Part shown: piece after piece, positions 1 through 64,000 of the stretch
Numbering within the stretch: position 1 is the first letter of the stretch
Layout of the letters: each line of letters begins with the position of its first letter
Source: a virus
DNA length: 64,000 bases
IMG/VR virus record: IMGVR_UViG_3300027763_000039
Span: 32,001 to 96,000 of that record
Reading direction: 5' to 3' (one strand)
Notes under the pieces: model-generated
Told to the model about the DNA's origin: nothing
What the model saw: only the letters and a program-made list of their open reading frames with translations
Databases searched by the model: none
Program-made: the position numbers and the translations under genes

Positions 1-2
1 CA

Positions 3-1418
3 GAAAATATCGAACAGCTATCTGCCTTAATTAGTATTATGAGGCCGGGTTGTCTTGAAGCTTTTAGAGATGGCAAATCAGTTTCTAACCATTTTATAGA
101 TAAAAAGAATGGCCAGGAATCTGTAGATTATTATCATCCCTCTTTAGAGCCTATTCTAAAGGGAACATATGGTGAAATGATTTACCAAGAACAGGCTATG
201 GAAATTGCTAAAATCGTAGCTGGTTTTGATCTTCAAGAAGCAGACATGTTAAGAAAAGCTATTGGTAAGAAAAAACCAGAAGAGATGGCTAAGATTAAGA
301 TTAAATTTTTAGAAGGCACAGAAAAAGTTGGTACAGTAGCTACTTCTCAAGCAGAAGAAATTTTCGGCTGGATTGAAAAGTCCCAGAGATATTCTTTTAA
401 TAAATCCCACGCTGTTAGTTATGCTATTAATAGTTATTTATCAGCTTATACCAAGGCTCATTTTCCCAAAATATTTTTTGCTGCATATTTAAGATTTGCA
501 AAAGATAAAATTGATCCTAAGGCAGAAATTAAAGAATTGGTACAAAACGCTAATGAAATGGATGTTCCTGTTTGTATACCAGATATTAGAAACTTAAATC
601 AACTATTCATTCTTAAGAATAACAAGATTTACTTTGGACTAACAGACATCAAGGGTTTTGGACAGTCCGTTTTTGACAAATTAGTTAAACTCAAAGAAGA
701 TAAGAAGCTAGATTTTGATACCATGAACTGGATAGAAATGCTGACTACGGTTTTGATCAATATCAACTCTACATCTGCTAAAGCATTAATCCAAAGTGGA
801 GCAATGTCATATTTGGGTAAGAATAGAGTGGCTATGTTATTCGAATTTGGTTTAGTCTCAGAATTAACCAAGAAGGAATCAGACTTCATTATAGCTAATC
901 TCTATAAATATAAATCAATAGGAGATGCTCTTCATGATCTATATCATAATGGAAAATCCAATAAGAATAGAAAAGCAATTATTCTAGATTTAATTAATAG
1001 CTATAATAAGCCTCCATATTCTTTAGAAGATAATCCAGATTGGATTGCTGATGCGGAAGATGCATTTTTAGGGTGTAGTATAACCTGTTCTAAAGTTGAT
1101 ATGTATGATATTACTATGACTAATACAACCTGTAAAGACTTTAAAAACACCACGCTTAAAGATAATATTCTCTTGTGTGGAGAAATTGAGAGTGTGGGTG
1201 TTACTAAAACTAAATCTGGCAAGACACCGGGTCAAGAAATGGCATTTGTTACTATGAGCGATGGCACAGGAGTAATAGATTCTGTTGTTTTCTTTCCAGA
1301 AGCCTATAAGGCTTATCGAAATATTTTATTTGATGGCAATGTGATCATAGTAAAAGGTAATAGAGCCAAGTCTGGCGATTCACTAATTGTAGAAAAGACG
1401 TATATTCCTAAAACTTGA
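3..1418 (+). CDS. dnaE: DNA polymerase III alpha subunit, 3' part (5' truncated by window edge)
   Basis: Frame is open from nt 3 (ENIEQLSALISIMRPG); motifs TYGEMIYQEQ, ADMLRKAIGKK, YSFNKSHAVSYA, HhH (IYFGLTDIKGFG) and C-terminal OB fold (MAFVTMSDGTG..VVFFPEAY). Confidence 0.95.
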   Translation, partial: ENIEQLSALISIMRPGCLEAFRDGKSVSNHFIDKKNGQESVDYYHPSLEPILKGTYGEMIYQEQAMEIAKIVAGFDLQEADMLRKAIGKKKPEEMAKIKIKFLEGTEKVGTVATSQAEEIFGWIEKSQRYSFNKSHAVSYAINSYLSAYTKAHFPKIFFAAYLRFAKDKIDPKAEIKELVQNANEMDVPVCIPDIRNLNQLFILKNNKIYFGLTDIKGFGQSVFDKLVKLKEDKKLDFDTMNWIEMLTTVLININSTSAKALIQSGAMSYLGKNRVAMLFEFGLVSELTKKESDFIIANLYKYKSIGDALHDLYHNGKSNKNRKAIILDLINSYNKPPYSLEDNPDWIADAEDAFLGCSITCSKVDMYDITMTNTTCKDFKNTTLKDNILLCGEIESVGVTKTKSGKTPGQEMAFVTMSDGTGVIDSVVFFPEAYKAYRNILFDGNVIIVKGNRAKSGDSLIVEKTYIPKT

Positions 1419-1442
1419 CGCTGGCCTCTCTCAAGCTATAAT
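1415..1442 (+). promoter_or_regulatory. Sigma70-type promoter for ssb
   Basis: TTGACG (1415-1420, overlapping the dnaE TGA stop), 16-nt spacer, TATAAT (1437-1442); AAGGAG RBS near 1479-1484. Confidence 0.75.
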
Positions 1443-1491
1443 ATGAAGCAGTTCGTTGGACCTTGGTTTTTTATTTTAAAGGAGACTTTTG

Positions 1492-1866
1492 ATGAATATT
1501 AATATTCTACGTGGTAATTTAGCTAGAGACCCTGAAATGCGTGTTGTAAACACAAATGGTAAGCAGACTTCAGTAGTTAATTTTACTGTAGCTGTTTCTA
1601 GGGAATACACGAAGGCAAACGGCGAGAGAGATAAGGTAACAACATTTGTTCCGTGTGAAGCATGGGATAGTGGTGCTGAGATTATCGGCCAGTCATTTAA
1701 GAAGGGCGATTTTGTTTTGGTAGAAGGATCTCTGAGGAATGACTCGTGGGAGAAGGACGGAGTGAAGCATAACTCTCTCAAGGTCAGAGTAAATAACTTT
1801 TCTAAGATTACTAAGCTATCTAAGAAGAGTAAGGAACAGTCGGAAGAAGAAGTAGTAAGCTTCTAA
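1492..1866 (+). CDS. ssb: Single-stranded DNA-binding protein
   Basis: NINILRGNLARDPEMR, NFTVAVSR, CEAW, KKGDFVLVEGSLRNDSWEKDG; acidic tail ending EEEVVSF; ATG at 1492 after AAGGAG. Confidence 0.95.
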   Translation: MNINILRGNLARDPEMRVVNTNGKQTSVVNFTVAVSREYTKANGERDKVTTFVPCEAWDSGAEIIGQSFKKGDFVLVEGSLRNDSWEKDGVKHNSLKVRVNNFSKITKLSKKSKEQSEEEVVSF

Positions 1867-1894
1867 TCATATCTAATCTTATCACTTTAAAGAG

Positions 1895-1922
1895 ATGGGG
1901 GTGGTAACACCCCCCATTTTTT
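1895..1922 (+). terminator. Intrinsic terminator after ssb
   Basis: GGGGGTG-GTAA-CACCCCC hairpin with a GNRA loop followed by TTTTTT. Confidence 0.8.
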
Positions 1923-3590
1923 ATGTCTAACAAAAAACTCAAAATTTTAATGTGTTCCGAAGCCAGTTTTTTAAGCTCTGGTTTCGGTACTTATGCAAAA
2001 GAAATCTTAAAGAGACTCCATGCCACAGGCAAATATGAGATAGCTGAATTTGCTTCTTATGGGAAAGTTAATGATCCTAAAGATGTAGATATTCATTGGA
2101 GATATTATGCCAATGCTGTAGATGATAGAGACTCAAGACATAAAGAATATAATAGCTCCATGGAGAATCAGTTTGGACGATGGAGATTTGAAAGAGTTCT
2201 TTTAGATTTCCAACCAGATATTGTCTTTGATGTAAGAGATTATTGGATGAATTCTTATCAACAATTTTCTCCTCTTCGACCATTTTATCACTGGGTTCTT
2301 ATGCCCACAGTAGATTCTGCTCCACAACAAGAAGAATGGATTGATACTTTTATTCATGCTGATGCTATTTTTACATATTCTGATTTTGGTAAAGACACAG
2401 TATTAGAACAAAGCAATAATCAAATAAGATATATAGATACAACATCTCCCGGTGTTGATCTAAATACTTTCAATATTATTGAGGATAAAAAATCCGTAAA
2501 GAAAGCTTTGGGATTGGATGAAAATAGTTTTATAATCGGGTCTATTATGCGTAATCAAAAGAGAAAACTCATTCCAGAGCTTTTTGTTTCATTGCGTAAA
2601 TTACTAGATAAGTTTCAGGCAGAAAATAATCCAATTGGAGAAAAAACATATCTATATCTCCATACTAGCTATCCTGATGCTGGTTGGGATTTGCCACAGC
2701 TATTAAAAGAATACAAGGTTGGTAATAAAGTATTATTCACATATAGTTGCAAAAACTGTGGTTTTTTCCAACCTTCTTTGTTTCAACATCCTATTACTTT
2801 TTGTCCAAGATGTAGCCAAAAATCTTTGTCCATGCCTAATGTAAGTGCTGGAGTACAATCAACAAATTTAGCTACTATTATTAATTCTTTTGATATCTAT
2901 GTACAATATGCTATTTGTGAAGGTTTTGGTATGCCTCAAGTAGAAGCTTCTGCTTGTGGGGTACCAATAGCTTCTGTAGACTATAGTGCTATGAGTGACG
3001 TTGTTAGAAAAGTAAATGGTTATCCAGTTAAGATTAATCAATATTTCAAAGAACTAGAAACCAAAGCTATTCGGGCCTATCCAGATAACAATCATTTAGT
3101 AGAAATACTACATAATTATGCTACTCTGCCAGATTTCTTAAAAGAACAAAAAAGGTTTGAAACAAGAAAATTAACAGAAGAACACTACAACTGGGATCAT
3201 ATTGCACAAAAATGGGAAAAATATTTTGATAGTGTCAAACTTACTGGCTTGCAAGGTAAGTGGTCAGAAAATTTGTCAATGTTAGAAACTATTAAACAAC
3301 CAGCAGGAAAAGTCAATCCATATGACTTTATGACACACTCAGTATCCAAAAATATGTCTCAACATCAGCTTACATCATCTATTATACTATTAAATATGAT
3401 CAAAGATTTGGATTATGGTTTTGCTATCAACGGAATACAGACAGAACCATATGATATAAGCAAAGCATTAGATGTTATCAATAATATTATTAACAACAAT
3501 AATTTAGCACAAAATGCGAAGATGAATCATGATAGTCTAAGAAATGAAGATTTTATCCAATATGCTCATATGAAAGAAAACCTAAAATGA
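1923..3590 (+). CDS. GT-B (family 4-like) glycosyltransferase with inserted zinc ribbon
   Basis: N-terminal KILMCSE..SGFGTY, RNQKRKLIPEL, EGFGMPQVEASACGVPI (ExxxxxxxE motif), C-terminal YNWDHIAQKW; CKNC..CPRC insertion at 2748-2813. Confidence 0.88.
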   Translation: MSNKKLKILMCSEASFLSSGFGTYAKEILKRLHATGKYEIAEFASYGKVNDPKDVDIHWRYYANAVDDRDSRHKEYNSSMENQFGRWRFERVLLDFQPDIVFDVRDYWMNSYQQFSPLRPFYHWVLMPTVDSAPQQEEWIDTFIHADAIFTYSDFGKDTVLEQSNNQIRYIDTTSPGVDLNTFNIIEDKKSVKKALGLDENSFIIGSIMRNQKRKLIPELFVSLRKLLDKFQAENNPIGEKTYLYLHTSYPDAGWDLPQLLKEYKVGNKVLFTYSCKNCGFFQPSLFQHPITFCPRCSQKSLSMPNVSAGVQSTNLATIINSFDIYVQYAICEGFGMPQVEASACGVPIASVDYSAMSDVVRKVNGYPVKINQYFKELETKAIRAYPDNNHLVEILHNYATLPDFLKEQKRFETRKLTEEHYNWDHIAQKWEKYFDSVKLTGLQGKWSENLSMLETIKQPAGKVNPYDFMTHSVSKNMSQHQLTSSIILLNMIKDLDYGFAINGIQTEPYDISKALDVINNIINNNNLAQNAKMNHDSLRNEDFIQYAHMKENLK

Positions 3591-4708
3591 ATGTATTGTT
3601 CGTAGGACCATATAGACAGCAAGATGGTTGGGGTCTAGCAACCCAAAGCTATATCAGGGCTGTAGCTTCTCAAAAACACAATCTAACAACTAGGCCCGTA
3701 TTTTTGGGTGCTCCATCTAATATTATAGCTGATGATATTTTAGCTTATGAAAACTCATTATATGATTCATATGATGTTGTTATTCAAAAGACCCTGCCAC
3801 ACGGCTTGTTCTACAACAAAAAATTTAAGAAAAATATCGGGTTGTTTGTTCTAGAAACTAATAATATCAGTAATTCATCTTGTATTTTTAATATTAATCA
3901 GATGGATGAGGTGTGGGTTCCTAGTAAGCAAGAACAAAAATGTCTAGTTAAATCAGGAGTCACCAAACCAATTAAAGTGATATCTCAACCTCTTGATACC
4001 GACTTTATTAAAGCTAATAAAAACCATACCTTAGATCTTCATTCTCTAGTTAAAAAAACATTCAAGTTTTATTTTATTGGAGAATATGTTGAACGTAAAA
4101 ACATTAGGGCTTTAGTAGCTGCTTTTCATTTGGCTTTTGATATTAGTCAACCAGTTTCTTTAATTATCAAGACAAATATCTCTAACATGTCTCCTGCTGA
4201 TTCTCAAAGAGCTATTGAAAAAGACATAGAAGCTGTTAAAAAACAACTTAATATTAACCAAAAATATAAACAAGAAATTATTATCACAGACAGACTATCT
4301 GACAAAGACATCGTGGGTCTACACAATTCCTGTGACTGTTTTATTATGCCTTCTTTTGGCGAAGCGTTTTGTCGTCCAGCAGCAGAAGCTCTTGTGTTAG
4401 GAAAAACACCTATTGTAACAGATAACACGGGGATGATAGACTATGTTAATCACGATAATGGCTTTGTGGTTCAAAGTCACAGAACCCCAGTTCTGTTAAA
4501 TCAAAGAACTTTATCCGAAGAGTACGATATCTATAATGCTAATGAATATTGGTATCGAATTAATATGTACGATTTAATTGAAAAAATGAGATCAGTATAT
4601 CTGATGAATAAAAACGAAAAGAAAAAATTAGAAGAAAAAAGATTACTAGGTATTAATAATATTGATCAATTTAGTTATCAACACATCGGGGACAATCTAT
4701 GTATCTGA
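3587..4708 (+). CDS. GT-B (family 4-like) glycosyltransferase
   Basis: DGWG, DEVWVPS, FYFIGEYVERKNIRALV, DCFIMPSFGEAFCRPAAEALVLGKTPIVT. Confidence 0.88.
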   Translation: MNVLFVGPYRQQDGWGLATQSYIRAVASQKHNLTTRPVFLGAPSNIIADDILAYENSLYDSYDVVIQKTLPHGLFYNKKFKKNIGLFVLETNNISNSSCIFNINQMDEVWVPSKQEQKCLVKSGVTKPIKVISQPLDTDFIKANKNHTLDLHSLVKKTFKFYFIGEYVERKNIRALVAAFHLAFDISQPVSLIIKTNISNMSPADSQRAIEKDIEAVKKQLNINQKYKQEIIITDRLSDKDIVGLHNSCDCFIMPSFGEAFCRPAAEALVLGKTPIVTDNTGMIDYVNHDNGFVVQSHRTPVLLNQRTLSEEYDIYNANEYWYRINMYDLIEKMRSVYLMNKNEKKKLEEKRLLGINNIDQFSYQHIGDNLCI

Positions 4709-5619
4709 GCTTTATTACTGGCAATGTTCTAGAAAAATTTACAGACGATAAGCACAATATCATATATTATCCTCAAAATAATATGTTCGATCATTTGTTG
4801 GCCAACATTAATGATCACTCCTATTATATCTTTGGAGAAAGTAAAAATAATTTTCAGACCCCCAACCTGATCAACCTACCTAATAATCTCATATCTCTGT
4901 ATAATTACAATCTTTCTGTTACTAATAATATTCTTGGATACGCATCCAACAACCTAAAACATTTACATTTAAATAGCATTATTTGTACACACTCACACAG
5001 GCCCCCATATATCAAAAAAGAAGATTCTCTCTTAATGGATCAAAGACTAACAAAAGAAATAAAAGTCTTTTTTACAGAATCAAGTAAAGAATCCTGGAGA
5101 ATTAGCACAGGAAATGTTATAAGGTACGGTATTCCAGAGCTATTTATTAACGAAAACCCTGTAGCAAAAAGAAAAGATGTGTTGATTCTTAGCTTTGAAA
5201 ACACACCCCATGCTAAACAAATTCAACAAATATTATTAAACAATAACTATTCTTGTGATATTATGGATTCATGCTCTATCGGTACTCAGGATATCGTTAA
5301 AAAATTCAATGACTATAATATATGTGTGGATTTATCTGAACATAATATTATTAATCTTCTGTGCGCTATTGCTGCCGGGTGTGTGACTATTACTATGATG
5401 CCGCAAGTACTAGCCTCAGAATATGATGATCTTGATGGTCTGATCTTTCTTGAGTCTATTAACCAAATAGGAGAAGCTATTAAGTCTGTTCTACCCACAC
5501 AGGATGAAAAAAGACAACAAAATAGAGACCAAATACTAGAAAGATTTTCTTTCAACGATTTTAAAACACGGTTCAATTCTTTAATCACCAAGGCTAACGC
5601 GGAGGCATTCATCCTATGA
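4699..5619 (+). CDS. Divergent GT-B-fold protein, probably catalytically degenerate
   Basis: IRYGIPELF, LLCAIAAGCVTIT (EAMAxG-like with Glu replaced) and terminal ILERFSFNDF resemble the GT4 C-domain. Confidence 0.55.
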   Translation: MYLSFITGNVLEKFTDDKHNIIYYPQNNMFDHLLANINDHSYYIFGESKNNFQTPNLINLPNNLISLYNYNLSVTNNILGYASNNLKHLHLNSIICTHSHRPPYIKKEDSLLMDQRLTKEIKVFFTESSKESWRISTGNVIRYGIPELFINENPVAKRKDVLILSFENTPHAKQIQQILLNNNYSCDIMDSCSIGTQDIVKKFNDYNICVDLSEHNIINLLCAIAAGCVTITMMPQVLASEYDDLDGLIFLESINQIGEAIKSVLPTQDEKRQQNRDQILERFSFNDFKTRFNSLITKANAEAFIL

Positions 5620-6032
5620 TTCATCAAATTAATATTGTAGTAAACCCTGAAACAGATGCTCTTGATGGATATTCTAATCTGGAAATTGATAATATTCCAC
5701 AGGTTACTAATGGATTTGTTAATGCTATTGTTTTTACCACTATAGATAAGATTGTGCAGCAAAAACGAGATGCTGTATTTATTGAGTTGCTGAAAAAATT
5801 AACTCGCGGAGGGTCTTTAACTGTTCGATTTTTAAATCCAGAGTCCATTTGTCATAAAATCAAAAATGGATCTTGCTCGGGTTTAGCATTTTCATCAATG
5901 GTTGATAATTTAAAGTCTTCGTGGATGGAAACAGAATTTTTATCTCTAATCTCTTCTTTACCCGGATTTGAACTAATTAAACATATTCATGAAGATGTTC
6001 ACTCTATAGTTGTTATAGAAAAGAGCAAATGA
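5616..6032 (+). CDS. Hypothetical protein with a minimal SAM-methyltransferase-like fold
   Basis: FIELLKKLTRGGSLTVRF resembles the LkPGG post-motif of class I MTases; no glycine-rich SAM loop; start overlaps upstream stop (ATGA). Confidence 0.45.
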   Translation: MIHQINIVVNPETDALDGYSNLEIDNIPQVTNGFVNAIVFTTIDKIVQQKRDAVFIELLKKLTRGGSLTVRFLNPESICHKIKNGSCSGLAFSSMVDNLKSSWMETEFLSLISSLPGFELIKHIHEDVHSIVVIEKSK

Positions 6033-6721
6033 GTAAGATAGCTTCCGTTATACTCTCATATGAAATTACTAAGGGTATGAAATCTTTTGGCCCCATAGGA
6101 CTACTAAAGTCTAAGACCAATGGTAAAGAGCTAATCTTACATCAAATAGAAGGATTAGAAAAGCTATTTAAAGATACTGATATATGTGTAGTCTCTGGTT
6201 TTGGTTATGAAAAACTAAATAAAGCTATTCCGAAAAATACCAAAATTATTTTGAACAATGAATTCCAAAATAAAAGTCATGCCTATGCTATTAAGCTAAT
6301 ATTAGCACAATATAACCCAGATAACTATGATGGAGTTTTTATCATCAATAATGGAGGCATTGTTAAAGCCCAGATTCCTTCTAAAAACCTTTCATTTAAT
6401 CACTCTTGGATCTTGTCCAAAAATATTAAAACAAGTCAGCAGAGCAGCAAATTCTTGGGTGCTGTCACCAATGATCAGGCATTAGTTGACTATATTTTCT
6501 ATAGCGTAGGACAAAATGCTTGGTGTGAAGGCGTTTATTGGTGCAATAAAGACATTAAAAAAATATTGTCATCAATAGATAGTTATTATGATAATATGTT
6601 TTTATTTGAAGTAATTAATAAATCGATTACGCAAAATATAAAATATAAACAGATAGTGTTGGCGGCAGATGAAGTTATAAGTATTTATGGTATGAAAGAC
6701 AAACACAAAATTAAAGTATAA
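6029..6721 (+). CDS. Sugar/choline-phosphate nucleotidyltransferase-like protein (GT-A/NTP_transferase fold), divergent
   Basis: GMKSFGPIGLLK..ELILHQIEGL..ICVVSGFGYEKL..IILNNEF matches the LicC/GlmU-type N-terminus, but the canonical LAAGxGxR loop is replaced by LSYEITKG. Confidence 0.6.
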   Translation: MSKIASVILSYEITKGMKSFGPIGLLKSKTNGKELILHQIEGLEKLFKDTDICVVSGFGYEKLNKAIPKNTKIILNNEFQNKSHAYAIKLILAQYNPDNYDGVFIINNGGIVKAQIPSKNLSFNHSWILSKNIKTSQQSSKFLGAVTNDQALVDYIFYSVGQNAWCEGVYWCNKDIKKILSSIDSYYDNMFLFEVINKSITQNIKYKQIVLAADEVISIYGMKDKHKIKV

Positions 6722-6724
6722 ACT

Positions 6725-7510
6725 ATGAAAAAAACCAAAATAATAACCCATATCCCATCAGGTAACGATGAATACAGATCATTCATTAAGAATCTGTATA
6801 ATAATGATGACATTCTAGATGTTTCATCTACTAATATTCATGGTAATCTTTTTGAAATATATAGTCAATACAAACCTGATATTTTGATTCTATGTGCTAG
6901 TGAATATACTCAAGAATTTCATGATTTTATTAGTGAACATGAAAAACATTTGCAAATAGTCTTATTTATTAATGTTGCTATTACTAATATACAATTGATA
7001 GATTTTTGGAATAGTACTTCAATATTAGGAGTTGGCAGAAAAGAATATCTTGCTAAACCACTAATTAATGATAAGCTTTTTTATAATAAGCTATATGACA
7101 GTACCATCTTTATAAAAATAGAGACTGAAAATCGAAATGATAAGATAGCTGTGCTTCTGTCCACAAACGATGAAACCAATGAAAAGATAATTGGTCCATA
7201 CCTATATCCTTCCACCAAAGAGAAATTTATATTGTTTAATTCGCCAACATATAAAAAATCTCAAAATACTGGAACATTAAATGCAGCTGATACTGCTTTG
7301 GTCTTAAATACATATAAGTGTCTTATAGATCTTGATAATAGGTATGAGATCGAAGCTAAAGTTTGTTCAATAGATAATATCAATACCGAAGGAGATCTTA
7401 TAGAAAATATACAAAATTGTATTGTAAAAAATACAGATATTAATATTGAAAAATCTTCTTATGACTATTTCATTAAAAATAAGTTTCTATCTACAATTAT
7501 AAAGGAATAA
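6725..7510 (+). CDS. Hypothetical protein, remote GT-B-like
   Basis: YKPDILIL and YEIEAKVC resemble GT-B elements; lies within the GT operon. Confidence 0.45.
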   Translation: MKKTKIITHIPSGNDEYRSFIKNLYNNDDILDVSSTNIHGNLFEIYSQYKPDILILCASEYTQEFHDFISEHEKHLQIVLFINVAITNIQLIDFWNSTSILGVGRKEYLAKPLINDKLFYNKLYDSTIFIKIETENRNDKIAVLLSTNDETNEKIIGPYLYPSTKEKFILFNSPTYKKSQNTGTLNAADTALVLNTYKCLIDLDNRYEIEAKVCSIDNINTEGDLIENIQNCIVKNTDINIEKSSYDYFIKNKFLSTIIKE

Positions 7511-7512
7511 CT

Positions 7513-7980
7513 ATGGATATAGGTTTTTATTTATTGGATGTTGAGCCAAATAATGAAACTCAAAATAAAATTATCAAAGCTATAAATGATTTATGTAATA
7601 TTTATCCATATGCTAATATTGTGTTATTCAATAATCAATTCAATAATATAGATATTGGACATAAGTATTATATATTACATATTCAACAGGCTAAATATTT
7701 TGATGGTCTACTTTTTGTTTTTGATATTAAGAGCGCAATGCTAACACAGACTTTTCCTTCTCCCAAAAAACAAATTTTGTGCGTGTCGAATCCAGAGTGG
7801 AGTAAAAATGGATCCATTCCTCATGGATTTTGGCATAACATTTATATGAAAAATAATTTTGAACTCATTACCGATAATCAGCAAACCTATGATTTGTGTG
7901 AAATTTGCTGGAAAAAACCTCTTAGTTTGATTGAAGATATTAATAGTAAGGAGCTTCAAAATGTCATCTCCAAAATATAA
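7513..7980 (+). CDS. Hypothetical protein, possible stand-alone GT-B N-terminal Rossmann half
   Basis: AAGGA RBS; FDGLLFVFDIKSA..KKQILCVSNPEW pattern; operon context. Confidence 0.45.
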   Translation: MDIGFYLLDVEPNNETQNKIIKAINDLCNIYPYANIVLFNNQFNNIDIGHKYYILHIQQAKYFDGLLFVFDIKSAMLTQTFPSPKKQILCVSNPEWSKNGSIPHGFWHNIYMKNNFELITDNQQTYDLCEICWKKPLSLIEDINSKELQNVISKI

Positions 7981-8752
7981 AAAATTGACTGATGTAGATA
8001 AAAAAGCTGTTTTACAGCAATACTATGTTAAAGAAAAACTAAGCTTTCAAGATATTGCTGAACTATATGGAACATATGCTAATCAGATAAGAAGAGATGC
8101 TAAAAAATTTGAGATACCAATTAGAGATAAAAGTGAAGCTCAAAAAAATGCTCTTACGTCAGGTAAACATAAGCATCCAACCAAAGGAATAGCTCGTAGT
8201 GAAGAAACCAAAGAAAAAATTGGTTCTGGTGTTATGGGAGCATGGAACAATCTTAGCCCAGATGAACTACAAAAAAGACAAGACAAAAGTAGACAGAATT
8301 GGGAAAAGTTAAGCGAAGAAGAAAAGGGGAATATTGTAAAGGCCGCTAATACTGCCGCGAGACTAAGTAGTAAAACTGGTTCAAAATTAGAGAAATTCAT
8401 CCTAAAAAAGCTTCTAACAGATGGATACTCTGTGGAATTACACAAAGAGCAATTGTTATCAAATACCAAGTTGCAAATTGACCTGTTCTTGCCTACAATG
8501 AACATAGCGATAGAAGTTGATGGGCCATCTCATTTTTCTCCCATATGGGGAGAGGATGCTCTAAAAAAGAATCAGAGTTATGATGAGAAGAAGAATGGAC
8601 TGATTATAGGTAGAGGATTATCGTTGATTAGGATAAAGCAATGTAGAGATTTTTCTAATGCTAGAGCTAATTTAATTTACTCAAGACTATTAGATTGTTT
8701 ACAAAACAAAACATATAAGAATAATACTATAACAAACATAGGGGATGAATAA
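7961..8752 (+). CDS. HTH + NUMOD3 + Vsr/DUF559-like endonuclease (free-standing homing endonuclease-like)
   Basis: ATG at 7961 after AAGGAG; HTH LSFQDIAELYGTYANQIRR; NUMOD3-like KGIARSEETKEKIG; SKLE..QIDLFLP..IAIEVDGPSHF..DEKKN..LIRI. Confidence 0.78.
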   Translation: MSSPKYKKLTDVDKKAVLQQYYVKEKLSFQDIAELYGTYANQIRRDAKKFEIPIRDKSEAQKNALTSGKHKHPTKGIARSEETKEKIGSGVMGAWNNLSPDELQKRQDKSRQNWEKLSEEEKGNIVKAANTAARLSSKTGSKLEKFILKKLLTDGYSVELHKEQLLSNTKLQIDLFLPTMNIAIEVDGPSHFSPIWGEDALKKNQSYDEKKNGLIIGRGLSLIRIKQCRDFSNARANLIYSRLLDCLQNKTYKNNTITNIGDE

Positions 8753-9486
8753 TGGTTAAGGAAAAGAAGGTGTCCGAAGTTGCTGTTGTTTCCGCTGAAA
8801 CTGTAGAGTCAACACCAAATAAAGTCACACCTAATGATCTAGGATGGACAGATTATGTTTTAGGATTATTATCTGATGATGAAAAAATTGCTGGAAATCC
8901 TACTACTGATGGATTAAGACGCATATTTGAAGTGGCATTAAATTGTGATGTTATTGAAGCTATTACTGAAATAGTTCAGGCTCCAACTCCAGAAAATGAA
9001 AAAAGAGCTACGGCCACGCACACCATACGCTATGTATTAAAAAGTGATTCCTCGGAGGACTCGGAAGTTAAATACCGGGCTGTAACAGGCGCTGCCGACG
9101 TTTATTGGGGTAATTGTGACAAGATTTATCGTAACCATCCTACTGCTGTTGCAGAAACAAGAGCAGAAGGTCGTGCCTTACGAAGGGGTCTTAAACTAAG
9201 AAAAGTTGTTGCTGCTGAAGAAATTGCAAAAGATATTGAAGATCATCCAGATGAAAATTCAGTATCTAAGATCAGTGTTAATCAAATTAATTTCATAGAT
9301 GTGATTGCTCAAAGACTAAATGTTAATGTGGCTAATTTAATAAAATCACTTGCAATTACCGAAGCCAACATATATAATATCGCACATGAGGATGCTGTGA
9401 GCGTGATCAAGCATCTTACTTCATATCAACAAGATATGAGCAAATTAACAGATGAACTATTAGGCTATCAATCAAACTGGAAGTAA
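8752..9486 (+). CDS. Putative Rad52/Sak/ERF-like single-strand annealing protein
   Basis: AVAETRAEGRALRRGL..AAEEI resembles the phage SSAP core; ISVNQINFI C-terminal helical motif; replication-module context. Confidence 0.5.
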   Translation: MVKEKKVSEVAVVSAETVESTPNKVTPNDLGWTDYVLGLLSDDEKIAGNPTTDGLRRIFEVALNCDVIEAITEIVQAPTPENEKRATATHTIRYVLKSDSSEDSEVKYRAVTGAADVYWGNCDKIYRNHPTAVAETRAEGRALRRGLKLRKVVAAEEIAKDIEDHPDENSVSKISVNQINFIDVIAQRLNVNVANLIKSLAITEANIYNIAHEDAVSVIKHLTSYQQDMSKLTDELLGYQSNWK

Positions 9487-9490
9487 TATT

Positions 9491-9823
9491 ATGAAAGTAA
9501 CTTATAAAGCAAATGACAAATTATCTTTTGAGCTAGAAGCTGCTGGACAAAAGGAGATTTTTAAAGAATTGGCCTTAATTCAGGAGATTTTCTCAGAAGA
9601 AAAGTGTGGGCTTTGTAAGAGTACTAATTTGAAGTTTATAGTTCGTAATGTCGAAGGTAACGACTATTATGAATTAAGATGTATGGACTGTGGGGCAATA
9701 TTGTCCTTCGGTCAGCATAAAAAGGGTGGTACTTTATTTCCTAAGCGTAAAGATGACGAAAACAATTGGTTACCAAATAATGGTTGGCACAAATGGCAAA
9801 AAAATCCGGCAGACAAAAGTTAA
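9491..9823 (+). CDS. Zinc-ribbon protein
   Basis: CGLC..CMDC pair. Confidence 0.7.
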   Translation: MKVTYKANDKLSFELEAAGQKEIFKELALIQEIFSEEKCGLCKSTNLKFIVRNVEGNDYYELRCMDCGAILSFGQHKKGGTLFPKRKDDENNWLPNNGWHKWQKNPADKS

Positions 9824-10764
9824 ATCATTGGTTAGATAAAACAGTTCATGAACTGCATGATTGTGGATTGTTATATAGCTGTATTTTACATACAGTTGTA
9901 TTGTTAATAATGTCTCTGACATTCTTAGTACCAGAACCACTACAGACCATAAGATTAAAACTATCTTTTGATAGTGATTCTTCTTCCCTCGATATTGGCT
10001 CAGAACCGATACTAGATATTCAAACGATGGAAGACATTCCCGAGTCAGAATCAGATATTGAGTCTGATTTTAATCCAGAAAATATTGCCGCAATCGAAAG
10101 CTCGGATATCATAGAAACTGAGAATATTCCACCTATTTTAGATTCTTTAGAACCATCCGAAAGTAATGAGATAATGGATCTGGCTACTGAACAGCTGGAT
10201 CAACAAGTGGCAATAAAAGAAGAAGTTATTCCGCCTCCACCTGCTAAAGCTGTAGCAGCTAAAACCGGAAACAAAACTACTAATAGTTCAACAAATGAAG
10301 AATCTGGTGGTAATCAATTAAGTTCTGGAGATCAGGCTATAGTTGGTGCTATGGGAGAAAGATTAAGAATGGCTGGTGCAAAGACCGGCGATATACAGAT
10401 ATCTATTGGATGGAATACTATAGATGATGTTGATTTGCATGTGAAGGCAGTAAATGGTGCTGGTGTGTCTTGGATAAACTGGATGGCTCCATTTGGTGTG
10501 GATGGAGGTGAATTAGATGTTGATATGAATGCCGCACCTGATCAGCTAACAAATAGAGCTGTGGAAAATGTTTATTGGCCATTAGGTCAGTCACCACAAG
10601 CAGAATATATTGTTGGAGTACATCTATTCAGAAACCGAACAGGAGTACGCTCCGTTCCTGTTAGTGTTGTTATTAAAGTTGGAGGCAAAACTAAAGTGTT
10701 TAATGTTGACTGTGTGTCTGGTATGAACGTGACTGAGGTGACTCGATTCACGAAGGCAAACTAG
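9793..10764 (+). CDS. Single-pass membrane protein with acidic/Pro linker and C-terminal YfaP/DUF2135-like domain
   Basis: TM segment SCILHTVVLLIMSL; acidic spacer; DIQISIGWNTIDDVDLHV..GELDVDMN..VENVYWP..EYIVGVHLF; ATG 9793 preferred over TTG 9784. Confidence 0.7.
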   Translation: MAKKSGRQKLNHWLDKTVHELHDCGLLYSCILHTVVLLIMSLTFLVPEPLQTIRLKLSFDSDSSSLDIGSEPILDIQTMEDIPESESDIESDFNPENIAAIESSDIIETENIPPILDSLEPSESNEIMDLATEQLDQQVAIKEEVIPPPPAKAVAAKTGNKTTNSSTNEESGGNQLSSGDQAIVGAMGERLRMAGAKTGDIQISIGWNTIDDVDLHVKAVNGAGVSWINWMAPFGVDGGELDVDMNAAPDQLTNRAVENVYWPLGQSPQAEYIVGVHLFRNRTGVRSVPVSVVIKVGGKTKVFNVDCVSGMNVTEVTRFTKAN

Positions 10765-11239
10765 GCATAATAGGACCCCACTTATCAGCAGGACATTTTT
10801 GATCTCTATGAGCCAGTTTATTTTGATGATTGGCATCTCTAATGACCGTACATCCACACAATAAGCAAGAGTTATCTTTAAAATATTCACAGGTTTTGCA
10901 TATTGACAACCTTTGCTCTATTTCTTCTTGAGAACACAGATTTGCTGGAGCATTCTTTACTGCATCATCATTCCTAATTGCTTCTTTTTTAATTTGATCT
11001 AATAGTATGTTATTCATATCATCAGAACTAGAAAGATGTATTGGTTTTTCTAAATTAGGATTATTGATATGATTAGCATGTATTAAGTGTTGTAAATCTT
11101 CCATTTTTTTAAAACACATTATTTTAGTATCAGGATTTTCTATTCCCATAGTTAATCCACAATACTTACATTTATAAAGCGGCTTATTATTAAAAGTAGT
11201 TCCTAAGTTTTCTAAGTCACAGTAAGCTGTTTTATGCAT
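10748..11239 (-). CDS. Cys-rich protein with DUF6171-like C-terminal domain
   Basis: CKYCG; RLSICKTC..SCLLCGC..KCPADKW; last gene of the structural block, overlapping the convergent gene by 17 nt. Confidence 0.6.
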   Translation of the reverse strand: MHKTAYCDLENLGTTFNNKPLYKCKYCGLTMGIENPDTKIMCFKKMEDLQHLIHANHINNPNLEKPIHLSSSDDMNNILLDQIKKEAIRNDDAVKNAPANLCSQEEIEQRLSICKTCEYFKDNSCLLCGCTVIRDANHQNKLAHRDQKCPADKWGPIMPSLPS

Positions 11240-11240
11240 T

Positions 11241-14200
11241 TTAGTCTTTTGTCCTTAGATCTGTTTTTTTACCCGCCCTACAACAATAATTGGCATCATC
11301 ACACACTGGAATATCGGTATTATAACATTGAGGAGTACTATCGCAATCTGCTGTTTTATATATTTCTGTAGTATTAATTGATCCTGTAGGACAAGATCCT
11401 TTAATTCTATCACATTTTGCCCTTATTACATCTGTTTTAAAAGTATCTTGTACTGTTTTTGGTCTGCGATATCTATAAGTATAATAAGCTACTGTATATG
11501 TTGCTGTTAATTTTTCTACAGCGGGAGTATCAGTTAAAGTTGCTCTATACGTTATAGCAGGATAGCTAATATCTTTATAAAATACTCCGGCACAATCCTC
11601 TGGTACAACTCCTTCTACAATATCGCCCACATTTAATGACCCATTATTATTACATGGAGCAATATTTCTAAAATTTTGTTCCATCTGATTTTTCCATATT
11701 TCCTTCATTCTGTTCTGAGCCACCGTATTAGATGCCGGATAAGTTATGGGAATATCACATCCTGCAACAATTGCTGTTGGATAACGCATATTGCCTTTTA
11801 CACAAATTTCTGGATCTCCCATCTTGAATGATATGCACGTACTCCAAGGAAAAGAATCTGGAGCCTCTCTACCGCATAAGCCCATACCGCCATTGGTATA
11901 AGTCTGAGGGCCGCAAGCAACAGCAGAACAGCCATTACAAAGTCCACAACCAATAGTCTGTACACCCATAGCGACAGGACCATCAACATTCTTATCCGGA
12001 CTGCTCAAGAAATATCCCAGCATACAAGTTCTGGTTTCGGTTATAATCTCCCATTGTTGTATTTGTGGAGGCATTGTGATTTTATTAGGCTCAACCCCAC
12101 AATTATCACAACTGCTAGATATGGAATCTGAAACTGTAAAGCTATCATCTGGTACTGTGACTTTTATAATAGGACAATTATTCCTAATTCTATGAGATAC
12201 ACAATGGGGTGGCCCACCAGGTAAATTAATAGTCAGTGAATTATTATCATAATTGATAGAACATAAGTTTGTAGGACAAAGTGGATTATACGGAGTTGTT
12301 GGAGATGTAGTAACAGCATCATAAATATACCATGCTCCAGGAGCTCCGGTGTCGCATTCTATCCAAACACATTCTTCTACTGCTTCTCCTCCAATTTCTC
12401 CAATCGGACCAGCTGTTTCACCATTACCACTATAACCTCTACAAGAAGGTAGAGGGATTGTTTTACGAGCATCTGAAGTTCCATATTTGATTTTTCTTTT
12501 GTGTCCTTTTAATGCTATTTGATATCTACAATATTCAAAATTATAATCAAATGGTTGATAATCATATTGTAAAGGACCGTCCGCAGCATCACATGCGCAT
12601 CTTCCATCAGCTGAGTTCTGACAATATCCATACTCCCAATCTATACAATCGCAATGATCTTCAGTGTCCCCCATAGCCGGAGGAAAAGATCTTCCGTTTA
12701 TAGCACTATAGTATAGGTTATCAGTTAAAGGATTCTTATAGCTATCTGTAAAACAAGTACCACAAGATGGTTCAGAAACTGATCTTAGACTACCAATACC
12801 CTGAGGATGCTGAATAATTCTTCCTCCTATAGCATTTTCTAAGCTTCTTCCTATTAATAGTCCATTAATACTACCTTCTGCGTAGCAACCAGAAAAAACT
12901 CCTCTTGAGTATCTTCCATATTTTATTGTTCTTGATGTGCTTGTTAATTGTTTACAATCAGGACCCATCAGGTCTTTTACTGAATATCCAATACCTAGGT
13001 TAGTACATAAAAATTCTGGGGTATCAAGTATTATAGTACCTAAACATCCGTTTGATGGCCTATATTGTACTACATATCCAGGAGGAGACCCATAGTCTGG
13101 ATTGCACGTGGGATCAGGCATACCTGGTCTCCATGAACCAAGATTACATGATTTCTCACTACCCCAGTATGGCAGTTTGAGATCCTCTCTTGTTACACCA
13201 TCACATTTAAAGGTATTATACAATACTCCTTTTGGATGTGCTGACATAAAGCTCACACTATGAGAAGCTATTTCTTGACATTGTGTTAAAAGAGTATATT
13301 TTGTAGTGCTCGTATCACTTAATTTTTGATCAGATACTGCTAAACTATGACTAGTAACATATTCTGTGTGAATAACACTCTCTATAGTTTGACCATCTAT
13401 ATCTACTACTATTTTAATTTTACCATCACCACTTCTGACTGAAATAGTCATATTCTTATTTCCAATAGTGACTGATACAGATTTGCCTACTATCAGTTTA
13501 CCTTGAATAGATAATGATCCATTAATTTTTCTATTAGGAGGAATCGCTGTTTTATCTAAATTGTATGGAATATTTTTGTAAATATCTTTTGCTTCTATTT
13601 TCGGATCGGTATATTTAATTAAATCGTTAAATTTAATAGTTTGAGTGGTGTGGTCATCTATTGTTTTTAAATTAATTTTTTGTTTTTGTCCGTACCTCAT
13701 ACGAAATAAAATTTCATTAGCAAAGATATCTGTTTTTTTAACTATTTCTGTATGGTCATCTACTATACTATCTCTCATAATAGATTGATATTCTTCATTT
13801 AGTACAGAGATCCTACTGATAGTTGGTCTTGGAGAAATATCTTTATTACAGTTAGTAGCTGGATATAGTGTATTATTAGGATTTAATTCTAGTCTTTGTA
13901 TATAATATAGTTGGTGATTTCCTATAGGATTATATATTCCAGCATCATAAGATATAATATATGGAATATCATTAAGCTCCTGAGGAAGAGATTTCATCTT
14001 AGGCATTTGAATATGGTATATACCACTAAAAGATACAGCCCCAATAGTATTAATGCCACAAGCTGCGCTACCACATCCTTCTACTCTATCTGTGTCCCCA
14101 TAAACTGGCATTTTAATAAAGGGGGTGCCTGTGTATGGTGTTTTTTGAAAATGACCAAAATCAAATGTTATCGGAGGGAAAGTTACTGCTGTTGTTGGTG

Positions 14201-17200
14201 TCGCAGGAGTAAAAACACTACGTATACCTTCTCTATTAATAACACTATTAGATTCTACAGAATATAATTGAAAAGGAACATCATCTACTCGTAATGTATT
14301 TGTATAAAAAATTTGATCTGGTTTAATAGTTAAAGATGATTTTAATTCATTTCGTTTTTGTATATCTATAAAAAATAATTCTTTGTCATCAGGATTTAAA
14401 TACTTTGGTTCCCATATATGTCCAGCATCTAGATTTTTATATATCCCACTAATTTGAACAACCCCAGAATAAATATAGGATGAATTTTGTAGTAAACTTT
14501 TTACTAATATCTCTAAGTCTTTGATTAATAAACCTTTTAGTATCGGTTTAAAATTTTCTCTTACTGAATTCTCATATTCTCCATAATTTGGCACAAAATT
14601 AATATCCATAAATGGCAAATAGTTATTATAGTCTCTAAAAGTTTTTCTAACTATAGAATTATTTCCATCTCCAATATTGTATTTTTGATGAATAACATAT
14701 GAAGTTTGACCATTATACTTTATTAAAACTTCTTTTAGATTGTCTTGTTGATCTTTAATCTTAAAATTATAATTGTATAGATTATTATTGGCGTTATTAA
14801 TAATTGTTTTGAAAAACAGATTTTTATACAAACTATCTGGATAGAAGTCGTGTAAATATCCGGTATTATAAATATATTCTCCCAATTCATTAATTAATTT
14901 ACCATCAAAATCAATCAAGTCTCCCCATTTGGTGCTGTATATAGGATTTCTTAATAGTGGATCATTTTCACTTCTTAAAGCTTCTGGTATATTTTGATAA
15001 ATAATGAGAGAATCGACACCTAATTTAACGTCTTCTGCTTGATCAATAATGTCTGCTAGTTCGTTAATATTTTCAAGATTTATTTGTGGTATTTTTCCTA
15101 AGAAAGTGAAATCTAAAACACCAATACTATATTTTACATTAGCATCTAATACAAATTCTGTATATATTCTAAGATATTTATCATGAATATTATCGTTGTA
15201 ATTTAATTTATTTCCATTTTTATCAACATATATTGAATAAATACTTTTTTCTATAATTTTACCAATGTATGACAGCTTTGAATTTTCTTTGGAAGTTATC
15301 AGGACTTTTTGATCACAGTCTTTTTTAGTATTATGAACATAACCAACCATATTTTTACGATTATAATCAATTTGTAAATCAGTAAATTTAGTATTTAAAC
15401 GACTAGTATTATTTTCAGTCTTTTCAGCTACTAAAAAATAAGGTCGAGATCCCTCTATAATTATTTTTTTTGGATCTCTACCTCTAGTGAATTTAGTATT
15501 AACAATTGGATAATAGGTATTAGTTCTTTGCGTATTAAATAGATCATATGTAAAATTGTAAAAGAAATTAAAGTCTAGGTGTTCTTTGGTAGATACTGGA
15601 AGAATTGGTCCTGATAAATTTGTGGTACTATCTTTTTTGGTATATTCAAACAAATATGGTTGACCAATGTACTTTTTTTCGTCTTTAAAATATCCAAAAA
15701 TATTAGGATCATTATATTCCCACCATTGATTGTCTATTTTTAAATAAAGTCTAATTTTTTTATGATTATTTAATTCTGATATTTGTCGTAATGTTTCTTT
15801 AAGTTTATCGTTCATTTCTCCAATAAGCATTGTTCCGTCTTTAAATTTTTCTTCTTTTCTAAATACTTCTTTATCGTAATCGATATATGAAGTTAAATTA
15901 CCACTATCTCTAACAACTGATGTTTTATCAGTTTTATCCCCACCATAGATTAATCCAGTATTAGGATGAAAAAATCCTCTCTTTAGAGTTCCCATTTGTA
16001 CTGGAGCAGGAACGGCGAAATTCAACATTTGTTTACGTGGAACTCTCTCAAACTTTACCGCTAGGTCGATACTTTGATTTCCTAGTGTTCCAAATACTGT
16101 ATTAGTTGAACAAAAATTACCAACTGGAGGATATAGAACCAGATCATTACCTACTAAAGCTTCTAAATAAGGATTTACTAGAGTGGCCGTAACAGACGAA
16201 GATGATCCTCCTCCTTTACTAATAAAAACCTTTTTTTGTTTATCATAGACGATAGTATCATTTAAAGTCACGCGAGTTGCAAATCTTTGATATCCTATAT
16301 TCGGAGAAGAGGTCCACTCTAAATTTCCATCCTCATCAAAAGTTTGAGAATAACTTCTGGGTTTAAATAAATCTACATTCTCAATAACTTCTGCCCAAAC
16401 ATCAGCATGGATAGTATTATAAGAAGGTAAAGAAAAATTCCATTCTGTTTTTACATAATTAGGGAAATTAACAGTTACTGATTGAGAGCATCCGTATGGT
16501 TGTTCTGGGTCTATTTTTTCAGATAGAGGATCTATGAAATCTCCTACGTCTGGATGACCTGGTATTCTGATATCTCCTAAAAGTTTAGATATGTCCTTTT
16601 TTGAATATCCACCATAAGATGCAAAAACTGGACCATGGTCTGTTGATAAACTTGGAGTAAATAATAGTGGTTCATTGCTATAGGTAATGGATCCACCGTC
16701 TGTGCTACAAACATGAGGATAGTCTGTTATGGGACTCATAGAAAAACATTGACACTCATTTTTGTTAGGAAAACCCAAGCATTCACGAGTATCCTGATTA
16801 AAAGCTCTCAATTTTTCTATATTTAAACCATATATTTTAATGCCAACATCTTTAGTAGTAAAAGTTATACGACATTTGCCGTCCGTTAACCAAAGAGTTC
16901 CTTGATCAAAAACTGTACTATTATTGGCTCCAAAAATTTTACTATCATAGTAAACACCACCCTGATAATGAAATGCGGCTTTATCTATACGAGGATTCAT
17001 TATAGCAGCATTATATTTTCTGGTATGATATAGACTTTCATCATAAATAGTTCTTGCTGGTCTTGTTCCAACAACGAATCCTTCGCTATTATTAGCAAAT
17101 CTTGCAGATGGCTCATCGCAGAAACTAGCGTCTCCTTGAAAGCCGGAACAAAGAATTGGGTTTAATTTAAGGGCTAATTTATAAGACGATCCATCTCCGC

Positions 17201-19226
17201 AAGTAGAACATGAAATAGTTTCATCTTTTATGAACGGTCTAGGATAAGTGTTATTAAATATCGAACAACCAGTAAAATATACTACTTCTTTAAGGAGATG
17301 ATCATTGAAAAAAATTCCGGCCATATTCGCTGTTTTTTTTGTTATCGCCCCATCATTACAAGCAGAAGCATATTTTTTTCTATTGTTAATTTTACTTTCT
17401 ATTTTTAGATTACCCAATTCAATAGTTTGATTGTATGAAAACTGTTTAGAGATTGTTTGATCCAAGCAGTCTACATTAGACGAACAACCTCCTGATAATT
17501 TTCGGGTATCATTTATTTTTACTCCCATATCAAAACTTAAATCAATATAGGATTGAGATTTAATGTCTTTTGAAAATTCTAATATTGAAGAGGTATTAGG
17601 CCCACACCATAAATAAGCACCATATTTATTACCAAGAGTATGTATTAACTCTTCGTTAGAAGAAATAAAATTCATATGACTAACAGAATCAATCTCGCTA
17701 GCAGACATATCTTTATTTAGTTGATCTCTTTGTCTATATTCATTAATAGGGTTAACTGGATTCTGATCTTTATCTAATTGTTTGGGATCTAAGTCTGTAG
17801 TTTTTAATAAATCTACAACAACAGCATCATATTGAGGAGCAGTACTCAGCAAAGCAGCCAACTCAAACTTTTGCAGTTTTGTCATTGTATTTGGTCTGGT
17901 TCTTGATTCGTTATCTGCATTATCTATACGATCATAAATATCTCTCATTAAAGGATATAGATTAGCAGAAATATATGTGAAAGATGAACCAGATGGTATT
18001 ACGCCTATTACTTCAGAACCTTTAATCACTTTAATTCCTGAAGGACAAGTATTAACTACCGGGGTTTGGTCTTGTGATTCTGGAGGAGTCATTGATAATG
18101 GTTCTGGACCATCATTTTTAGCATAAAAGACATCTCCGGGAGATATATACAAATCTATACCTGGAATTGGCCTCTTATCATTTTTTCTGTCTTTGTCATA
18201 ATATCTATACCAGCCAATAATGCCAGAAGAATAATTCCATCTCCAATAAGAAGCTAATTTTTCTGTTTTAACAAAAATGTTATTATAGGTATTTTTAGAA
18301 AATCCATAGGGGACAGCACTGAAATCTTCAATAGACGGCAAAAGATCACTAATCTCTTCGGTTACTGTAGATTCTGGAAGAGGATAAGTATCCGGTACTA
18401 CCTCAGAGTCTTCTCCCATTAATCCACTAAATATAACATTAGAAGTATATGAAATAACTCCTGATCCTTTATTATTTAACTTGGTCAGAATAAAATGACC
18501 ACAAGTACTACCTGTTTGAAGATGTTTTTTATATGCTTTGTTGTGGTCATCTATATTATCATATTGAGAAGTGATAGGATCATACGGAATTTCGCCTATT
18601 CTAGGTTTAAGTTCCCAGTCTATGCATAGTTGTGGAGTAGATGAATTATTTGTAAAACTATTAAGAGGATTATTGCTACCATTTCCAAACTTAATAAATT
18701 TATCAAATCCTAGTCCAGAACCAACAGCTGGAAACTGTTTCATATGTTTAAAATCGTAAAATTGATCCAAATATTTCTGGTTCAAAATAGGCACTTTTGG
18801 TAAATAATCATCTCTTTCCATTCTAATGTCACACGCACCATTGCAACAATTAGAAGATAAAGATGTTGACTTATTTCCATTAGTATCTTTTAATTTCCAG
18901 GCAATTTTATGATTTGTGTTGTTGCTTAATGAAGAACAGTAAGAACAACGAAAAGAATCAATTGATTCAATTTCATCATAAGATGTTATTACGGGGGAAC
19001 AACGACAAGGATCAAAAGATGTATTTAAAGTAGTATCTGGTTGAGATAATAAATCCCCATATTTAATTGTAGAGTGTTTATTGTAAACAACAAGAGGTCT
19101 CCACAGCCCACTAGTTTTTGTATCAAATGGAGGAAGAAGAGTTGTTAGTGATGTTTTATCAATAATAGCAGTACTAAAATCTGCATCAGATAGAAAAGAC
19201 TTATTAAATATGGAACAGCAACTCAT
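11241..19226 (-). CDS. Giant (2661 aa) Cys-rich putative virion/tail-tip protein
   Basis: Uninterrupted ORF in the tail operon downstream of the TMP; Cys-dense N- and C-terminal parts and a Cys-poor N/K/I/Y-rich centre. Confidence 0.6.
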   Translation of the reverse strand: MSCCSIFNKSFLSDADFSTAIIDKTSLTTLLPPFDTKTSGLWRPLVVYNKHSTIKYGDLLSQPDTTLNTSFDPCRCSPVITSYDEIESIDSFRCSYCSSLSNNTNHKIAWKLKDTNGNKSTSLSSNCCNGACDIRMERDDYLPKVPILNQKYLDQFYDFKHMKQFPAVGSGLGFDKFIKFGNGSNNPLNSFTNNSSTPQLCIDWELKPRIGEIPYDPITSQYDNIDDHNKAYKKHLQTGSTCGHFILTKLNNKGSGVISYTSNVIFSGLMGEDSEVVPDTYPLPESTVTEEISDLLPSIEDFSAVPYGFSKNTYNNIFVKTEKLASYWRWNYSSGIIGWYRYYDKDRKNDKRPIPGIDLYISPGDVFYAKNDGPEPLSMTPPESQDQTPVVNTCPSGIKVIKGSEVIGVIPSGSSFTYISANLYPLMRDIYDRIDNADNESRTRPNTMTKLQKFELAALLSTAPQYDAVVVDLLKTTDLDPKQLDKDQNPVNPINEYRQRDQLNKDMSASEIDSVSHMNFISSNEELIHTLGNKYGAYLWCGPNTSSILEFSKDIKSQSYIDLSFDMGVKINDTRKLSGGCSSNVDCLDQTISKQFSYNQTIELGNLKIESKINNRKKYASACNDGAITKKTANMAGIFFNDHLLKEVVYFTGCSIFNNTYPRPFIKDETISCSTCGDGSSYKLALKLNPILCSGFQGDASFCDEPSARFANNSEGFVVGTRPARTIYDESLYHTRKYNAAIMNPRIDKAAFHYQGGVYYDSKIFGANNSTVFDQGTLWLTDGKCRITFTTKDVGIKIYGLNIEKLRAFNQDTRECLGFPNKNECQCFSMSPITDYPHVCSTDGGSITYSNEPLLFTPSLSTDHGPVFASYGGYSKKDISKLLGDIRIPGHPDVGDFIDPLSEKIDPEQPYGCSQSVTVNFPNYVKTEWNFSLPSYNTIHADVWAEVIENVDLFKPRSYSQTFDEDGNLEWTSSPNIGYQRFATRVTLNDTIVYDKQKKVFISKGGGSSSSVTATLVNPYLEALVGNDLVLYPPVGNFCSTNTVFGTLGNQSIDLAVKFERVPRKQMLNFAVPAPVQMGTLKRGFFHPNTGLIYGGDKTDKTSVVRDSGNLTSYIDYDKEVFRKEEKFKDGTMLIGEMNDKLKETLRQISELNNHKKIRLYLKIDNQWWEYNDPNIFGYFKDEKKYIGQPYLFEYTKKDSTTNLSGPILPVSTKEHLDFNFFYNFTYDLFNTQRTNTYYPIVNTKFTRGRDPKKIIIEGSRPYFLVAEKTENNTSRLNTKFTDLQIDYNRKNMVGYVHNTKKDCDQKVLITSKENSKLSYIGKIIEKSIYSIYVDKNGNKLNYNDNIHDKYLRIYTEFVLDANVKYSIGVLDFTFLGKIPQINLENINELADIIDQAEDVKLGVDSLIIYQNIPEALRSENDPLLRNPIYSTKWGDLIDFDGKLINELGEYIYNTGYLHDFYPDSLYKNLFFKTIINNANNNLYNYNFKIKDQQDNLKEVLIKYNGQTSYVIHQKYNIGDGNNSIVRKTFRDYNNYLPFMDINFVPNYGEYENSVRENFKPILKGLLIKDLEILVKSLLQNSSYIYSGVVQISGIYKNLDAGHIWEPKYLNPDDKELFFIDIQKRNELKSSLTIKPDQIFYTNTLRVDDVPFQLYSVESNSVINREGIRSVFTPATPTTAVTFPPITFDFGHFQKTPYTGTPFIKMPVYGDTDRVEGCGSAACGINTIGAVSFSGIYHIQMPKMKSLPQELNDIPYIISYDAGIYNPIGNHQLYYIQRLELNPNNTLYPATNCNKDISPRPTISRISVLNEEYQSIMRDSIVDDHTEIVKKTDIFANEILFRMRYGQKQKINLKTIDDHTTQTIKFNDLIKYTDPKIEAKDIYKNIPYNLDKTAIPPNRKINGSLSIQGKLIVGKSVSVTIGNKNMTISVRSGDGKIKIVVDIDGQTIESVIHTEYVTSHSLAVSDQKLSDTSTTKYTLLTQCQEIASHSVSFMSAHPKGVLYNTFKCDGVTREDLKLPYWGSEKSCNLGSWRPGMPDPTCNPDYGSPPGYVVQYRPSNGCLGTIILDTPEFLCTNLGIGYSVKDLMGPDCKQLTSTSRTIKYGRYSRGVFSGCYAEGSINGLLIGRSLENAIGGRIIQHPQGIGSLRSVSEPSCGTCFTDSYKNPLTDNLYYSAINGRSFPPAMGDTEDHCDCIDWEYGYCQNSADGRCACDAADGPLQYDYQPFDYNFEYCRYQIALKGHKRKIKYGTSDARKTIPLPSCRGYSGNGETAGPIGEIGGEAVEECVWIECDTGAPGAWYIYDAVTTSPTTPYNPLCPTNLCSINYDNNSLTINLPGGPPHCVSHRIRNNCPIIKVTVPDDSFTVSDSISSSCDNCGVEPNKITMPPQIQQWEIITETRTCMLGYFLSSPDKNVDGPVAMGVQTIGCGLCNGCSAVACGPQTYTNGGMGLCGREAPDSFPWSTCISFKMGDPEICVKGNMRYPTAIVAGCDIPITYPASNTVAQNRMKEIWKNQMEQNFRNIAPCNNNGSLNVGDIVEGVVPEDCAGVFYKDISYPAITYRATLTDTPAVEKLTATYTVAYYTYRYRRPKTVQDTFKTDVIRAKCDRIKGSCPTGSINTTEIYKTADCDSTPQCYNTDIPVCDDANYCCRAGKKTDLRTKD

Positions 19227-19236
19227 TTTTTATTTC

Positions 19237-22200
19237 CTAACAATTAACCGATTGTAAAATCCATGACCCATTCATAAAAATAAACATTCCTAAATCATCA
19301 GGCACAACATTAAAACCCATCGGATTATTAAAAGTAGTAAGATATGTCTCAGGGGTTATGACTGGTGCCGGAGATGTGGTTGAGCTTATATTGGCAGCCG
19401 TATTAGCTGGATCCTGATAAATATTATAGATAGATACCTGTGTTTCTCCTTTAATGATTCCAGAGGTTATGTAGTGTTTATTATAAATGGGTTCATAAAA
19501 TCCATTTTGACCATTATATTTACAATACACAGGAGCATTTCGTGGGACGCAAATAATATTCAGATTATCTTGAACAAATACTAATTTTCTTAAACCACTT
19601 GGTAATGGATCGTTTGTATATGAATCTTCTATAACAGCTCCTCTAGAGGGTTGTCTGTTAACTAAATCAGTTTCTAATACTACCCAAATTGGTTTATAAT
19701 TGGCTCCCACAGTCCATACTCCAGCATTAGCATCCCATCTTAAATCAATAGGTCCAACTGGCCAAGTACTAGGTAATTGTCCCCAACCTTTATAAAACTG
19801 ATGCTCCTTGTATGGCTCTGTCCATGTACCATCGGGTTTTTGGCTTTGATTTTTGTATATGATTTGTTTGGTTTTTGTATCTTTAACTATTTCTCCATCA
19901 ATAACTTTTGGTTCTCCAGAAGCATTAGGAACAGGATATCCTTCTAGATCATAACCCCAAGCATGGACCATTAAAGGTCCGCGTAAACCAAAATATCTCA
20001 TATTATTAGCTGGGGTGATTCCTGGAGCCACCCCCCGTTTGCTACAAAACTCCATATAATTTTGATCATAGTCTAAATAGCTACGCTCTATATTTTTTGC
20101 ATATGCTGGTTTTAAACCATTAGCCCCTTCTGGTATTGTTAATCCTTGACCTATCAGATCTATACTATGACCAGTTTTATCAGTAAATTGTCTATTTTGA
20201 AAACTACTAAATTCCCCAACAGACATTAATACAGGATTTAGTGTTGCATAATTAATAATTGGATTACCACTTAATCCATTAGGTAGTCCTGAAGAATTTT
20301 TACCGATCAAAGTCAAATCATCACCACTAGCTAAAATATATGGAGGATTAGTTTCTTTTGGAGATGCTGAAACCAAAGCTTTTTTCTTTTTATCTTCTAT
20401 AGTTTCACAAAATGGACATTCTACTTCTTTTTCGATTGCAGCATTAGTCATTGTGCTAACATTAACAGTAGTCAAAGTATTATCAGGATCTAAATATTTA
20501 TATTTATATTTTGCAGTTCCTTGACAAAATGGACATCCTGGCCTGGGATACTTGGTAATACTAAAAGTGGATCCGTGTGGAGTTGGATAAAATGAAATGG
20601 GAGATAGTATTCCGTCCAAACTCATCATCGATTTATTTTCATATCCTTTTTGAAATTCTGTAGGTAATTCTTGAACGTCCTGTAAAGAAACATTGGTTGA
20701 TTCCCTTATCATATTTATAGGATCATATGAAATGTTTCTCGTTACAAAAGGCATCTTAGACCAACCAGGAGAATAATTTAAATCTTTGTATATATCGGTG
20801 ATGGTACTATCTGGACGAACAATAGTAGCATTTGAACCAGTTAAAATTTCAAATGGACTCCATCTTAAAACCTTAGGAGTATTGTCTTCGTTGTGTATAT
20901 TAAAAAGATTTCCAAAATATCTTTGATTACTTAGTGTTGGACCATATTGTGGACCATTATTTAATGACCCTAATACTCCCATTAAGCTGGTACTTATTTC
21001 TTTTCTTCTTTTGAGTGATTCTTGACCTATTTCTTTTATTCTATCTGCATTTTCTTTGTTATAAAAACCCAATTTTCTAGTATAGGTTCTAAAATTATAA
21101 TTAGTAGTAATACCTCCTTCACCAACTTGAACTTGAATACTACTAATAATAGGACCTCCAAATTTTTGATTTTCACCTATTAGAGCATCTCCTAAATTAA
21201 AAGCTGTTCCTGAAAGACTTGTTAACAGTGCTCCGGGAACTTGAATAGAACCTTGTTCAGTGATTTGTTGATAGTTAACGTCATCTTTAATTCTTGCCAT
21301 AACAGCAGCGTCTAAAGCATCCATACCACCATAATTCCAAGGAACTAATCCAGCATCATGTTGAACTTTTACGCTTCCTACAAGATTATTAACAGATGAT
21401 GGTACATCTAAAACTGTTTTATCAAAGATTGCTTCTTCTATTAGTCCAGGATGATTGGTCCATGGTCCATATGTAGCCATTGAACTTTCAAGTGGTATAG
21501 CAGCAAAATATGGGTAAGCTGCTTTTTCTAAGACATGCATATTATTTGATGACAAGTTTGAATCTTGACCATTATTGTCCAAGAATACTTCATTTTGTAG
21601 ACCAGGATATAAAAATGATGCCATGACACCTCTTGGGTCCCAAGTTAAAGTATAAGGATATCTACGCAAACCTCCATTAACTGTTGAATTTGTTCCAACG
21701 TCCGCTCCATTTCTTACAGGAGATGGTATAGTAGAATCTTTCAGCATTTTCAGTAAAAAATCTTGACTTATAATATGTCCTACTTCTTTATCCGCTATAT
21801 TTCTACCATTACCCATTTTAACTGGTGAAGATATTTGTACTACTACTCTAGCGTCAGCGTCTGGCTCAATAAAAACAAAATCTTTTTCACAATTAGCTTT
21901 AACATATGTTTTACCAATTTGTTTACTAACTTTACTATTTGCTCCTGTACTAGATCCTATAGGAAATCCGTGAGCTGTGCGAAAAGCCATAGAATTTGCA
22001 AATCCACCAGTATATATGTCAATATATTCTTCTGGAGGCAAAGAATGACTGATAGAGCTATAATAATTATTATTTTCATCTACGGCATCAGTTGCTCTAC
22101 GACTATTTAGTAAAAATGTCCAATTGGTAACTAAATGAGATTTTCCATAATTACTAGCAGGAATGTTACTAGCATTGAAAATATATTGTTCAGCTACCCA

Positions 22201-24807
22201 CTTTTCTCTACTATTAACTTCTGGATGATTACTAAATCCAATTATTGGAGGTATTTTACCTTGATCATCACACATGGCATTAACTGTAACTGATCCTACT
22301 ATCAAAGCATCATCAATATAATTACCTGGTTCTTCCCAGGCCCCGTCAGATGAAATCTGAAAATCTGTATAAACCTTCCCAGTACCTTGTTGAACAAAGA
22401 TTCCAGTTGATTTTCCATCTGAATCTTTAATCTCAGTCGTGGCACCATCATTAGTAAATAATCTATTATCTCTATACCACTGTGGCATAGGAACTTTAAT
22501 CATATATTGTTTACCATAATATTCTGTGGCGATATTAGCAAAAAATTTATGAATAGCTTGCAAATGATTATATAGAGTTTTTTGAAAAGGAGTAGCTTTA
22601 TCCATTTCTGTTTGGGCCTGTCTTTGTGCTCCACCTTGAAAATTTGCTCGGTTCACACGATCAGTATTAGAGTTATTCCATAGCGTTTTTACTAAACCTT
22701 TAAAATTTTCTGAAGCATTAAAATTACCATATGTTTGTCTAAAAACTTTGTAACAAAGTTCAGCAATATCTGTGGTGAAATTTGGATTAAAAGCATATGC
22801 CATCCATACATCAAAACCCTTACCAGCAGCTCGTATTTCATTTTCTAAAACTAAAAATAATGAACTGTTATTACTATAACCATCAAAGTATGTTTTTGGC
22901 AAAGCACCCTTAAGGTCATCTATATAAAATAAAATTTGCATTTGAGCCATACCAGGATCAAAATAAACTTTACGAACTAATCCATTAGAGCCTACTCCAA
23001 AATAAGGACAGATGACATCTGTATACATTGGATGATTTTCCTTAGCTCCTGGTAATTTAATAAGAGTAATTTTACCAGCCAAATTTACTCCATCATAATA
23101 ATTTCCTCTAGAAATATTATTAGAAGAACTCCAAGGATCTAAAGGATTGGGATTATTTGAGAACATCTGTTTATCAGTGAAATTTCCCGGTTGATTCTCA
23201 GCCACTGCTGCACCATCACCATATAAACTAGAATATCTTCTGGTACTCAAAAAACTAGGAGCTCTTAATTGATTACTACCTGGTTGTCCAATAGAATTTT
23301 CATAATTAATAAAAGAACCCGTTTTATTATTAGCATAAGGATCATAAATTAGTGTTGTTTGCTTAGAAACTAAAGAACTAGTTTTAAATTGCCATAATCT
23401 TTTCTGTTTTCCACCCAAATACATTGATCTAGTAGTTTGATCAGAGTATTCTTGTCCATAATTGAAAGTGCTAACATTATACTTCTGCCTTACTAACCAA
23501 GATACATAGTTTTTAATAACATCTTTTTGTGGTTGTAATCTACGAGAGACTGTGTTAACCTTAAAAATGGCACTATATGTACTTCCAGCAGGAGCTGGTT
23601 CTAATGAGATAAAAAAATCATATCCTGATCCATCACAAATTTCTGTAATAAAAGACATTAAACTAATAGTTGGTCCTGTCATATATAGACTAGAAGGTGG
23701 ATATGGTAATGCGCTCAAATCTAATTTATAGTAAGAATGAAAACTTCCATCACCACCCATAACACTAGGACATAAACAACAGTCTTTTAATGATATCTTG
23801 TTACCATCAGCATCATTTATACCAGATTGATCAAAATCTACAGGAGAACCATTTGCAAAAGATAGTGCTCGGCCAAGAATTGCACCATGAGGAAAAAATG
23901 GATTAGTGTCTGTTGTTCCTTGAGCCAGCATATTAACTAGAGCATCATAGATATTTCTTGCGGGTATTCCATTGTCTGTTCTTCCAGAATTACCAAATCC
24001 TATTTGTTCCCAGTATCCATAAATATTAAAAACATTAGGTAAATTACCTTGTCTTATAGAACCATTAAATGGTAAAAACGGTTTAGTAGAATCATAATGA
24101 CATGGTACAGAGATATTTTTTCCAGTACTATTGTCTGCTGTGTTTGGTATTGTGGCGGCTACTGTTCCAGCATATTCATCTATAATTAACCAACATCCTT
24201 TTAATAAAGACGACCCACTCTTCATCTCTATTTCATAAATGGGCGAACCGCCTTGAGAACCGTTAGCTTTCCATGATGTTATTAATCCTCCAAAATATAA
24301 ATCTTCAAACCAAAATACTGCTGGAATACCAATCAAGTCATATCCTACATTAGAAAACTTATTGGCGCCAGCTAAAAACCCTGGATCTGGTCCTAACCAT
24401 TTTTTTGGAATACCATTAACATTTTTACATATTTTCCCAAAATCCATACTATTATTATTTTGTTGTTCAATTTGTAAGCTAATTGGCTTAACTAAATTTT
24501 TAGTATTATCTGTAGAGAAATTTTCTGATGAGTCCATCACCAAAGCTTGAGACTTAGTATTAACTGGTTGATTATTAACCTGTTTTACCGAAGTATTAAG
24601 AGTATTATATTTAACAGATCGTGGGTGGTATGCTTGGTCCCATACTACAGTAACGGTTAAAGAACTAGAATCCTCACCCCAGGCCAAATTCATATTAAAG
24701 TTAGTAACGCTACATCCTAAAAATAGTGATTGTTCTAGTGGACCAACTTCTCTATATGACCCAACCGGATCAGCTGTACACTCTTTGCTAGGAGTTATAT
24801 TTCCCAT
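19237..24807 (-). CDS. Putative tail hub/central tail-tip protein (1856 aa)
   Basis: Third gene after the TMP; FLGCSVTNFNMNLAWG..SSLTVTVV, FEDLYFGGLITSW and ISSIQVQVGEGGITTNYNFRT are beta-strand patterns typical of hub proteins; two CPFC motifs. Confidence 0.55.
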   Translation of the reverse strand: MGNITPSKECTADPVGSYREVGPLEQSLFLGCSVTNFNMNLAWGEDSSSLTVTVVWDQAYHPRSVKYNTLNTSVKQVNNQPVNTKSQALVMDSSENFSTDNTKNLVKPISLQIEQQNNNSMDFGKICKNVNGIPKKWLGPDPGFLAGANKFSNVGYDLIGIPAVFWFEDLYFGGLITSWKANGSQGGSPIYEIEMKSGSSLLKGCWLIIDEYAGTVAATIPNTADNSTGKNISVPCHYDSTKPFLPFNGSIRQGNLPNVFNIYGYWEQIGFGNSGRTDNGIPARNIYDALVNMLAQGTTDTNPFFPHGAILGRALSFANGSPVDFDQSGINDADGNKISLKDCCLCPSVMGGDGSFHSYYKLDLSALPYPPSSLYMTGPTISLMSFITEICDGSGYDFFISLEPAPAGSTYSAIFKVNTVSRRLQPQKDVIKNYVSWLVRQKYNVSTFNYGQEYSDQTTRSMYLGGKQKRLWQFKTSSLVSKQTTLIYDPYANNKTGSFINYENSIGQPGSNQLRAPSFLSTRRYSSLYGDGAAVAENQPGNFTDKQMFSNNPNPLDPWSSSNNISRGNYYDGVNLAGKITLIKLPGAKENHPMYTDVICPYFGVGSNGLVRKVYFDPGMAQMQILFYIDDLKGALPKTYFDGYSNNSSLFLVLENEIRAAGKGFDVWMAYAFNPNFTTDIAELCYKVFRQTYGNFNASENFKGLVKTLWNNSNTDRVNRANFQGGAQRQAQTEMDKATPFQKTLYNHLQAIHKFFANIATEYYGKQYMIKVPMPQWYRDNRLFTNDGATTEIKDSDGKSTGIFVQQGTGKVYTDFQISSDGAWEEPGNYIDDALIVGSVTVNAMCDDQGKIPPIIGFSNHPEVNSREKWVAEQYIFNASNIPASNYGKSHLVTNWTFLLNSRRATDAVDENNNYYSSISHSLPPEEYIDIYTGGFANSMAFRTAHGFPIGSSTGANSKVSKQIGKTYVKANCEKDFVFIEPDADARVVVQISSPVKMGNGRNIADKEVGHIISQDFLLKMLKDSTIPSPVRNGADVGTNSTVNGGLRRYPYTLTWDPRGVMASFLYPGLQNEVFLDNNGQDSNLSSNNMHVLEKAAYPYFAAIPLESSMATYGPWTNHPGLIEEAIFDKTVLDVPSSVNNLVGSVKVQHDAGLVPWNYGGMDALDAAVMARIKDDVNYQQITEQGSIQVPGALLTSLSGTAFNLGDALIGENQKFGGPIISSIQVQVGEGGITTNYNFRTYTRKLGFYNKENADRIKEIGQESLKRRKEISTSLMGVLGSLNNGPQYGPTLSNQRYFGNLFNIHNEDNTPKVLRWSPFEILTGSNATIVRPDSTITDIYKDLNYSPGWSKMPFVTRNISYDPINMIRESTNVSLQDVQELPTEFQKGYENKSMMSLDGILSPISFYPTPHGSTFSITKYPRPGCPFCQGTAKYKYKYLDPDNTLTTVNVSTMTNAAIEKEVECPFCETIEDKKKKALVSASPKETNPPYILASGDDLTLIGKNSSGLPNGLSGNPIINYATLNPVLMSVGEFSSFQNRQFTDKTGHSIDLIGQGLTIPEGANGLKPAYAKNIERSYLDYDQNYMEFCSKRGVAPGITPANNMRYFGLRGPLMVHAWGYDLEGYPVPNASGEPKVIDGEIVKDTKTKQIIYKNQSQKPDGTWTEPYKEHQFYKGWGQLPSTWPVGPIDLRWDANAGVWTVGANYKPIWVVLETDLVNRQPSRGAVIEDSYTNDPLPSGLRKLVFVQDNLNIICVPRNAPVYCKYNGQNGFYEPIYNKHYITSGIIKGETQVSIYNIYQDPANTAANISSTTSPAPVITPETYLTTFNNPMGFNVVPDDLGMFIFMNGSWILQSVNC

Positions 24808-24834
24808 AATTTTATCCTTATTTTAATCTTCCTA

Positions 24835-26481
24835 TTAATCTGTTATGCACCTTACCCATTCCCATCCTTTAATTTTCGTGAATCTTCCTTCGGTGGGATT
24901 CCAAGTTGAACTATCCTGCTTGATATAAGATTTTACACCGCCGTTGATTGGATTAGATGACATATTCCCCGGATTAAAAGCTTCAACTGCTCCTGTAACA
25001 GCATTATAATGTTCTACTGGAAATGTTAGATTTTTTAATCCTGTTGGCCTAGGAAATATCGCTTCAAAAGTAACATTTCTAGTAGCAGCAGTAACTGTTC
25101 CCAAGTCTTGTAAAATAGGACCAAGTTTACGACCAAGAACAAAAATAGAAGCAATAATAGGAACAGCAGAAGTATCTTCTATAGTTAATGTTTCGCTAAT
25201 TGAACCTGGAATTAAATTAATTGGTCTATTGTTAAAAACCCAATTATAAGTCACAGTACCTTCTGATGGATTAAAACCTTCTTGAATACTATATGGAATG
25301 GGATTCATTGCATTTTCATATCCATTTGATCGAGTTCTATCGTTTTTGAATGGGCCGTCTTTAAAAAGAGGAGAAAAAAAGCTACGATCTCCAGTATTGG
25401 CAAAACTATTTACTCTATTCATTATTTCAGGCTTAATACCACTATATCCACTAATAGCAGCAATAAATTTACTATTGTATATTCTAGTGTCTTTAGTATC
25501 TTTGTTATGAAGTTCGGCCAACGAACCACTTAAAGATCCACTAATATATGGTACTTTATCTTTGTTGTATATGTTTCCACTTTGAAAAGGTTCTAATCCT
25601 TTAACTGTGCCTTGAATAGTAACTGTTCTTAACATGGTATTATCTAGAGTATTCTCCACAGAGAAAGTTTCTATATACCCCATTTTATCATCAGGCATAC
25701 CCAGCCAAGTATCTGTAACTTTATAAGAACCTTCAGTATCACTAGTATTAACACTTCTAACAAAATTATACAGATATAAGCCCTGATCAATAACTCCTGT
25801 ATATTTGGGGATTCCAGTAAGATGAACATTAACCCAGTATTTTGCATTTTGAACGGCACTTGTTCCTACTCCACTACCTGTTGGTATAAATTTACCAACT
25901 GCCCCTAATACTCTGGTAATACGATATAGTGGATATATTGAACCGGCACCATATGTTATCTTTCCAAAACCCAAAGAACCAATATCTAATGGAGATTTAG
26001 CAAAATTATACTCATCAATAGTTTCTATAGTATAATCATCTTGCGTACTACTAACATAGTATATGTTATTTCCTGTATCTACAACTTCTGATTGTAATTC
26101 TATACTATAGTTTATTGTAGTTGTCCAATTATCCTCTGTTTTATCAGCAGCATATTTAGTAATTTTAATTCCAGAATATACTATATTATCCTTAGTAGAA
26201 TTATCATTCTCTCCACAACCGATAGTTAAATTTTGTCCATCTGAAGAAAAAATCTTTTTCAATCCACTTTCCAAAGTTAGTAAACCAGAAAAACCAGAAT
26301 TCCCGCCGCTAATAGCAGAATAGATTTTCCCCTCTAAATTAATAGTAACAGTAGCTCCAACAGGTCTCCCACCACCATCTCTTTGTTGTTCTTTAGAGAT
26401 ACTTATTACTGGAACAGGATATCCGCTGGCTCCTTTAAAGCTAAAGGTTCCATATTTTATATATGCTGATGTTGCTGCCAT
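24835..26481 (-). CDS. Putative distal tail/tail-tip structural protein
   Basis: Position after the TMP; beta-rich (TVTINLEGKI, INYSIELQS, RTVTIQGTVKG); AAGGA RBS. Confidence 0.5.
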   Translation of the reverse strand: MAATSAYIKYGTFSFKGASGYPVPVISISKEQQRDGGGRPVGATVTINLEGKIYSAISGGNSGFSGLLTLESGLKKIFSSDGQNLTIGCGENDNSTKDNIVYSGIKITKYAADKTEDNWTTTINYSIELQSEVVDTGNNIYYVSSTQDDYTIETIDEYNFAKSPLDIGSLGFGKITYGAGSIYPLYRITRVLGAVGKFIPTGSGVGTSAVQNAKYWVNVHLTGIPKYTGVIDQGLYLYNFVRSVNTSDTEGSYKVTDTWLGMPDDKMGYIETFSVENTLDNTMLRTVTIQGTVKGLEPFQSGNIYNKDKVPYISGSLSGSLAELHNKDTKDTRIYNSKFIAAISGYSGIKPEIMNRVNSFANTGDRSFFSPLFKDGPFKNDRTRSNGYENAMNPIPYSIQEGFNPSEGTVTYNWVFNNRPINLIPGSISETLTIEDTSAVPIIASIFVLGRKLGPILQDLGTVTAATRNVTFEAIFPRPTGLKNLTFPVEHYNAVTGAVEAFNPGNMSSNPINGGVKSYIKQDSSTWNPTEGRFTKIKGWEWVRCITD

Positions 26482-26502
26482 AAATTATCCTTAAATTTAT
26501 TC

Positions 26503-29500
26503 CTAGTTCAAATACAATGGATCAGCACCATAATGATTGAGCTGATTGATTCTTGCTGTGGCTGACCATATTGCAGTATATCCTGTGGAACCACTAGCAA
26601 CAATACTCAGTCTAGAGGGATTAGATGCAACTATTTGAGTGCTCAATGACATTCCAGCAGGCATACTATCTCCATAAGTTCTTACGCTTTCTGTGCCAAG
26701 CTTAGAAAATCTAAGACCACTCACTGTTCTAATTAGAGCCCCTTCAATAAATATACCAGCCCCATATCTAGTCCCATAAGTATTTTGAGCTATTGTAGTC
26801 CCAGATTGCCACATAACAGAAACATCTATTTGATATGCCCAAACTCTATCGTATTCATAATTTTGAGATCCAGAAAAAGCATCCAAATTGATACAGTTGG
26901 TTGAGGTTTCTGTTGTAGAAACTGTGCTTCCAGTTTGTGGTTTTGTCCAATCATTTACTAATGGTCTTACTTGACCACCATCTGTTGTACGAGTTCTTAA
27001 ATAGTATTGAGCAAACTGGGATGATCCGTTGTATTTTTCTTCACTAACCTTCAGAGATCCTCCAGCAAAAACATGATTATGTGTTGTGCGAGTTACTTGT
27101 GCTTTATAACCAAATTCTATACCAGCAATAGTACCAGGATCATTAGCTGTTGTGTTTTGATAAACTCTTAAACCACTAGATCCTACCCATGCATCTCCAC
27201 GATAAACTAACATGCTTCCATCAGTCATGTTGGTGCCATCAACAAATTTATTAGTTAAACCAATATCTACTCTGTATGATGAATTACCTTGTGAAGTGTA
27301 GGTTATATTTGCTGGATATATTCCAGAAAACTGTGTTTTCAAATCTATATCGCTAAAGCTCAAATTCCCATACTGGTCAGTTTTTAAATAATATCCAGAG
27401 ACGGTTGCTCCCACACCAAGTTTCAAACTATTAAACCAAGCTGTACCATTAGCATATAATACCACTCCACTGCTATTAGCATTAGAAATATTATTAGATG
27501 AAGCATTGATCATCACTGATCCAGTTGGACTAATATGAAAACCATTTCTATTGCTCCAAGAACCAGAATTAATAACCGAAAATTTATTACCTAAGCCACG
27601 GTTATTAAATACTGTATCATAATTATCGTTAGAGCTTAGTACGATATTATAAAAGCTATCTGGATTATTAACTAGAACATCATTAGTAAAGACTCCAGTA
27701 GCTCCCAGAGCTAAAATTTGTTGAGAATTGATCCATTTGATGCTGGCATTTCCTGTAGCTAATGAGCCTTCATTTGCAAAAATAACACTATTAGGTCTTG
27801 TTGTAGTAGAGTTTAATCGTCCACTATTATTAACATATAAGAATGTTCCAGTAAGACTAGGAGATAGATTGATTCCACTACTGATTGTTAAATTATTAAA
27901 TGTGCCAGAATTACCACTAACATTATAAAAATCGATTCTTTGATTACCAAAATTAGTATCTAATAATACTTTAGCAAATTCAACACCACCACTACCTCTT
28001 ATTCTGAATCTGTATGTGGATGCTTCATCATTAACAAATACCCCGGTAGAAGCAATATAAAAACCATTATCTCCCCCCAAATTAAAATTCATTTGTTTGG
28101 TACTAGGACTGTACAATATCTCAGAAATGCCACTAGCAACCTTATCACTTACTCTATACAATAATCCATTATCCGTACCAGAAATTCTAACAGGCAACTG
28201 CCATGTTCCAACGCCGTTAGTATTAGTTGTTAATACATAAGCGTCTGGAGCAGAAAAACCCACTCTAATTCCGGATGTTGTTGTTGTTCCACTTACTGAT
28301 AACTCTGATGTTGGACTATTTGTATTAATACCTACTCTATTATTATTTAAAGAAACATTCAAAACACTAGTATTATCATTACTAGACTTAATAATAAAGT
28401 TATCTTGTATAGCACCAGAATTGAAGACAACCTTATCATTATCTAATAACATCTTATTAGAATTATTAGTGCCCATATAAAGAGTATTATCTGCAACACC
28501 ACTAATACCGTATCCTAGCACCACATTACGAACACCAGAAACATTATTATTATAACCAACAACAACACCACTACTATACAAATATCTATTATTAGTGCCA
28601 ATAACTATATTATTAGAACCATAGATTGGATTCGTTTCAGTACCACCAGCCCCACCCATTCGTTGATATGGCATTACTAAACCACTAATTACGGATGTAT
28701 TGGGACTATTATTATCATCAAAAGCAGTATTGATAGAATAATATCCATTAGTAGTATCAACAGACATTGGTGAACCAATAGATATGGTAGTGGTTTCATC
28801 AATAGTATTTTCTGTTACATTAACAATATCTCTAATGAAAGTATTTGAAACAGATGGTGAGCTTTGAACGTAAAATAAAATCTTATCACCGGCTATATAT
28901 TGTGACAATAATCCACGGGTGGGAATTGTTATATTGAGTCCAGCACTATCTAAAGTACATTTGTCTCTGGTGGAACCTAAAGTATTATTACGACCATATA
29001 CTATATTATTGATACCGTGTAAATTATTTGATGTTCCAATAATGATTCCACTTGATACTGCCTGATTATATCCTAATACAATATTTCCACTACCAAAAAC
29101 ATCCATTTTATTATTTGTGGTGTTAAAAACTATAGACTCTTGACCAACAGCTAGTATCTTAGATCCAACAGCACCTAATTGATCACCGACCAAGAAATTA
29201 GAATTGCCAATTGCATAAGCGTTGGAAGTATTTTTTAAGTTATTATAGGAACCAACAGAACTAATATTAGAACCAGAAGCAACATTTTTATTACCCAAAA
29301 TAACATTACTATTACCAGATAATACCAAATTATTAATACCAGCAACAATAGAATTATTAACTGTTCCAGCTGTTCTAGCAGGGTTACCGCTAATGGCTCC
29401 ATCTGAAGAGATATAAGCTCCAGTTTGATTATTCAGTATGCCTACAATTAAATTATTATTACTAATGGGTGGGACAGCATTAATGCTACCCAATACTAAA

Positions 29501-30831
29501 TTGTTAGAGACAGTACCACTTAAATTATTAGTATTGCCAACAACTAAAGAACCATTGATATCCTTAAGAGTATTAGACTGACCAATAAGTAATAGTTTGG
29601 ATGGGGCTCCACTAGCAAAATTATTATTGATACCTAAAAGAATACTTTGATCCAGACCAGAGCTTGTAGAATTACCTAATCCAATAACAATAGACTTGCT
29701 TGTATCTTGTAAATTAATATTATTGCCAACAAAAATACCACTAGAAATATTAGTTATATTTTGATCAGAACCAATACAGATAAGTTTGGTGCCGGTAATT
29801 ACATCTGAACTGCCATATACTTTATTAGAGTTACCACTTAAACTAACTTTAGAACCAACTACGCTATTATCATTACCAAATATAGTATTAATATTACCAA
29901 TATAAATATTGTTGTCGCCAGTATTACTTACATAAGAACCCAAAACAACACCAGATGCTCCAGAACCAACTCCAACTTGAACTAATCCAACATTTGTAGA
30001 AACATTAAGATTGTTATTCCTTCCTAAAAGAATATTATAGTTACCAGTAATACTACTAGAATTACCAACAAAAATATTAGATAACCCAGTTAAACTAACT
30101 GAGTCACCCAGAGCAGTATTATTTGAACCAATTAATCTAGAGTTATTTACTAGAGCAAAAACTTTGGCTCCATTAAAATAGTTTGAACTACCAACAACTA
30201 TGCCAGTATTAGATATTCCTGTGTTACTTGAGCCGACAGTTGTTAATCCAACACCAGTTACAGAATTGCCAACACCTAAGACTGTGTATGTATAACCAGA
30301 AACGCTGTTGCCACCACCCAGCACAACATTTCTTAAATTAGCACTAAATACTGGTTTATTTGTTCCTTTATCGTCAACAGTGAATAGTATTTCGCCACTA
30401 GTAGATCCCGTAATAGGATCTAAAATTTTGGACATTATTTGTCCGTAAACAATTTCGTTATAATTAGTGTCTCGTCCAGCCAAATTAATAGTAGCTGGAT
30501 AGCTGCCAGATAATGGAGCAGTTTGGGGGTTGTGTACTAATAGGAGGGTGACACCTGTGGGGCAATTTGTAATACTCTCAACAATTAAGCCATCTTTAGC
30601 ACATGGGGCGACCACATGCAAAACAGCATCTGGTAATCCTGTACCAATTCCTAGTCTGCCAGTTGAGGCATCAAAATGTACTAGTCCATTACCGGTACCA
30701 CGAATGCTAAAATCAATATCTTGTTTGAGAGCATTAAAAGAGGTGCTAATACCAGAAGTTTCTGATAAGATAATTGATGGATTAACGCCAGAACCAACAT
30801 AGAGTGTGCCGGATACTGTTTGATTGCTCAT
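26503..30831 (-). CDS. Tail fibre/adhesin with beta-roll (YadA-head-like) repeats
   Basis: Long run of ~14-aa [hydrophobic]-G-x-N-N repeats (about aa 170-790), RLGIGT/RVGINTNSP fibre motifs, YVLTTNTNGVGTW. Confidence 0.7.
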   Translation of the reverse strand: MSNQTVSGTLYVGSGVNPSIILSETSGISTSFNALKQDIDFSIRGTGNGLVHFDASTGRLGIGTGLPDAVLHVVAPCAKDGLIVESITNCPTGVTLLLVHNPQTAPLSGSYPATINLAGRDTNYNEIVYGQIMSKILDPITGSTSGEILFTVDDKGTNKPVFSANLRNVVLGGGNSVSGYTYTVLGVGNSVTGVGLTTVGSSNTGISNTGIVVGSSNYFNGAKVFALVNNSRLIGSNNTALGDSVSLTGLSNIFVGNSSSITGNYNILLGRNNNLNVSTNVGLVQVGVGSGASGVVLGSYVSNTGDNNIYIGNINTIFGNDNSVVGSKVSLSGNSNKVYGSSDVITGTKLICIGSDQNITNISSGIFVGNNINLQDTSKSIVIGLGNSTSSGLDQSILLGINNNFASGAPSKLLLIGQSNTLKDINGSLVVGNTNNLSGTVSNNLVLGSINAVPPISNNNLIVGILNNQTGAYISSDGAISGNPARTAGTVNNSIVAGINNLVLSGNSNVILGNKNVASGSNISSVGSYNNLKNTSNAYAIGNSNFLVGDQLGAVGSKILAVGQESIVFNTTNNKMDVFGSGNIVLGYNQAVSSGIIIGTSNNLHGINNIVYGRNNTLGSTRDKCTLDSAGLNITIPTRGLLSQYIAGDKILFYVQSSPSVSNTFIRDIVNVTENTIDETTTISIGSPMSVDTTNGYYSINTAFDDNNSPNTSVISGLVMPYQRMGGAGGTETNPIYGSNNIVIGTNNRYLYSSGVVVGYNNNVSGVRNVVLGYGISGVADNTLYMGTNNSNKMLLDNDKVVFNSGAIQDNFIIKSSNDNTSVLNVSLNNNRVGINTNSPTSELSVSGTTTTSGIRVGFSAPDAYVLTTNTNGVGTWQLPVRISGTDNGLLYRVSDKVASGISEILYSPSTKQMNFNLGGDNGFYIASTGVFVNDEASTYRFRIRGSGGVEFAKVLLDTNFGNQRIDFYNVSGNSGTFNNLTISSGINLSPSLTGTFLYVNNSGRLNSTTTRPNSVIFANEGSLATGNASIKWINSQQILALGATGVFTNDVLVNNPDSFYNIVLSSNDNYDTVFNNRGLGNKFSVINSGSWSNRNGFHISPTGSVMINASSNNISNANSSGVVLYANGTAWFNSLKLGVGATVSGYYLKTDQYGNLSFSDIDLKTQFSGIYPANITYTSQGNSSYRVDIGLTNKFVDGTNMTDGSMLVYRGDAWVGSSGLRVYQNTTANDPGTIAGIEFGYKAQVTRTTHNHVFAGGSLKVSEEKYNGSSQFAQYYLRTRTTDGGQVRPLVNDWTKPQTGSTVSTTETSTNCINLDAFSGSQNYEYDRVWAYQIDVSVMWQSGTTIAQNTYGTRYGAGIFIEGALIRTVSGLRFSKLGTESVRTYGDSMPAGMSLSTQIVASNPSRLSIVASGSTGYTAIWSATARINQLNHYGADPLYLN

Positions 30832-30843
30832 TATAATTACCCC

Positions 30844-33800
30844 TTATACTTGGAGTACTCCTTCTGTTTTCATTGCTAGTTTGTTCATGGCTCCGTTAAC
30901 TTGATCTAGGATCATTCTCTGAATAGGTTCTTGCATATTAGCAAATACTGATGCTCCATTAATAACAACTTCTACTCTGTGTGTACCTTGTAGATTAACT
31001 TGTTCTGGTATTTTAATCTGTTCAAGTTGACCAATAAATCTATTGAAAGTGCTGGTAAACTGGCTTAATCCGTCTAATTGACCTCTGCTATTATTATTTA
31101 CACCACCACCGACTGGAGTTGCCCCCATGCTTTGAATCATGTTTTCTAAAGCCATACCAAATTGGGTTAATACTTGATTACTTCCAGTTAATAAAGTTCC
31201 AAATATCGCTAATTGTTTATCAACATCTCCAGCATGTTGAGGATCAAAAGCTGCTTGAGCAGCCATATTTACTCTTTGGCTCATTTGGGGATTCATCTGT
31301 TGATTACCCTGAGTAAACATTGCCTGATTTTGTTGTTGGTTCTGTTGGTTTGTCTGATTCCCTTGAGGAGGAGCTTGTTGAATCTGTCTTGGTATTCCTC
31401 TATATTTATATTCTTCAGCTTTATTTATTTGTGCTTCTTTTACTCTCTCGCCCAATGCTTTTCTTTCAGCTTCTATACTATCTCTAGTCTGTTTTCTCTC
31501 TGCTTCTATTGCTGCTAGTCTTAGTTGATCTAATTGTCTTCTTTCATCTCTGTCTTGTGTATATTTTCGTTTTTTAGGAGTTTCTCCACCTGACTCTAAG
31601 TATACTACTCCACCACTAGAAAATCCTTGGGCTCCACTATTAATACTCTTTAACAGAGGTAGATTTTGCTGAGTGGCCTGACGATTAACAACAAACTCTC
31701 CTGGGGTCAACATTGCTGGTACAGTGTCTGTGCCTCTTGGCTGATAAGGAATCAACATTCCATTATTAGCATAAACCACCCCACCTCTAGCCTTAGCTAA
31801 TACATCAATATTACTAGGAGCTAAATTGTCTGAACCAATATATTTAATAGCTGATCCAGGTGGCATAGTTTCAAAAAATCCTTCTCTAAATTTTTGAAGC
31901 ATCTCTGGATTTCTTTTTCCTATAAACTTCATAATTTGGGATAGAACTTCACCATCTCTTGTTACTGCATCTGTACTATCATATATTGCTCGTCTGCTTG
32001 GTAGTCTAGTCTGCTGTTGCATTAGCCAACTATCTGCAAGACCTCCCCCTCCACTATTTGGACTAGCAAATGTTTGTGTTTGAATACCTCTTAAGGTTTT
32101 ACCAGATGGATCTTGTAATTCTAGTTTCTTTAATAACGGGGAATATTTCATATCAGATAATACTGATTGTACTTGGTCAAAATTATCATGTAACCAACGA
32201 GCCACATAAGATTTATTTAGCTCATAATCAAGATCAAATCTTGATGGGTCTAATGTTTCATCAAATTTAACAATCATGGGTTTACCACGAGTATCTGCTC
32301 CTGTAAGTGTTCCTTGCATAATAGATCTGGCGTGTTTTTCAGCTGCTTCCCTACTAGTGTAGGTGTACAAGCCTTGACCTTGTCCGTACCCCTTTGCAAT
32401 ACTACTTTTACCACCTTCTTTTTGAAAACTTTTTAAAATAGAGTCTTCTAAGCCAGTATTACTAGCATGAAAAAGAGGTACAGTTTTAGAAGCTTTGGGC
32501 ACATCTAATGGCGCACTAGATTTAGTAATAGGAGTTTTTGCTCCTCTGATACTTTGTCTTGAACCAGCGTTGGTTGTTGTAGCACCTCCAGCCACAGCTG
32601 CTTCAGCAATATCAGTAAACATATTCCAAGCTGCACCAGCTCTTTCTAAAAAAGAAGCTCCTAATAATCCTGGTCCTGCTGGTGGACCATAAGCACTAAT
32701 TTCTCCTGTTGGAGTATGCCACTGTCTCCCACTATTATCTGTAGTTATTTTTGCTCGTTGTGTTTGTAATTTTGCCTGTTGATTAGCAAAGTCTAATTCT
32801 CCTTGGGTTGGAGTCATTTCTGGCATATAGTTCTGATTTTGTTGACCTAGTCTTGGATCCATTAATCGTGATCCTGGAACCAACACACCATTTTGAGCAT
32901 AAACTATGCCACCCTGAGATTTAAATTGACCAAATGCTTTTGCTTTAGAGGATGGTATTGGTGTGACAGGTGTTGGGCTTACGGGCTTAACTAAATCGCC
33001 ATAGCCTTGTTGCTCAATTTCATATGAGGTTGTTGGTCTTCTAATATAGTCTTCACCAACACCAGACTCAACTCTAGTAGTATCTGTTATAAGACTTGGT
33101 TTCTTAGTATAACCATTTTCTCCAGCACTAATATCAGGATGTTTTTCTAATTTTTTCCATAATTTTTTAGCATCTGGAGTTTGACTATCGTCAGGTATTA
33201 CAGAACCACCTATTTTAGTGATATACTCTATAATAGCATGATATAAACTTTCTCCATATCCTTTTTTGGCTAATGATGTTTCTATTTTAAATGTTTTTTG
33301 ATTATCTATCGGTTTTGCAGAAACTCTTCCCCATCCTTGGTTAGCGGATCCAGTTTTTGGATCTTCATAAAAAGCAATTATCTCTCTTGCATCTTCTCCA
33401 AATACTTCTGAATTAAACTTGTCTGCATTTGTATTATCGTATGGACTTAGAATGCGAATTTTATTACTTGCTGGAGCTCCAGGAACATCTGGAGTTTGTG
33501 GTTTATTTTGTTGAGCAAGGAGAGACTGTTGGAGCTTGATCATAACTTTTTGTTTAGCATCTTCTAATACTCCACGAGCTGTTTCTATTAAGAATCCACC
33601 TCTAGATTGTGCTAGTTTTGGATCAGTATCTGCTTGAGTTAAATTAAAATTAGTATGTCTAGACAAAAATTCAGCAGCAGCAGACTCGCTTTCAGGTTGA
33701 TAGAAATTACCAGTTCCTTCGACTTTAGCACCATATGTGCCTCCAACTTTTTGTTCAGCAGTACCAATTAAACCTCTATCTTTGTATCGGGAGGCATTCA

Positions 33801-36800
33801 TTTCATCTACTGGTCCAAGATTAACACGTTCAAATTTACCCATTTCTGAACGAAAATTACTTAATAGTACTTCTTTTAATGCTGTTTGTATATTTTCTCT
33901 ACCAATAGTATCTCTAACCCCCATACGACCAACAGGCTGTTGCGCAACACCAGGGGCTTTTGCTCCTATTCCGGTAATGCCAATCTCTTGATCTCCAAAC
34001 AATAAATTAGTACGATTAAATGTTTTTGGTAATTCACCAGATGTTCCAGTTAGTTGATATAATGTTTCAACTAAACTATCAAAAACTGGTTGAGGATATT
34101 GAATAAGTCTCTGTATCGAATCAATATCAAAATCTTTTGTTTCAATAAATTTAGAAAAAGTTGGTTTAGCTTGAGGTTTTATAAAAGAGCTTGCACCTGT
34201 TATTTTATTAGTATCAACTGTTCTGTTGGAAGCAAAGTCATATTCTGATGAATTCTTAGCCGAAGTATATGCTGCATCTAATGTTTGTTGATGACTTCGT
34301 ACTCTGTAGCTAGCAATTTCATCTGCTCTTTCTTCTAAGCTTCTATAGACAGGTAAACCCTGCTGGTTTCTTGATTTAGTATCTGGTCTAAGAGTACCCT
34401 CTTTTTCTTGTTTTTGATATTCTGCAAGTTGTTCTTTGGCCCATTGAGTTTTTAGTTTCTCTAATCTTTTGAATTCAATATCTCTAGCATCTTTTAGAGA
34501 TTTTTGATATTCTGCCAATGTTCGACTTTGAGACATAGTTTTACTTGGATCAAATACTTGCGCCGTAGCTTGTGTGTCAGTTGAGGTAAGACCAGTTCCT
34601 TTTACTCCTCCAGCTTTTGGATTAGCAGCGCCGCGAGTGCCCAAATCTTCAAAACCCAAAGGAGCTCTTTCTGGTCGTGGGGCTGGTAATACTACTGGTT
34701 GTTTAAGCAGAGGGGTTTTTGCTCTTGGTACTCTTGTTTGTGGTGATGGTTTAGGTCCTGCTCCGGGTAAACCAAAAAGAAAACTTCCTACAATATCACT
34801 AAACATATTCATTCTCTCATGGAATGGAGCACCCAATGGCCCTGGTCCTGGTGGTGGTCCATAAGCACTTATAACACCTTCTGGAGCATTCCAATCAAAT
34901 CCTTCAGCATCTCTATTTGCTACATGAGCTTGTTGTTGTCTACGTGCCCAATCTAATTCTCCTTGAGTTGGAGTCATTTCCGGCATATCACTCTGATTTT
35001 GTTGGCCCAATCTTGGATCCATTATTCTTGGAACTAGCGTACCTTCATGAGCATAAATTATCCCACCCTTAGAATATGTGGTAGCATTCGCATCTTCTGG
35101 ATCAAAATCTTTAATCATCTTTTCAAGTCTATCACCCTTGACTCCCGGATAATTTTCTTTCATCCAAGTTCTAAAATTAACTGCTGGTGAACCACCAACA
35201 GCATCGGAATAATTACCATATTCATTCCAATACTGCCGGGAATTTCTCAACTGAGAGGATTCCTCAGGGTTACCCCAATTTTTTAAAATACTTGCTATTC
35301 TGGCTTCCTGTCTTGCTTTCTCTATTTGTTCTGGTGTTAGTTTAGCTTTATTACTCTGTTTGTCTTTTCTTTTGATACCTGCCACTTGTTTTCTTCTTAA
35401 CTTCTCATTTTCATAGTCTGCTTTTCTTTGTGCTCTTATATCTTCTAAACTAGGTTTATTTATTTGTCTACCATCTTGAGCATAAACAACTCCACCATTA
35501 GAATAAAGTTCAGCCATTCTCATGGCCATCATAGTTTCATATTTATCCTTAAACATAGTATAAAAATCTAAATCTTCTGTTGCAAATCCAGAATCTTCTG
35601 ATCTATTTAATGAATTACGATTAGCTAAGAAATAGTGATATGCCTGTTCAACAGTTTTATATGGCACTGGTTTATTTGCAGACACTAGTGCTTGTTGATG
35701 TCTTTTCATTATTTGTCTAACCGCTCCAAGCCTAGCATCAATTTCAAATGGCCTAGTTAAATATTCTGCTCTAGACATGCTTATAGGATTGTTTGGATAC
35801 TTTGCATTATAAACTTGAACAGCCCAATCTAGATCTTCGTTTGTCATAAAAGTTTCAGATCGTTGCGATTCATCAGTACTTCCAAAAGCAGCATGTCTCA
35901 TCTCGTGCATTAATAGTCCGTATGAGCCCTTTTTAGGATCAACATGAATTACTTCTTGTCCTTCTTTTCCCATTAAAGATCCACTAAATCTGGTGTCAAA
36001 AGGAGGCTGATAGTGAGTGCGTATTTTAGTATCTAATTTATGTCTTTCAACATAAGGAAAAGCTCTTCGATATTGTAAATGATCTAATTTCCCTAATGGT
36101 TGACTTTTAAGTTCTTCATCGTTGCTTATGGCAGCATTATATCCTTCTGCAACTGCTTTGTCTAATTCTGCTTTTGATCCGTAAGCTGGTGTTCTAGGAC
36201 TAAATTTTGCTGGTAGTCCTTTGCCAAGAGCAACGTCTTCAAAAGATAAGTCTTGGGAAGGTATATGCTTGCCTTTTTCAGCATAAATTACACCTCCTTT
36301 GTCTTTATTAATAGCTTGTAATAATGGTAAATTTTGACTAGTTGCCTTAGCATTAACAACAAACTCACCAGGAGTTAGCATTGCTGGTACAGTATCCGTG
36401 CCTTTGGGCTGATAATTTATTAATTTACCAGCTGATGCATATACTATACCACCCTTACTAAATTGAGCACCTGCGCCACCCGGATTAACCGGAAGATTAC
36501 CTGCACCGGGAGGAGCACCGGGAAGAGGAGGACCATTTTGAGCACCAGCAGGAGGAGCAGGGGGTATCATAGGTGGAGCAGCTGCTAGAAGCAGCAATCT
36601 ATCTAATTTAGCATCCATTCTGTTAGATAATGCAAAATGAGCAGTGGATAGTTCATAATGGGTTGAGTCTCTATCCATCATGTATCCTAGACTATCAGAA
36701 GTCTGTGATAAATTTGTTTTATTCTGTTTCTTCAAATCATCAGTGTTTTTGAGTAATCTTTGCTCGGTAACATCTACCTTATCAAATCTAGTTAAATTAT

Positions 36801-39800
36801 TTCTATTGATAGTATCGGTATTATTAACTAGTTTGGGTAGTTGTTGATCTTTGGTATTTTTAGTAGTATCAGAAATCTTTGTTGATAGTCCTAGATTATT
36901 TTTAGCATTATTAGCAATTTCTTGTTGTAGTCTTGAGTTTAATTCTTTATCACGAATTTGTGATGACTGTTGTGTAGAGTCTAATGTTTTAGTTTCTCCC
37001 CCAACTGATCTATAAATTACTCCACCCTTGCTCTTATTAATAGCTTGTAATAAAGGAAGATGTTGACTGGTGGCTTTAGCATTAACAACAAATTCGCCCG
37101 GAGTTAACATTGCGGGAACGGTATCAGTTCCTCGTGGTTGATAATCTACTAATGTTCCATCTGCCGCATAAATCATTCCACCATTACTACTTCCTTGAGC
37201 TACTCTGAACGCAGGATTACCAGCAGCAACTCTAGGATATAGTAATCCAACAGTATTGTTAATATTGAAAGCTGATAATCTAGCAGCATTAGCAGCATCA
37301 GTATCTTCTGGATTAATATAACCCATTTTCGTTAATTGTTTGCTAATATTATTCTTTAGCATGGCCTGTTGACCAGGATTCATGCCTTGACCTCTTGCTG
37401 CCATTCTATCAATGCTACTAAAGTTTCTTAATAACTTAGCAAAAGTTTTTCCTTGAGCTTTCTCTAGTCTTTTTCTCTCAGCCATAGTAGCCACATCCGC
37501 ACCATAATCACCAGACTTATTATAGATACGAAATGCTACTTGCTCAATTTGATCTTGACTCATTCTTAATATGGCAATATCTCTATCACTATATTTATAG
37601 TTACCACCAACCGTTTGCTGACTCATTGTTTGAATAAGTGCTTCAGCTTGTTCTGGTGTGAATGGACGGAAAAGATCTTTAGCAGCATCTGCTGATAAGC
37701 CGTACTTTGTTAAGAGTTTTTCGTCTAGTCTGGGACTTCCACTTAGATTAAACTTTCCTCTAAGTTTAGATAAGGCTTGTTCTCTCCAGCCCATAAAAGC
37801 TTCTGGACTACGGAATTTATCTGGAGCACCCATACCAACAGCTTTACCTACCGCTAATTCCAAGTTAAATCGTCTAGAATTAGCTCTATTAGATGCTAAA
37901 ATTTGTGCTCTATTAGCTTCTCTTTCTTGTTTTTTCTCATAGTTTTTCCATAGTCTATCTTGTTCAGCTAGTGGGATATCAACAAAAGCTTTATTATTTA
38001 ATGATACAATTTGTCTATTTTTATCTTCAAGTTGTTGTAATAGCTTTTCTTTATCTCTCTTCTGTTCCTTGCTCATATCCTTAGGGTCTTTATACTTATA
38101 TCTATCTATTTCTGCTTCTATTTCTTGTTTTTCTTTATTTAATTTATCTGTCTGTTTATAAACATCAACTGTGTCTCCATCAAAAGCGACCTTTGCAGCC
38201 CCTGGTGGTAATGCTGGACGATCAACCCATCGATCAGCCTGACTTTCATTTGCTGCTCGTCTTCTGTTAATATTTTCCTGATTATTTCTATTAATAGTTT
38301 GAAAACCTGATACAGCAGCATTTGCAACTGATGATACATAAGGAACTGCTGTCTGTACTGCTCTATTAGCTGTAGCTCTAACTTGTGTTGCTCTAGTTTG
38401 TCTTCTTTCTTCTTGTCTTTGTCTTTCAACCTTTTTAGCTTTTTCTGCTCTTTTTTGCTCTGCGGCTAGTTCTGATTTTCTTTCTTGCTCATCTAAATAT
38501 TGTACATGAGCTTCTGTGGCGGCATCTAGGCGAGCACTACTAGCTCCTGTTCCTCTATTTTTATCTTGTTTAGTGTCCCAAAATATGCCAGGAACAGTAT
38601 CCATTGTATTAAAAGAATCATCAATAAGTCTTATTTGTTCATCATAAAAATTTTGGTTTGAACTAGTGCCCTGAGAATTTCCTCGGGCTGCTTGATCTTT
38701 TTTCTTTAATCTTAATAGTTCTGCTTTTCTTTCTACAGCGCTTCTTTGAAATGCATTTAAGTCAAAACCACCAAGATGATCATTGGGTCTTCTGGGTCTT
38801 CTGCTAGCTTGTAAGTTTCTATTTGTTCTTATTTCACTGGTAGTTGCATCATTAGCATCTGCTAAATAACCAGCTGTTTCTTGAATATTCATAGCTAATG
38901 CAGCTGTAATTGGAGCGAATTGTGCTGGGACACCCATAGTAGCGTGTTCAACTGAAGTTAATCCTAATTGACTGAAATTACCCAATTGTCTATCTAACAT
39001 AGTTCCTTGTTCAACACCCGTAGCCCATCCTATCATAGAATGAGCTCCAACATCACCCATGGTCTCTCCCGTGCCTGTTAACATTCCTAGTCCAGTATTA
39101 ACTAATCTATTTCTATTTGTGAGTCTAGGATCAGCCATTGCTCCACTAACAGCGCCAAAAATTGATCCAAAAAATCGACCAGCAATAGGAGCGGCAGCTC
39201 TGGCAATACCTGGAGCTTGACTAGCTCCATAACTCAAAGCTGCTCCGGGATTTCTAATAACAGATCTAGCTCCTTGATAAGCACTGCCTAACATATTTCC
39301 AGTTCTATTTAGTAATGAAGCTGGTGGTTTTGGTTTTACCGGTTGTATTCCTAACCATCTTTCTAAACCATTTGGATTTACATTTCTGGGTCTTCTTATC
39401 TCTGGGATATCGTTATCACCTAAGTCTAGTCCTGCTAATTTGACTTCAGTTATTTGTTGTATGTAGGGTTTAAAAATTGGATCATTAATACCTAATCTAG
39501 AAGCTCGCACAGCTGCATTCCATTCTCTCCTTACCCTAGCTCCAGTCATAGCTGGATCACCCTGTCTAGCTAATAAAAATTTAAATAAAGGATCACGAGG
39601 ACTAAGATTACTAGGTACTCTATATCTATTTCCTCTTGCTATGATATTTAATGCATCACCAGCATCATCACTGCCAGATATCATATTAGCAACTAGCGGA
39701 TCTATTACATTTGCTATCTGCACAGGGTTGGTTGATCCACCAGCTAAATAAACCACCCCACCCTTAGCATATTTACCAGAATTAATACTCTTTAAAAGAG

Positions 39801-42800
39801 GCAAATTATTTTGTGTAGCTGATCTATTAACTACAAATTCACCAGGAGTTAACATGGCAGGAACAGTGTCAGTTCCTCTTGGCTCATAATTAACTAAAGT
39901 TCCACTAGCAGCATAAACTGGACCACCTTGTGCTCTAGTCATAACATTGCCCGGTCTGGCTAATCCTAATCCTTCATTACGACCTTGAGCATTATTAAAA
40001 GCATTGGTCAAATTAGTTAAAGCTGTTATTAAAGCTGTATTAGCAGTATTGAGTATTTGAGCTTGTTTTTCTAATAGTGGGTTAATAGCCTTTTGAGTAG
40101 CTTCGCCCAAAGCTGCCTGTTGTTGTTTATATAGATTCTCTAGTGCTTTAATTTGTGGATCTTCTTTTGGGGCAGCTCTCAGGTTGGCAACAATTTCTCT
40201 TAAGAAAGGATTATTTTGAACATTAAGACCTTGGTTTCTGGCTGTGTTCTCAATCAAATCAGCTCTTAGATTTCCGGCTCTTTGAGGATCAGTATTATCT
40301 AATCCAGAAACAGTAATAAGCTCATTAAATAAACCAAAAGTATTCTTGGCATCACTAGCAAAAGCTTCTTGAGCAGCACCGACCGCATCCATGTGGGTGC
40401 CGCCATCCTCAATAACTTTTTGGTAAGCTTGTTGAGCAGAGATGGACTGGTTGATGGTGGTGATTTGACCGTTTAATGTTCTATTAAGAAGATCATAGGT
40501 GGAATTGAGATTTTTTAATTCTGTGGGGGTGCTTGTTACTAATTTTTCTCCAAAAGAAGCTCCGGCCTGAGTTTTACTTTCTTTCTCTGATCTTAGCTGA
40601 CTAATTTTACTAAGAGTGTCTTGCATATCTTGTTTGATAAGATCTGGTAGGGTTTCTAAACCTTTTTCAGTAGCGGCGATTTGTCTATTTAGATTAGCAA
40701 GAGCTTCTTTTTGCTTGTTGATAAGAGATATAACAGCAGGATCTGCTGCATTACCTGAATTTTCTAGTTTACTAATATTACCTTGAACAGCAGCCTGCTG
40801 ACCCATCAACATTGTTCTTTGGTTGGTCAAATTAGCTGCTGTTAAAGAGCCGGGTTTAATACCAGCGTTTATTGCTGCTTCAGTATATCTGCCTGATGCT
40901 CTTTCTTTAAGAGAAATTCTTCGTCCTTCTCCTAGAGCTTCTTTGAGTGATACAGTACTGTCTGAGAGATATCCTTGTAAACTAGCAAATTTACCAATAG
41001 CTTGAGTTTGAAGTTCAGCTGCTTTTTGTACAGCTTCTCCATATTGATTTAATCCTTTTTCTATAAATTCATACTGACCCAACATTGTATTGAAGGATTT
41101 TTTCTGAGAGTCAATTAATTGTTTTAGTCCACCAGTGCTCTCTATTAAGGACTGAGGATCTAATACTCCGTCATTCTGTTTGATATTATCTTTAACAGCG
41201 CCTTTTAATTGTTCACGAATAGCATCAGAGATTCTATTATCTCCAAAAGTATCTATAAGTTGTTGAGTTAATTCTCTGGTAATATCATCTCCTAAAGTTT
41301 CACTACTACCATTACCGCTCTGTTGTGCTTTAACAGCAATTTTTGTAATAGTATCTTCAGCAGAAGACCCGAACTTGGATAATCCTTCAACAAATTTCTT
41401 ATCTGTACCAAACATTCCACTAACTTGACTAATTGCTGTTTGACGTTCTTTTTGTGAATAAGCATTAGGATTCTTTAATACGTCTTTAGACTTAAATTCT
41501 GTTTTTAGCGAAGCTTGACCACTTGCTATCTCATCAATTCTTTGACTGGCTTTGTCTAATCCCATAGTGGCTGCTGCAATAGCCTGATCCATGTTTTCAA
41601 AGGTTTTAGATATACTAACTGATGCAAGATTTAAAGTTCTTGCAGATTGTTGTAGAGCTTGCACCCTGGATCTTTCTGCTACAGTAGCTTGTAGTGTTGC
41701 TGTTTCTTCTTTAAAGTAAACATCTATTAACTCTTTTTGTCTCTTTTCAACATCTGCTATAATTTGTGGATCTTGTCCTGGAGTTTTCTTAATATTCTCT
41801 AATTTTTTATTTTCCAGATTAAACTTTTCATTAGTTTGAGCAATATTTAATTTTGCTAAGTCTTTATCTCCACCAAAAGAGGATAAGGCTTCCTGAATAT
41901 TTGATCCACCCTCAACCTTAGCTGTAATTGTCTTAAGAGCTATCTCTCCAGCAACTTTTTGGTTAGCAGTTTCTTCTTCAGCAATTTGCTTATCTGTTGG
42001 TTTCGCAGCTTTATACATACCGAAAGAAGCAGCTTCTAAACCACGAGTTAAATAACTGGGCTGTCGTAATTCTGCTTGTTTTGCTGATATTTTTTCTTCT
42101 TCAGCAGCAATGCTTTTAAAATTTTGAATAATTGATGATGTAATAGCGGCATCTTTTGGATTTTTATTAAGTTTTTCTAATTGAGCTTCCGCATTTGTAG
42201 CACTACCTTCTATTTTCTTTTTACTAACATCTATATCAGCTTCTGCCACTGCTTTGCCAAAGCTATCTACAGCTAATACCGCACCAGCTACTGCTCCAGC
42301 AAGTGCTCCCCAAGGACCAAATTGTGCCCCAACAGATACGGCCCCACCAAATGCTGTGCCAGCAGCAGCAACTCCTCTACCATTGCTTCCACCAACCATT
42401 GAGCCTACCGCTTCTGCTGCCATAGGAGCAGCAAATGCTAGAGCTAAACCACCATTCATATATCTAGCTCTTCTATCTCTTTTAGCTTCATATTGTGCTC
42501 TTTGAGAGTCAGACATGTTACCAATTTCTTCATCTGATGGTCCCATTATTCGACTTCTAATTGAACCCAATCCTCTAGATGCTCCTTGAAACGCTTTGGA
42601 AAGTGTAGGAAAGCTTTGTGCTAATCTGCTCTGAGATTGAGTATTTGTTTGAACAGCTTTATACAAACCTCCCCACGCATCTGCCACCTTTCTTTCTGCG
42701 GCGGCCTTGGCCATAGAAACACTAACGCTACTATCTGTTGCTCTAATTTGTCTAGTAAGAGATGCTACTTGTTTACGTTGAGCATCTGCTACGGCCTTGG

Positions 42801-45800
42801 CGGCATTTTGATCTCCTAAATCAGCTGCTTGTCTAGTACCAAGACTCACTCCTCCGACTACTTGATCTTCTGCTGACCTATAAGCTGTATCGAAATCGAC
42901 AGAAGGATTGGCTGTTGCTATCTGATTTACAATTTTAGCTAATAGATCATCTACTGCTTTTTCAGCCTGTGCTGATACCGCATCAAAACTCGCTACTGCT
43001 TCATATGTTGTGCCACCCCCAGCAAATCGTTGTATTCCACGAACAGCACCACCAGAACGATAGCCTAAAGCTTTAGTTGCAGCTTCACGAAGAATAAAGC
43101 TACCTACTGGTAAGTTTATCGGCCCTATACTATCACTAGTTCCTGTACCCGAACCTTTAAAAACACTAATTCCCCCAGAAGAAAATGAACTCATTCCATT
43201 ACGATCTGCTTGATTCATTCGGTTGAGTTTACCATATCCTATTGCCTTGGCTGTTTCTGGTGGAACATAAGCCTCACCATTAGAAACCATAGCTTGAACA
43301 TGTCCACCCGATGCATAACCTCTAGCTTTAAGATAATTACCAATTTGGTCTTTTAGTTCTGCTGGGCCATTAAGGGTAAGTTTAGCATCTGTTGGAATAT
43401 TTTGAGGAAGATTAAAATATTTAGCAGCATCCTGAAGACCATCTGGGAAGTCGATACCATAATTGGTGGCGGCTTTATTTGCTATTGGACCACCAAGCTG
43501 ATGAATAATACTTTCAGCCATATATCCCTGAGCATTGGCCTCGCCCATCTTTTTACGATCAGAAGATTTAACTTTTTTATTCTTATATAGATAGGTGTTA
43601 ATACCTGCTGCTTTTGCTGCATTAATATTTCTCTCATCATCATCAATAAATGAACCAGACTTGTCCATCTCTTTAAGTTTAAGTTCGGCAATTTGTTCAG
43701 CAGTACGATCTGGACCACCAACACCTTTAATTCTATCTATTGGTATTGGGAGTCCATTTTTAGCTAACCATGTAGCAATCAAACCCATAGTTGCTTGTGG
43801 CCTAGCTGAAATCACATGTAAATTATCAAGTAGTTCTGGAGTTTTCTTAACTTGACTAACAAGAGCTTTACCTAATTTGCTAAGTGTAGCTTTTGCTAGA
43901 GCCCTCTCTACTTTTGTCTTATCAGAAAATTCACTAAATCTTGGTTTTCTAGGATCAGATAGAATTTTATCAGCACCAAAAGCTAATGTCCTATCAAAAT
44001 CAGAATATATGGGACCAACTTGTTTTAAAATATCTCTAATCATTACATTCTTGGTTAAGTTTTGACTTTCACCACTCATCGCTTGAGCCATCCTCTTGAT
44101 GTCTCTTCCAGCAGCGTTTTTATCTAGGACACCACTAGTAATTCTAACTTTAACTGGATTATTTAGTCCTGGAATATCCATTCTGGGAGTTGTAGCAAAA
44201 GCTTTGCCCTTGAATCCAGCAGCACCAAACAATAGACCCTCTGTAGTTGCTTTTTGTATATCCAGATCATTTGCTGCTTTAATTCCAGAAGTTTTCTTTG
44301 TATAAGCTGCTAAGATTTGATCTTTGATGCTTTTTTCCTGTGGACTTAATGCATTTTTTTTCTTTAATATTTTGAGTATATCACCAGCATTTGCTCCACT
44401 AGCTTGCATTGCTCCTTGTAGAGTAAGAACTTTTAATATTTCGCTAGAAGTAGCTGTTGTTCCTGCTGTTGGAGTTACCAAACCAGCATTAGCAAACTTA
44501 CGAATAAAACCTCCGGAAGCTCTATTATTTTTCCCTTGATTTTTTGCGTATAAATCTCTAATTTCATTCATTACCAAATCTTTATTAGGCATCTCATAAA
44601 CATTAATATTACCGATGTCCTTAGACTCTGGAGAAGAAAGAGTAAATGGCCTAGTTAAATTTCTAACCACTCTTGCTCTTAATAACTTATCTAAATAATC
44701 TGTTTTAGACACCATACCAGAAGGACGAAATTTTACTTCTCCTACTGATTTTCCATCTGCACTAATAAGATCTACGGGATAACTATTTCTACGAGGAATA
44801 TTTTCAATTTCTCCAGTTGGTATATATTGTTTTCCTACTCGTTCTTTTATAGTTCTAGAAAGTAATCTCTCATATGCTTCAGACCATTTGGGGCTCTCAT
44901 CTGCTGTTCCAAGCTGACTAATTCTTCGTGCTCCTTCTTTACCAGCTAAAAAGTCTTTTGGTGATTTATCACTTCCTCTTCTTCCTAAAAGATTAGAGTA
45001 GCTTTGCATTTGTGTTGGAGTAGCTTTATTTTTTCCTAATGAAAATCTCTGATTTGTTGGAGAAATAGGTAGACCTTTTCTCATGTCATTATAAATTTCT
45101 CTTGCAATACTCTTAACGTTCAATCCTAACATCCACGGCTCTATCTGTTTAATAAATCCTGAAGCACTATCTTCATTAACGTTCATATACCTAGCTATTT
45201 TAGGATTTTGAGAAATTAATGAAACAGCTTGAGGTAGTTTTTGGATAGATACTGGTCCTACTTTTCCTCCTCCAGCATGTCTATTAATACGATGAAGATT
45301 TCCTACTCCAATACTACGAACAGCACTTTTTCTAAGAACAAACTCTCCCGGCGTTAACATGGCCGGAACAGTATCTCCATCTCCAGAACCTGGAACATGA
45401 CCACCAGCAGCAAAAGCTCTGATTTGTCCACCCTGATTATTTCTGGTGGGTCTAATACCACCAATAAATCCTCTACCGAACTGACCAAGAGCAGACAAAC
45501 CTCTCATTGCAAATATAGCACCAAGAGCTGGTAATGCTCCCTTGGCAGCATCTGTTAATCGAATTAAATTACTAGTTAAATCTAAAGATAATTTAACGAA
45601 AGACTGAAATCCAGAACTTTGTCCAATGGATCTTACTAAGCCTACAAACTCATTTCTTACTTTTGCCATTTGAACAGCTAAAGATTGTTGTGCGGTGGCA
45701 GCATCAATTGCTAAAGAGTCTTGTCCACTTTGTGCAACCTTTAATGCTGCTTGAGCAGTTGCGAACTGTTGAATTAATGGAATCACCTTACCAATCTGAC

Positions 45801-46995
45801 GAAAACCACCAAGTTCTTCTACAATTCTGGAGAACTTTAAATCTCGGGGATCTAATTGAGATAGTCCTTCACTTAATCTTCTAACAGCTTCGTATGGTCC
45901 AACGAATTTACCTTGAAGGTCTGTTAGTGTTACACCATATTCTTTAAGGGCATCGATTGTGTCTCCTCTTTGAATTCTGGTAAAAATTGTTCTTAAACCA
46001 GTAGCAATAGTTTCAGCACTTTCACGAGTTGTAGCTCGAACGCTAGTAAACACAGCCATAAATTCATTTAGAGCTTGAGTACCTTCACTAACACCCTTAC
46101 TAGCTGTAGCAAACACACCACCGGTACGCTGAATAGCAGTAATAATATCACCGGCTTCAACAGCAAACTTAGCAGCTACCGCATTAACTGAACCCAATGC
46201 ACTATCTAATTCACCAGCACTAATACCAAACTGTCTCATTAATGCGATACTACCTTCTACGGTACTATTCAAGTTATCGAATGATGGAGCTAATGCACTA
46301 AGAGCTAAAGCTTTTAATGCCTTCTCTGTATCTCTAGCACTTAAACCAGCCTGAGCTAATGTGCTAGATACTTTAATTAATTCGTTAGATGACACACCAA
46401 ACTTGGTTGATAATTCAGTAATTTCGCCAACCAATCCACCAAGATTCTTTACGGAAGTATCAGTAACCTGAGATACTCTGACTAATTCTTGATTAAAAGC
46501 AATAAAGTCGGTTGTTGCAGATGTCAGGGCGTTGGATACTTTATAGATGACAGCTGTTACTGTGCTAATAGCAGCAAATCTACGAGCAGCCAATGCTGAT
46601 TGGCGACCAAATTCCATAAAAGCTGAAGTTGTATTATGAACCGCAGCAGAAGCCGCAGCGTTTTGTTGAACAACATTTCTTGTAGCAGCATTAATCTGTT
46701 GTAAGTTTGCCGGTAGATTAGCAGCACTATTATTAACTTGTTGTATAGCTGTTCCAAGATTTCTCAAAGATAAAGCTGTAGCATTTGCTGAGGCATTGGT
46801 GGCCTGTAAGGTATTAGTAAAATTTCTAAAAGTTTGATTAAGAGTAGTAATATTACGAGTTACATTAGGATCAACACGAACATTAACATCAGCATTAATA
46901 GTTCCTAGTTGTCGCCTAATATCAGCAACAACAGTCCTAATGTTAGATGGTCCTCGTAAATTTAACTCTGCTGTAAGATTAAAACCTCTAGCCAT
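30844..46995 (-). CDS. Tail tape measure protein (5383 aa) with multiple inserted enzymatic domains
   Basis: N-terminal TP901/PhageMin_Tail-type core (FNQELVRVSQVT..ELSTKFGVS..LAQAG..TRESAETIATGLRTIFTR), hydrophobic helices near 42254-42460, repeated DTVPAMLTPGEFV module; located after tail tube and chaperones; GAGGT RBS. Confidence 0.9.
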   Translation of the reverse strand: MARGFNLTAELNLRGPSNIRTVVADIRRQLGTINADVNVRVDPNVTRNITTLNQTFRNFTNTLQATNASANATALSLRNLGTAIQQVNNSAANLPANLQQINAATRNVVQQNAAASAAVHNTTSAFMEFGRQSALAARRFAAISTVTAVIYKVSNALTSATTDFIAFNQELVRVSQVTDTSVKNLGGLVGEITELSTKFGVSSNELIKVSSTLAQAGLSARDTEKALKALALSALAPSFDNLNSTVEGSIALMRQFGISAGELDSALGSVNAVAAKFAVEAGDIITAIQRTGGVFATASKGVSEGTQALNEFMAVFTSVRATTRESAETIATGLRTIFTRIQRGDTIDALKEYGVTLTDLQGKFVGPYEAVRRLSEGLSQLDPRDLKFSRIVEELGGFRQIGKVIPLIQQFATAQAALKVAQSGQDSLAIDAATAQQSLAVQMAKVRNEFVGLVRSIGQSSGFQSFVKLSLDLTSNLIRLTDAAKGALPALGAIFAMRGLSALGQFGRGFIGGIRPTRNNQGGQIRAFAAGGHVPGSGDGDTVPAMLTPGEFVLRKSAVRSIGVGNLHRINRHAGGGKVGPVSIQKLPQAVSLISQNPKIARYMNVNEDSASGFIKQIEPWMLGLNVKSIAREIYNDMRKGLPISPTNQRFSLGKNKATPTQMQSYSNLLGRRGSDKSPKDFLAGKEGARRISQLGTADESPKWSEAYERLLSRTIKERVGKQYIPTGEIENIPRRNSYPVDLISADGKSVGEVKFRPSGMVSKTDYLDKLLRARVVRNLTRPFTLSSPESKDIGNINVYEMPNKDLVMNEIRDLYAKNQGKNNRASGGFIRKFANAGLVTPTAGTTATSSEILKVLTLQGAMQASGANAGDILKILKKKNALSPQEKSIKDQILAAYTKKTSGIKAANDLDIQKATTEGLLFGAAGFKGKAFATTPRMDIPGLNNPVKVRITSGVLDKNAAGRDIKRMAQAMSGESQNLTKNVMIRDILKQVGPIYSDFDRTLAFGADKILSDPRKPRFSEFSDKTKVERALAKATLSKLGKALVSQVKKTPELLDNLHVISARPQATMGLIATWLAKNGLPIPIDRIKGVGGPDRTAEQIAELKLKEMDKSGSFIDDDERNINAAKAAGINTYLYKNKKVKSSDRKKMGEANAQGYMAESIIHQLGGPIANKAATNYGIDFPDGLQDAAKYFNLPQNIPTDAKLTLNGPAELKDQIGNYLKARGYASGGHVQAMVSNGEAYVPPETAKAIGYGKLNRMNQADRNGMSSFSSGGISVFKGSGTGTSDSIGPINLPVGSFILREAATKALGYRSGGAVRGIQRFAGGGTTYEAVASFDAVSAQAEKAVDDLLAKIVNQIATANPSVDFDTAYRSAEDQVVGGVSLGTRQAADLGDQNAAKAVADAQRKQVASLTRQIRATDSSVSVSMAKAAAERKVADAWGGLYKAVQTNTQSQSRLAQSFPTLSKAFQGASRGLGSIRSRIMGPSDEEIGNMSDSQRAQYEAKRDRRARYMNGGLALAFAAPMAAEAVGSMVGGSNGRGVAAAGTAFGGAVSVGAQFGPWGALAGAVAGAVLAVDSFGKAVAEADIDVSKKKIEGSATNAEAQLEKLNKNPKDAAITSSIIQNFKSIAAEEEKISAKQAELRQPSYLTRGLEAASFGMYKAAKPTDKQIAEEETANQKVAGEIALKTITAKVEGGSNIQEALSSFGGDKDLAKLNIAQTNEKFNLENKKLENIKKTPGQDPQIIADVEKRQKELIDVYFKEETATLQATVAERSRVQALQQSARTLNLASVSISKTFENMDQAIAAATMGLDKASQRIDEIASGQASLKTEFKSKDVLKNPNAYSQKERQTAISQVSGMFGTDKKFVEGLSKFGSSAEDTITKIAVKAQQSGNGSSETLGDDITRELTQQLIDTFGDNRISDAIREQLKGAVKDNIKQNDGVLDPQSLIESTGGLKQLIDSQKKSFNTMLGQYEFIEKGLNQYGEAVQKAAELQTQAIGKFASLQGYLSDSTVSLKEALGEGRRISLKERASGRYTEAAINAGIKPGSLTAANLTNQRTMLMGQQAAVQGNISKLENSGNAADPAVISLINKQKEALANLNRQIAATEKGLETLPDLIKQDMQDTLSKISQLRSEKESKTQAGASFGEKLVTSTPTELKNLNSTYDLLNRTLNGQITTINQSISAQQAYQKVIEDGGTHMDAVGAAQEAFASDAKNTFGLFNELITVSGLDNTDPQRAGNLRADLIENTARNQGLNVQNNPFLREIVANLRAAPKEDPQIKALENLYKQQQAALGEATQKAINPLLEKQAQILNTANTALITALTNLTNAFNNAQGRNEGLGLARPGNVMTRAQGGPVYAASGTLVNYEPRGTDTVPAMLTPGEFVVNRSATQNNLPLLKSINSGKYAKGGVVYLAGGSTNPVQIANVIDPLVANMISGSDDAGDALNIIARGNRYRVPSNLSPRDPLFKFLLARQGDPAMTGARVRREWNAAVRASRLGINDPIFKPYIQQITEVKLAGLDLGDNDIPEIRRPRNVNPNGLERWLGIQPVKPKPPASLLNRTGNMLGSAYQGARSVIRNPGAALSYGASQAPGIARAAAPIAGRFFGSIFGAVSGAMADPRLTNRNRLVNTGLGMLTGTGETMGDVGAHSMIGWATGVEQGTMLDRQLGNFSQLGLTSVEHATMGVPAQFAPITAALAMNIQETAGYLADANDATTSEIRTNRNLQASRRPRRPNDHLGGFDLNAFQRSAVERKAELLRLKKKDQAARGNSQGTSSNQNFYDEQIRLIDDSFNTMDTVPGIFWDTKQDKNRGTGASSARLDAATEAHVQYLDEQERKSELAAEQKRAEKAKKVERQRQEERRQTRATQVRATANRAVQTAVPYVSSVANAAVSGFQTINRNNQENINRRRAANESQADRWVDRPALPPGAAKVAFDGDTVDVYKQTDKLNKEKQEIEAEIDRYKYKDPKDMSKEQKRDKEKLLQQLEDKNRQIVSLNNKAFVDIPLAEQDRLWKNYEKKQEREANRAQILASNRANSRRFNLELAVGKAVGMGAPDKFRSPEAFMGWREQALSKLRGKFNLSGSPRLDEKLLTKYGLSADAAKDLFRPFTPEQAEALIQTMSQQTVGGNYKYSDRDIAILRMSQDQIEQVAFRIYNKSGDYGADVATMAERKRLEKAQGKTFAKLLRNFSSIDRMAARGQGMNPGQQAMLKNNISKQLTKMGYINPEDTDAANAARLSAFNINNTVGLLYPRVAAGNPAFRVAQGSSNGGMIYAADGTLVDYQPRGTDTVPAMLTPGEFVVNAKATSQHLPLLQAINKSKGGVIYRSVGGETKTLDSTQQSSQIRDKELNSRLQQEIANNAKNNLGLSTKISDTTKNTKDQQLPKLVNNTDTINRNNLTRFDKVDVTEQRLLKNTDDLKKQNKTNLSQTSDSLGYMMDRDSTHYELSTAHFALSNRMDAKLDRLLLLAAAPPMIPPAPPAGAQNGPPLPGAPPGAGNLPVNPGGAGAQFSKGGIVYASAGKLINYQPKGTDTVPAMLTPGEFVVNAKATSQNLPLLQAINKDKGGVIYAEKGKHIPSQDLSFEDVALGKGLPAKFSPRTPAYGSKAELDKAVAEGYNAAISNDEELKSQPLGKLDHLQYRRAFPYVERHKLDTKIRTHYQPPFDTRFSGSLMGKEGQEVIHVDPKKGSYGLLMHEMRHAAFGSTDESQRSETFMTNEDLDWAVQVYNAKYPNNPISMSRAEYLTRPFEIDARLGAVRQIMKRHQQALVSANKPVPYKTVEQAYHYFLANRNSLNRSEDSGFATEDLDFYTMFKDKYETMMAMRMAELYSNGGVVYAQDGRQINKPSLEDIRAQRKADYENEKLRRKQVAGIKRKDKQSNKAKLTPEQIEKARQEARIASILKNWGNPEESSQLRNSRQYWNEYGNYSDAVGGSPAVNFRTWMKENYPGVKGDRLEKMIKDFDPEDANATTYSKGGIIYAHEGTLVPRIMDPRLGQQNQSDMPEMTPTQGELDWARRQQQAHVANRDAEGFDWNAPEGVISAYGPPPGPGPLGAPFHERMNMFSDIVGSFLFGLPGAGPKPSPQTRVPRAKTPLLKQPVVLPAPRPERAPLGFEDLGTRGAANPKAGGVKGTGLTSTDTQATAQVFDPSKTMSQSRTLAEYQKSLKDARDIEFKRLEKLKTQWAKEQLAEYQKQEKEGTLRPDTKSRNQQGLPVYRSLEERADEIASYRVRSHQQTLDAAYTSAKNSSEYDFASNRTVDTNKITGASSFIKPQAKPTFSKFIETKDFDIDSIQRLIQYPQPVFDSLVETLYQLTGTSGELPKTFNRTNLLFGDQEIGITGIGAKAPGVAQQPVGRMGVRDTIGRENIQTALKEVLLSNFRSEMGKFERVNLGPVDEMNASRYKDRGLIGTAEQKVGGTYGAKVEGTGNFYQPESESAAAEFLSRHTNFNLTQADTDPKLAQSRGGFLIETARGVLEDAKQKVMIKLQQSLLAQQNKPQTPDVPGAPASNKIRILSPYDNTNADKFNSEVFGEDAREIIAFYEDPKTGSANQGWGRVSAKPIDNQKTFKIETSLAKKGYGESLYHAIIEYITKIGGSVIPDDSQTPDAKKLWKKLEKHPDISAGENGYTKKPSLITDTTRVESGVGEDYIRRPTTSYEIEQQGYGDLVKPVSPTPVTPIPSSKAKAFGQFKSQGGIVYAQNGVLVPGSRLMDPRLGQQNQNYMPEMTPTQGELDFANQQAKLQTQRAKITTDNSGRQWHTPTGEISAYGPPAGPGLLGASFLERAGAAWNMFTDIAEAAVAGGATTTNAGSRQSIRGAKTPITKSSAPLDVPKASKTVPLFHASNTGLEDSILKSFQKEGGKSSIAKGYGQGQGLYTYTSREAAEKHARSIMQGTLTGADTRGKPMIVKFDETLDPSRFDLDYELNKSYVARWLHDNFDQVQSVLSDMKYSPLLKKLELQDPSGKTLRGIQTQTFASPNSGGGGLADSWLMQQQTRLPSRRAIYDSTDAVTRDGEVLSQIMKFIGKRNPEMLQKFREGFFETMPPGSAIKYIGSDNLAPSNIDVLAKARGGVVYANNGMLIPYQPRGTDTVPAMLTPGEFVVNRQATQQNLPLLKSINSGAQGFSSGGVVYLESGGETPKKRKYTQDRDERRQLDQLRLAAIEAERKQTRDSIEAERKALGERVKEAQINKAEEYKYRGIPRQIQQAPPQGNQTNQQNQQQNQAMFTQGNQQMNPQMSQRVNMAAQAAFDPQHAGDVDKQLAIFGTLLTGSNQVLTQFGMALENMIQSMGATPVGGGVNNNSRGQLDGLSQFTSTFNRFIGQLEQIKIPEQVNLQGTHRVEVVINGASVFANMQEPIQRMILDQVNGAMNKLAMKTEGVLQV
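31583..31794 (-). repeat. TMP gpH-like module, copy 5
   Basis: ARGGVVYANNG..YQPRGTDTVPAMLTPGEFVVNRQATQQNLPLLKSINSG..SSGGVVY. Confidence 0.92.
31800..32485 (-). other. ADP-ribosyltransferase-like (H-Y-type) domain within the TMP
   Basis: PLFHAS (LY/FH-G/A-S/T strand), GQGQGLYTYTSREAAEKHA (GxGLYF-like strand plus helix), GKPMIVKF. Confidence 0.68.
32608..32922 (-). repeat. Duplicated ~100-aa cargo leader, copy B
   Basis: QGGIVYAQNGVLVPGSRLMDPRLGQQNQNYMPEMTPTQGELD..ISAYGPPAGPGLLGASFLER..NMFTDI. Confidence 0.88.
33130..33440 (-). other. GNAT acetyltransferase domain within the TMP
   Basis: AKKGYGESLYHAIIEY (acetyl-CoA loop) followed by VIPDDSQTPDAKKLWKKL. Confidence 0.7.
34795..35076 (-). repeat. 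Duplicated ~95-aa cargo leader, copy A
   Basis: KGGIIYAHEGTLVPRIMDPRLGQQNQSDMPEMTPTQGELD..ISAYGPPPGPGPLGAPFHERMNMFSDI. Confidence 0.88.
35510..36270 (-). other. Zincin-like metallopeptidase domain within the TMP
   Basis: LLMHEMRHA (HExxH, 35893-35907) followed by YLTRPFEIDAR (third-ligand E..AR pattern). Confidence 0.72.
36271..36462 (-). repeat. TMP gpH-like module, copy 4
   Basis: SKGGIVYASAG..YQPKGTDTVPAMLTPGEFVVNAKATSQNLPLLQAINKDKGGVIY. Confidence 0.92.
36995..37190 (-). repeat. TMP gpH-like module, copy 3
   Basis: SNGGMIYAADG..YQPRGTDTVPAMLTPGEFVVNAKATSQHLPLLQAINKSKGGVIY. Confidence 0.92.
39737..39936 (-). repeat. TMP gpH-like module, copy 2
   Basis: AQGGPVYAASG..YEPRGTDTVPAMLTPGEFVVNRSATQNNLPLLKSINSG..KGGVVY. 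Confidence 0.92.
43012..43320 (-). repeat. Two tandem degenerate copies of the TMP module
   Basis: YASGGHVQAMVSNGEAYVPPETAKAIGYGKLNRMN and FSSGG..GTSDSIGPINLPVGSFILREAATKALGYRSGG..FAGGG. Confidence 0.75.
43580..44015 (-). other. HAD-superfamily phosphatase domain within the TMP
   Basis: Motif I IYSDFDRTL, motif II VISAR, motif III K (ELKLKE), motif IV FIDDDERNINAAKAAGINTYL. Confidence 0.82.
44525..44900 (-). other. PD-(D/E)xK nuclease-like domain within the TMP
   Basis: WSEAYERLL..YPVDLISADGKSVGEVKF (E..D..ExK). Confidence 0.5.
45260..45415 (-). repeat. TMP gpH-like module, copy 1
   Basis: FAAGGHVPGSGDGDTVPAMLTPGEFVLRKSAVRSIGVGNLHRINRHAGGG. Confidence 0.9.
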
Positions 46996-47007
46996 AATTT
47001 ATACCTC

Positions 47008-47048
47008 AAAAAAATAACACCACACTGTCGAGTAACAGTATGGTGCTA
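47008..47048 (-). terminator. Intrinsic terminator/attenuator immediately upstream of the TMP gene
   Basis: On the - strand TAGCACCATACTGT-TACTCG-ACAGTGTGGTGTTA (14-bp stem with two G-U pairs), then T7, then the GAGGT RBS. Confidence 0.78.
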
Positions 47049-47075
47049 TAAGTGAAACAAAATTTAGAAAAAATA

Positions 47076-47957
47076 TCAGACAGTTTTATCTGATGGAGTT
47101 GGTTCTGGGGCTGGTGTAGTTGTAGGAGTTGTTTCATCTTTTTTAGTTTCTTCTTTATTGCTTTCTAATACAACGGGCTTTCCTTCTTCGTCCAAAAATG
47201 GCTGTGCTTCAACTACATAGTCACCTTCTAGATCTACCCTATTGCCGAACTTATCAACAAAGTTACCCTGCTCATCAATGAAACGATTATTCTCATCGAT
47301 CAACCTACCTTCAGCATCAACCAAACGACCCTGCTTATCAACAAGCCTTAACTTTTCATCAACAAATTTATACTTCTGTAAAAACTTGTTTTCTGGTAAA
47401 GTCTTCTCAAAATTATTATCCAACCCATAAATTATATTAGCCAATTTCTGAGCACCGAGCAAAGCTACTGGGTCATCTGCTTTGTTCAAATACTCTTCCA
47501 AACTCTTAAAATAAGGCTCATTAGTATCTTTATACACCACACAAGCGGATACTAAATAATTAAACCTAGCATTATCAGCTTGACCTTCAGCACTATGATT
47601 ATCTAAAGATGTACGAACACTAATTAGGTCTCTTATTTCGGCCCTAATTTCTTTCATCTTTAAAGCAAGGTCTTTAGCATCCTTTAGACCGAACCCACCC
47701 TTAGCTAATCTCTTTTCTCCATCTAATAGTTCTTGTTGCAGATCGGAGAACTTTCTCTGCTTTTCCTTGTTCCATAAGCCCTGTTCTTCTAAGAGATCAT
47801 CCATCTTTGCTCTAACCACAGATTTACTCTTTATAGCGTCTGTAAAGGCTTGGTTATAAGTTTTCTGGGCTTCTCTTTGATCATTTAAAGAGGGTGAACG
47901 GACCACGAAATGCTTCTCTACATTATCAACAACCACACTAAAGTTATCAGTTTTCAT
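47076..47957 (-). CDS. Putative tail assembly chaperone (gpG-like)
   Basis: Directly upstream of the TMP; helical N-domain paralogous to 48269-49309; C-terminal 7-aa repeats. Confidence 0.55.
   Translation of the reverse strand: MKTDNFSVVVDNVEKHFVVRSPSLNDQREAQKTYNQAFTDAIKSKSVVRAKMDDLLEEQGLWNKEKQRKFSDLQQELLDGEKRLAKGGFGLKDAKDLALKMKEIRAEIRDLISVRTSLDNHSAEGQADNARFNYLVSACVVYKDTNEPYFKSLEEYLNKADDPVALLGAQKLANIIYGLDNNFEKTLPENKFLQKYKFVDEKLRLVDKQGRLVDAEGRLIDENNRFIDEQGNFVDKFGNRVDLEGDYVVEAQPFLDEEGKPVVLESNKEETKKDETTPTTTPAPEPTPSDKTV
47217..47363 (-). repeat. Seven tandem 7-aa (21-nt) repeats
   Basis: VDEKLRL VDKQGRL VDAEGRL IDENNRF IDEQGNF VDKFGNR VDLEGDY. Confidence 0.85.
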
Positions 47958-47958
47958 A

Positions 47959-48264
47959 TTAATTGTCCTTCCTGTCTTGATTTTTAATTACCGGGAATGA
48001 ATAGTGATATTGTGTCTTAAACAAACCACCGTGTCTATAAAAGTCTTCTTTAAGATTTCTAATTTGCGTATTACCATGATTCAAAATTTGATTGCGAGTA
48101 TAATCCCACATATCAGCAAATTCTTCTTCTTTTTGTGATAGTTCTCCTTCTTTATCATGGCCCCACAAAAAACCAAAATTGTCTTCCATGCGAGCTAATG
48201 CTCCTATCATGGTTGTTTGGATCCTCTTTTCCATATAAAATCTTAGCCTATCTGGATCATACAT
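47959..48264 (-). CDS. Hypothetical protein in the tail operon
   Basis: AAGGGA RBS, tight packing with neighbours. Confidence 0.7.
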   Translation of the reverse strand: MYDPDRLRFYMEKRIQTTMIGALARMEDNFGFLWGHDKEGELSQKEEEFADMWDYTRNQILNHGNTQIRNLKEDFYRHGGLFKTQYHYSFPVIKNQDRKDN

Positions 48265-48268
48265 AAAA

Positions 48269-49309
48269 TTATCCCTTACTATTTAATTGTTGCATTATCT
48301 TTTGTTGAACATCTGGCAACTGAGCATCTGGTATCCTACTTCCAATATCATTCTGGTTTATAAAGTCTATTTTTTGTCTAAGAGTAGCTAATCCTTGATT
48401 ATTGTTAAGTCCGAGTATGTCATCTGCCTGTTGTTTATTCCCTGCCATTAAAAATACTTCTGAGGCATTTTTCAAATTGCCACTCAATGTATTTTCTACA
48501 CCCTTTTGCTTTTTTTGTCTTTCATTTTCTTGTTTATTAAAAAGCATCCAACCATCTAGAGCATCATCATCATTAATAATATCTTGTTGTGGACATTCTG
48601 GATGTTCATATATCTTATCATACATATAAGAAATATTTATCAAACTCTTTTGTTCTTCAGACCATTCTTTAACAGAATCATCTAGTATATTGCTTTTATT
48701 ATTATTCCAATAATTTCTCCAATACTCACTTCTAGCGAGAGCTTTGAAGGTGCTAATGTCTATTAGGTTTTGAGAAATTTTGGATGCTACACTGTTAAAA
48801 GAATTATAATCGATATTTTCATTATGAAAAATTAAATTATCTGTATTATACTCATAAAGAGTATTAGTTATTAAAAATTCGTTCCTAATATTATCACAAT
48901 AATGTTCTAATGTAATATAGTCTAAGCAATGTTGTTTTTGTAAGAATTGCTCAAGATCCTTTTTTAAATTTTGTATTTTCTGTTTAATCTTATTTCTTTT
49001 GGTGCTATCAAAGTATTGTTGATATAGTGTTATTTTACTGGACTCTAAACTTTTTTCTATTTTCTCTATTATTTTTTTATAATCCCATGGTAGAATCTGT
49101 AATTCAAATAATAAATGTTCAATATCTTCTAAGAACCAAAATTCATTATAGAGATTACTCTCATAAGCATCAGTATAGAGAATGTCTCCACTGATTTTTA
49201 AAGACAAAGAAGGTTTCCTAAGTTCATAAGTCATATCGTTGCAAACAAAAACTTGTTTTCCAGATAAAATCCTATGTACTAGTATTTCGTGATACTTAGA
49301 CTCATTCAC
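48269..49309 (-). CDS. Putative tail assembly chaperone (gpGT-like)
   Basis: GTG start; N-domain aligns ungapped with 47076-47957; acidic/aromatic C-domain (YDKIYEHPECP..DDDALDGW); between tail tube and TMP. Confidence 0.5.
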   Translation of the reverse strand: MNESKYHEILVHRILSGKQVFVCNDMTYELRKPSLSLKISGDILYTDAYESNLYNEFWFLEDIEHLLFELQILPWDYKKIIEKIEKSLESSKITLYQQYFDSTKRNKIKQKIQNLKKDLEQFLQKQHCLDYITLEHYCDNIRNEFLITNTLYEYNTDNLIFHNENIDYNSFNSVASKISQNLIDISTFKALARSEYWRNYWNNNKSNILDDSVKEWSEEQKSLINISYMYDKIYEHPECPQQDIINDDDALDGWMLFNKQENERQKKQKGVENTLSGNLKNASEVFLMAGNKQQADDILGLNNNQGLATLRQKIDFINQNDIGSRIPDAQLPDVQQKIMQQLNSKG

Positions 49310-49311
49310 AT

Positions 49312-49458
49312 TTACTGTTCTTGAGAAATAATAGAAGCTTGTAGTTTAGAGATATCTTTTTCTCTATCTTCCAATTTTTTTTGTAGATTTTCTATTATCT
49401 TTTGACTTTGTAATAAGTCTAAATATAACTTTCCTATTGTTGCAAATACTTCATCCAT
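49312..49458 (-). CDS. Small 48-aa coiled-coil protein (absent from the ORF track)
   Basis: GAGGA RBS; MDEVFATIGKLYLDLLQSQKIIENLQKKLEDREKDISKLQASIISQEQ-stop; fills the gap between neighbours. Confidence 0.7.
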   Translation of the reverse strand: MDEVFATIGKLYLDLLQSQKIIENLQKKLEDREKDISKLQASIISQEQ

Positions 49459-49503
49459 AATAGTCCTCGAACCATGTTCTTTTGATATAAATTAACTTAA
49501 CAA

Positions 49504-50643
49504 TTAGTAATCAGTGCCTGGAACTGGTAGAGCAAGAGGAGTGGCTTCGATAACATCACTGAATCCAAAAGGAGGATAAATACTACCACTAGCAGTACCA
49601 CCACTTATAGGTGCACTGTAGGTAAAATCACTATATGTTGTATAACTATAAGTGATTGTAGCATTACCACCATCAGTACCACCGCCATTAAAGTTGACTG
49701 ACTTGAGCTTGTTCTTATTGCCAAGGTCAATACTCATTCCGTCGCAGAGAACAATCTTAATACTCTTATTGCTAAGAGCTTTAGGATTAGAGCAAGCAAT
49801 ATTAGTTGAACCACTAACGCCAACCATGTCACCAGTATTAGCTGTAACTTCAATGTCTGTTGAAATTTCAACTGGGAACTTGATATAACGATAGTAAGGT
49901 GTTCTACTACCTAATTCACGAATTTGTTCACGACCAAGATTCATACTAACTTTAACACTGTTAATCTTAATGCCCGCTGGAATACCACCAGATTCTGAAC
50001 CTTTGTCTAAGCTAACTTGACCATTACCAGTACCAGTAATACCAGTTGGAAGAATAGTACTACTAGCATTCCATAATCCACGACGCATGATACCAAGACC
50101 TGAATTATTCGGAGATGGAATATCCCAAGTTGGTGCTGATCCACCGCTAGTGGTGGGATAATTGGAAGAAACAGCCACATTTAACCATGTTTTATCATTA
50201 CTTACCAATGTAACTTCTTCTGTAAAATTACCATCCGTTGGGAAATTATATGTAACAGCTGATAGGTAAGAAGGTACGCATTCTACTGCGGCGGTTGGAA
50301 CACCTGTGGACTTGGTAACTGTATCAGGATAAAGTAGCATTTTAAGACCACAACGATTATTTGCCAAGTCAGCCAAACTGCCAGTACCCATACTCATTTC
50401 ATAAATAGTTGGCATACCATCTAATACTTTATTCAAAGTAATTTCAACTTCTGGAATTTCTTCATAATTGTCATATAAAGAAAGCTGACCAAGTTGATAA
50501 ACTGGTTCTAGATTAAAGTTAGTTTGGATACCAACACTTTGCAAGCCTTGGATTGTATCATAATCAGGATTTTTAACTACCTTGGTGCCTGATGGACCAG
50601 CTAGCTGCACAGATTGACAAGCATAATAAATACGATTGGCCAT
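49504..50643 (-). CDS. Putative major tail tube protein
   Basis: IQGLQSVGIQTNFNLEPVYQLGQL..PEVEITL and a second similar hairpin (MNLGREQIRELG..PVEISTDIEV); GGAG RBS; position upstream of chaperones and TMP. Confidence 0.65.
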   Translation of the reverse strand: MANRIYYACQSVQLAGPSGTKVVKNPDYDTIQGLQSVGIQTNFNLEPVYQLGQLSLYDNYEEIPEVEITLNKVLDGMPTIYEMSMGTGSLADLANNRCGLKMLLYPDTVTKSTGVPTAAVECVPSYLSAVTYNFPTDGNFTEEVTLVSNDKTWLNVAVSSNYPTTSGGSAPTWDIPSPNNSGLGIMRRGLWNASSTILPTGITGTGNGQVSLDKGSESGGIPAGIKINSVKVSMNLGREQIRELGSRTPYYRYIKFPVEISTDIEVTANTGDMVGVSGSTNIACSNPKALSNKSIKIVLCDGMSIDLGNKNKLKSVNFNGGGTDGGNATITYSYTTYSDFTYSAPISGGTASGSIYPPFGFSDVIEATPLALPVPGTDY

Positions 50644-50665
50644 GAGAGTGTCTCCGTTAATTTGG

Positions 50666-51628
50666 CTAAATGATAACTTCGGTCGTTAACCTTAATGTAC
50701 ACCAATATAAATTTTTATTTCTGCTTTCCATATCTAAAATTGAGATGTCTTTTAAATAACATCTTTTCCATCTATATAATGGATTTAGCACTAAATCACA
50801 ATAATTTTTACCAGTATTGTTGATAGAGCCCTGATAATTTAAGGGGTTTATCCCACTATTTATCACTTTTTGGATATCATATAACCATAAAGTTTTTTGT
50901 TTTTGTAGTCGTATAATATCGGCTATTCTGTTTTTATCAGAAGAATTTTCTGCAAACACATGTAATAATATGTCTTGATTAACAGCAAAATCATGAGCAC
51001 CCATTTGCCAGGGTTGAGAATAACTACTAGCAATAGGCTCGATAACTATGCAAGGCATTTGAATTCTATGATTAGATGATATTGAGTAATCACCCTTATC
51101 TTTTTGATTAATGGCTGGTGATGGACTATATGTCATACCTTGTAATTCTACCCAATAAGGATCAGTACTACTTTTGTATACTTGACACCATCTATAAGAA
51201 TATTCTAGTTTAACAACTGATGCAGCAGCTAAGGGCTTATCGAATACTACTTGTCCAAGAGGATAATTTATATGATAACCAACAGACCCACTTCCTGTTG
51301 GAGATGGATAAAAATTAGTTCCAATACTAACTCCAGAAATGCGGGTGGGTTGGGTTCCATTAAAAGAAACTCCTGTCTCCCATACCCAATCTTTTTTGGG
51401 GGTCTGCCATATCTGACCTTTATTAAAGCCGGGCTGTTCAGAAATTTTAAGTTCGTGAAATGATCCACCATACAATCCACTAGTGGGAATCTTTACATTA
51501 ATAAAACCACCAATATTAAGAAATCCCCAATCTAGGAATGTCTTTAAGTTTTCTTCTAATTCATTCAGTAAAGTATTACCTCCTAATGAAGTAATAGTAT
51601 TGAATTTTGTATAGTCTTCACAACTCAT
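50666..51628 (-). CDS. Putative tail terminator/completion protein
   Basis: QMPCIVIEP..QDILLHVFAENSSDKNRIADII resembles gpU-like terminators; precedes the tail tube gene. Confidence 0.55.
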   Translation of the reverse strand: MSCEDYTKFNTITSLGGNTLLNELEENLKTFLDWGFLNIGGFINVKIPTSGLYGGSFHELKISEQPGFNKGQIWQTPKKDWVWETGVSFNGTQPTRISGVSIGTNFYPSPTGSGSVGYHINYPLGQVVFDKPLAAASVVKLEYSYRWCQVYKSSTDPYWVELQGMTYSPSPAINQKDKGDYSISSNHRIQMPCIVIEPIASSYSQPWQMGAHDFAVNQDILLHVFAENSSDKNRIADIIRLQKQKTLWLYDIQKVINSGINPLNYQGSINNTGKNYCDLVLNPLYRWKRCYLKDISILDMESRNKNLYWCTLRLTTEVII

Positions 51629-52272
51629 ATGTTTTTCTCAATTTCTGTTTGTATCATGGTTGGAATTTTGTTATCATCTAATTTATCTAAGGCTCTGGTT
51701 ACCCAGTTATTAGTCGATGTTCCGGCAAATTCAGGAGGAACTCTCCAGTTTTCTTTTGCTGGTTTCATAATAGCTAAACCAGTTCTAGAATATGGGTTAG
51801 GACCAACCTGAACTGTATAGTTTTTAACAATAATTTTGCTACCGTATAGTAATAACCACTCTAACCACGGTAATACAGCTTTGCTTAAACCATCAAATAC
51901 TAGAGCACTATCACTAGTTAAAACATCTTCATAATTAGACTTAATCATACTAATACTAAATCCACCCTTTAAGCCAGAACCATTCAGCGTAATTGGATTA
52001 ACATCAATTATAACATTATTGGTCCATATATTGACTATTTCGTTGACTTTTTGAGCAGCTTCCGGTATACCGAATTCGTAGCGTAGTCTGCCTGATACTA
52101 AAGATTGATATTCTGGTTCAGATACTATAGCCTTATAAATTTCGGCTGGTATAGTTTTGGCTAGAACACCACGAGCTTTATAAAAAGCGGTCTGTAAATG
52201 GTCTTTGATGCTATCTAGAACCATCTGTTTAATTGCAGCATCAGATTCTAATAGTTTTAATGAGAATTGCAT
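51625..52272 (-). CDS. Putative neck/tail completion protein
   Basis: ATG at 52272 (MQFSLKLL) preferred; LPWLEWLL..AGTSTNNWVTRALD; position between head-tail adaptor and terminator. Confidence 0.5.
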   Translation of the reverse strand: MQFSLKLLESDAAIKQMVLDSIKDHLQTAFYKARGVLAKTIPAEIYKAIVSEPEYQSLVSGRLRYEFGIPEAAQKVNEIVNIWTNNVIIDVNPITLNGSGLKGGFSISMIKSNYEDVLTSDSALVFDGLSKAVLPWLEWLLLYGSKIIVKNYTVQVGPNPYSRTGLAIMKPAKENWRVPPEFAGTSTNNWVTRALDKLDDNKIPTMIQTEIEKNI

Positions 52273-52273
52273 T

Positions 52274-52807
52274 TTAGGCCCTCGACCACATTGTAACAAT
52301 ATATCTATTATCTCCAAAACCACATGGCTGTGGATCTCCAGCAGTCACATATGTATAGCCCCCATAATTAGCTATATTTTTATCTATAGTGATATATTGA
52401 GCATTTTTAATTTTAGGAAGAAGGGAAATTGAGCATATGGTTTGAACCATGCCGTCCACTATGTTAACAGCATCTGCTTTAGTTGACCAATTAAACCAAT
52501 ATTTACTATCAAATAGCACTGCTAAATATATAGTTTCTTCATTAGCTTGATCAATTAGTCCATATCCATTACAAACTGGACAAATAGTATCCGTAGTAAA
52601 AGAAATGGGACCGGTGCCATTATATCTATTGGCTGATCTTATAGAAATTGGATCAAATATACAGTTATGACATGGCTTATTATTGGAAGAACCGTAGGAT
52701 ATAACACAGGGAACAGCAAGTCCCGTATTAGACAATAGTGAGTCTATGGCTTGATTGTATAAGTTTTTATAACCAGCAGATATTAAACCTTCAAAAGGAT
52801 TAGCCAT
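52274..52807 (-). CDS. Putative head-tail adaptor/head closure protein with Cys motifs
   Basis: ATG at 52807 (MANPFEG) after AAGGA; CHNC and CPVCNG; gene order. Confidence 0.5.
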   Translation of the reverse strand: MANPFEGLISAGYKNLYNQAIDSLLSNTGLAVPCVISYGSSNNKPCHNCIFDPISIRSANRYNGTGPISFTTDTICPVCNGYGLIDQANEETIYLAVLFDSKYWFNWSTKADAVNIVDGMVQTICSISLLPKIKNAQYITIDKNIANYGGYTYVTAGDPQPCGFGDNRYIVTMWSRA

Positions 52808-52851
52808 ATTAATTATCCTTAGAGTAAAAATACTAATATAAAATACACATT

Positions 52852-53796
52852 TTACCAACTACTATGAGGAGAACGTCTCCAAGTATTACTGCCCACACAA
52901 ATATATAAATAGGATGAATCCCATACTATATCACCAGGATTTCCAGAAGAGGAGGATGAGGCTATCATTCTGTAGGGTATATTAGTAACTGATCTAGAAA
53001 AATCTACAATATCAGATAAATAATGTTTATGTCCGCTAATAGAATAATTACCAACAGGTTGCGGAATATAGTTTAATGCTCCACTAATATCTGTAAAAGA
53101 TAAAGTAACAGTACCTGACCTAGCATTAAATGATGTTACTCCACTATTTCCTAATGAATCAATAGTGATAGTATTAGAAGAATTATTATAGTATACATTA
53201 GTATATCCACTACCAACAATATTCAGTCTTTCATTGTTAGAATAATAAATAACTGGCGCAGTTCCGTCTCCTATGGTTAAATTATGAATATGATTACTAT
53301 AAGAATATGAACCAGTAGGTTGTTTAGCATCCAACAAACCTTGAAGGCCATCTACTTGATCAACTATATGATGATGACCATATAAGCTATAATCTCCAGA
53401 AACCTGTGGTACATAACCGAGCCTGCTAATGATATTTGGAGCAGTTAAGAAACCGGAACCAGATTTGGTATCTATCACTACGCTACGAGCAGCATTGTTA
53501 TATGATATAGTTGTATCACCTGAACCTACAACATTGAGATATTGTCCACTGGATAAATTAATAGCTACTCGTGGGTCTGCTCCATCTGCTATGGATAGAT
53601 AAATTTCTGGAAAATTGATAGTTACAGGAGGAATGTCTACATATGATAGACCAGACCAAGCAGTAACTCCGTCTCCAACTTTTAAGTATCTGGATTCGGT
53701 CTCATATCCTGGTTCTCCTAAAGCTAAGATGGGATTAACAGAAATCCATTCTCCACTAGGGGCTCTTCGTAGTCTAATTCTTCGATAATCACTCAT
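52852..53796 (-). CDS. Fibre protein with Mtd_N/hyaluronidase-type N-terminal domain and HxH fibre repeats
   Basis: RIRLRR..EWISVNPILALGEPGYET..LKVGDGVTAW; GHHH, NHIH, GHKH; C-terminal GNPGDIVWDSSYLYICVGSNTWRR. Confidence 0.78.
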   Translation of the reverse strand: MSDYRRIRLRRAPSGEWISVNPILALGEPGYETESRYLKVGDGVTAWSGLSYVDIPPVTINFPEIYLSIADGADPRVAINLSSGQYLNVVGSGDTTISYNNAARSVVIDTKSGSGFLTAPNIISRLGYVPQVSGDYSLYGHHHIVDQVDGLQGLLDAKQPTGSYSYSNHIHNLTIGDGTAPVIYYSNNERLNIVGSGYTNVYYNNSSNTITIDSLGNSGVTSFNARSGTVTLSFTDISGALNYIPQPVGNYSISGHKHYLSDIVDFSRSVTNIPYRMIASSSSSGNPGDIVWDSSYLYICVGSNTWRRSPHSSW

Positions 53797-56258
53797 AATT
53801 TTTTAACTCCGAAAATTAAACCAGTAACTTGTGGTACGAGCCAGTTTTCTTGTGTAATTGGATTTTGATTAACATAATATTGATATGTTTTATAGCTTGT
53901 TTTATTAACGGTTTGTATGGGTCCAACCTCTACATAATCATCTATTTTAGTTTTGAATGGTGTGATCGATGGAGTAAAATTAGTAGGATAACGATTCACT
54001 CCAGAAGTTATTCTATATTCATCAATATATCCTCCTTTACCAATACTTAAATTTACATTAGTGATTTGAGCATTAGTATTAGTATCTAAAATTGTAAAAA
54101 TAGACCTAATAGTAGAACCATCAAAGGATGCTGTGTAGGGTGTGCTGAACGAACCTTGTGTTTCAGCTGGGTAAACAAAAGAAGTAACACTGCCACTATT
54201 GGATAGATAATAAGAACTACCTGCTTGACCATTAAGATAGCAAATAATATTATTAGTACTATTTCTTGTGATAGCAACGTGGTGCCAAACTCCTGTGCTC
54301 GCTATAGTAGGAAAAAATAATTGCCTTTGTACACTTGCTGATTGGAATAATCCGTCTCCATCATCGCTGGTTTTAAAATTAGATACATATTGTATGCCGC
54401 TAGTATTAGCAGCAAATGAATAGGTCTGAAAACTCCAATATTGAATATTAGGATTTGGAGTTTTATCAAACAATGATATAGATGTAGTATTATTGGGAAA
54501 GTAAACCCAAGATTCTATAGTAAAAATAGATCCTGATGGGTCAGGATAATTCAAGTGTAGATAAGAATTTTGATTGGGGAAACTAATACTACGACTACCG
54601 ACTTTACTGGGAGAAGTGGTTGTTGTCACCGACCCAGTATAGCTAATATTATTACTAAATGTGGATGAGTCTGCAATAGGAGTAGACTCTCCATGCAAGA
54701 GCAATGTTACGTTAGGCTCATAAGTATCAGTCTGTCCAGAATACATAACATTGATAAATTTAGTATCTAAATATTTTTTCCTAGCGCTATTATATACTTT
54801 CATTCCTCCGATAGCATCATTAAAACTACCTCTCCAAACAGAATCAGTATCAAAAGCATCCCAATAAATATTTGATTTATAGTTAGGTCCACTCATTTTT
54901 ATAGCATCTATATTACCGCTAATAATAGCTGTCACATTATTACCATCAGCATCTGGAACTAAAAAAGCTCTTCTATGACTACTGTAGTCATAATATGTAG
55001 AATTAGATGGAGAACCATCATCGTTAAATGTTTTTGTAATAGAACGAACAGTAGGGTCTTTATACCATTTTAATAATCCATCAGATGCTCCATAATTATC
55101 TACCAAACTACCACTAACTCCAGGATAGATAGACATAACTTTAGCAGAGCTTCCTATCCAATAGGATGGGGGTGGGTCGGCATTATCCACTAAAACCAAG
55201 TCGTCTAGTAACCAAACTCTTCCTCTCATATAATACCAGGAATCTTTCCATAAATCCTCTCCTTGTATAGAAGAAGTTATTCCATTCATAACGGAATTTG
55301 AATAAGTACGATTATAAAATCGTAAATTATTAAAATTAAAACCGCTTATTGGTAAACTCAGATCCCATGACTCTTTTAGAATATTAGGATTTGAATTGAC
55401 TACCGGGATATTAATATCTTCTACATTTAGATATAATAGAGGAGGATTAACAGATTGATCTATAGAGAATTCTAAATGACACCACCTACTAATCATAGCG
55501 CTAAATCCATCTCCTTTATTAGTGTCCGCAATTGTTAATATTTTATTAGTAGTAGAATCAAATACAGAAGATATTTGATAACGATTGATCATTCCATAAA
55601 TATTTAAATCAAAATAACCTACTGTTTGATCATTTTGTTGTATTTCTAAAGCTAGTGTCTCTTTCTTATTATTCAGTGTGCTGAGATTATTCCCAGTAAT
55701 TTTTACAACATTAACTGTTAAACAAGGAAGACTTCCACTATTAAAACTAAATAATGTATGTCTATGCGGATAAGTAGAATAATCGCTATGCTTAGATTCT
55801 AAACCAAGACATCTCATAGATAAGTATGAGATATTACCTGACGGAGAAGGGAATCCACTGGCCTGTAAATATGTTGGGGTTTCTAAATTATTAGTATCTT
55901 CTATTTGTATATTAGTAAATGCTAAAAATCCTGGGGGACTTCCAAAGCCAGGATATGAATTTTTAGTATAGTCTATGTTACCATATGTACCATATAGAGC
56001 GGCCCTATTATCTGTGTATCTTCCACTGGGAACTAATCCATTAATAGAGGTTGGAGTAGAGTATCTATAGAGAAAACCTAATTTCTGTGGGTCAAGAGAC
56101 CCTAAATAGGTAGCAGAAAGATTATCTTCTATGACATACGGAGAATATCCACCGAAAGCGTATTTAGGAAAACTTTTAAATTGAGTAGACCAATACTTTG
56201 AATCTAGCTCATTTAAGAGTACTCCTTTATCAAAGCCTTCGAAAAATAAAGTAGACAT
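53793..56258 (-). CDS. LamG/concanavalin A-like lectin domain virion protein
   Basis: NVTLLLHG..FTIESWVY..WHHVAITR..YLNG..GYIDEYRITSGVNRY..FTP. Confidence 0.78.
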   Translation of the reverse strand: MSTLFFEGFDKGVLLNELDSKYWSTQFKSFPKYAFGGYSPYVIEDNLSATYLGSLDPQKLGFLYRYSTPTSINGLVPSGRYTDNRAALYGTYGNIDYTKNSYPGFGSPPGFLAFTNIQIEDTNNLETPTYLQASGFPSPSGNISYLSMRCLGLESKHSDYSTYPHRHTLFSFNSGSLPCLTVNVVKITGNNLSTLNNKKETLALEIQQNDQTVGYFDLNIYGMINRYQISSVFDSTTNKILTIADTNKGDGFSAMISRWCHLEFSIDQSVNPPLLYLNVEDINIPVVNSNPNILKESWDLSLPISGFNFNNLRFYNRTYSNSVMNGITSSIQGEDLWKDSWYYMRGRVWLLDDLVLVDNADPPPSYWIGSSAKVMSIYPGVSGSLVDNYGASDGLLKWYKDPTVRSITKTFNDDGSPSNSTYYDYSSHRRAFLVPDADGNNVTAIISGNIDAIKMSGPNYKSNIYWDAFDTDSVWRGSFNDAIGGMKVYNSARKKYLDTKFINVMYSGQTDTYEPNVTLLLHGESTPIADSSTFSNNISYTGSVTTTTSPSKVGSRSISFPNQNSYLHLNYPDPSGSIFTIESWVYFPNNTTSISLFDKTPNPNIQYWSFQTYSFAANTSGIQYVSNFKTSDDGDGLFQSASVQRQLFFPTIASTGVWHHVAITRNSTNNIICYLNGQAGSSYYLSNSGSVTSFVYPAETQGSFSTPYTASFDGSTIRSIFTILDTNTNAQITNVNLSIGKGGYIDEYRITSGVNRYPTNFTPSITPFKTKIDDYVEVGPIQTVNKTSYKTYQYYVNQNPITQENWLVPQVTGLIFGVKKL

Positions 56259-56338
56259 AGCATCTCCTAGACCAGAATTATATTATTAAATGTTGTCATT
56301 ATAGTGGCTAATATAGTCCTGTAAGTTAATACACCGGT

Positions 56339-56530
56339 TTAAACGATTGAAATCTGTAAGTCGCATGGTAAATCATATAATAAAACTTCGACAGAAACAT
56401 AAGAAATTAAAACTGTCTCATTAGGAGCATTGTAGGTTAATAGATCATTAGACATATAAGAACAGTATATCCTATAAATTTCTCTGTCTTGATATGATAA
56501 AGGATATCCAAAAAATGGAGGTAGTATCAT
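56339..56530 (-). CDS. Small hypothetical protein
   Basis: AGGAG RBS; co-oriented and fills the gap after the collagen fibre gene. Confidence 0.55.
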   Translation of the reverse strand: MILPPFFGYPLSYQDREIYRIYCSYMSNDLLTYNAPNETVLISYVSVEVLLYDLPCDLQISIV

Positions 56531-56542
56531 GAATTTCTCCTA

Positions 56543-57697
56543 TTATTCTGGACCGCCATTTGCGTCGGTGGTGTCTCCAGATAGTATAATAGTATTATCT
56601 CCAGCCTTTACTAATGTTGCAACAGAGAATTGTCCTACTAGTTTAGAATGACCCAACCTATTTGACAATCCATTACCAGATAATCTTACTTGACCAGAAC
56701 CCAGCTGAGAAATCAAACAATTAAATCCTAATGATAAACTATCACTAAATTGCACATTTATGGCACGAATATTGTTTGTGAAAGTTAAAACTTTACCGTT
56801 ATCAGACTGTACTATAGTATAACCAGAAGTTGAAATATTCTGCAAAGATGCCGAGAACCTATTTAATTCTCCATCTCCTAAAGATTGAGTTCCTGTGAAA
56901 CTATTGCCACCATTTAGTTTAGCAAAAAGACCTGATGATAGAGTTGATATGTCTCCCAAACCAAGAGTATTTCGTTGAGCAGCTGCTGAGGCATCATTAA
57001 TTAAAACTTTACCAGCATCGGTAATAGATATGGTTCCGTATTTATCTACTCCTGTGCCACAGATCAATTTATTTTGAATGATGGGAAGATTACTGAGTTC
57101 AGCTAGCCTGTTATTGTATGCTTGTACGTTTGTTCCAATTGTTAGTCCACTAACAGATATAGTTAGAACATTGAGATCTTGATCAGCATAGCTTAATTGG
57201 ATATAGTTTCCGGGCTGTAGTAGATTAGCTACTCTATCATCCACTGATTCATTAAAATTATCAATGTCGCTGGGATTGTGATGATGTCCAAGCGGAGAAT
57301 ATTGTGAGCTAAGACTGTCTGATGAAATATTAATGGTTTTAGTATTGGGGACAAATGAAACAACAGTTCCTCCAGACCCAACAATATTTAAAGTCTCATT
57401 TTCTCGAATAGTAATATTACCGACATTTAATTTGGTTAGTCCGGTACCCGGAGGCCCCTCCAAACCTGATGGTCCGATTGGACCGATTGGCCCCGATGGA
57501 CCAACTTCACCCTGCAAACCGCTAGGCCCCGTTAATCCAGTTAAACCTCTTTCAACATAAACAACACTAACAGTATTATCAAAACCATCTATAATATTCA
57601 AATTTGTGGTAATAACACCAGGACTATCAGCTTGGTCAGTAGACTGATTAATTATCAAAACTTTTTGAGATGGTGGTGTGATGTTAACAGTAGCCAT
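56543..57697 (-). CDS. Collagen-repeat fibre protein
   Basis: 12 G-X-Y triplets, GHHH fibre motif, AAAQRNTLGLG and C-terminal YTIVQSDNGKVL..GFNCLISQLGSGQV domain. Confidence 0.78.
   Translation of the reverse strand: MATVNITPPSQKVLIINQSTDQADSPGVITTNLNIIDGFDNTVSVVYVERGLTGLTGPSGLQGEVGPSGPIGPIGPSGLEGPPGTGLTKLNVGNITIRENETLNIVGSGGTVVSFVPNTKTINISSDSLSSQYSPLGHHHNPSDIDNFNESVDDRVANLLQPGNYIQLSYADQDLNVLTISVSGLTIGTNVQAYNNRLAELSNLPIIQNKLICGTGVDKYGTISITDAGKVLINDASAAAQRNTLGLGDISTLSSGLFAKLNGGNSFTGTQSLGDGELNRFSASLQNISTSGYTIVQSDNGKVLTFTNNIRAINVQFSDSLSLGFNCLISQLGSGQVRLSGNGLSNRLGHSKLVGQFSVATLVKAGDNTIILSGDTTDANGGPE
57440..57547 (-). repeat. Collagen-like (Gly-X-Y)12 repeat
   Basis: GLT GLT GPS GLQ GEV GPS GPI GPI GPS GLE GPP GTG. 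Confidence 0.9.
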
Positions 57698-57712
57698 AAT
57701 TAAATACTATCC

Positions 57713-60700
57713 TTATGGTGAAGTTAAAGTTACTGTTTTTGTGTCAAAGCCAGTGTCATCATATACTTTAAGACTAAAACTATTAGAATTTGTCCAGTTA
57801 TACCCTATAGAATTAATTCCAGATAAAGTAATAGACAATCTATCTGTAACACTATTATAATTATCGTTCATATTTTGAACATTTAATTTTCTAGTAAAGT
57901 TACAGATATTGTCATTAATTAAAATTTCTGGAGTGTAATTATAGACAGGTCGTAAGCCTCCCTCAATTTCGAAACTAAGGCTCCAAGAACCATTATTCCT
58001 ACTAATACTAGTATTCGGTAATATGATTTGGATAGGCTTATTAATAAATAATGGATATTCTACTACGTATTTTTTAGGAGTTAGACTAGTGCCAGAAAAC
58101 GCTGGTAGTCCAGTATTCTCAAAAGATACCATCTTATAAATATAGTCTTTGTATAAGCCAACCGGAGTGCCACTCAAACCAAATCTCCATTCTCCTTCTT
58201 TGGCATAAGTGATATCGTTTATCTTAATTTGATCATAATAATTTTGTCTGAGGTCATAGAAACCAGAAACAGACAATCCGCTCATAAACGGATAATTACT
58301 AGGACCACTAAAAGAACCAATGATGGTTGTGCTATCTCCAGAAATAATAGACAGTTTATAATTGTATGGTAAAATATTATTATTTTCTGTAGAAATTCTT
58401 CCACTATCTAGGATATCAATATAGTCTCCAGAACTATAAGAGAGATTATTATGGTTAATAGTTACTGTGCCATTATCTATTGATTGTATAAAACATTTAT
58501 CAGACACTATAACTAATCCAGTAGCAGATAATCCTTGTCTCTCAAAGGGAAGACTAATTGTATTATCATATGTGTTACTCAAAGCTATTCCTGTGGAAAA
58601 AGATAGATCTCCACTAAAAGTAAGTAAAACATAATCACGAGAATTAAAACCCGCTGGAAGTGATATGTTAATTTTTTGTCCATTAACGCCACCTAGAAAA
58701 CCAGAATGTTGATATGTTCCAATTAATACTTTATCATTAAGTTTTTTCTGTAGTATTCCAGTAAATAATGGAGCATAATTATATGATCTCCAAACAGTAT
58801 TATCTGACAGCTGGTAAAATGGAACCTTTTGACTTCCTCCACTATAAGGAATATATCCTCCGATAGCCCTGACTGAGTATCCTGATATTGGAACTCCACT
58901 CAAGCAACTAATACTATTTTTGATGCCAGTCATGATAATAGGGGGAAAGCTAGTTTGTACCGGATTGTCATCTCTGTTTCCTCCCTTATGAATCCAAAAA
59001 TATTCATTTTCTGTATATGATACAGCATTATATTTATAAGTAGGAAATACATCAGGAGTATTATTTAAGAAGACAGAAAATACGGTTCCAGAATTAAGAA
59101 CATTATTGAATTGAATTGGACTACCATTGCTTGTACCAGCAGATACGCTAGATATAGCTCCAGCATCTATAGTGATACCAGAAACAGCATTTTTGATTAC
59201 ATAATTAATAGATATTACTCTATAGTTATCTGCTTGATCCCTTTCATATGCAGAATTACCATATGAACAACGACCTAATATGGAATATGGTTGATTGTTA
59301 TATGCGAATGGAGCAATATCATATGACGGTGGAGGGGCGGGAAGCTCTACTGATGGTCTTGGAATTTGCATACCGCTTAATCTGATATATCCTGTTTCCC
59401 AACAATTAGATGTTTTGACTGTGAAAACAGAAGGATCAGAAATATAATTATCAATAGGCTTTATTATTAGACCAGTAAAAAATACATCATTCTTATTAAA
59501 GCTTCCTGATACTGGTATATCAGCGACAAATGAAGGTTTAATTCTACCAAATAAACCATAAGATGTGACAGTACCTCCCCCAAGACTTATTGGTTTAAAG
59601 CTACCACAGCCCATGATTCCATTAGCAGTGTTGGAGTCTACAGTACCATTAAATGGTTGTAAATTAGACGTTCCATATGAAACCTGGCTAGACTTAACCA
59701 ACCTTCCTACTCCTGTTGTTAGAACATTGCCGAGAATAGTTATATAGCCAGAACCACCGATACTTTGTACTTTATATCCTTTATTAAGAGAGTTCGAAGG
59801 ATTATTATCAAATTCAAAATAAGTATCAGAATTATTAATATTAATTCTGGTATTAGTAATATATACTCTAGAATTGCTTCCACCACTATAGCTGAAGGTA
59901 GAAGTCTGGCAATTAGAATGAGGAAGGATACTGGTGCAGGTTAGGGATACTGGGTCGGACGGTGGCCAATATGTATTTATTGTTCCTCCGTCTATAGATT
60001 TAGTTCCTGATGGCTGTTGTACTCCTCCAACGCTTGATGCTCTTGGGGTATATGTTGGTTTTTCATTCTCAAAATAAAGAATAATATTTAAAGGAGATAC
60101 TGGATTAGCTGTAGAAATATCTGTGAATGTTAATTGTTTACTATCTGATTTATTTCTAGCGTCATAAACAGTTAATTTAAATTTTTCATCATACAAACCA
60201 CCACTAGCAAAGGTTTGTGGAACACCGTAGATTCTCAATGTCCCACTAGATAAATTGTCCCATGGAGCGGAAGGGGATCCTCCTGGGAAACTAATGCTAT
60301 AGCTTAAGCCAGATGGTAATGATCCGCTAACCACCCACCCAGTAATGCCTGTGGGTATGGGGCAGGCTGATCTGTTTTTAACACCAAATTTATAGTATCT
60401 ATCAATTGCTACATCTCCACACTTTGGATATAGTTGAATAGGATTTTGAGCCTGTTGTAATGGAGCTTCTATAATTTCTGGTGCTGGATGAGCTGCTCCA
60501 ACAGAATCAAGAGTGCTATACAAAATAGAAGCATATGCTACATCAGAATCTAAGTAAATATTTTGTGTAGTATCAGTATCTATTGCTGTAATACTGAAAG
60601 ATTTGAGACCACTTATATTACATAAAGGAATACCAACAAAACTAAAATTCCATTTTTTATCAAGATTATCCCATATTTTACTAGCAAAACAAGAATTCTG

Positions 60701-63700
60701 TAGCTCTGTGGCAAATTTTGGATCATAACCGGTGCAAGGAGAAGGTAATCCAGAAAATCTTATAGTCGGAGGATAATTAGGATTTGCTAAACCACCGCTA
60801 GTACTAAAAGTTACAGACCATGCAGAACCTTCTGTAGCTCGATAATAGGGATCTGCTACATTTATTATTTGTAATGGTTCAGTGGTCGAGGATAAAGAAG
60901 AGATAGTATTACTGTCTAGCTCTATCAGATTTAATTTTGCAATACCGTATAGTTTATCTATAGAAATACCTTTACATCTCAAAGAGATTGATGATGTTGT
61001 AGAATCTCCAAGAGATATATTGAGATTACTAACAGATAAATCAACATCCCATTTATCAGTGATAGGAGCACCAGAGTATGCGTATTCCCATAGTTTTAAG
61101 TTAGGATCATATCTATTGTACGTTCTAGAGAGATTAATAGTGTTTTCTTTTAAATCCCCTGGTATACTTACCGCAGGAAGGGTTGTCTCACTAGTAGGTT
61201 CTTTAATGTCTATCAAAGATAGATAAGGATTATTAGGAGTACTATAAGTAATATTTTGAATATTATCTAGATAAGGAGCTCTAGTAAATAAAAGTCTTAC
61301 AGTTTCATAATTAACAGAATAATCGTCTTCTGCATAAATCTTAACAAGATATTCCCCTGTGGTTTTGCGATATTTACCAAAAGAATCTTTTTTAGCAAAT
61401 GCTACAAAATTCCACTTTTTCTCTACATCATCATAGGATGAAATAAATAAATATTCCAGGGGTTGATCGCTATAAGATCCTATTGTGGGTAGATTAGATA
61501 ACTTAACTCTTGGAGGTTTGTCTGGACGAAAGGCTCCAATACCATTATCTACTTTAAATTGAATACCCCATGGTTCTTCAATATCGAAAGTTAGTGGTTC
61601 AATAAGTTGGGTTTTATTAATTTGTAAGTTTCGATATAGAGTCAAGTTAATAGTTTTGGTATAGTTATATCTAGTCCAAGTTATTTCACCACCACTTCCA
61701 TATGTTGGTTGTGAAATAGCTATACTTAAGTTTTGAGAACCATAATATCCAGCAGTTCCATTGACTACGGCTTTAACTCTGTATCTTTTAGAACTAGTAC
61801 TATATTCGATAACTGGAGTAATCGTATAGTTACTATTTGCCCCAAATGTTACAACTAGATTGGTGTCTCCAGTATTCGTATCAGAAGGAACATAAAAAAC
61901 AAAAGTCTGTGTATTACCAGAACTTATATTTAAGTAGATATCATCATCTAAATTTTGTGGTTCTATAGTGTAGGCTGGTCTTGATGCACTAAGGGGTAGA
62001 ACACTTATGGTTCCACTTTGAGTAGATAGAATTTCAGCACTTACCAAATCTCTAATAGTAATTGTAGGATGGAAAATACCAGTAATAGAACCAGCAGAAC
62101 CGGCCAATATTTTAACATTTTCACTATTATCTAGTGTCTCATTATATATGTTGTAAGACCCACCAGGATATCCGCTAGCTGTAATAGTAATAGGATTACT
62201 GGGAAGGTTTTTGATATCATATGGAATAACCCAGTCAGAACTATTTTGATAGGTATATACAGTGACGGGCACTCTTACATTTGGTATTACCTTAGAAGTT
62301 AAAAATATTCGTGTTGATACTGATCCAGTTTCATCTGTAGCAGTCAGCGTGATCTCTTTGTGATTCACTATCTGGTTAAGATTTTCTATAATAACTACTA
62401 TTGACCATTTTTTAGTGGTGGTATTATATGTCATATTAGCAGAGTCGATGGTGTACGTTCCTACTCCGTAAATATTGATTCTAGGGGCGGTCAAAGTAAG
62501 ATCATTACTCCACTTTCCGGCTCCATCAGAAATAGTACAACGTAAATAAACTGTGGATATATTTGTGGGCAATATTAATGTATCATCGGTATCAATAGTT
62601 GTATAAGTAGAACCATCGTTTAATGAGTATTCTATCTGAGAAATTTTAACAACATCCGGAGATAAGGATATTAGTTGGGCTTGATTTACACCATTAAAGG
62701 TTACATTATATCCACCAAAATTATTGATATTTTTATTGAAATGAACAAGATGTTTCCATCTCTTAGATCCATTATTAAATGCGTTAATATAAGAATCTAC
62801 CAATCCATTAGTTGTAGATACTTGTGCGGTAGATGTTATGAAGACATTATCTTTGTTAGGGAATCTATTTGACTTGATATTTGAATCACTATCAATAAGA
62901 TAAACTAGTCCGCTTCTATTAAAGTAATTGTCATTATATGGCATATTAAGAGTAATAGTAGTTGGATTAATTTTATCTACTATATAGTATGAACCATTAA
63001 TTTCTGGACAGTCATCAGAAAAATCGAAGTATAGTTTTTTATTAATACCTAATGGCTTAATATATCCAGAAACTCCATTATTTTCAATAAAATTTGGTCG
63101 AGATCCTAACCCGCTTCTATCTAGCATATCCATGATATGATTAAAATTAGCATTACTGAACGGTGTTATCCTTATACATAAGGTTCCAGACATGCAATTT
63201 GTACTATTAACTCCGATAGAGTATATTCCAGTGACTGGATTAGGAACTACAATTCCAGAAGGATCCATAGGCCAAGAGGCTGTGGTTCCACCGTATGTAT
63301 GATAATAGATATTATTACTAAAAGGGATATTACAATATCCCGATACTGATCCTATAAAAGCAAGAGTTCCTGTTGTTGGAATATCATCTGTTAAGCTAAG
63401 ACCTAAAGGGTTTGTGAAACCATACTTTTTAGGAGAAGATAAATTATCCAAGATAACGCTGTCTTTCCCATTTATAGCCATACCAGAGAAAGCTGTATTT
63501 CTGGTATTGGATGATGTTATACGAACTCTATTACTAACTCCGGAACCAAAACCATAATCACCATTATAATTGAGTATAGTAAGCTGGTCTCCAACATTAA
63601 GATAACTTCTAGGCACAGACAGATTGTCTATATAGATTGTATCTCCGTTGTAGAAATAATTGTTAGTTCTTTTTAGTCCATAAGAACTATTTATGCAAGC

Positions 63701-64000
63701 TATGTCTTTTGTAAAGATCTTGGGTCTAATATTAGTTGTAATAGAGTATGTTTTTGTTGCATTCTCTCCATTATTAGGAATAGCAGTATCCAAAATAAGA
63801 GAATTATCTGGAGTTATCCCTGTGGTGAAAATATTATATAGATCAAAATAGCAATAAATAGGATATTTTTCTGTAGTATATATTATTTGATTACTAGAAT
63901 TAAGAGAAGGAATTACGTGAGTGATAAGTCCAGAAGTGGCTTGAATTTCTAAAACATCTCTAGGATATGTAGAAACATTTATAGTTACTGGAATTTTCAT
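57713..64000 (-). CDS. Giant Ig-like-repeat virion protein (probably 5' truncated by window edge)
   Basis: Repeated beta-sandwich motifs (SGSLPSGLS, FKLTVYD, ITLTATD, FSITAID, W..F...GG..P); the ATG sits exactly at the window end, so the true start is uncertain. Confidence 0.65.
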   Translation of the reverse strand: MKIPVTINVSTYPRDVLEIQATSGLITHVIPSLNSSNQIIYTTEKYPIYCYFDLYNIFTTGITPDNSLILDTAIPNNGENATKTYSITTNIRPKIFTKDIACINSSYGLKRTNNYFYNGDTIYIDNLSVPRSYLNVGDQLTILNYNGDYGFGSGVSNRVRITSSNTRNTAFSGMAINGKDSVILDNLSSPKKYGFTNPLGLSLTDDIPTTGTLAFIGSVSGYCNIPFSNNIYYHTYGGTTASWPMDPSGIVVPNPVTGIYSIGVNSTNCMSGTLCIRITPFSNANFNHIMDMLDRSGLGSRPNFIENNGVSGYIKPLGINKKLYFDFSDDCPEINGSYYIVDKINPTTITLNMPYNDNYFNRSGLVYLIDSDSNIKSNRFPNKDNVFITSTAQVSTTNGLVDSYINAFNNGSKRWKHLVHFNKNINNFGGYNVTFNGVNQAQLISLSPDVVKISQIEYSLNDGSTYTTIDTDDTLILPTNISTVYLRCTISDGAGKWSNDLTLTAPRINIYGVGTYTIDSANMTYNTTTKKWSIVVIIENLNQIVNHKEITLTATDETGSVSTRIFLTSKVIPNVRVPVTVYTYQNSSDWVIPYDIKNLPSNPITITASGYPGGSYNIYNETLDNSENVKILAGSAGSITGIFHPTITIRDLVSAEILSTQSGTISVLPLSASRPAYTIEPQNLDDDIYLNISSGNTQTFVFYVPSDTNTGDTNLVVTFGANSNYTITPVIEYSTSSKRYRVKAVVNGTAGYYGSQNLSIAISQPTYGSGGEITWTRYNYTKTINLTLYRNLQINKTQLIEPLTFDIEEPWGIQFKVDNGIGAFRPDKPPRVKLSNLPTIGSYSDQPLEYLFISSYDDVEKKWNFVAFAKKDSFGKYRKTTGEYLVKIYAEDDYSVNYETVRLLFTRAPYLDNIQNITYSTPNNPYLSLIDIKEPTSETTLPAVSIPGDLKENTINLSRTYNRYDPNLKLWEYAYSGAPITDKWDVDLSVSNLNISLGDSTTSSISLRCKGISIDKLYGIAKLNLIELDSNTISSLSSTTEPLQIINVADPYYRATEGSAWSVTFSTSGGLANPNYPPTIRFSGLPSPCTGYDPKFATELQNSCFASKIWDNLDKKWNFSFVGIPLCNISGLKSFSITAIDTDTTQNIYLDSDVAYASILYSTLDSVGAAHPAPEIIEAPLQQAQNPIQLYPKCGDVAIDRYYKFGVKNRSACPIPTGITGWVVSGSLPSGLSYSISFPGGSPSAPWDNLSSGTLRIYGVPQTFASGGLYDEKFKLTVYDARNKSDSKQLTFTDISTANPVSPLNIILYFENEKPTYTPRASSVGGVQQPSGTKSIDGGTINTYWPPSDPVSLTCTSILPHSNCQTSTFSYSGGSNSRVYITNTRININNSDTYFEFDNNPSNSLNKGYKVQSIGGSGYITILGNVLTTGVGRLVKSSQVSYGTSNLQPFNGTVDSNTANGIMGCGSFKPISLGGGTVTSYGLFGRIKPSFVADIPVSGSFNKNDVFFTGLIIKPIDNYISDPSVFTVKTSNCWETGYIRLSGMQIPRPSVELPAPPPSYDIAPFAYNNQPYSILGRCSYGNSAYERDQADNYRVISINYVIKNAVSGITIDAGAISSVSAGTSNGSPIQFNNVLNSGTVFSVFLNNTPDVFPTYKYNAVSYTENEYFWIHKGGNRDDNPVQTSFPPIIMTGIKNSISCLSGVPISGYSVRAIGGYIPYSGGSQKVPFYQLSDNTVWRSYNYAPLFTGILQKKLNDKVLIGTYQHSGFLGGVNGQKINISLPAGFNSRDYVLLTFSGDLSFSTGIALSNTYDNTISLPFERQGLSATGLVIVSDKCFIQSIDNGTVTINHNNLSYSSGDYIDILDSGRISTENNNILPYNYKLSIISGDSTTIIGSFSGPSNYPFMSGLSVSGFYDLRQNYYDQIKINDITYAKEGEWRFGLSGTPVGLYKDYIYKMVSFENTGLPAFSGTSLTPKKYVVEYPLFINKPIQIILPNTSISRNNGSWSLSFEIEGGLRPVYNYTPEILINDNICNFTRKLNVQNMNDNYNSVTDRLSITLSGINSIGYNWTNSNSFSLKVYDDTGFDTKTVTLTSP

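Follow-up and report, generated by a model that had tools for sequence, protein, structure and literature searches.

A giant phage tape measure protein with repeated lambda gpH-type modules and putative exchangeable enzyme cassettes

Known systems and the protein studied here

The tape measure protein (TMP) of phage lambda, gpH, comprises 853 aa, carries a single copy of the module described below, and has no known enzymatic activity. It is matured to gpH* and gpHC by a cut thought to fall in its Gly-rich region, the precise site and the protease being not known (PMC12617516), and it is expelled before the DNA. Other TMPs have enzyme domains embedded in them, such as those of mycobacteriophage TM4, T5 (pb2), and SPbeta (YomI), whose muralytic domains attack the cell wall; T5 pb2 is cleaved near its C-terminus (PMC1796659, PMC12617516). 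The Thermus phage P23-45 encodes a giant TMP, gp96, of 5,002 aa, with an N-terminal virion RNA polymerase and reported metallopeptidase and transmembrane regions, in which the embedded enzyme acts on cytoplasmic targets after injection (PMC10770324). Outside the tape measures, polyvalent proteins of phages and conjugative elements combine many unrelated conflict-type domains, including ADP-ribosyltransferase (ART), zincin peptidase, and nuclease domains, in a single polypeptide delivered alongside the DNA (Iyer et al. 2017, PMC5512222). Polymorphic toxin systems pair a conserved carrier with exchangeable tips, which are swapped by recombination at conserved joints (PMC3482391).

Here, we analyzed a giant TMP, hereafter P0001, encoded in a window of 64,000 nucleotides from an uncultured long-tailed phage (108 kb). 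It resembles each of these systems in part. With lambda gpH it shares the gpH-type module, a final module at a short fixed distance from the C-terminus, and the presumed expulsion of the TMP before the DNA, but along its 5,383 aa it has five exact and about five divergent module copies and enzyme folds in between, and its N-terminal core is TP901-type, not lambda-type. Like P23-45 gp96, it is a giant TMP with putative enzymes for targets inside the cell; gp96, however, has a single N-terminal enzyme and remains uncut in virions, neither a repeated module nor cassette exchange has been reported for it, and we found no sequence relationship between the two proteins. In contrast to TM4, T5 pb2, and YomI, no muralytic domain was found in P0001, and its predicted HAD and ART folds point to nucleotide, nucleic-acid, or protein targets.

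The likeness to polyvalent proteins lies in the domain content: P0001 combines several unrelated conflict-type domains (HAD and ART folds, nuclease-like and zincin-like motifs), and its ART family is nearest to ART-PolyVal, by weak matches. Polyvalent proteins, however, are head-packaged or conjugation-delivered, and tape measures are unmentioned in their description (PMC5512222), whereas P0001 is itself a TMP, with copies of a gpH-type module between its domains. Polymorphic toxins, in turn, are secreted bacterial toxins with immunity genes (PMC3482391); P0001 instead is a virion protein with multiple internal cassettes, and we saw no immunity gene.

A giant TMP with repeated gpH-type modules

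The gene and the general landmarks of its product are as follows:

30844..46995, minus strand: whole tape measure gene (P0001), a single ORF of 5,383 aa
45616..46545, minus strand: TP901-type TMP core, aa ~151-460 (PF10145, E 3e-24)
42244..42450, minus strand: Gly/Ala-rich hydrophobic stretch, aa 1516-1584, candidate membrane-inserting part (Kyte-Doolittle)
30847..31098, minus strand: conserved C-terminal segment, aa 5300-5383, presumed tail-tip anchor (in ~66-74 of 119 relatives)

By its profile matches, the 5,383-aa protein is a TP901-type TMP that belongs to a family of giant TMPs. PF10145 scores 86.4 bits (Pfam cutoff 33.2) and TIGR01760 79.1 bits (cutoff 28.8), PHROG TMP families are also matched, and the N-terminal 600 aa are common to 113-119 of 119 relatives. 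PhageMin_Tail alone was recognised when Pfam was searched with two halves of the protein (E up to 1) and with ten inter-module segments (E up to 10); these same searches returned no enzyme families, and Pfam and PDB sequence searches gave no enzyme domain at curated thresholds. When 50,697 phage records were searched with the gene by megablast, no match was returned. Much of the chain is helix-favouring by composition, and the Kyte-Doolittle windows of at least 1.3 are confined to aa 1516-1584 and aa 486-504. The C-terminal segment is presumed to be the tail-tip anchor by analogy with lambda, JBD30, and T5 (PMC12617516, PMC11445458). We rejected misassembly or a wrongly fused gene call as the origin of this layout: such an artefact has practically no chance of producing a protein that recurs identically on 3 contigs, shares its layout with 297 giant homologs, and keeps its modules inside one ORF at 78 of 78 examined loci.

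The preliminary description of this DNA had claimed five near-identical modules, and we found five exact copies of the 13-residue core DTVPAMLTPGEFV, starting at aa 541, 2376, 3291, 3534, and 5090; the positions previously given (~527, 2354, 3269, 3512, and 5068) are those of the GG that opens each module. Two degenerate copies proposed at aa ~1226-1330 are also borne out by the sequence. Four of the cores lie within modules of ~75 aa, whose mutual identity is 54-72% over the full length. A further duplicated "leader" (aa 3975-4110 and aa 4693-4837, 57% identical) represents the same module in diverged form. We further reproduced both counts of GG-hydrophobic motifs, 18 in total and 11 of the form GG[VIMP][VI]Y; 2,000 shuffles gave a mean of 0.017 and a maximum of 1 for the latter. 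The copies are distributed along the gene as follows:

45196..45483, minus strand: module 1, aa 505-600, lambda-gpH type (core at aa 541)
42991..43353, minus strand: two degenerate lambda-type modules, aa 1215-1335 (sequence; in ~80 of 119 relatives)
39676..39963, minus strand: module 2, aa 2345-2440, long type (core and family profile A7)
36961..37218, minus strand: module 3, aa 3260-3345 (core and module alignment)
36226..36489, minus strand: module 4, aa 3503-3590 (core and module alignment)
34666..35073, minus strand: leader A, divergent module, aa 3975-4110 (57% identical to leader B)
32485..32919, minus strand: leader B, divergent module, aa 4693-4837 (57% identical to leader A)
31546..31821, minus strand: module 5, terminal copy, aa 5059-5150 (core and module alignment)

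Different codons stand behind about half of the identical residues between module copies, and about half of the synonymous sites differ, so that the copies are old and kept by protein-level selection. A profile of the long module matched no solved chain in the PDB at E up to 10. The resemblance to lambda gpH given in the preliminary description holds: the motif is really present in gpH, and BLASTP against gpH 651-853 aligned module 1 with residues ~733-790 (97 aa, 41% identity, E 9e-10). On the basis of the motif and this alignment, the P0001 module is a multiplied form of the near-C-terminal module of gpH, as had been suggested. TIGR01541 reaches 13.9 bits on P0001, below its cutoff of 104.75, with a match to module 1 (E 0.022) over profile positions 224-305 only. 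In gpH itself, the module sits just downstream of the Gly-rich region of the probable cut.

Enzyme-like segments between the modules

The preliminary description had placed several enzymes in P0001, each in a segment bounded by modules or GG motifs. The sequence positions agree with this arrangement, and the enzyme assignments fared unequally: the ART and HAD domains hold by fold and residues, the two PD-(D/E)xK segments and the HExxH segment stand as conserved motifs only, and the GNAT assignment is unsupported. The segments concerned are listed below:

44596..44898, minus strand: PD-(D/E)xK-like segment 1 (S1), aa ~700-800 (motif in relatives)
43576..44028, minus strand: predicted HAD phosphatase domain, aa ~990-1140 (motifs, AF2, and Foldseek)
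43351..43533, minus strand: PD-(D/E)xK-like segment 2, aa ~1155-1215 (motif in relatives)
35497..36270, minus strand: HExxH zincin-like segment, aa 3576-3833, ending in a GGVVYA half-module (motif conservation)
33016..33378, minus strand: small domain claimed as GNAT-like, aa ~4540-4660 (relatives P0157, P0158, and P0160 only)
31786..32484, minus strand: predicted ADP-ribosyltransferase-fold (ART) domain, aa 4838-5070 (residues, AF2, and VIA)

At least two segments thus show enzyme folds, ART and HAD, and both are supported as fold-level enzyme domains with conserved catalytic residues and putative activity. In the HAD domain, DxDxT, (S/T)ARP, Lys, and DD are invariant in 18 sequences of 33-79% identity, and motifs I-IV, in order (DxDxT, S/T, K, DD), are at least 90% conserved in 21 full-length giants. 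The AF2 model has pLDDT values of 80-96 in most 10-residue blocks of model residues 10-160, with one block at 60. In a Foldseek search against the PDB, it gave 26 matches below 1e-3, nearly all of them HAD phosphatases or engineered derivatives; AphA was the best (E 8e-5), and T4 Pnkp phosphatase, Pnkp1, and phosphoserine phosphatase were also among the matches. Curated HAD models remained below cutoff (TIGR01509 at 12.3 bits versus 29.4; HAD_2 at E 0.8 in 1 of 18 members), and a PDB profile search with the HAD alignment gave non-significant rows, of which the top three were HAD proteins (E 0.3-0.55). The domain occurs in ~70 of 119 relatives. A search for free-standing relatives returned one partial match only, and by homology the predicted HAD phosphatase domain is specific to the giant TMP family.

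The ART domain is of the H-Y-E type: all 38 sequences compared have His6 and Glu88, and at least 90% of them have Tyr33 and Tyr40. Its AF2 model has a pLDDT of 86, and a wide VIA search returned ART folds in nearly all of the best 49 rows (Z 7.9 to 4.4), including Tpt1-like proteins, PARP16, PARP13, Arr, diphtheria toxin, and DarT. These Z-scores, at most 7.9, are middling, and we counted them against the explanation favoured below. Foldseek with the ART model gave nothing below 1e-3 in the PDB and nothing convincing in BFVD, and a PDB profile search with the ART alignment gave non-significant rows only. At the family level, ART-PolyVal (PF18760) was matched weakly by 6 of the 38 members (best E 0.0079), DUF3990 by three, and PARP by one; the copy in P0001 itself matched no family. 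Free-standing homologs of ~240 aa exist, and by this homology the domain also occurs as a phage protein of its own.

The two PD-(D/E)xK segments are nuclease-like and supported only as conserved motifs. Segment 1 keeps a Glu, a Pro-x-Asp strand, and a Glu-x-Lys strand in 6 relatives (28-39% identity). In segment 2, Glu, Asp, Lys, and Thr are invariant in 18 sequences, and the model confidence is low (pLDDT below 60). The HExxH motif and a downstream Glu are kept in P0002 and P0052 (~31% identity). For this segment, Pfam and PDB sequence searches gave no match, a search of 1.84 billion representatives gave no hit, and Atlas returned unnamed viral clusters and one LPD23 lead at 0.91. Since it is present in only ~3 of 120 family members, it is not a general processing protease. 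The claimed GNAT domain lacks a Pfam or PDB match, fits motif A only loosely, and has three relatives only. More broadly, the ~1,100 aa at aa 3576-4700 are near-orphan, with 5 hits in 1.84 billion representatives (exhaustive HMMER, query aa 3576-4775).

Cassette exchange and the function of the chain

We compared P0001 with its relatives within a set of 120 giant TMPs of 3,000-7,900 aa; at least 549 related stretches are present in IMG/VR. Nearly all members carry the core (at least one loose core in 119 of 120, a strict core in 117 of 120), mostly in 2 to 8 copies each, and the median distance from the last core to the C-terminus is 184 aa. The spacing between cores is bimodal, with long units of 900-1,200 aa and short cassettes of 150-300 aa. 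Of the similarity blocks, counted as HSPs of at least 200 aa, 83% have their end no more than 40 aa from a module (24% expected), and only 16% have their start there: conserved blocks stop right after the modules, and variable cargo starts directly behind them. In P0004, a chimeric module consists of the third and last modules of P0002 joined together, with the ~1,100 aa between them absent, a loss that came about by crossing over within the two modules; close relatives of the P0002/P0004 type are 86-91% identical and yet ~1,100 aa of cassettes apart. The block of ART plus module also changes its place, lying upstream of the S8 block at one locus (L001) and directly after HAD at another (L035). 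Cassettes are thus gained, lost, and reshuffled at the modules among related phages. The scaffold map, the block ends, the chimera, and the mobility of the ART block together reveal the conserved scaffold with variable inter-module content for which a comparison of relatives had been proposed. As all the module copies are in frame with one another, recombination from one to another would add, delete, or reorder cassettes and leave the gene intact.

In the explanation that we consider probable, P0001 is a giant TMP composed of units closed by gpH-type modules, which would serve as a ruler and at the same time carry exchangeable enzyme cassettes that reach the host with the DNA. Each unit would end in a copy of the module of which ordinary TMPs like lambda gpH have only one, near the C-terminus. 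The long units, which are helix-favouring and in one case contain the Gly/Ala-rich hydrophobic stretch, would most likely form the ruler and later the trans-envelope conduit, because their length is conserved while their sequence drifts. The short cassettes would hold the folded domains, that is, HAD, ART, PD-(D/E)xK-like, and HExxH zincin-like. Since TMPs are expelled ahead of the DNA, we infer that these domains would reach the envelope or the cytoplasm as ready-made enzymes, which the tail probably delivers along with the DNA. The TMP density in the JBD30 tail lumen is only ~2 nm wide (PMC11445458), and such a lumen has no obvious room for three to six folded 25-kDa domains side by side; the domains would therefore need to be staggered or unfolded in the virion.

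The whole chain could instead be a long ruler that sets a tail of ~0.8 micrometre, with the enzyme-like domains as minor passengers acting, if at all, at the envelope, and the modules as structural nodes that might, for instance, hold three to six parallel chains in register or provide contacts to the tube or to chaperones. The conserved lengths and diverging sequences of the long units and the helix-favouring composition over much of the chain are consistent with such a design, as is the ratio in JBD30, where a TMP of 1,158 aa and a tail of 180 nm correspond to 0.155 nm per residue (PMC11445458). P23-45, moreover, has an "extraordinarily long tail" defined by its 5,002-aa TMP (PMC10770324), and this weakens the earlier argument that an implied tail of ~800 nm speaks for part of the chain being cargo. 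We nevertheless regard a ruler of this kind as improbable: relatives that are 86-91% identical differ by ~1,100 aa of cassettes, cassette order varies among phages, and the ART and HAD catalytic residues, needless for a mere spacer, are invariant across divergent members.

Alternatively, each module might be recognised or cleaved in the manner of gpH maturation to gpH* and gpHC, so that the chain is cut there into separate proteins of a module plus the following cargo, either during tail maturation or after ejection. This reading, possible though on balance unlikely, draws on the position of the lambda module just downstream of the Gly-rich region where the cut is presumed (PMC12617516), on the variable cargo that starts immediately behind the modules, and on the proposal that polyvalent phage proteins are cut into their domains (PMC5512222). 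In addition, the 13-residue core is nearly invariant even though synonymous sites have diverged heavily; this implies that the module engages in a specific molecular interaction, and it fits the reading as well. Against it, the lambda model supplies neither a protease nor an exact site (PMC12617516), the module has no invariant Ser, Cys, or His that would suggest self-cleavage, and the HExxH segment is found in few family members. The TMP gene is split at a module in 0 of 78 related loci, so that units never occur there as separate genes, no gpK-like or other protease was found among the neighbouring genes by Pfam or PHROGs, and P23-45 gp96 is full-length in virions (PMC10770324). A bolder version, which we hold to be doubtful, would make the modules true processing and docking signals and the tail lumen a multi-effector cartridge, reloadable by recombination, from which each module-plus-cassette is freed in the host; if true, it would amount to tail-based, polymorphic-toxin-like effector delivery in hundreds of uncultured phages.

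If the favoured explanation of a ruler carrying exchangeable enzymes holds, it changes the view of TMPs, usually seen as rulers or conduits, in that here a whole family, judged by its sequences, uses the ruler as a carrier of exchangeable enzymes. The predicted ART, HAD, and nuclease-like cargo would reach the host before phage gene expression, the stage at which anti-defence or takeover functions are most useful. The family may also serve the study of gpH maturation: the role of the module beside the probable cleavage region of gpH and the way in which gpH is cut are still unexplained (PMC12617516), and with up to eight module copies per protein these phages offer natural deletion and shuffling variants. 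Finally, more than a third of the 16-kb gene is invisible to Pfam, and the cassettes are a source of uncharacterised phage enzymes.

The tape measure gene and its neighbourhood

The window is part of a 108,316-bp single-contig genome with about 34% G+C. Judging from profile matches, the protein P0001, encoded there by one ORF, is a tape measure protein (TMP): PF10145 matches at aa 192-384 with a score exceeding the cutoff (E 3e-24), the TP901-type core model TIGR01760 reaches 79 bits (cutoff 28.8), and several PHROG TMP families also match.

Features of the window
3-1418: end of the DNA polymerase gene
1923-4708 (+): two adjacent glycosyltransferase-like genes (phrog_2170), adjoining the DNA polymerase gene end
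11241-30831 (-): four large ORFs immediately following the TMP gene on its downstream side (1,442, 548, 1,856 and 2,661 aa), no Pfam or PHROG match
30844-46995 (-): TMP gene, one ORF, 5,383 aa (P0001)
47076-48264 (-): 101-aa and 293-aa ORFs just upstream of the TMP gene, overlapping by a few bases
52852-53796 (-): 314-aa protein, first 50 residues matching the N-terminal anchor of many tail fibre/tail spike PHROGs
56543-57697 (-): 384-aa protein matching collagen-like tail fibre families
57713-64000 (-): open-ended ORF (>2,095 aa), without a match in Pfam or PHROGs

Same-strand genes flanking the TMP gene show a few weak tail-fibre-type matches, or none, and a large share of the structural region consists of giant proteins without annotation. 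The pair of 101-aa and 293-aa ORFs occupies the position of a tail assembly chaperone pair.

Repeated modules and cassette exchange

P0001 contains five copies of the 13-residue core DTVPAMLTPGEFV (aa 541, 2376, 3291, 3534 and 5090), alongside 18 GG-hydrophobic-hydrophobic motifs, 11 of which read GG[VIMP][VI]Y (0.017 expected and a maximum of one after shuffling); these are exactly the counts of the preliminary description. Four cores sit inside modules of about 75 aa with the layout GGxxYA..G, core, LPLL..IN, GGxxY. The aa 541 copy and two degenerate copies (aa 1226-1330) form a second, lambda-like type, and the "leader", present at both aa 3975-4110 and aa 4693-4837, represents a third, divergent form. 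The module copies are 63-77% identical at the nucleotide level, and about half of the residues identical between them are encoded by different codons, indicating that the copies are old and held by protein-level selection rather than derived from recent DNA duplication. A profile of 52 long modules found no match among the sequences of solved-structure chains.

A word-indexed search recovered 297 giant homologs of P0001 that are 3,000-7,900 aa long and come from contigs as large as 240 kb, and an IMG/VR scan yielded at least 549 related stretches. Of 120 listed giant TMPs, 119 have one or more loose cores and 117 one or more strict cores, with mostly 2 to 8 cores each. Core-to-core distances are bimodal (150-300 aa and 900-1,200 aa), and the median distance between the last core and the C-terminus is 184 aa. 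When 119 relatives were mapped to P0001, aa 1-600, 950-1330 and 1750-2430, every module and the last 80 residues were conserved, and aa 600-950, 1350-1750, 2450-3200 and 3600-5000 were variable or nearly unique; the preliminary description had proposed looking for such a conserved scaffold with variable content between modules. Of the similarity blocks of at least 200 aa, 83% have their end no more than 40 aa from a module, against an expectation of 24%, but only 16% begin that close to one. A conserved unit extends into its own module, and new sequence starts directly past it.

Exchange of cassettes, the domains between modules, is directly visible among the giant TMPs. The closest relative, P0003, is 95% identical to P0001 over aa 1-584 and shares no block of at least 120 aa past aa 3421, yet chunked BLAST shows that both still have the last ~75 residues in common. 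In the related locus L001, a block comprising an ADP-ribosyltransferase (ART) domain plus module (90% identity) lies upstream of the block corresponding to segment S8 of P0001 (77%), the reverse of the order in P0001, and in locus L035 an ART domain of 38% identity directly follows the HAD domain. The relative P0004 (3,490 aa) follows P0002 (4,635 aa) collinearly, with 86-91% identity, apart from about 1,100 aa that it lacks. The P0004 module at aa 3304 starts like the third module of P0002 and continues like the last, with the switch point inside the GGxxYAS stretch. Read from the aligned sequences, this chimeric module records a crossover that joined two modules in frame. The repeated gpH-type modules serve at least as joints at which enzyme cassettes can be swapped by in-frame recombination; the literature searched contained no description of such repeats in TMPs, nor of TMPs exchanging cassettes.

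Enzyme-like domains between the modules

Among the enzymes listed in the preliminary description, ART and HAD are supported at the fold level, and the first PD-(D/E)xK and the HExxH peptidase at the motif level only. The segment at aa 4838-5070 is predicted to adopt an H-Y-E ART fold. Many free-standing homologs of ~240 aa exist on other contigs, without any Pfam family; in an alignment of 38 members, one His, one Glu, a Lys-Tyr pair and two Asp are invariant and two Tyr near-invariant, and 6 members match ART-PolyVal weakly. The AlphaFold2 model (pLDDT 86) had no Foldseek match below 1e-3 in the PDB. In VIA, a structural search independent of Foldseek (48,161 chains), ART-fold proteins nearly fill the top 49 rows (Z 7.9 to 4.4), including a Tpt1-like enzyme, PARP16, PARP13, Arr, diphtheria toxin, DarT and Rhs ART toxins. 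The best Foldseek row (E 0.017) is PDB 9k3a chain B, residues 1421-1608, a podovirus ejection protein from the cyanophage A4 pre-ejectosome that also appears in VIA (Z 4.8, 19% identity); this region may be a further ART-like domain carried by a protein that virions deliver.

The segment at aa ~990-1140 is predicted to be a HAD domain, with DxDxT, (S/T)ARP, Lys and DD invariant in 18 sequences and at least 90% conserved among 21 full-length giant TMPs. Its model (aa 981-1228) is confident across residues 10-160, and the PDB matches are nearly all HAD phosphatases (AphA, E 8e-5; T4 Pnkp phosphatase; Pnkp1). The domain occurs in about 70 of 119 giant TMP relatives, is specific to this family, and belongs with the scaffold rather than the variable cargo. 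Essentially no free-standing relatives of aa 981-1228 were found, whereas the ART domain has many; thus, the two have different evolutionary histories.

A candidate PD-(D/E)xK segment at aa ~700-800 keeps Glu, Pro-x-Asp and Glu-x-Lys in six relatives; in the second (aa ~1155-1215), the motif residues are invariant and the structure model is of low confidence. The candidate HExxH segment (aa 3576-3833) keeps its motif and a downstream Glu in two relatives (~31% identity) and matched none of the families and structures searched. The proposed GNAT (aa ~4540-4660) is unsupported, with three relatives and no match to any family or structure searched. This GNAT-like domain appears in tandem in P0160, an unrelated 549-aa protein (residues 40-148 and 234-352), and is thus an independent, mobile domain. 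As a whole, aa 3576-4775 is a near-orphan: a search of 1.84 billion representative proteins yielded only five relatives.

Relation to lambda gpH and probable delivery of the cassettes

The motif that the preliminary description gives for lambda gpH is indeed present there, and its alignment to module 1 shows 41% identity across 97 residues (E 9e-10); the gpH copy (residues ~733-790) lies directly downstream of a Gly-rich region. TIGR01541, the lambda C-terminal model, matches P0001 weakly (13.9 bits, cutoff 104.75), which rules out a lambda-type TMP. Thus, the two proteins share the gpH-type module, but P0001 has a TP901-type core.

Lambda gpH is presumed to be cut within the Gly-rich region into gpH* and gpHC, although neither the protease nor the exact cut site is established, and the module-bearing part of gpHC is unresolved by cryo-EM (PMC12617516). 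Since this cleavage adjoins the module, processing at the modules of P0001 is plausible by analogy. However, no Ser, Cys or His is invariant in the module, no protease was found among the neighbouring genes, the HExxH segment is rare among giant TMP relatives, and the units occur as separate genes in none of 78 related loci. The preliminary description had taken the modules for a processing or packaging signal multiplied among enzymes to be injected; its observation of modules and GG motifs is confirmed, and its interpretation is supported in part.

The long units, constant in length although they drift in sequence, and a Gly/Ala-rich hydrophobic stretch (aa 1516-1584) fit the ruler and conduit roles of a TMP, and the short cassettes carry folded domains whose catalytic residues are kept across divergent phages. 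A published precedent for a giant TMP bearing an enzyme for use in the host is the 5,002-aa gp96 of Thermus phage P23-45: a virion RNA polymerase responsible for transcription of the first phage genes forms its N-terminal part, and gp96 is found full-length in virions (PMC10770324). Given P23-45, the earlier argument that so long a chain cannot act as ruler throughout is unconvincing. Several copies of folded 25-kDa domains side by side have no obvious fit within the tail lumen. In polyvalent proteins, a single injected polypeptide brings together ART, zincin and nuclease domains, but tape measures are unmentioned in that work (PMC5512222). P0001 is an enzyme-bearing giant TMP, a known kind, to which repeated gpH-type modules are the added feature. 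Because TMPs exit the tail ahead of the DNA (PMC12617516, PMC11445458), the cassette domains would reach the host as ready-made proteins.

Follow-up and report, generated by a model that had tools for sequence, protein, structure and literature searches.

Conserved joint peptides separate exchangeable cargo modules in a giant phage tape measure protein

Tape measure proteins (TMPs) of phages are usually regarded as rulers that occasionally carry a lytic motif. Polymorphic toxin systems consist of a conserved N-terminal or pre-toxin region, an exchangeable C-terminal toxin tip and an immunity gene. Whether the second principle operates inside a protein of the first kind is the question raised by a 64,000-nucleotide stretch of viral DNA (hereafter the window; positions 32,001 to 96,000 of IMG/VR record IMGVR_UViG_3300027763_000039), for which a first-pass annotation had described a duplicated leader within a TMP, each copy followed by a different enzyme domain, and had proposed that leader-plus-tip cassettes are duplicated and swapped by recombination in the manner of polymorphic toxins.

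The ORF concerned (P0001) encodes the TMP of a siphovirus-like phage that has not been cultured and whose genome measures at least 108 kb. The 5,383-codon frame runs without interruption and contains a PhageMin_Tail domain of the TP901-type core (PF10145 in Pfam) at aa 192-384 (E 6.7e-24, 85 bits vs. a cut-off of 33), and its type-1 motif, described below, matches annotated TMPs of cultured phages. No family other than PF10145 was found when every module of the protein was scanned against Pfam, PHROG and NCBIfam, or when the C-terminal parts of three relatives and three fragments were scanned against Pfam. A TMP gene is expected to lie between chaperone-like and distal-tail genes. On the same strand, the gene is preceded here by small ORFs and followed by large ones, the nearest of which, with 1,442 aa, begins 13 nt beyond it; the flanking ORFs gave no Pfam or PHROG match, and megablast and tblastn searches of cultured phages returned no match to the region or to the neighbouring ORF. 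The TMP is composed of a conserved frame, formed by the N-terminal ~2,400 aa and the last ~100 aa, and of ~2,700 aa in between, where cargo modules, divided from one another by conserved joint peptides, form a hypervariable series. Modules M1-M3 were found in this phage alone among the relatives compared. The gene and its simpler joints are located in the window as follows.

30844..46995, minus strand: TMP ORF P0001, 5,383 aa, a single open frame with PF10145 and type-1 motif matches
39724..39933, minus strand: type-1 joint, aa 2355-2424
36988..37188, minus strand: type-1 joint, aa 3270-3336
36259..36459, minus strand: type-1 joint, aa 3513-3579
31576..31791, minus strand: last type-1 joint, aa 5069-5140, within which tip B homology to relative G001 stops (aa ~5113-5118)

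The type-1 joint (consensus GGxVYA..DTVPAMLTPGEFVVN; fuller pattern GGxVYA..PRGTDTVPAMLTPGEFVVN..AT..LPLL..IN) occurs four times in the TMP besides the leaders and separates modules just as the leader does. Its core, D[TS]xPAxL[ST]xGEFVVN, matches annotated TMPs in 59 phage records, among them those of Paracoccus, Shewanella, Brevundimonas, Nodularia and Mycobacterium phages. Two TMPs from cultured phages were inspected, those of Paracoccus R3 and Nodularia 2AV2; they have one to two copies each, near the C-terminus in the Paracoccus protein, and no cargo array, whereas TMPs of the giant clade to which P0001 belongs carry five to eight copies, which bracket variable modules. At conserved residues the type-1 copies use identical codons in 47-53% of cases (47-49% expected from codon usage), and the two leader copies in 67% (53% expected). 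Since synonymous sites have come close to saturation between copies, both joint types are maintained by selection on the peptide, and the conservation of this peptide points to a role at the protein level.

The two leader copies of the first-pass annotation were borne out, with ~105 aa each, as was the basic RAKTP/GAKTP tail at the end of each copy.

34762..35073, minus strand: leader copy A, aa 3975-4078, with a GGIIYA head, MDPRLGQQNQ..MPEMTPTQGELD, ISAYGPPPGPG and a small-hydrophobic segment NMFSDIVGSFLFG
34711..34761, minus strand: basic Pro/Lys tail behind copy A (..VPRAKTPLLKQPVV)
32587..32919, minus strand: leader copy B, aa 4693-4803, 83% aa and 85% nt identity to the single leader of relative G004
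32895..32913, minus strand: GGIVYAQ head of leader B, the crossover at which tip A homology to G001 stops and G001 goes on as a type-1 joint
32518..32586, minus strand: basic tail behind copy B (..IRGAKTPITKS)

The copies have 61-66% of their residues in common (BLASTP E 2e-27), with a dS of 0.77 and a dN/dS of 0.37, leader comparisons overall giving dN/dS values of 0.29-0.37. The first 40 aa of the leader align with the type-1 joint (hhalign probability 90%, E 1.4e-6); judged from this alignment, the leader begins with a diverged type-1 joint, the motif also found in cultured-phage TMPs, and is as a whole a long joint variant. Prediction of a leader homotrimer from three copies gave a score of 0.00, the fold being uncertain. 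When the leader was searched for among 1.84 billion representative proteins, its C-terminal half was confined to five clusters, all of them giant TMPs, whole or as fragments, that bear type-1 joints; it was not found outside this clade. Within the clade, a basic KTP/RGxK tail follows each complete leader copy, with a variable module behind it, and a second TMP, P0002, likewise has two leaders with different modules downstream. Because five unrelated module families are found behind nine leader instances, the leader is neither private to this phage nor bound to one downstream domain (at least five unrelated families follow it), and the objection to the leader-plus-tip proposal that it might be so falls.

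Such an arrangement would be expected if leader and tip formed one polymorphic-toxin cassette, in which any tip depended on the leader for a pre-toxin, release or translocation function and whole cassettes were duplicated and swapped. The constant succession of leader, tail and variable module, the five families behind nine leaders and the two differently continued leaders of P0002 speak for this strict model, as does a degenerate leader remnant ahead of tip A in G001; we nevertheless regard it as unlikely in view of the behaviour of the modules, or tips, that follow the two leaders of P0001.

33499..34734, minus strand: N-terminal part of tip A, aa 4088-4499, no known family
33076..33468, minus strand: minimal GNAT-fold module ending tip A, aa ~4510-4640, with the candidate CoA loop SLAKKGYGESLY
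31792..32517, minus strand: tip B, aa 4827-5068, candidate H-Y-D ADP-ribosyltransferase-like module with LFHAS, GQGLYTYTS and TRDGE invariant

Copy A had been said to lead into an unassigned stretch and a GNAT domain, and this description held: the GNAT fold is backed for the end of tip A, and the rest belongs to no known family. For the terminal module the fold of the superfamily is supported, with a candidate for its beta4-alpha3 pyrophosphate-binding loop (Q/RxxGxG/A), and the Atlas value is 0.92 to a cluster with PF00583 in 50% of its members; it had no Pfam or NCBIfam match up to E 10 or E 1, and a PDB sequence search with the segment gave chance-level matches only. The N-terminal part of tip A is common to G001 only (77% at the amino acid level, dN/dS 0.79). 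For the GNAT module and for tip B alike, all further homologues that length-window searches, tblastn against phages and viral and metagenome scans yielded were close relatives belonging to this same clade of TMPs.

Copy B had been said to lead directly into an ART domain. It does lead into a module with candidate H-Y-D motifs, tip B, whose LFHAS, GLYTYTS and TRDGE motifs are invariant across four homologues and which is under purifying selection (dN/dS 0.12 vs. G001); the ART call itself stands on these motifs, no formal test having given positive support. By hmmscan, tip B did not match PF18760 (ART-PolyVal) up to E 10, and a six-frame PF18760 scan of the genome found nothing, the positive control, the RPP1 vRNAP, scoring 41 bits. 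Against five ART-PolyVal sequences (the prototype RPP1 vRNAP ART and four relatives), to which a profile scan of genome contigs added no more, hhalign gave an E value of 0.29 for tip B, with a probability of 0.2% and the motifs in the expected register; over the hhalign comparisons made, E values were 0.29-0.43 for tip B and 0.05 for the tip of P0003. Tip B has an Atlas value of 0.83 to a cluster with ART-PolyVal in 37% of its members, and a PDB search with its profile gave chance-level matches only. An H-Y-D enzyme has its His in strand 1, its Tyr in strand 2 and its Asp in strand 5 of the ART fold; an AF2 model of tip B from the four-sequence alignment reached a pLDDT of 40, too low to be of use. 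Tip B is a possible H-Y-D ADP-ribosyltransferase.

Comparison with relatives separates the history of these segments from that of the backbone. Nucleotide identity to G001 is 87-90% for tip A and 93-94% for tip B (dS 0.14-0.23), against 69% for the flanking C-terminus (dS 0.92) and a backbone dS of ~0.9, whereas leader B is closest to G004 (85% nt, dS 0.38; backbone 66% nt, N-terminal dS 0.88). To judge from these divergences, related phages have clearly exchanged joints and cargo recently by recombination, so that this part of the swapping proposal stood. A simple in-place duplication of the leader did not: copy B has 85% nt identity to the G004 leader and 71% to copy A, on which ground a tandem duplication in situ was rejected. 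A neutral duplication of this kind, or an assembly chimera, devoid of functional meaning in either case, might be suspected in a metagenome-assembled contig with two copies only ~2.16 kb apart in one gene, and we consider it most improbable: apart from the closer relationship to G004, the leaders show the dN/dS values given above, the frame is unbroken over its 5,383 codons, and the same architecture with a near-identical tip B recurs on independent contigs from other samples, for which reason an assembly artefact was rejected.

Neither does the exchanged unit correspond to leader plus tip, as had been proposed and as the strict cassette model requires. Among the relatives compared, tip A is common to G001 alone and tip B to G001-G003. 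The left-hand edges of the G001 homology blocks lie directly behind each leader with its basic KTP tail: high-identity homology begins for tip A at aa ~4088 (DNA 34734), in the tail region of copy A, and for tip B, in G001, G002 and G003, at SAPLDVPK (DNA 32517), immediately past the tail of copy B. The right-hand crossovers fall in a GGxVYA head and in the interior of a type-1 joint core. In G001, the closest relative, the tips come in the opposite order and the leaders are missing, apart from the degenerate remnant before tip A (AGIAWQMVEDL..RGIKTPITKS). Tip B is found with no leader upstream in at least three relatives (G001, G002, G003, L020; 65-94% identical), a Gly-zipper hydrophobic segment taking the place of the leader, and the nearest relatives of leader B and tip B differ. 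Leader and tip are separable.

The polymorphic-toxin analogy breaks down at the features that define such systems. The TMP shares with these toxins a conserved segment ahead of variable modules that are exchanged by recombination; unlike them, it has several internal tips in series and a conserved C-terminus, tip B being followed by a type-1 joint and a 243-aa C-terminus that is conserved in relatives retaining it, and its leader is not obligatory and recombines independently of the tip. Directly downstream of the TMP gene there is no immunity gene, no small ORF and no silent or orphan cassette, which likewise counts against the strict cassette model. TMPs with embedded enzymatic motifs, such as that of mycobacteriophage TM4 with its Rpf-like motif and the T5 protein pb2 with its peptidase, resemble P0001 in having extra functional domains that act at infection. 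To our knowledge, enzymatic insertions in TMPs are single cell-wall hydrolases, whereas the candidate cargo here is a multi-cassette array of modifying enzymes of the cytoplasmic type.

The nearest parallels are polyvalent proteins and reconfigurable effectors derived from TMPs. For the polyvalent proteins of phages and conjugative elements, in which GNAT and ART are typical neighbours and zincin (HExxH) domains are common, co-delivery with the DNA has been proposed (Iyer, Burroughs, Anand, de Souza, Aravind 2017, PMC5512222); TMPs are not mentioned in that paper. Like them, P0001 would be a giant virion-associated protein stringing together unrelated, independently acquired modules; unlike them, it is a TMP, and two conserved joint peptides separate its modules. 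No Pfam polyvalent family, including ART-PolyVal PF18760, was detected here, and of the two or more unrelated effector-type domains expected of a polyvalent protein, the GNAT fold is supported, ART and HExxH are represented by motifs, and many modules have no assignable fold. Effectors of the Sle1 type, which are loaded into a tube resembling a tail, combine a TMP-related scaffold with structurally and functionally diverse exchangeable domains (Nagakubo et al. 2026, PMC13277306). Compared by description, they share with P0001 the exchangeable domains on a tape-measure-related scaffold, but they belong to actinobacterial contractile injection systems and are described as a platform with an exchangeable functional domain, whereas here a phage TMP has many modules and repeated joints.

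The reading we favour, with some reserve, is that the TMP is a conserved frame with a string of cargo, that the joints have both a protein-level role and a role as exchange homology, that leaders and tips move independently, and that the cargo is probably host-delivered enzymes. The leader would be a derived, longer joint of four parts: a diverged type-1 head, the Pro/Gly-rich ISAYGPPxGPG, the small-hydrophobic AGAAWNMFTDI and the basic KTP tail. Joints may keep the TMP, with its load of cargo, compatible with the tail lumen and/or serve as a hinge or processing point, and as DNA they would provide the homology for module exchange between related phages. Leaders and tips would travel independently, a G001-like lineage being the probable recent source of tips A and B, and a G004-like lineage that of leader B. 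The cargo, whose candidates are a minimal GNAT acyltransferase with support for its fold and, by motifs only, an H-Y-D ADP-ribosyltransferase, would enter the host with the ejected TMP, an arrangement that would resemble phage polyvalent proteins and T4 Alt.

About half of the 5,383-aa TMP is a recombining cargo array with conserved joints on both sides, whose exchanges can be dated relative to the backbone (cassette dS 0.14-0.38 vs. ~0.9). Should the cargo be delivered, the TMP would be a second injection route for anti-host enzymes beside head-packaged polyvalent proteins and T4 Alt, and the joints would offer natural splice points, whether a phage is to be re-armed or its cargo engineered. 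The many familyless modules of the clade are candidates for new counter-defence activities. A bolder reading, which we think rather improbable, takes the TMP as a polyprotein delivery system of the tail lumen, with joints as release or translocation signals and the leader as the joint for cytoplasm-directed enzymes, cassettes being swapped at the joints. The ejected TMP would be cut or threaded at the joints, swappable anti-host enzymes would precede the DNA into the cell, and the Pro/Gly and small-hydrophobic segment of the leader would stand in for the Gly-zipper membrane segment that relatives have before tip B. If true, polymorphic-toxin tip switching would have a phage counterpart inside a structural ruler protein, by which lineages re-arm via cassettes.

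Proteolysis could also give the joints their meaning: a protease, be it the HExxH module of the TMP itself (aa 3580-3833, motif HEMRH) or a host or prohead protease, would cut at the GGxVYA joints, the leader included, and free the cargo enzymes in the host. The joints are kept as peptide and not as DNA and bracket every module, HEMRH lies in the same TMP and another HExxH motif, HELGH, in G004, and zincin peptidases, the commonest polyvalent-protein domain, have been proposed to release domains (PMC5512222). We give this version little credence in comparison with the favoured frame-and-cargo reading: the HExxH module had no HMM match and is missing from every compared relative with the same joints, and ordinary short TMPs that carry no cargo also have the type-1 motif.

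The tape measure protein (TMP) that harbors all leaders and tips is encoded by one unbroken minus-strand ORF (30844-46995, 5,383 aa; residue i corresponds to DNA position 46995-3(i-1), descending) on a 108-kb IMG/VR virus contig with a completeness estimate of 77%, of which the window covers bases 32001-96000. The only family matched along the whole protein in Pfam, PHROG and NCBIfam is PF10145 (phage minor tail/tape measure core; Pfam), at residues 192-384 (E 6.7e-24). Two repeats recur within it, the leader and a more frequent one, termed type 1, which has the pattern GGxVYA-x10-PRGTDTVPAMLTPGEFVVN-x-AT-x3-LPLL-x2-IN.

Repeats of the TMP (residue positions, strand, feature)
aa 3975-4078, minus strand: leader copy A
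aa 4693-4803, minus strand: leader copy B
aa 2355, 3270, 3513 and 5069, minus strand: type-1 copies, well conserved
near aa 522 and aa 1225-1330, minus strand: type-1 copies, degenerate

The leader duplication noted in the first-pass annotation is real and non-random, because the copies align with 61-66% identity across ~100 residues (BLASTP E 2e-27), match in DNA over a 79-nt block (87% identity) and a 71-nt block (76%), and each end in a basic Pro/Lys tail (VPRAKTPLLK and IRGAKTPITK) followed by unrelated sequence; both exact DNA strings cited at that time were found in the window.

By tblastn, the type-1 core (D.[IV]PA.L..GEFVVN..AT...LPLL..[IL]N) was placed within genes annotated as TMPs in 59 records of cultured phages, the hosts including Shewanella, Paracoccus, Brevundimonas, Nodularia, and Mycobacterium, and none of the Pfam, PHROG and NCBIfam models matched it. 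Judged from its distribution, it is a general and widespread tape-measure motif, apparently without a name. The Paracoccus phage vB_PmaS-R3 TMP (L018; 783 aa), which is short and GTA-like, carries one copy near the C-terminus (aa 677-727), and the Nodularia phage 2AV2 TMP (L019; 3,404 aa) carries two (aa 1007-1113). Leader residues 1-40 (GGIVYAQNGVLVP...MPEMTPTQGEL) match type 1 with a profile-profile probability of 90% (E 1.4e-6) and, by this comparison, represent a diverged form of the type-1 head and core; what follows in the leader, W..P.GEISAYGPPxGPGLLGA.F.ERAGAAWNMFTDI and then the basic tail, is clade-specific.

Searched against 1.84 billion representative proteins, the leader profile found only five clusters, all of them giant TMPs, whole or fragmentary, with type-1 joints; a viral-contig scan added one further case. 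When this TMP was compared with complete or partial TMPs of eight relatives (the viral contigs G001-G004, and P0002-P0006), nine leader instances lead into five mutually unrelated module families, so that the proposal of a leader in front of differing domains was borne out: the leader is neither confined to this virus nor followed by one constant domain. The sequence upstream of the leaders varies too.

Modules following leaders
tip A: this window
tip B: this window
module X, ~340 aa: G004, P0002 and P0004 (41-52% identity among them)
module Y: P0002 (second leader) and P0006
P0003 tip: P0003

P0002 (6,107 aa) has two leaders of different subtypes (aa 4264-4366 and 4719-4806), followed by X and Y; the clade therefore has the two-leader layout more than once.

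Tip B also occurs with no upstream leader, at 65-94% identity, in G001, G002, G003, and one metagenome contig, where a Gly-zipper-like hydrophobic segment precedes it; on these comparisons, leader and tip are separable. Two such segments (e.g. LPGLAGLGAGVLGLPTTGPGGFAIGLGAG) stand in place of the leader in relatives (L012 of G001, aa ~1270-1390; L010 of G002, aa ~4450-4580; L013 of G003, aa ~4230-4360) and may substitute functionally for the small-hydrophobic segment of the leader.

The closest relative, G001, has the tips in the order opposite to that of this TMP, tip B coming upstream of tip A, and a type-1 joint follows each tip there. Comparison of the TMP genes by blastn gave only two long blocks, one at aa 4088-4700 for tip A (87% nt identity) and one at aa 4827-5113 for tip B (93%). 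Each starts directly after a KTP tail, where a leader and the basic stretch behind it end; the right-hand breakpoint of the tip A block falls within the GGxVYA head, beyond which this phage has leader B and G001 a type-1 joint, and that of the tip B block ~45-50 aa inside the type-1 core. The dS values against G001 are 0.14 for the N-terminal portion of tip A (tip A-N), 0.17 for the GNAT part and 0.23 for tip B, compared with 0.92 for the adjacent conserved C-terminus; against G004, leader B and the single leader of that contig give 0.38, compared with 0.88 over the first 1,300 aa. Leader B is closer to the G004 leader (83% aa, 85% nt identity) than to its neighbour copy A (61% aa, 71% nt). 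Because of these dS contrasts with the backbone the exchanges can be dated, and the alignments show that the tips and one leader were exchanged recently and independently, with breakpoints at joints. The TMP has a joint-bracketed mosaic architecture: the module table places the mosaic at aa ~2425-5140, and relatives that retain the two ends of the protein share its first ~2,400 aa and its C-terminal ~100 aa. Swapping by recombination, as suggested in the first-pass annotation, is well supported by dS, nucleotide blocks and breakpoints, but the exchanged unit is not leader plus tip.

Type-1 copies within the gene use identical codons at 47-53% of conserved residues, compared with 47-49% expected from codon usage, and are therefore old and kept at the peptide level. 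Leaders A and B share 67% identical codons (53% expected), with dS 0.77 and dN/dS 0.37 (range across leader comparisons, 0.29-0.37). The codon and dN/dS data thus indicate that the joints have a protein-level function and are selected as peptides, being more than recombination substrates.

The TMP lacks the defining features of polymorphic toxins, having no terminal tip, immunity gene, orphan cassettes, or obligate pre-toxin-tip link, so the analogy with these systems fails. The closest concepts are the polyvalent proteins, which pair GNAT with ART and often carry zincin peptidases but are not placed on tape measure proteins in the paper on them (PMC5512222), and the TMP-derived reconfigurable effectors recently described from contractile injection systems of actinobacteria (PMC13277306). 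By analogy with the proposal for polyvalent proteins, we infer that the modules would be carried into the host by the TMP when it is ejected and would be active there, and that the joints would keep the cargo-bearing TMP fit for assembly and/or serve as hinges or processing sites.

The enzyme labels of the cargo were half verified. The GNAT fold at the end of tip A is supported; ART for tip B draws on its invariant LFHAS, GxGLYTYTS, and TRDGE motifs, arranged in a register like that of the H-Y-D ART in polyvalent proteins (PMC5512222), and on a weak Atlas lead (0.83), with no formal test for ART positive, and tip B may well have an ART-like fold. Its dN/dS of 0.12 reflects strong purifying selection, and tip B therefore encodes a functional protein. 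Tip A-N (aa 4088-4499, 412 aa; window 33499-34734, minus strand), to which no fold could be assigned, shows near-neutral evolution against G001 (dN/dS 0.79 at dS 0.14), unlike tip B and the leader, and could act as a spacer or as an interaction surface that evolves fast. The P0003 tip (aa 169-408) has an H...GxGxY-type pattern of its own, TFFHNS ... GPGFYGG; hhalign detected no similarity between it and tip B (E 0.24), a Pfam scan gave no match, and it could be a second ART-like cargo. A module with an HExxH motif (HEMRH; aa 3580-3833, window 35497-36258, minus strand) is flanked on either side by GGxVYA joints, has no HMM match and is missing from each of the eight relatives compared; in G004, a different HExxH motif (HELGH) occurs in another module.

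The virion module around the TMP is almost wholly uncharacterised, family searches giving no annotation for the large adjoining ORFs. Further very large minus-strand ORFs (2,661, 1,856, 1,442, and >2,095 aa) occupy window positions 11241-30831 and 57713-64000, those of 1,856 and 1,442 aa having no match in Pfam and PHROG scans; among the ORFs close by, those of 821 and 384 aa gave a match to Laminin_G_3 and a collagen-repeat hit below threshold.
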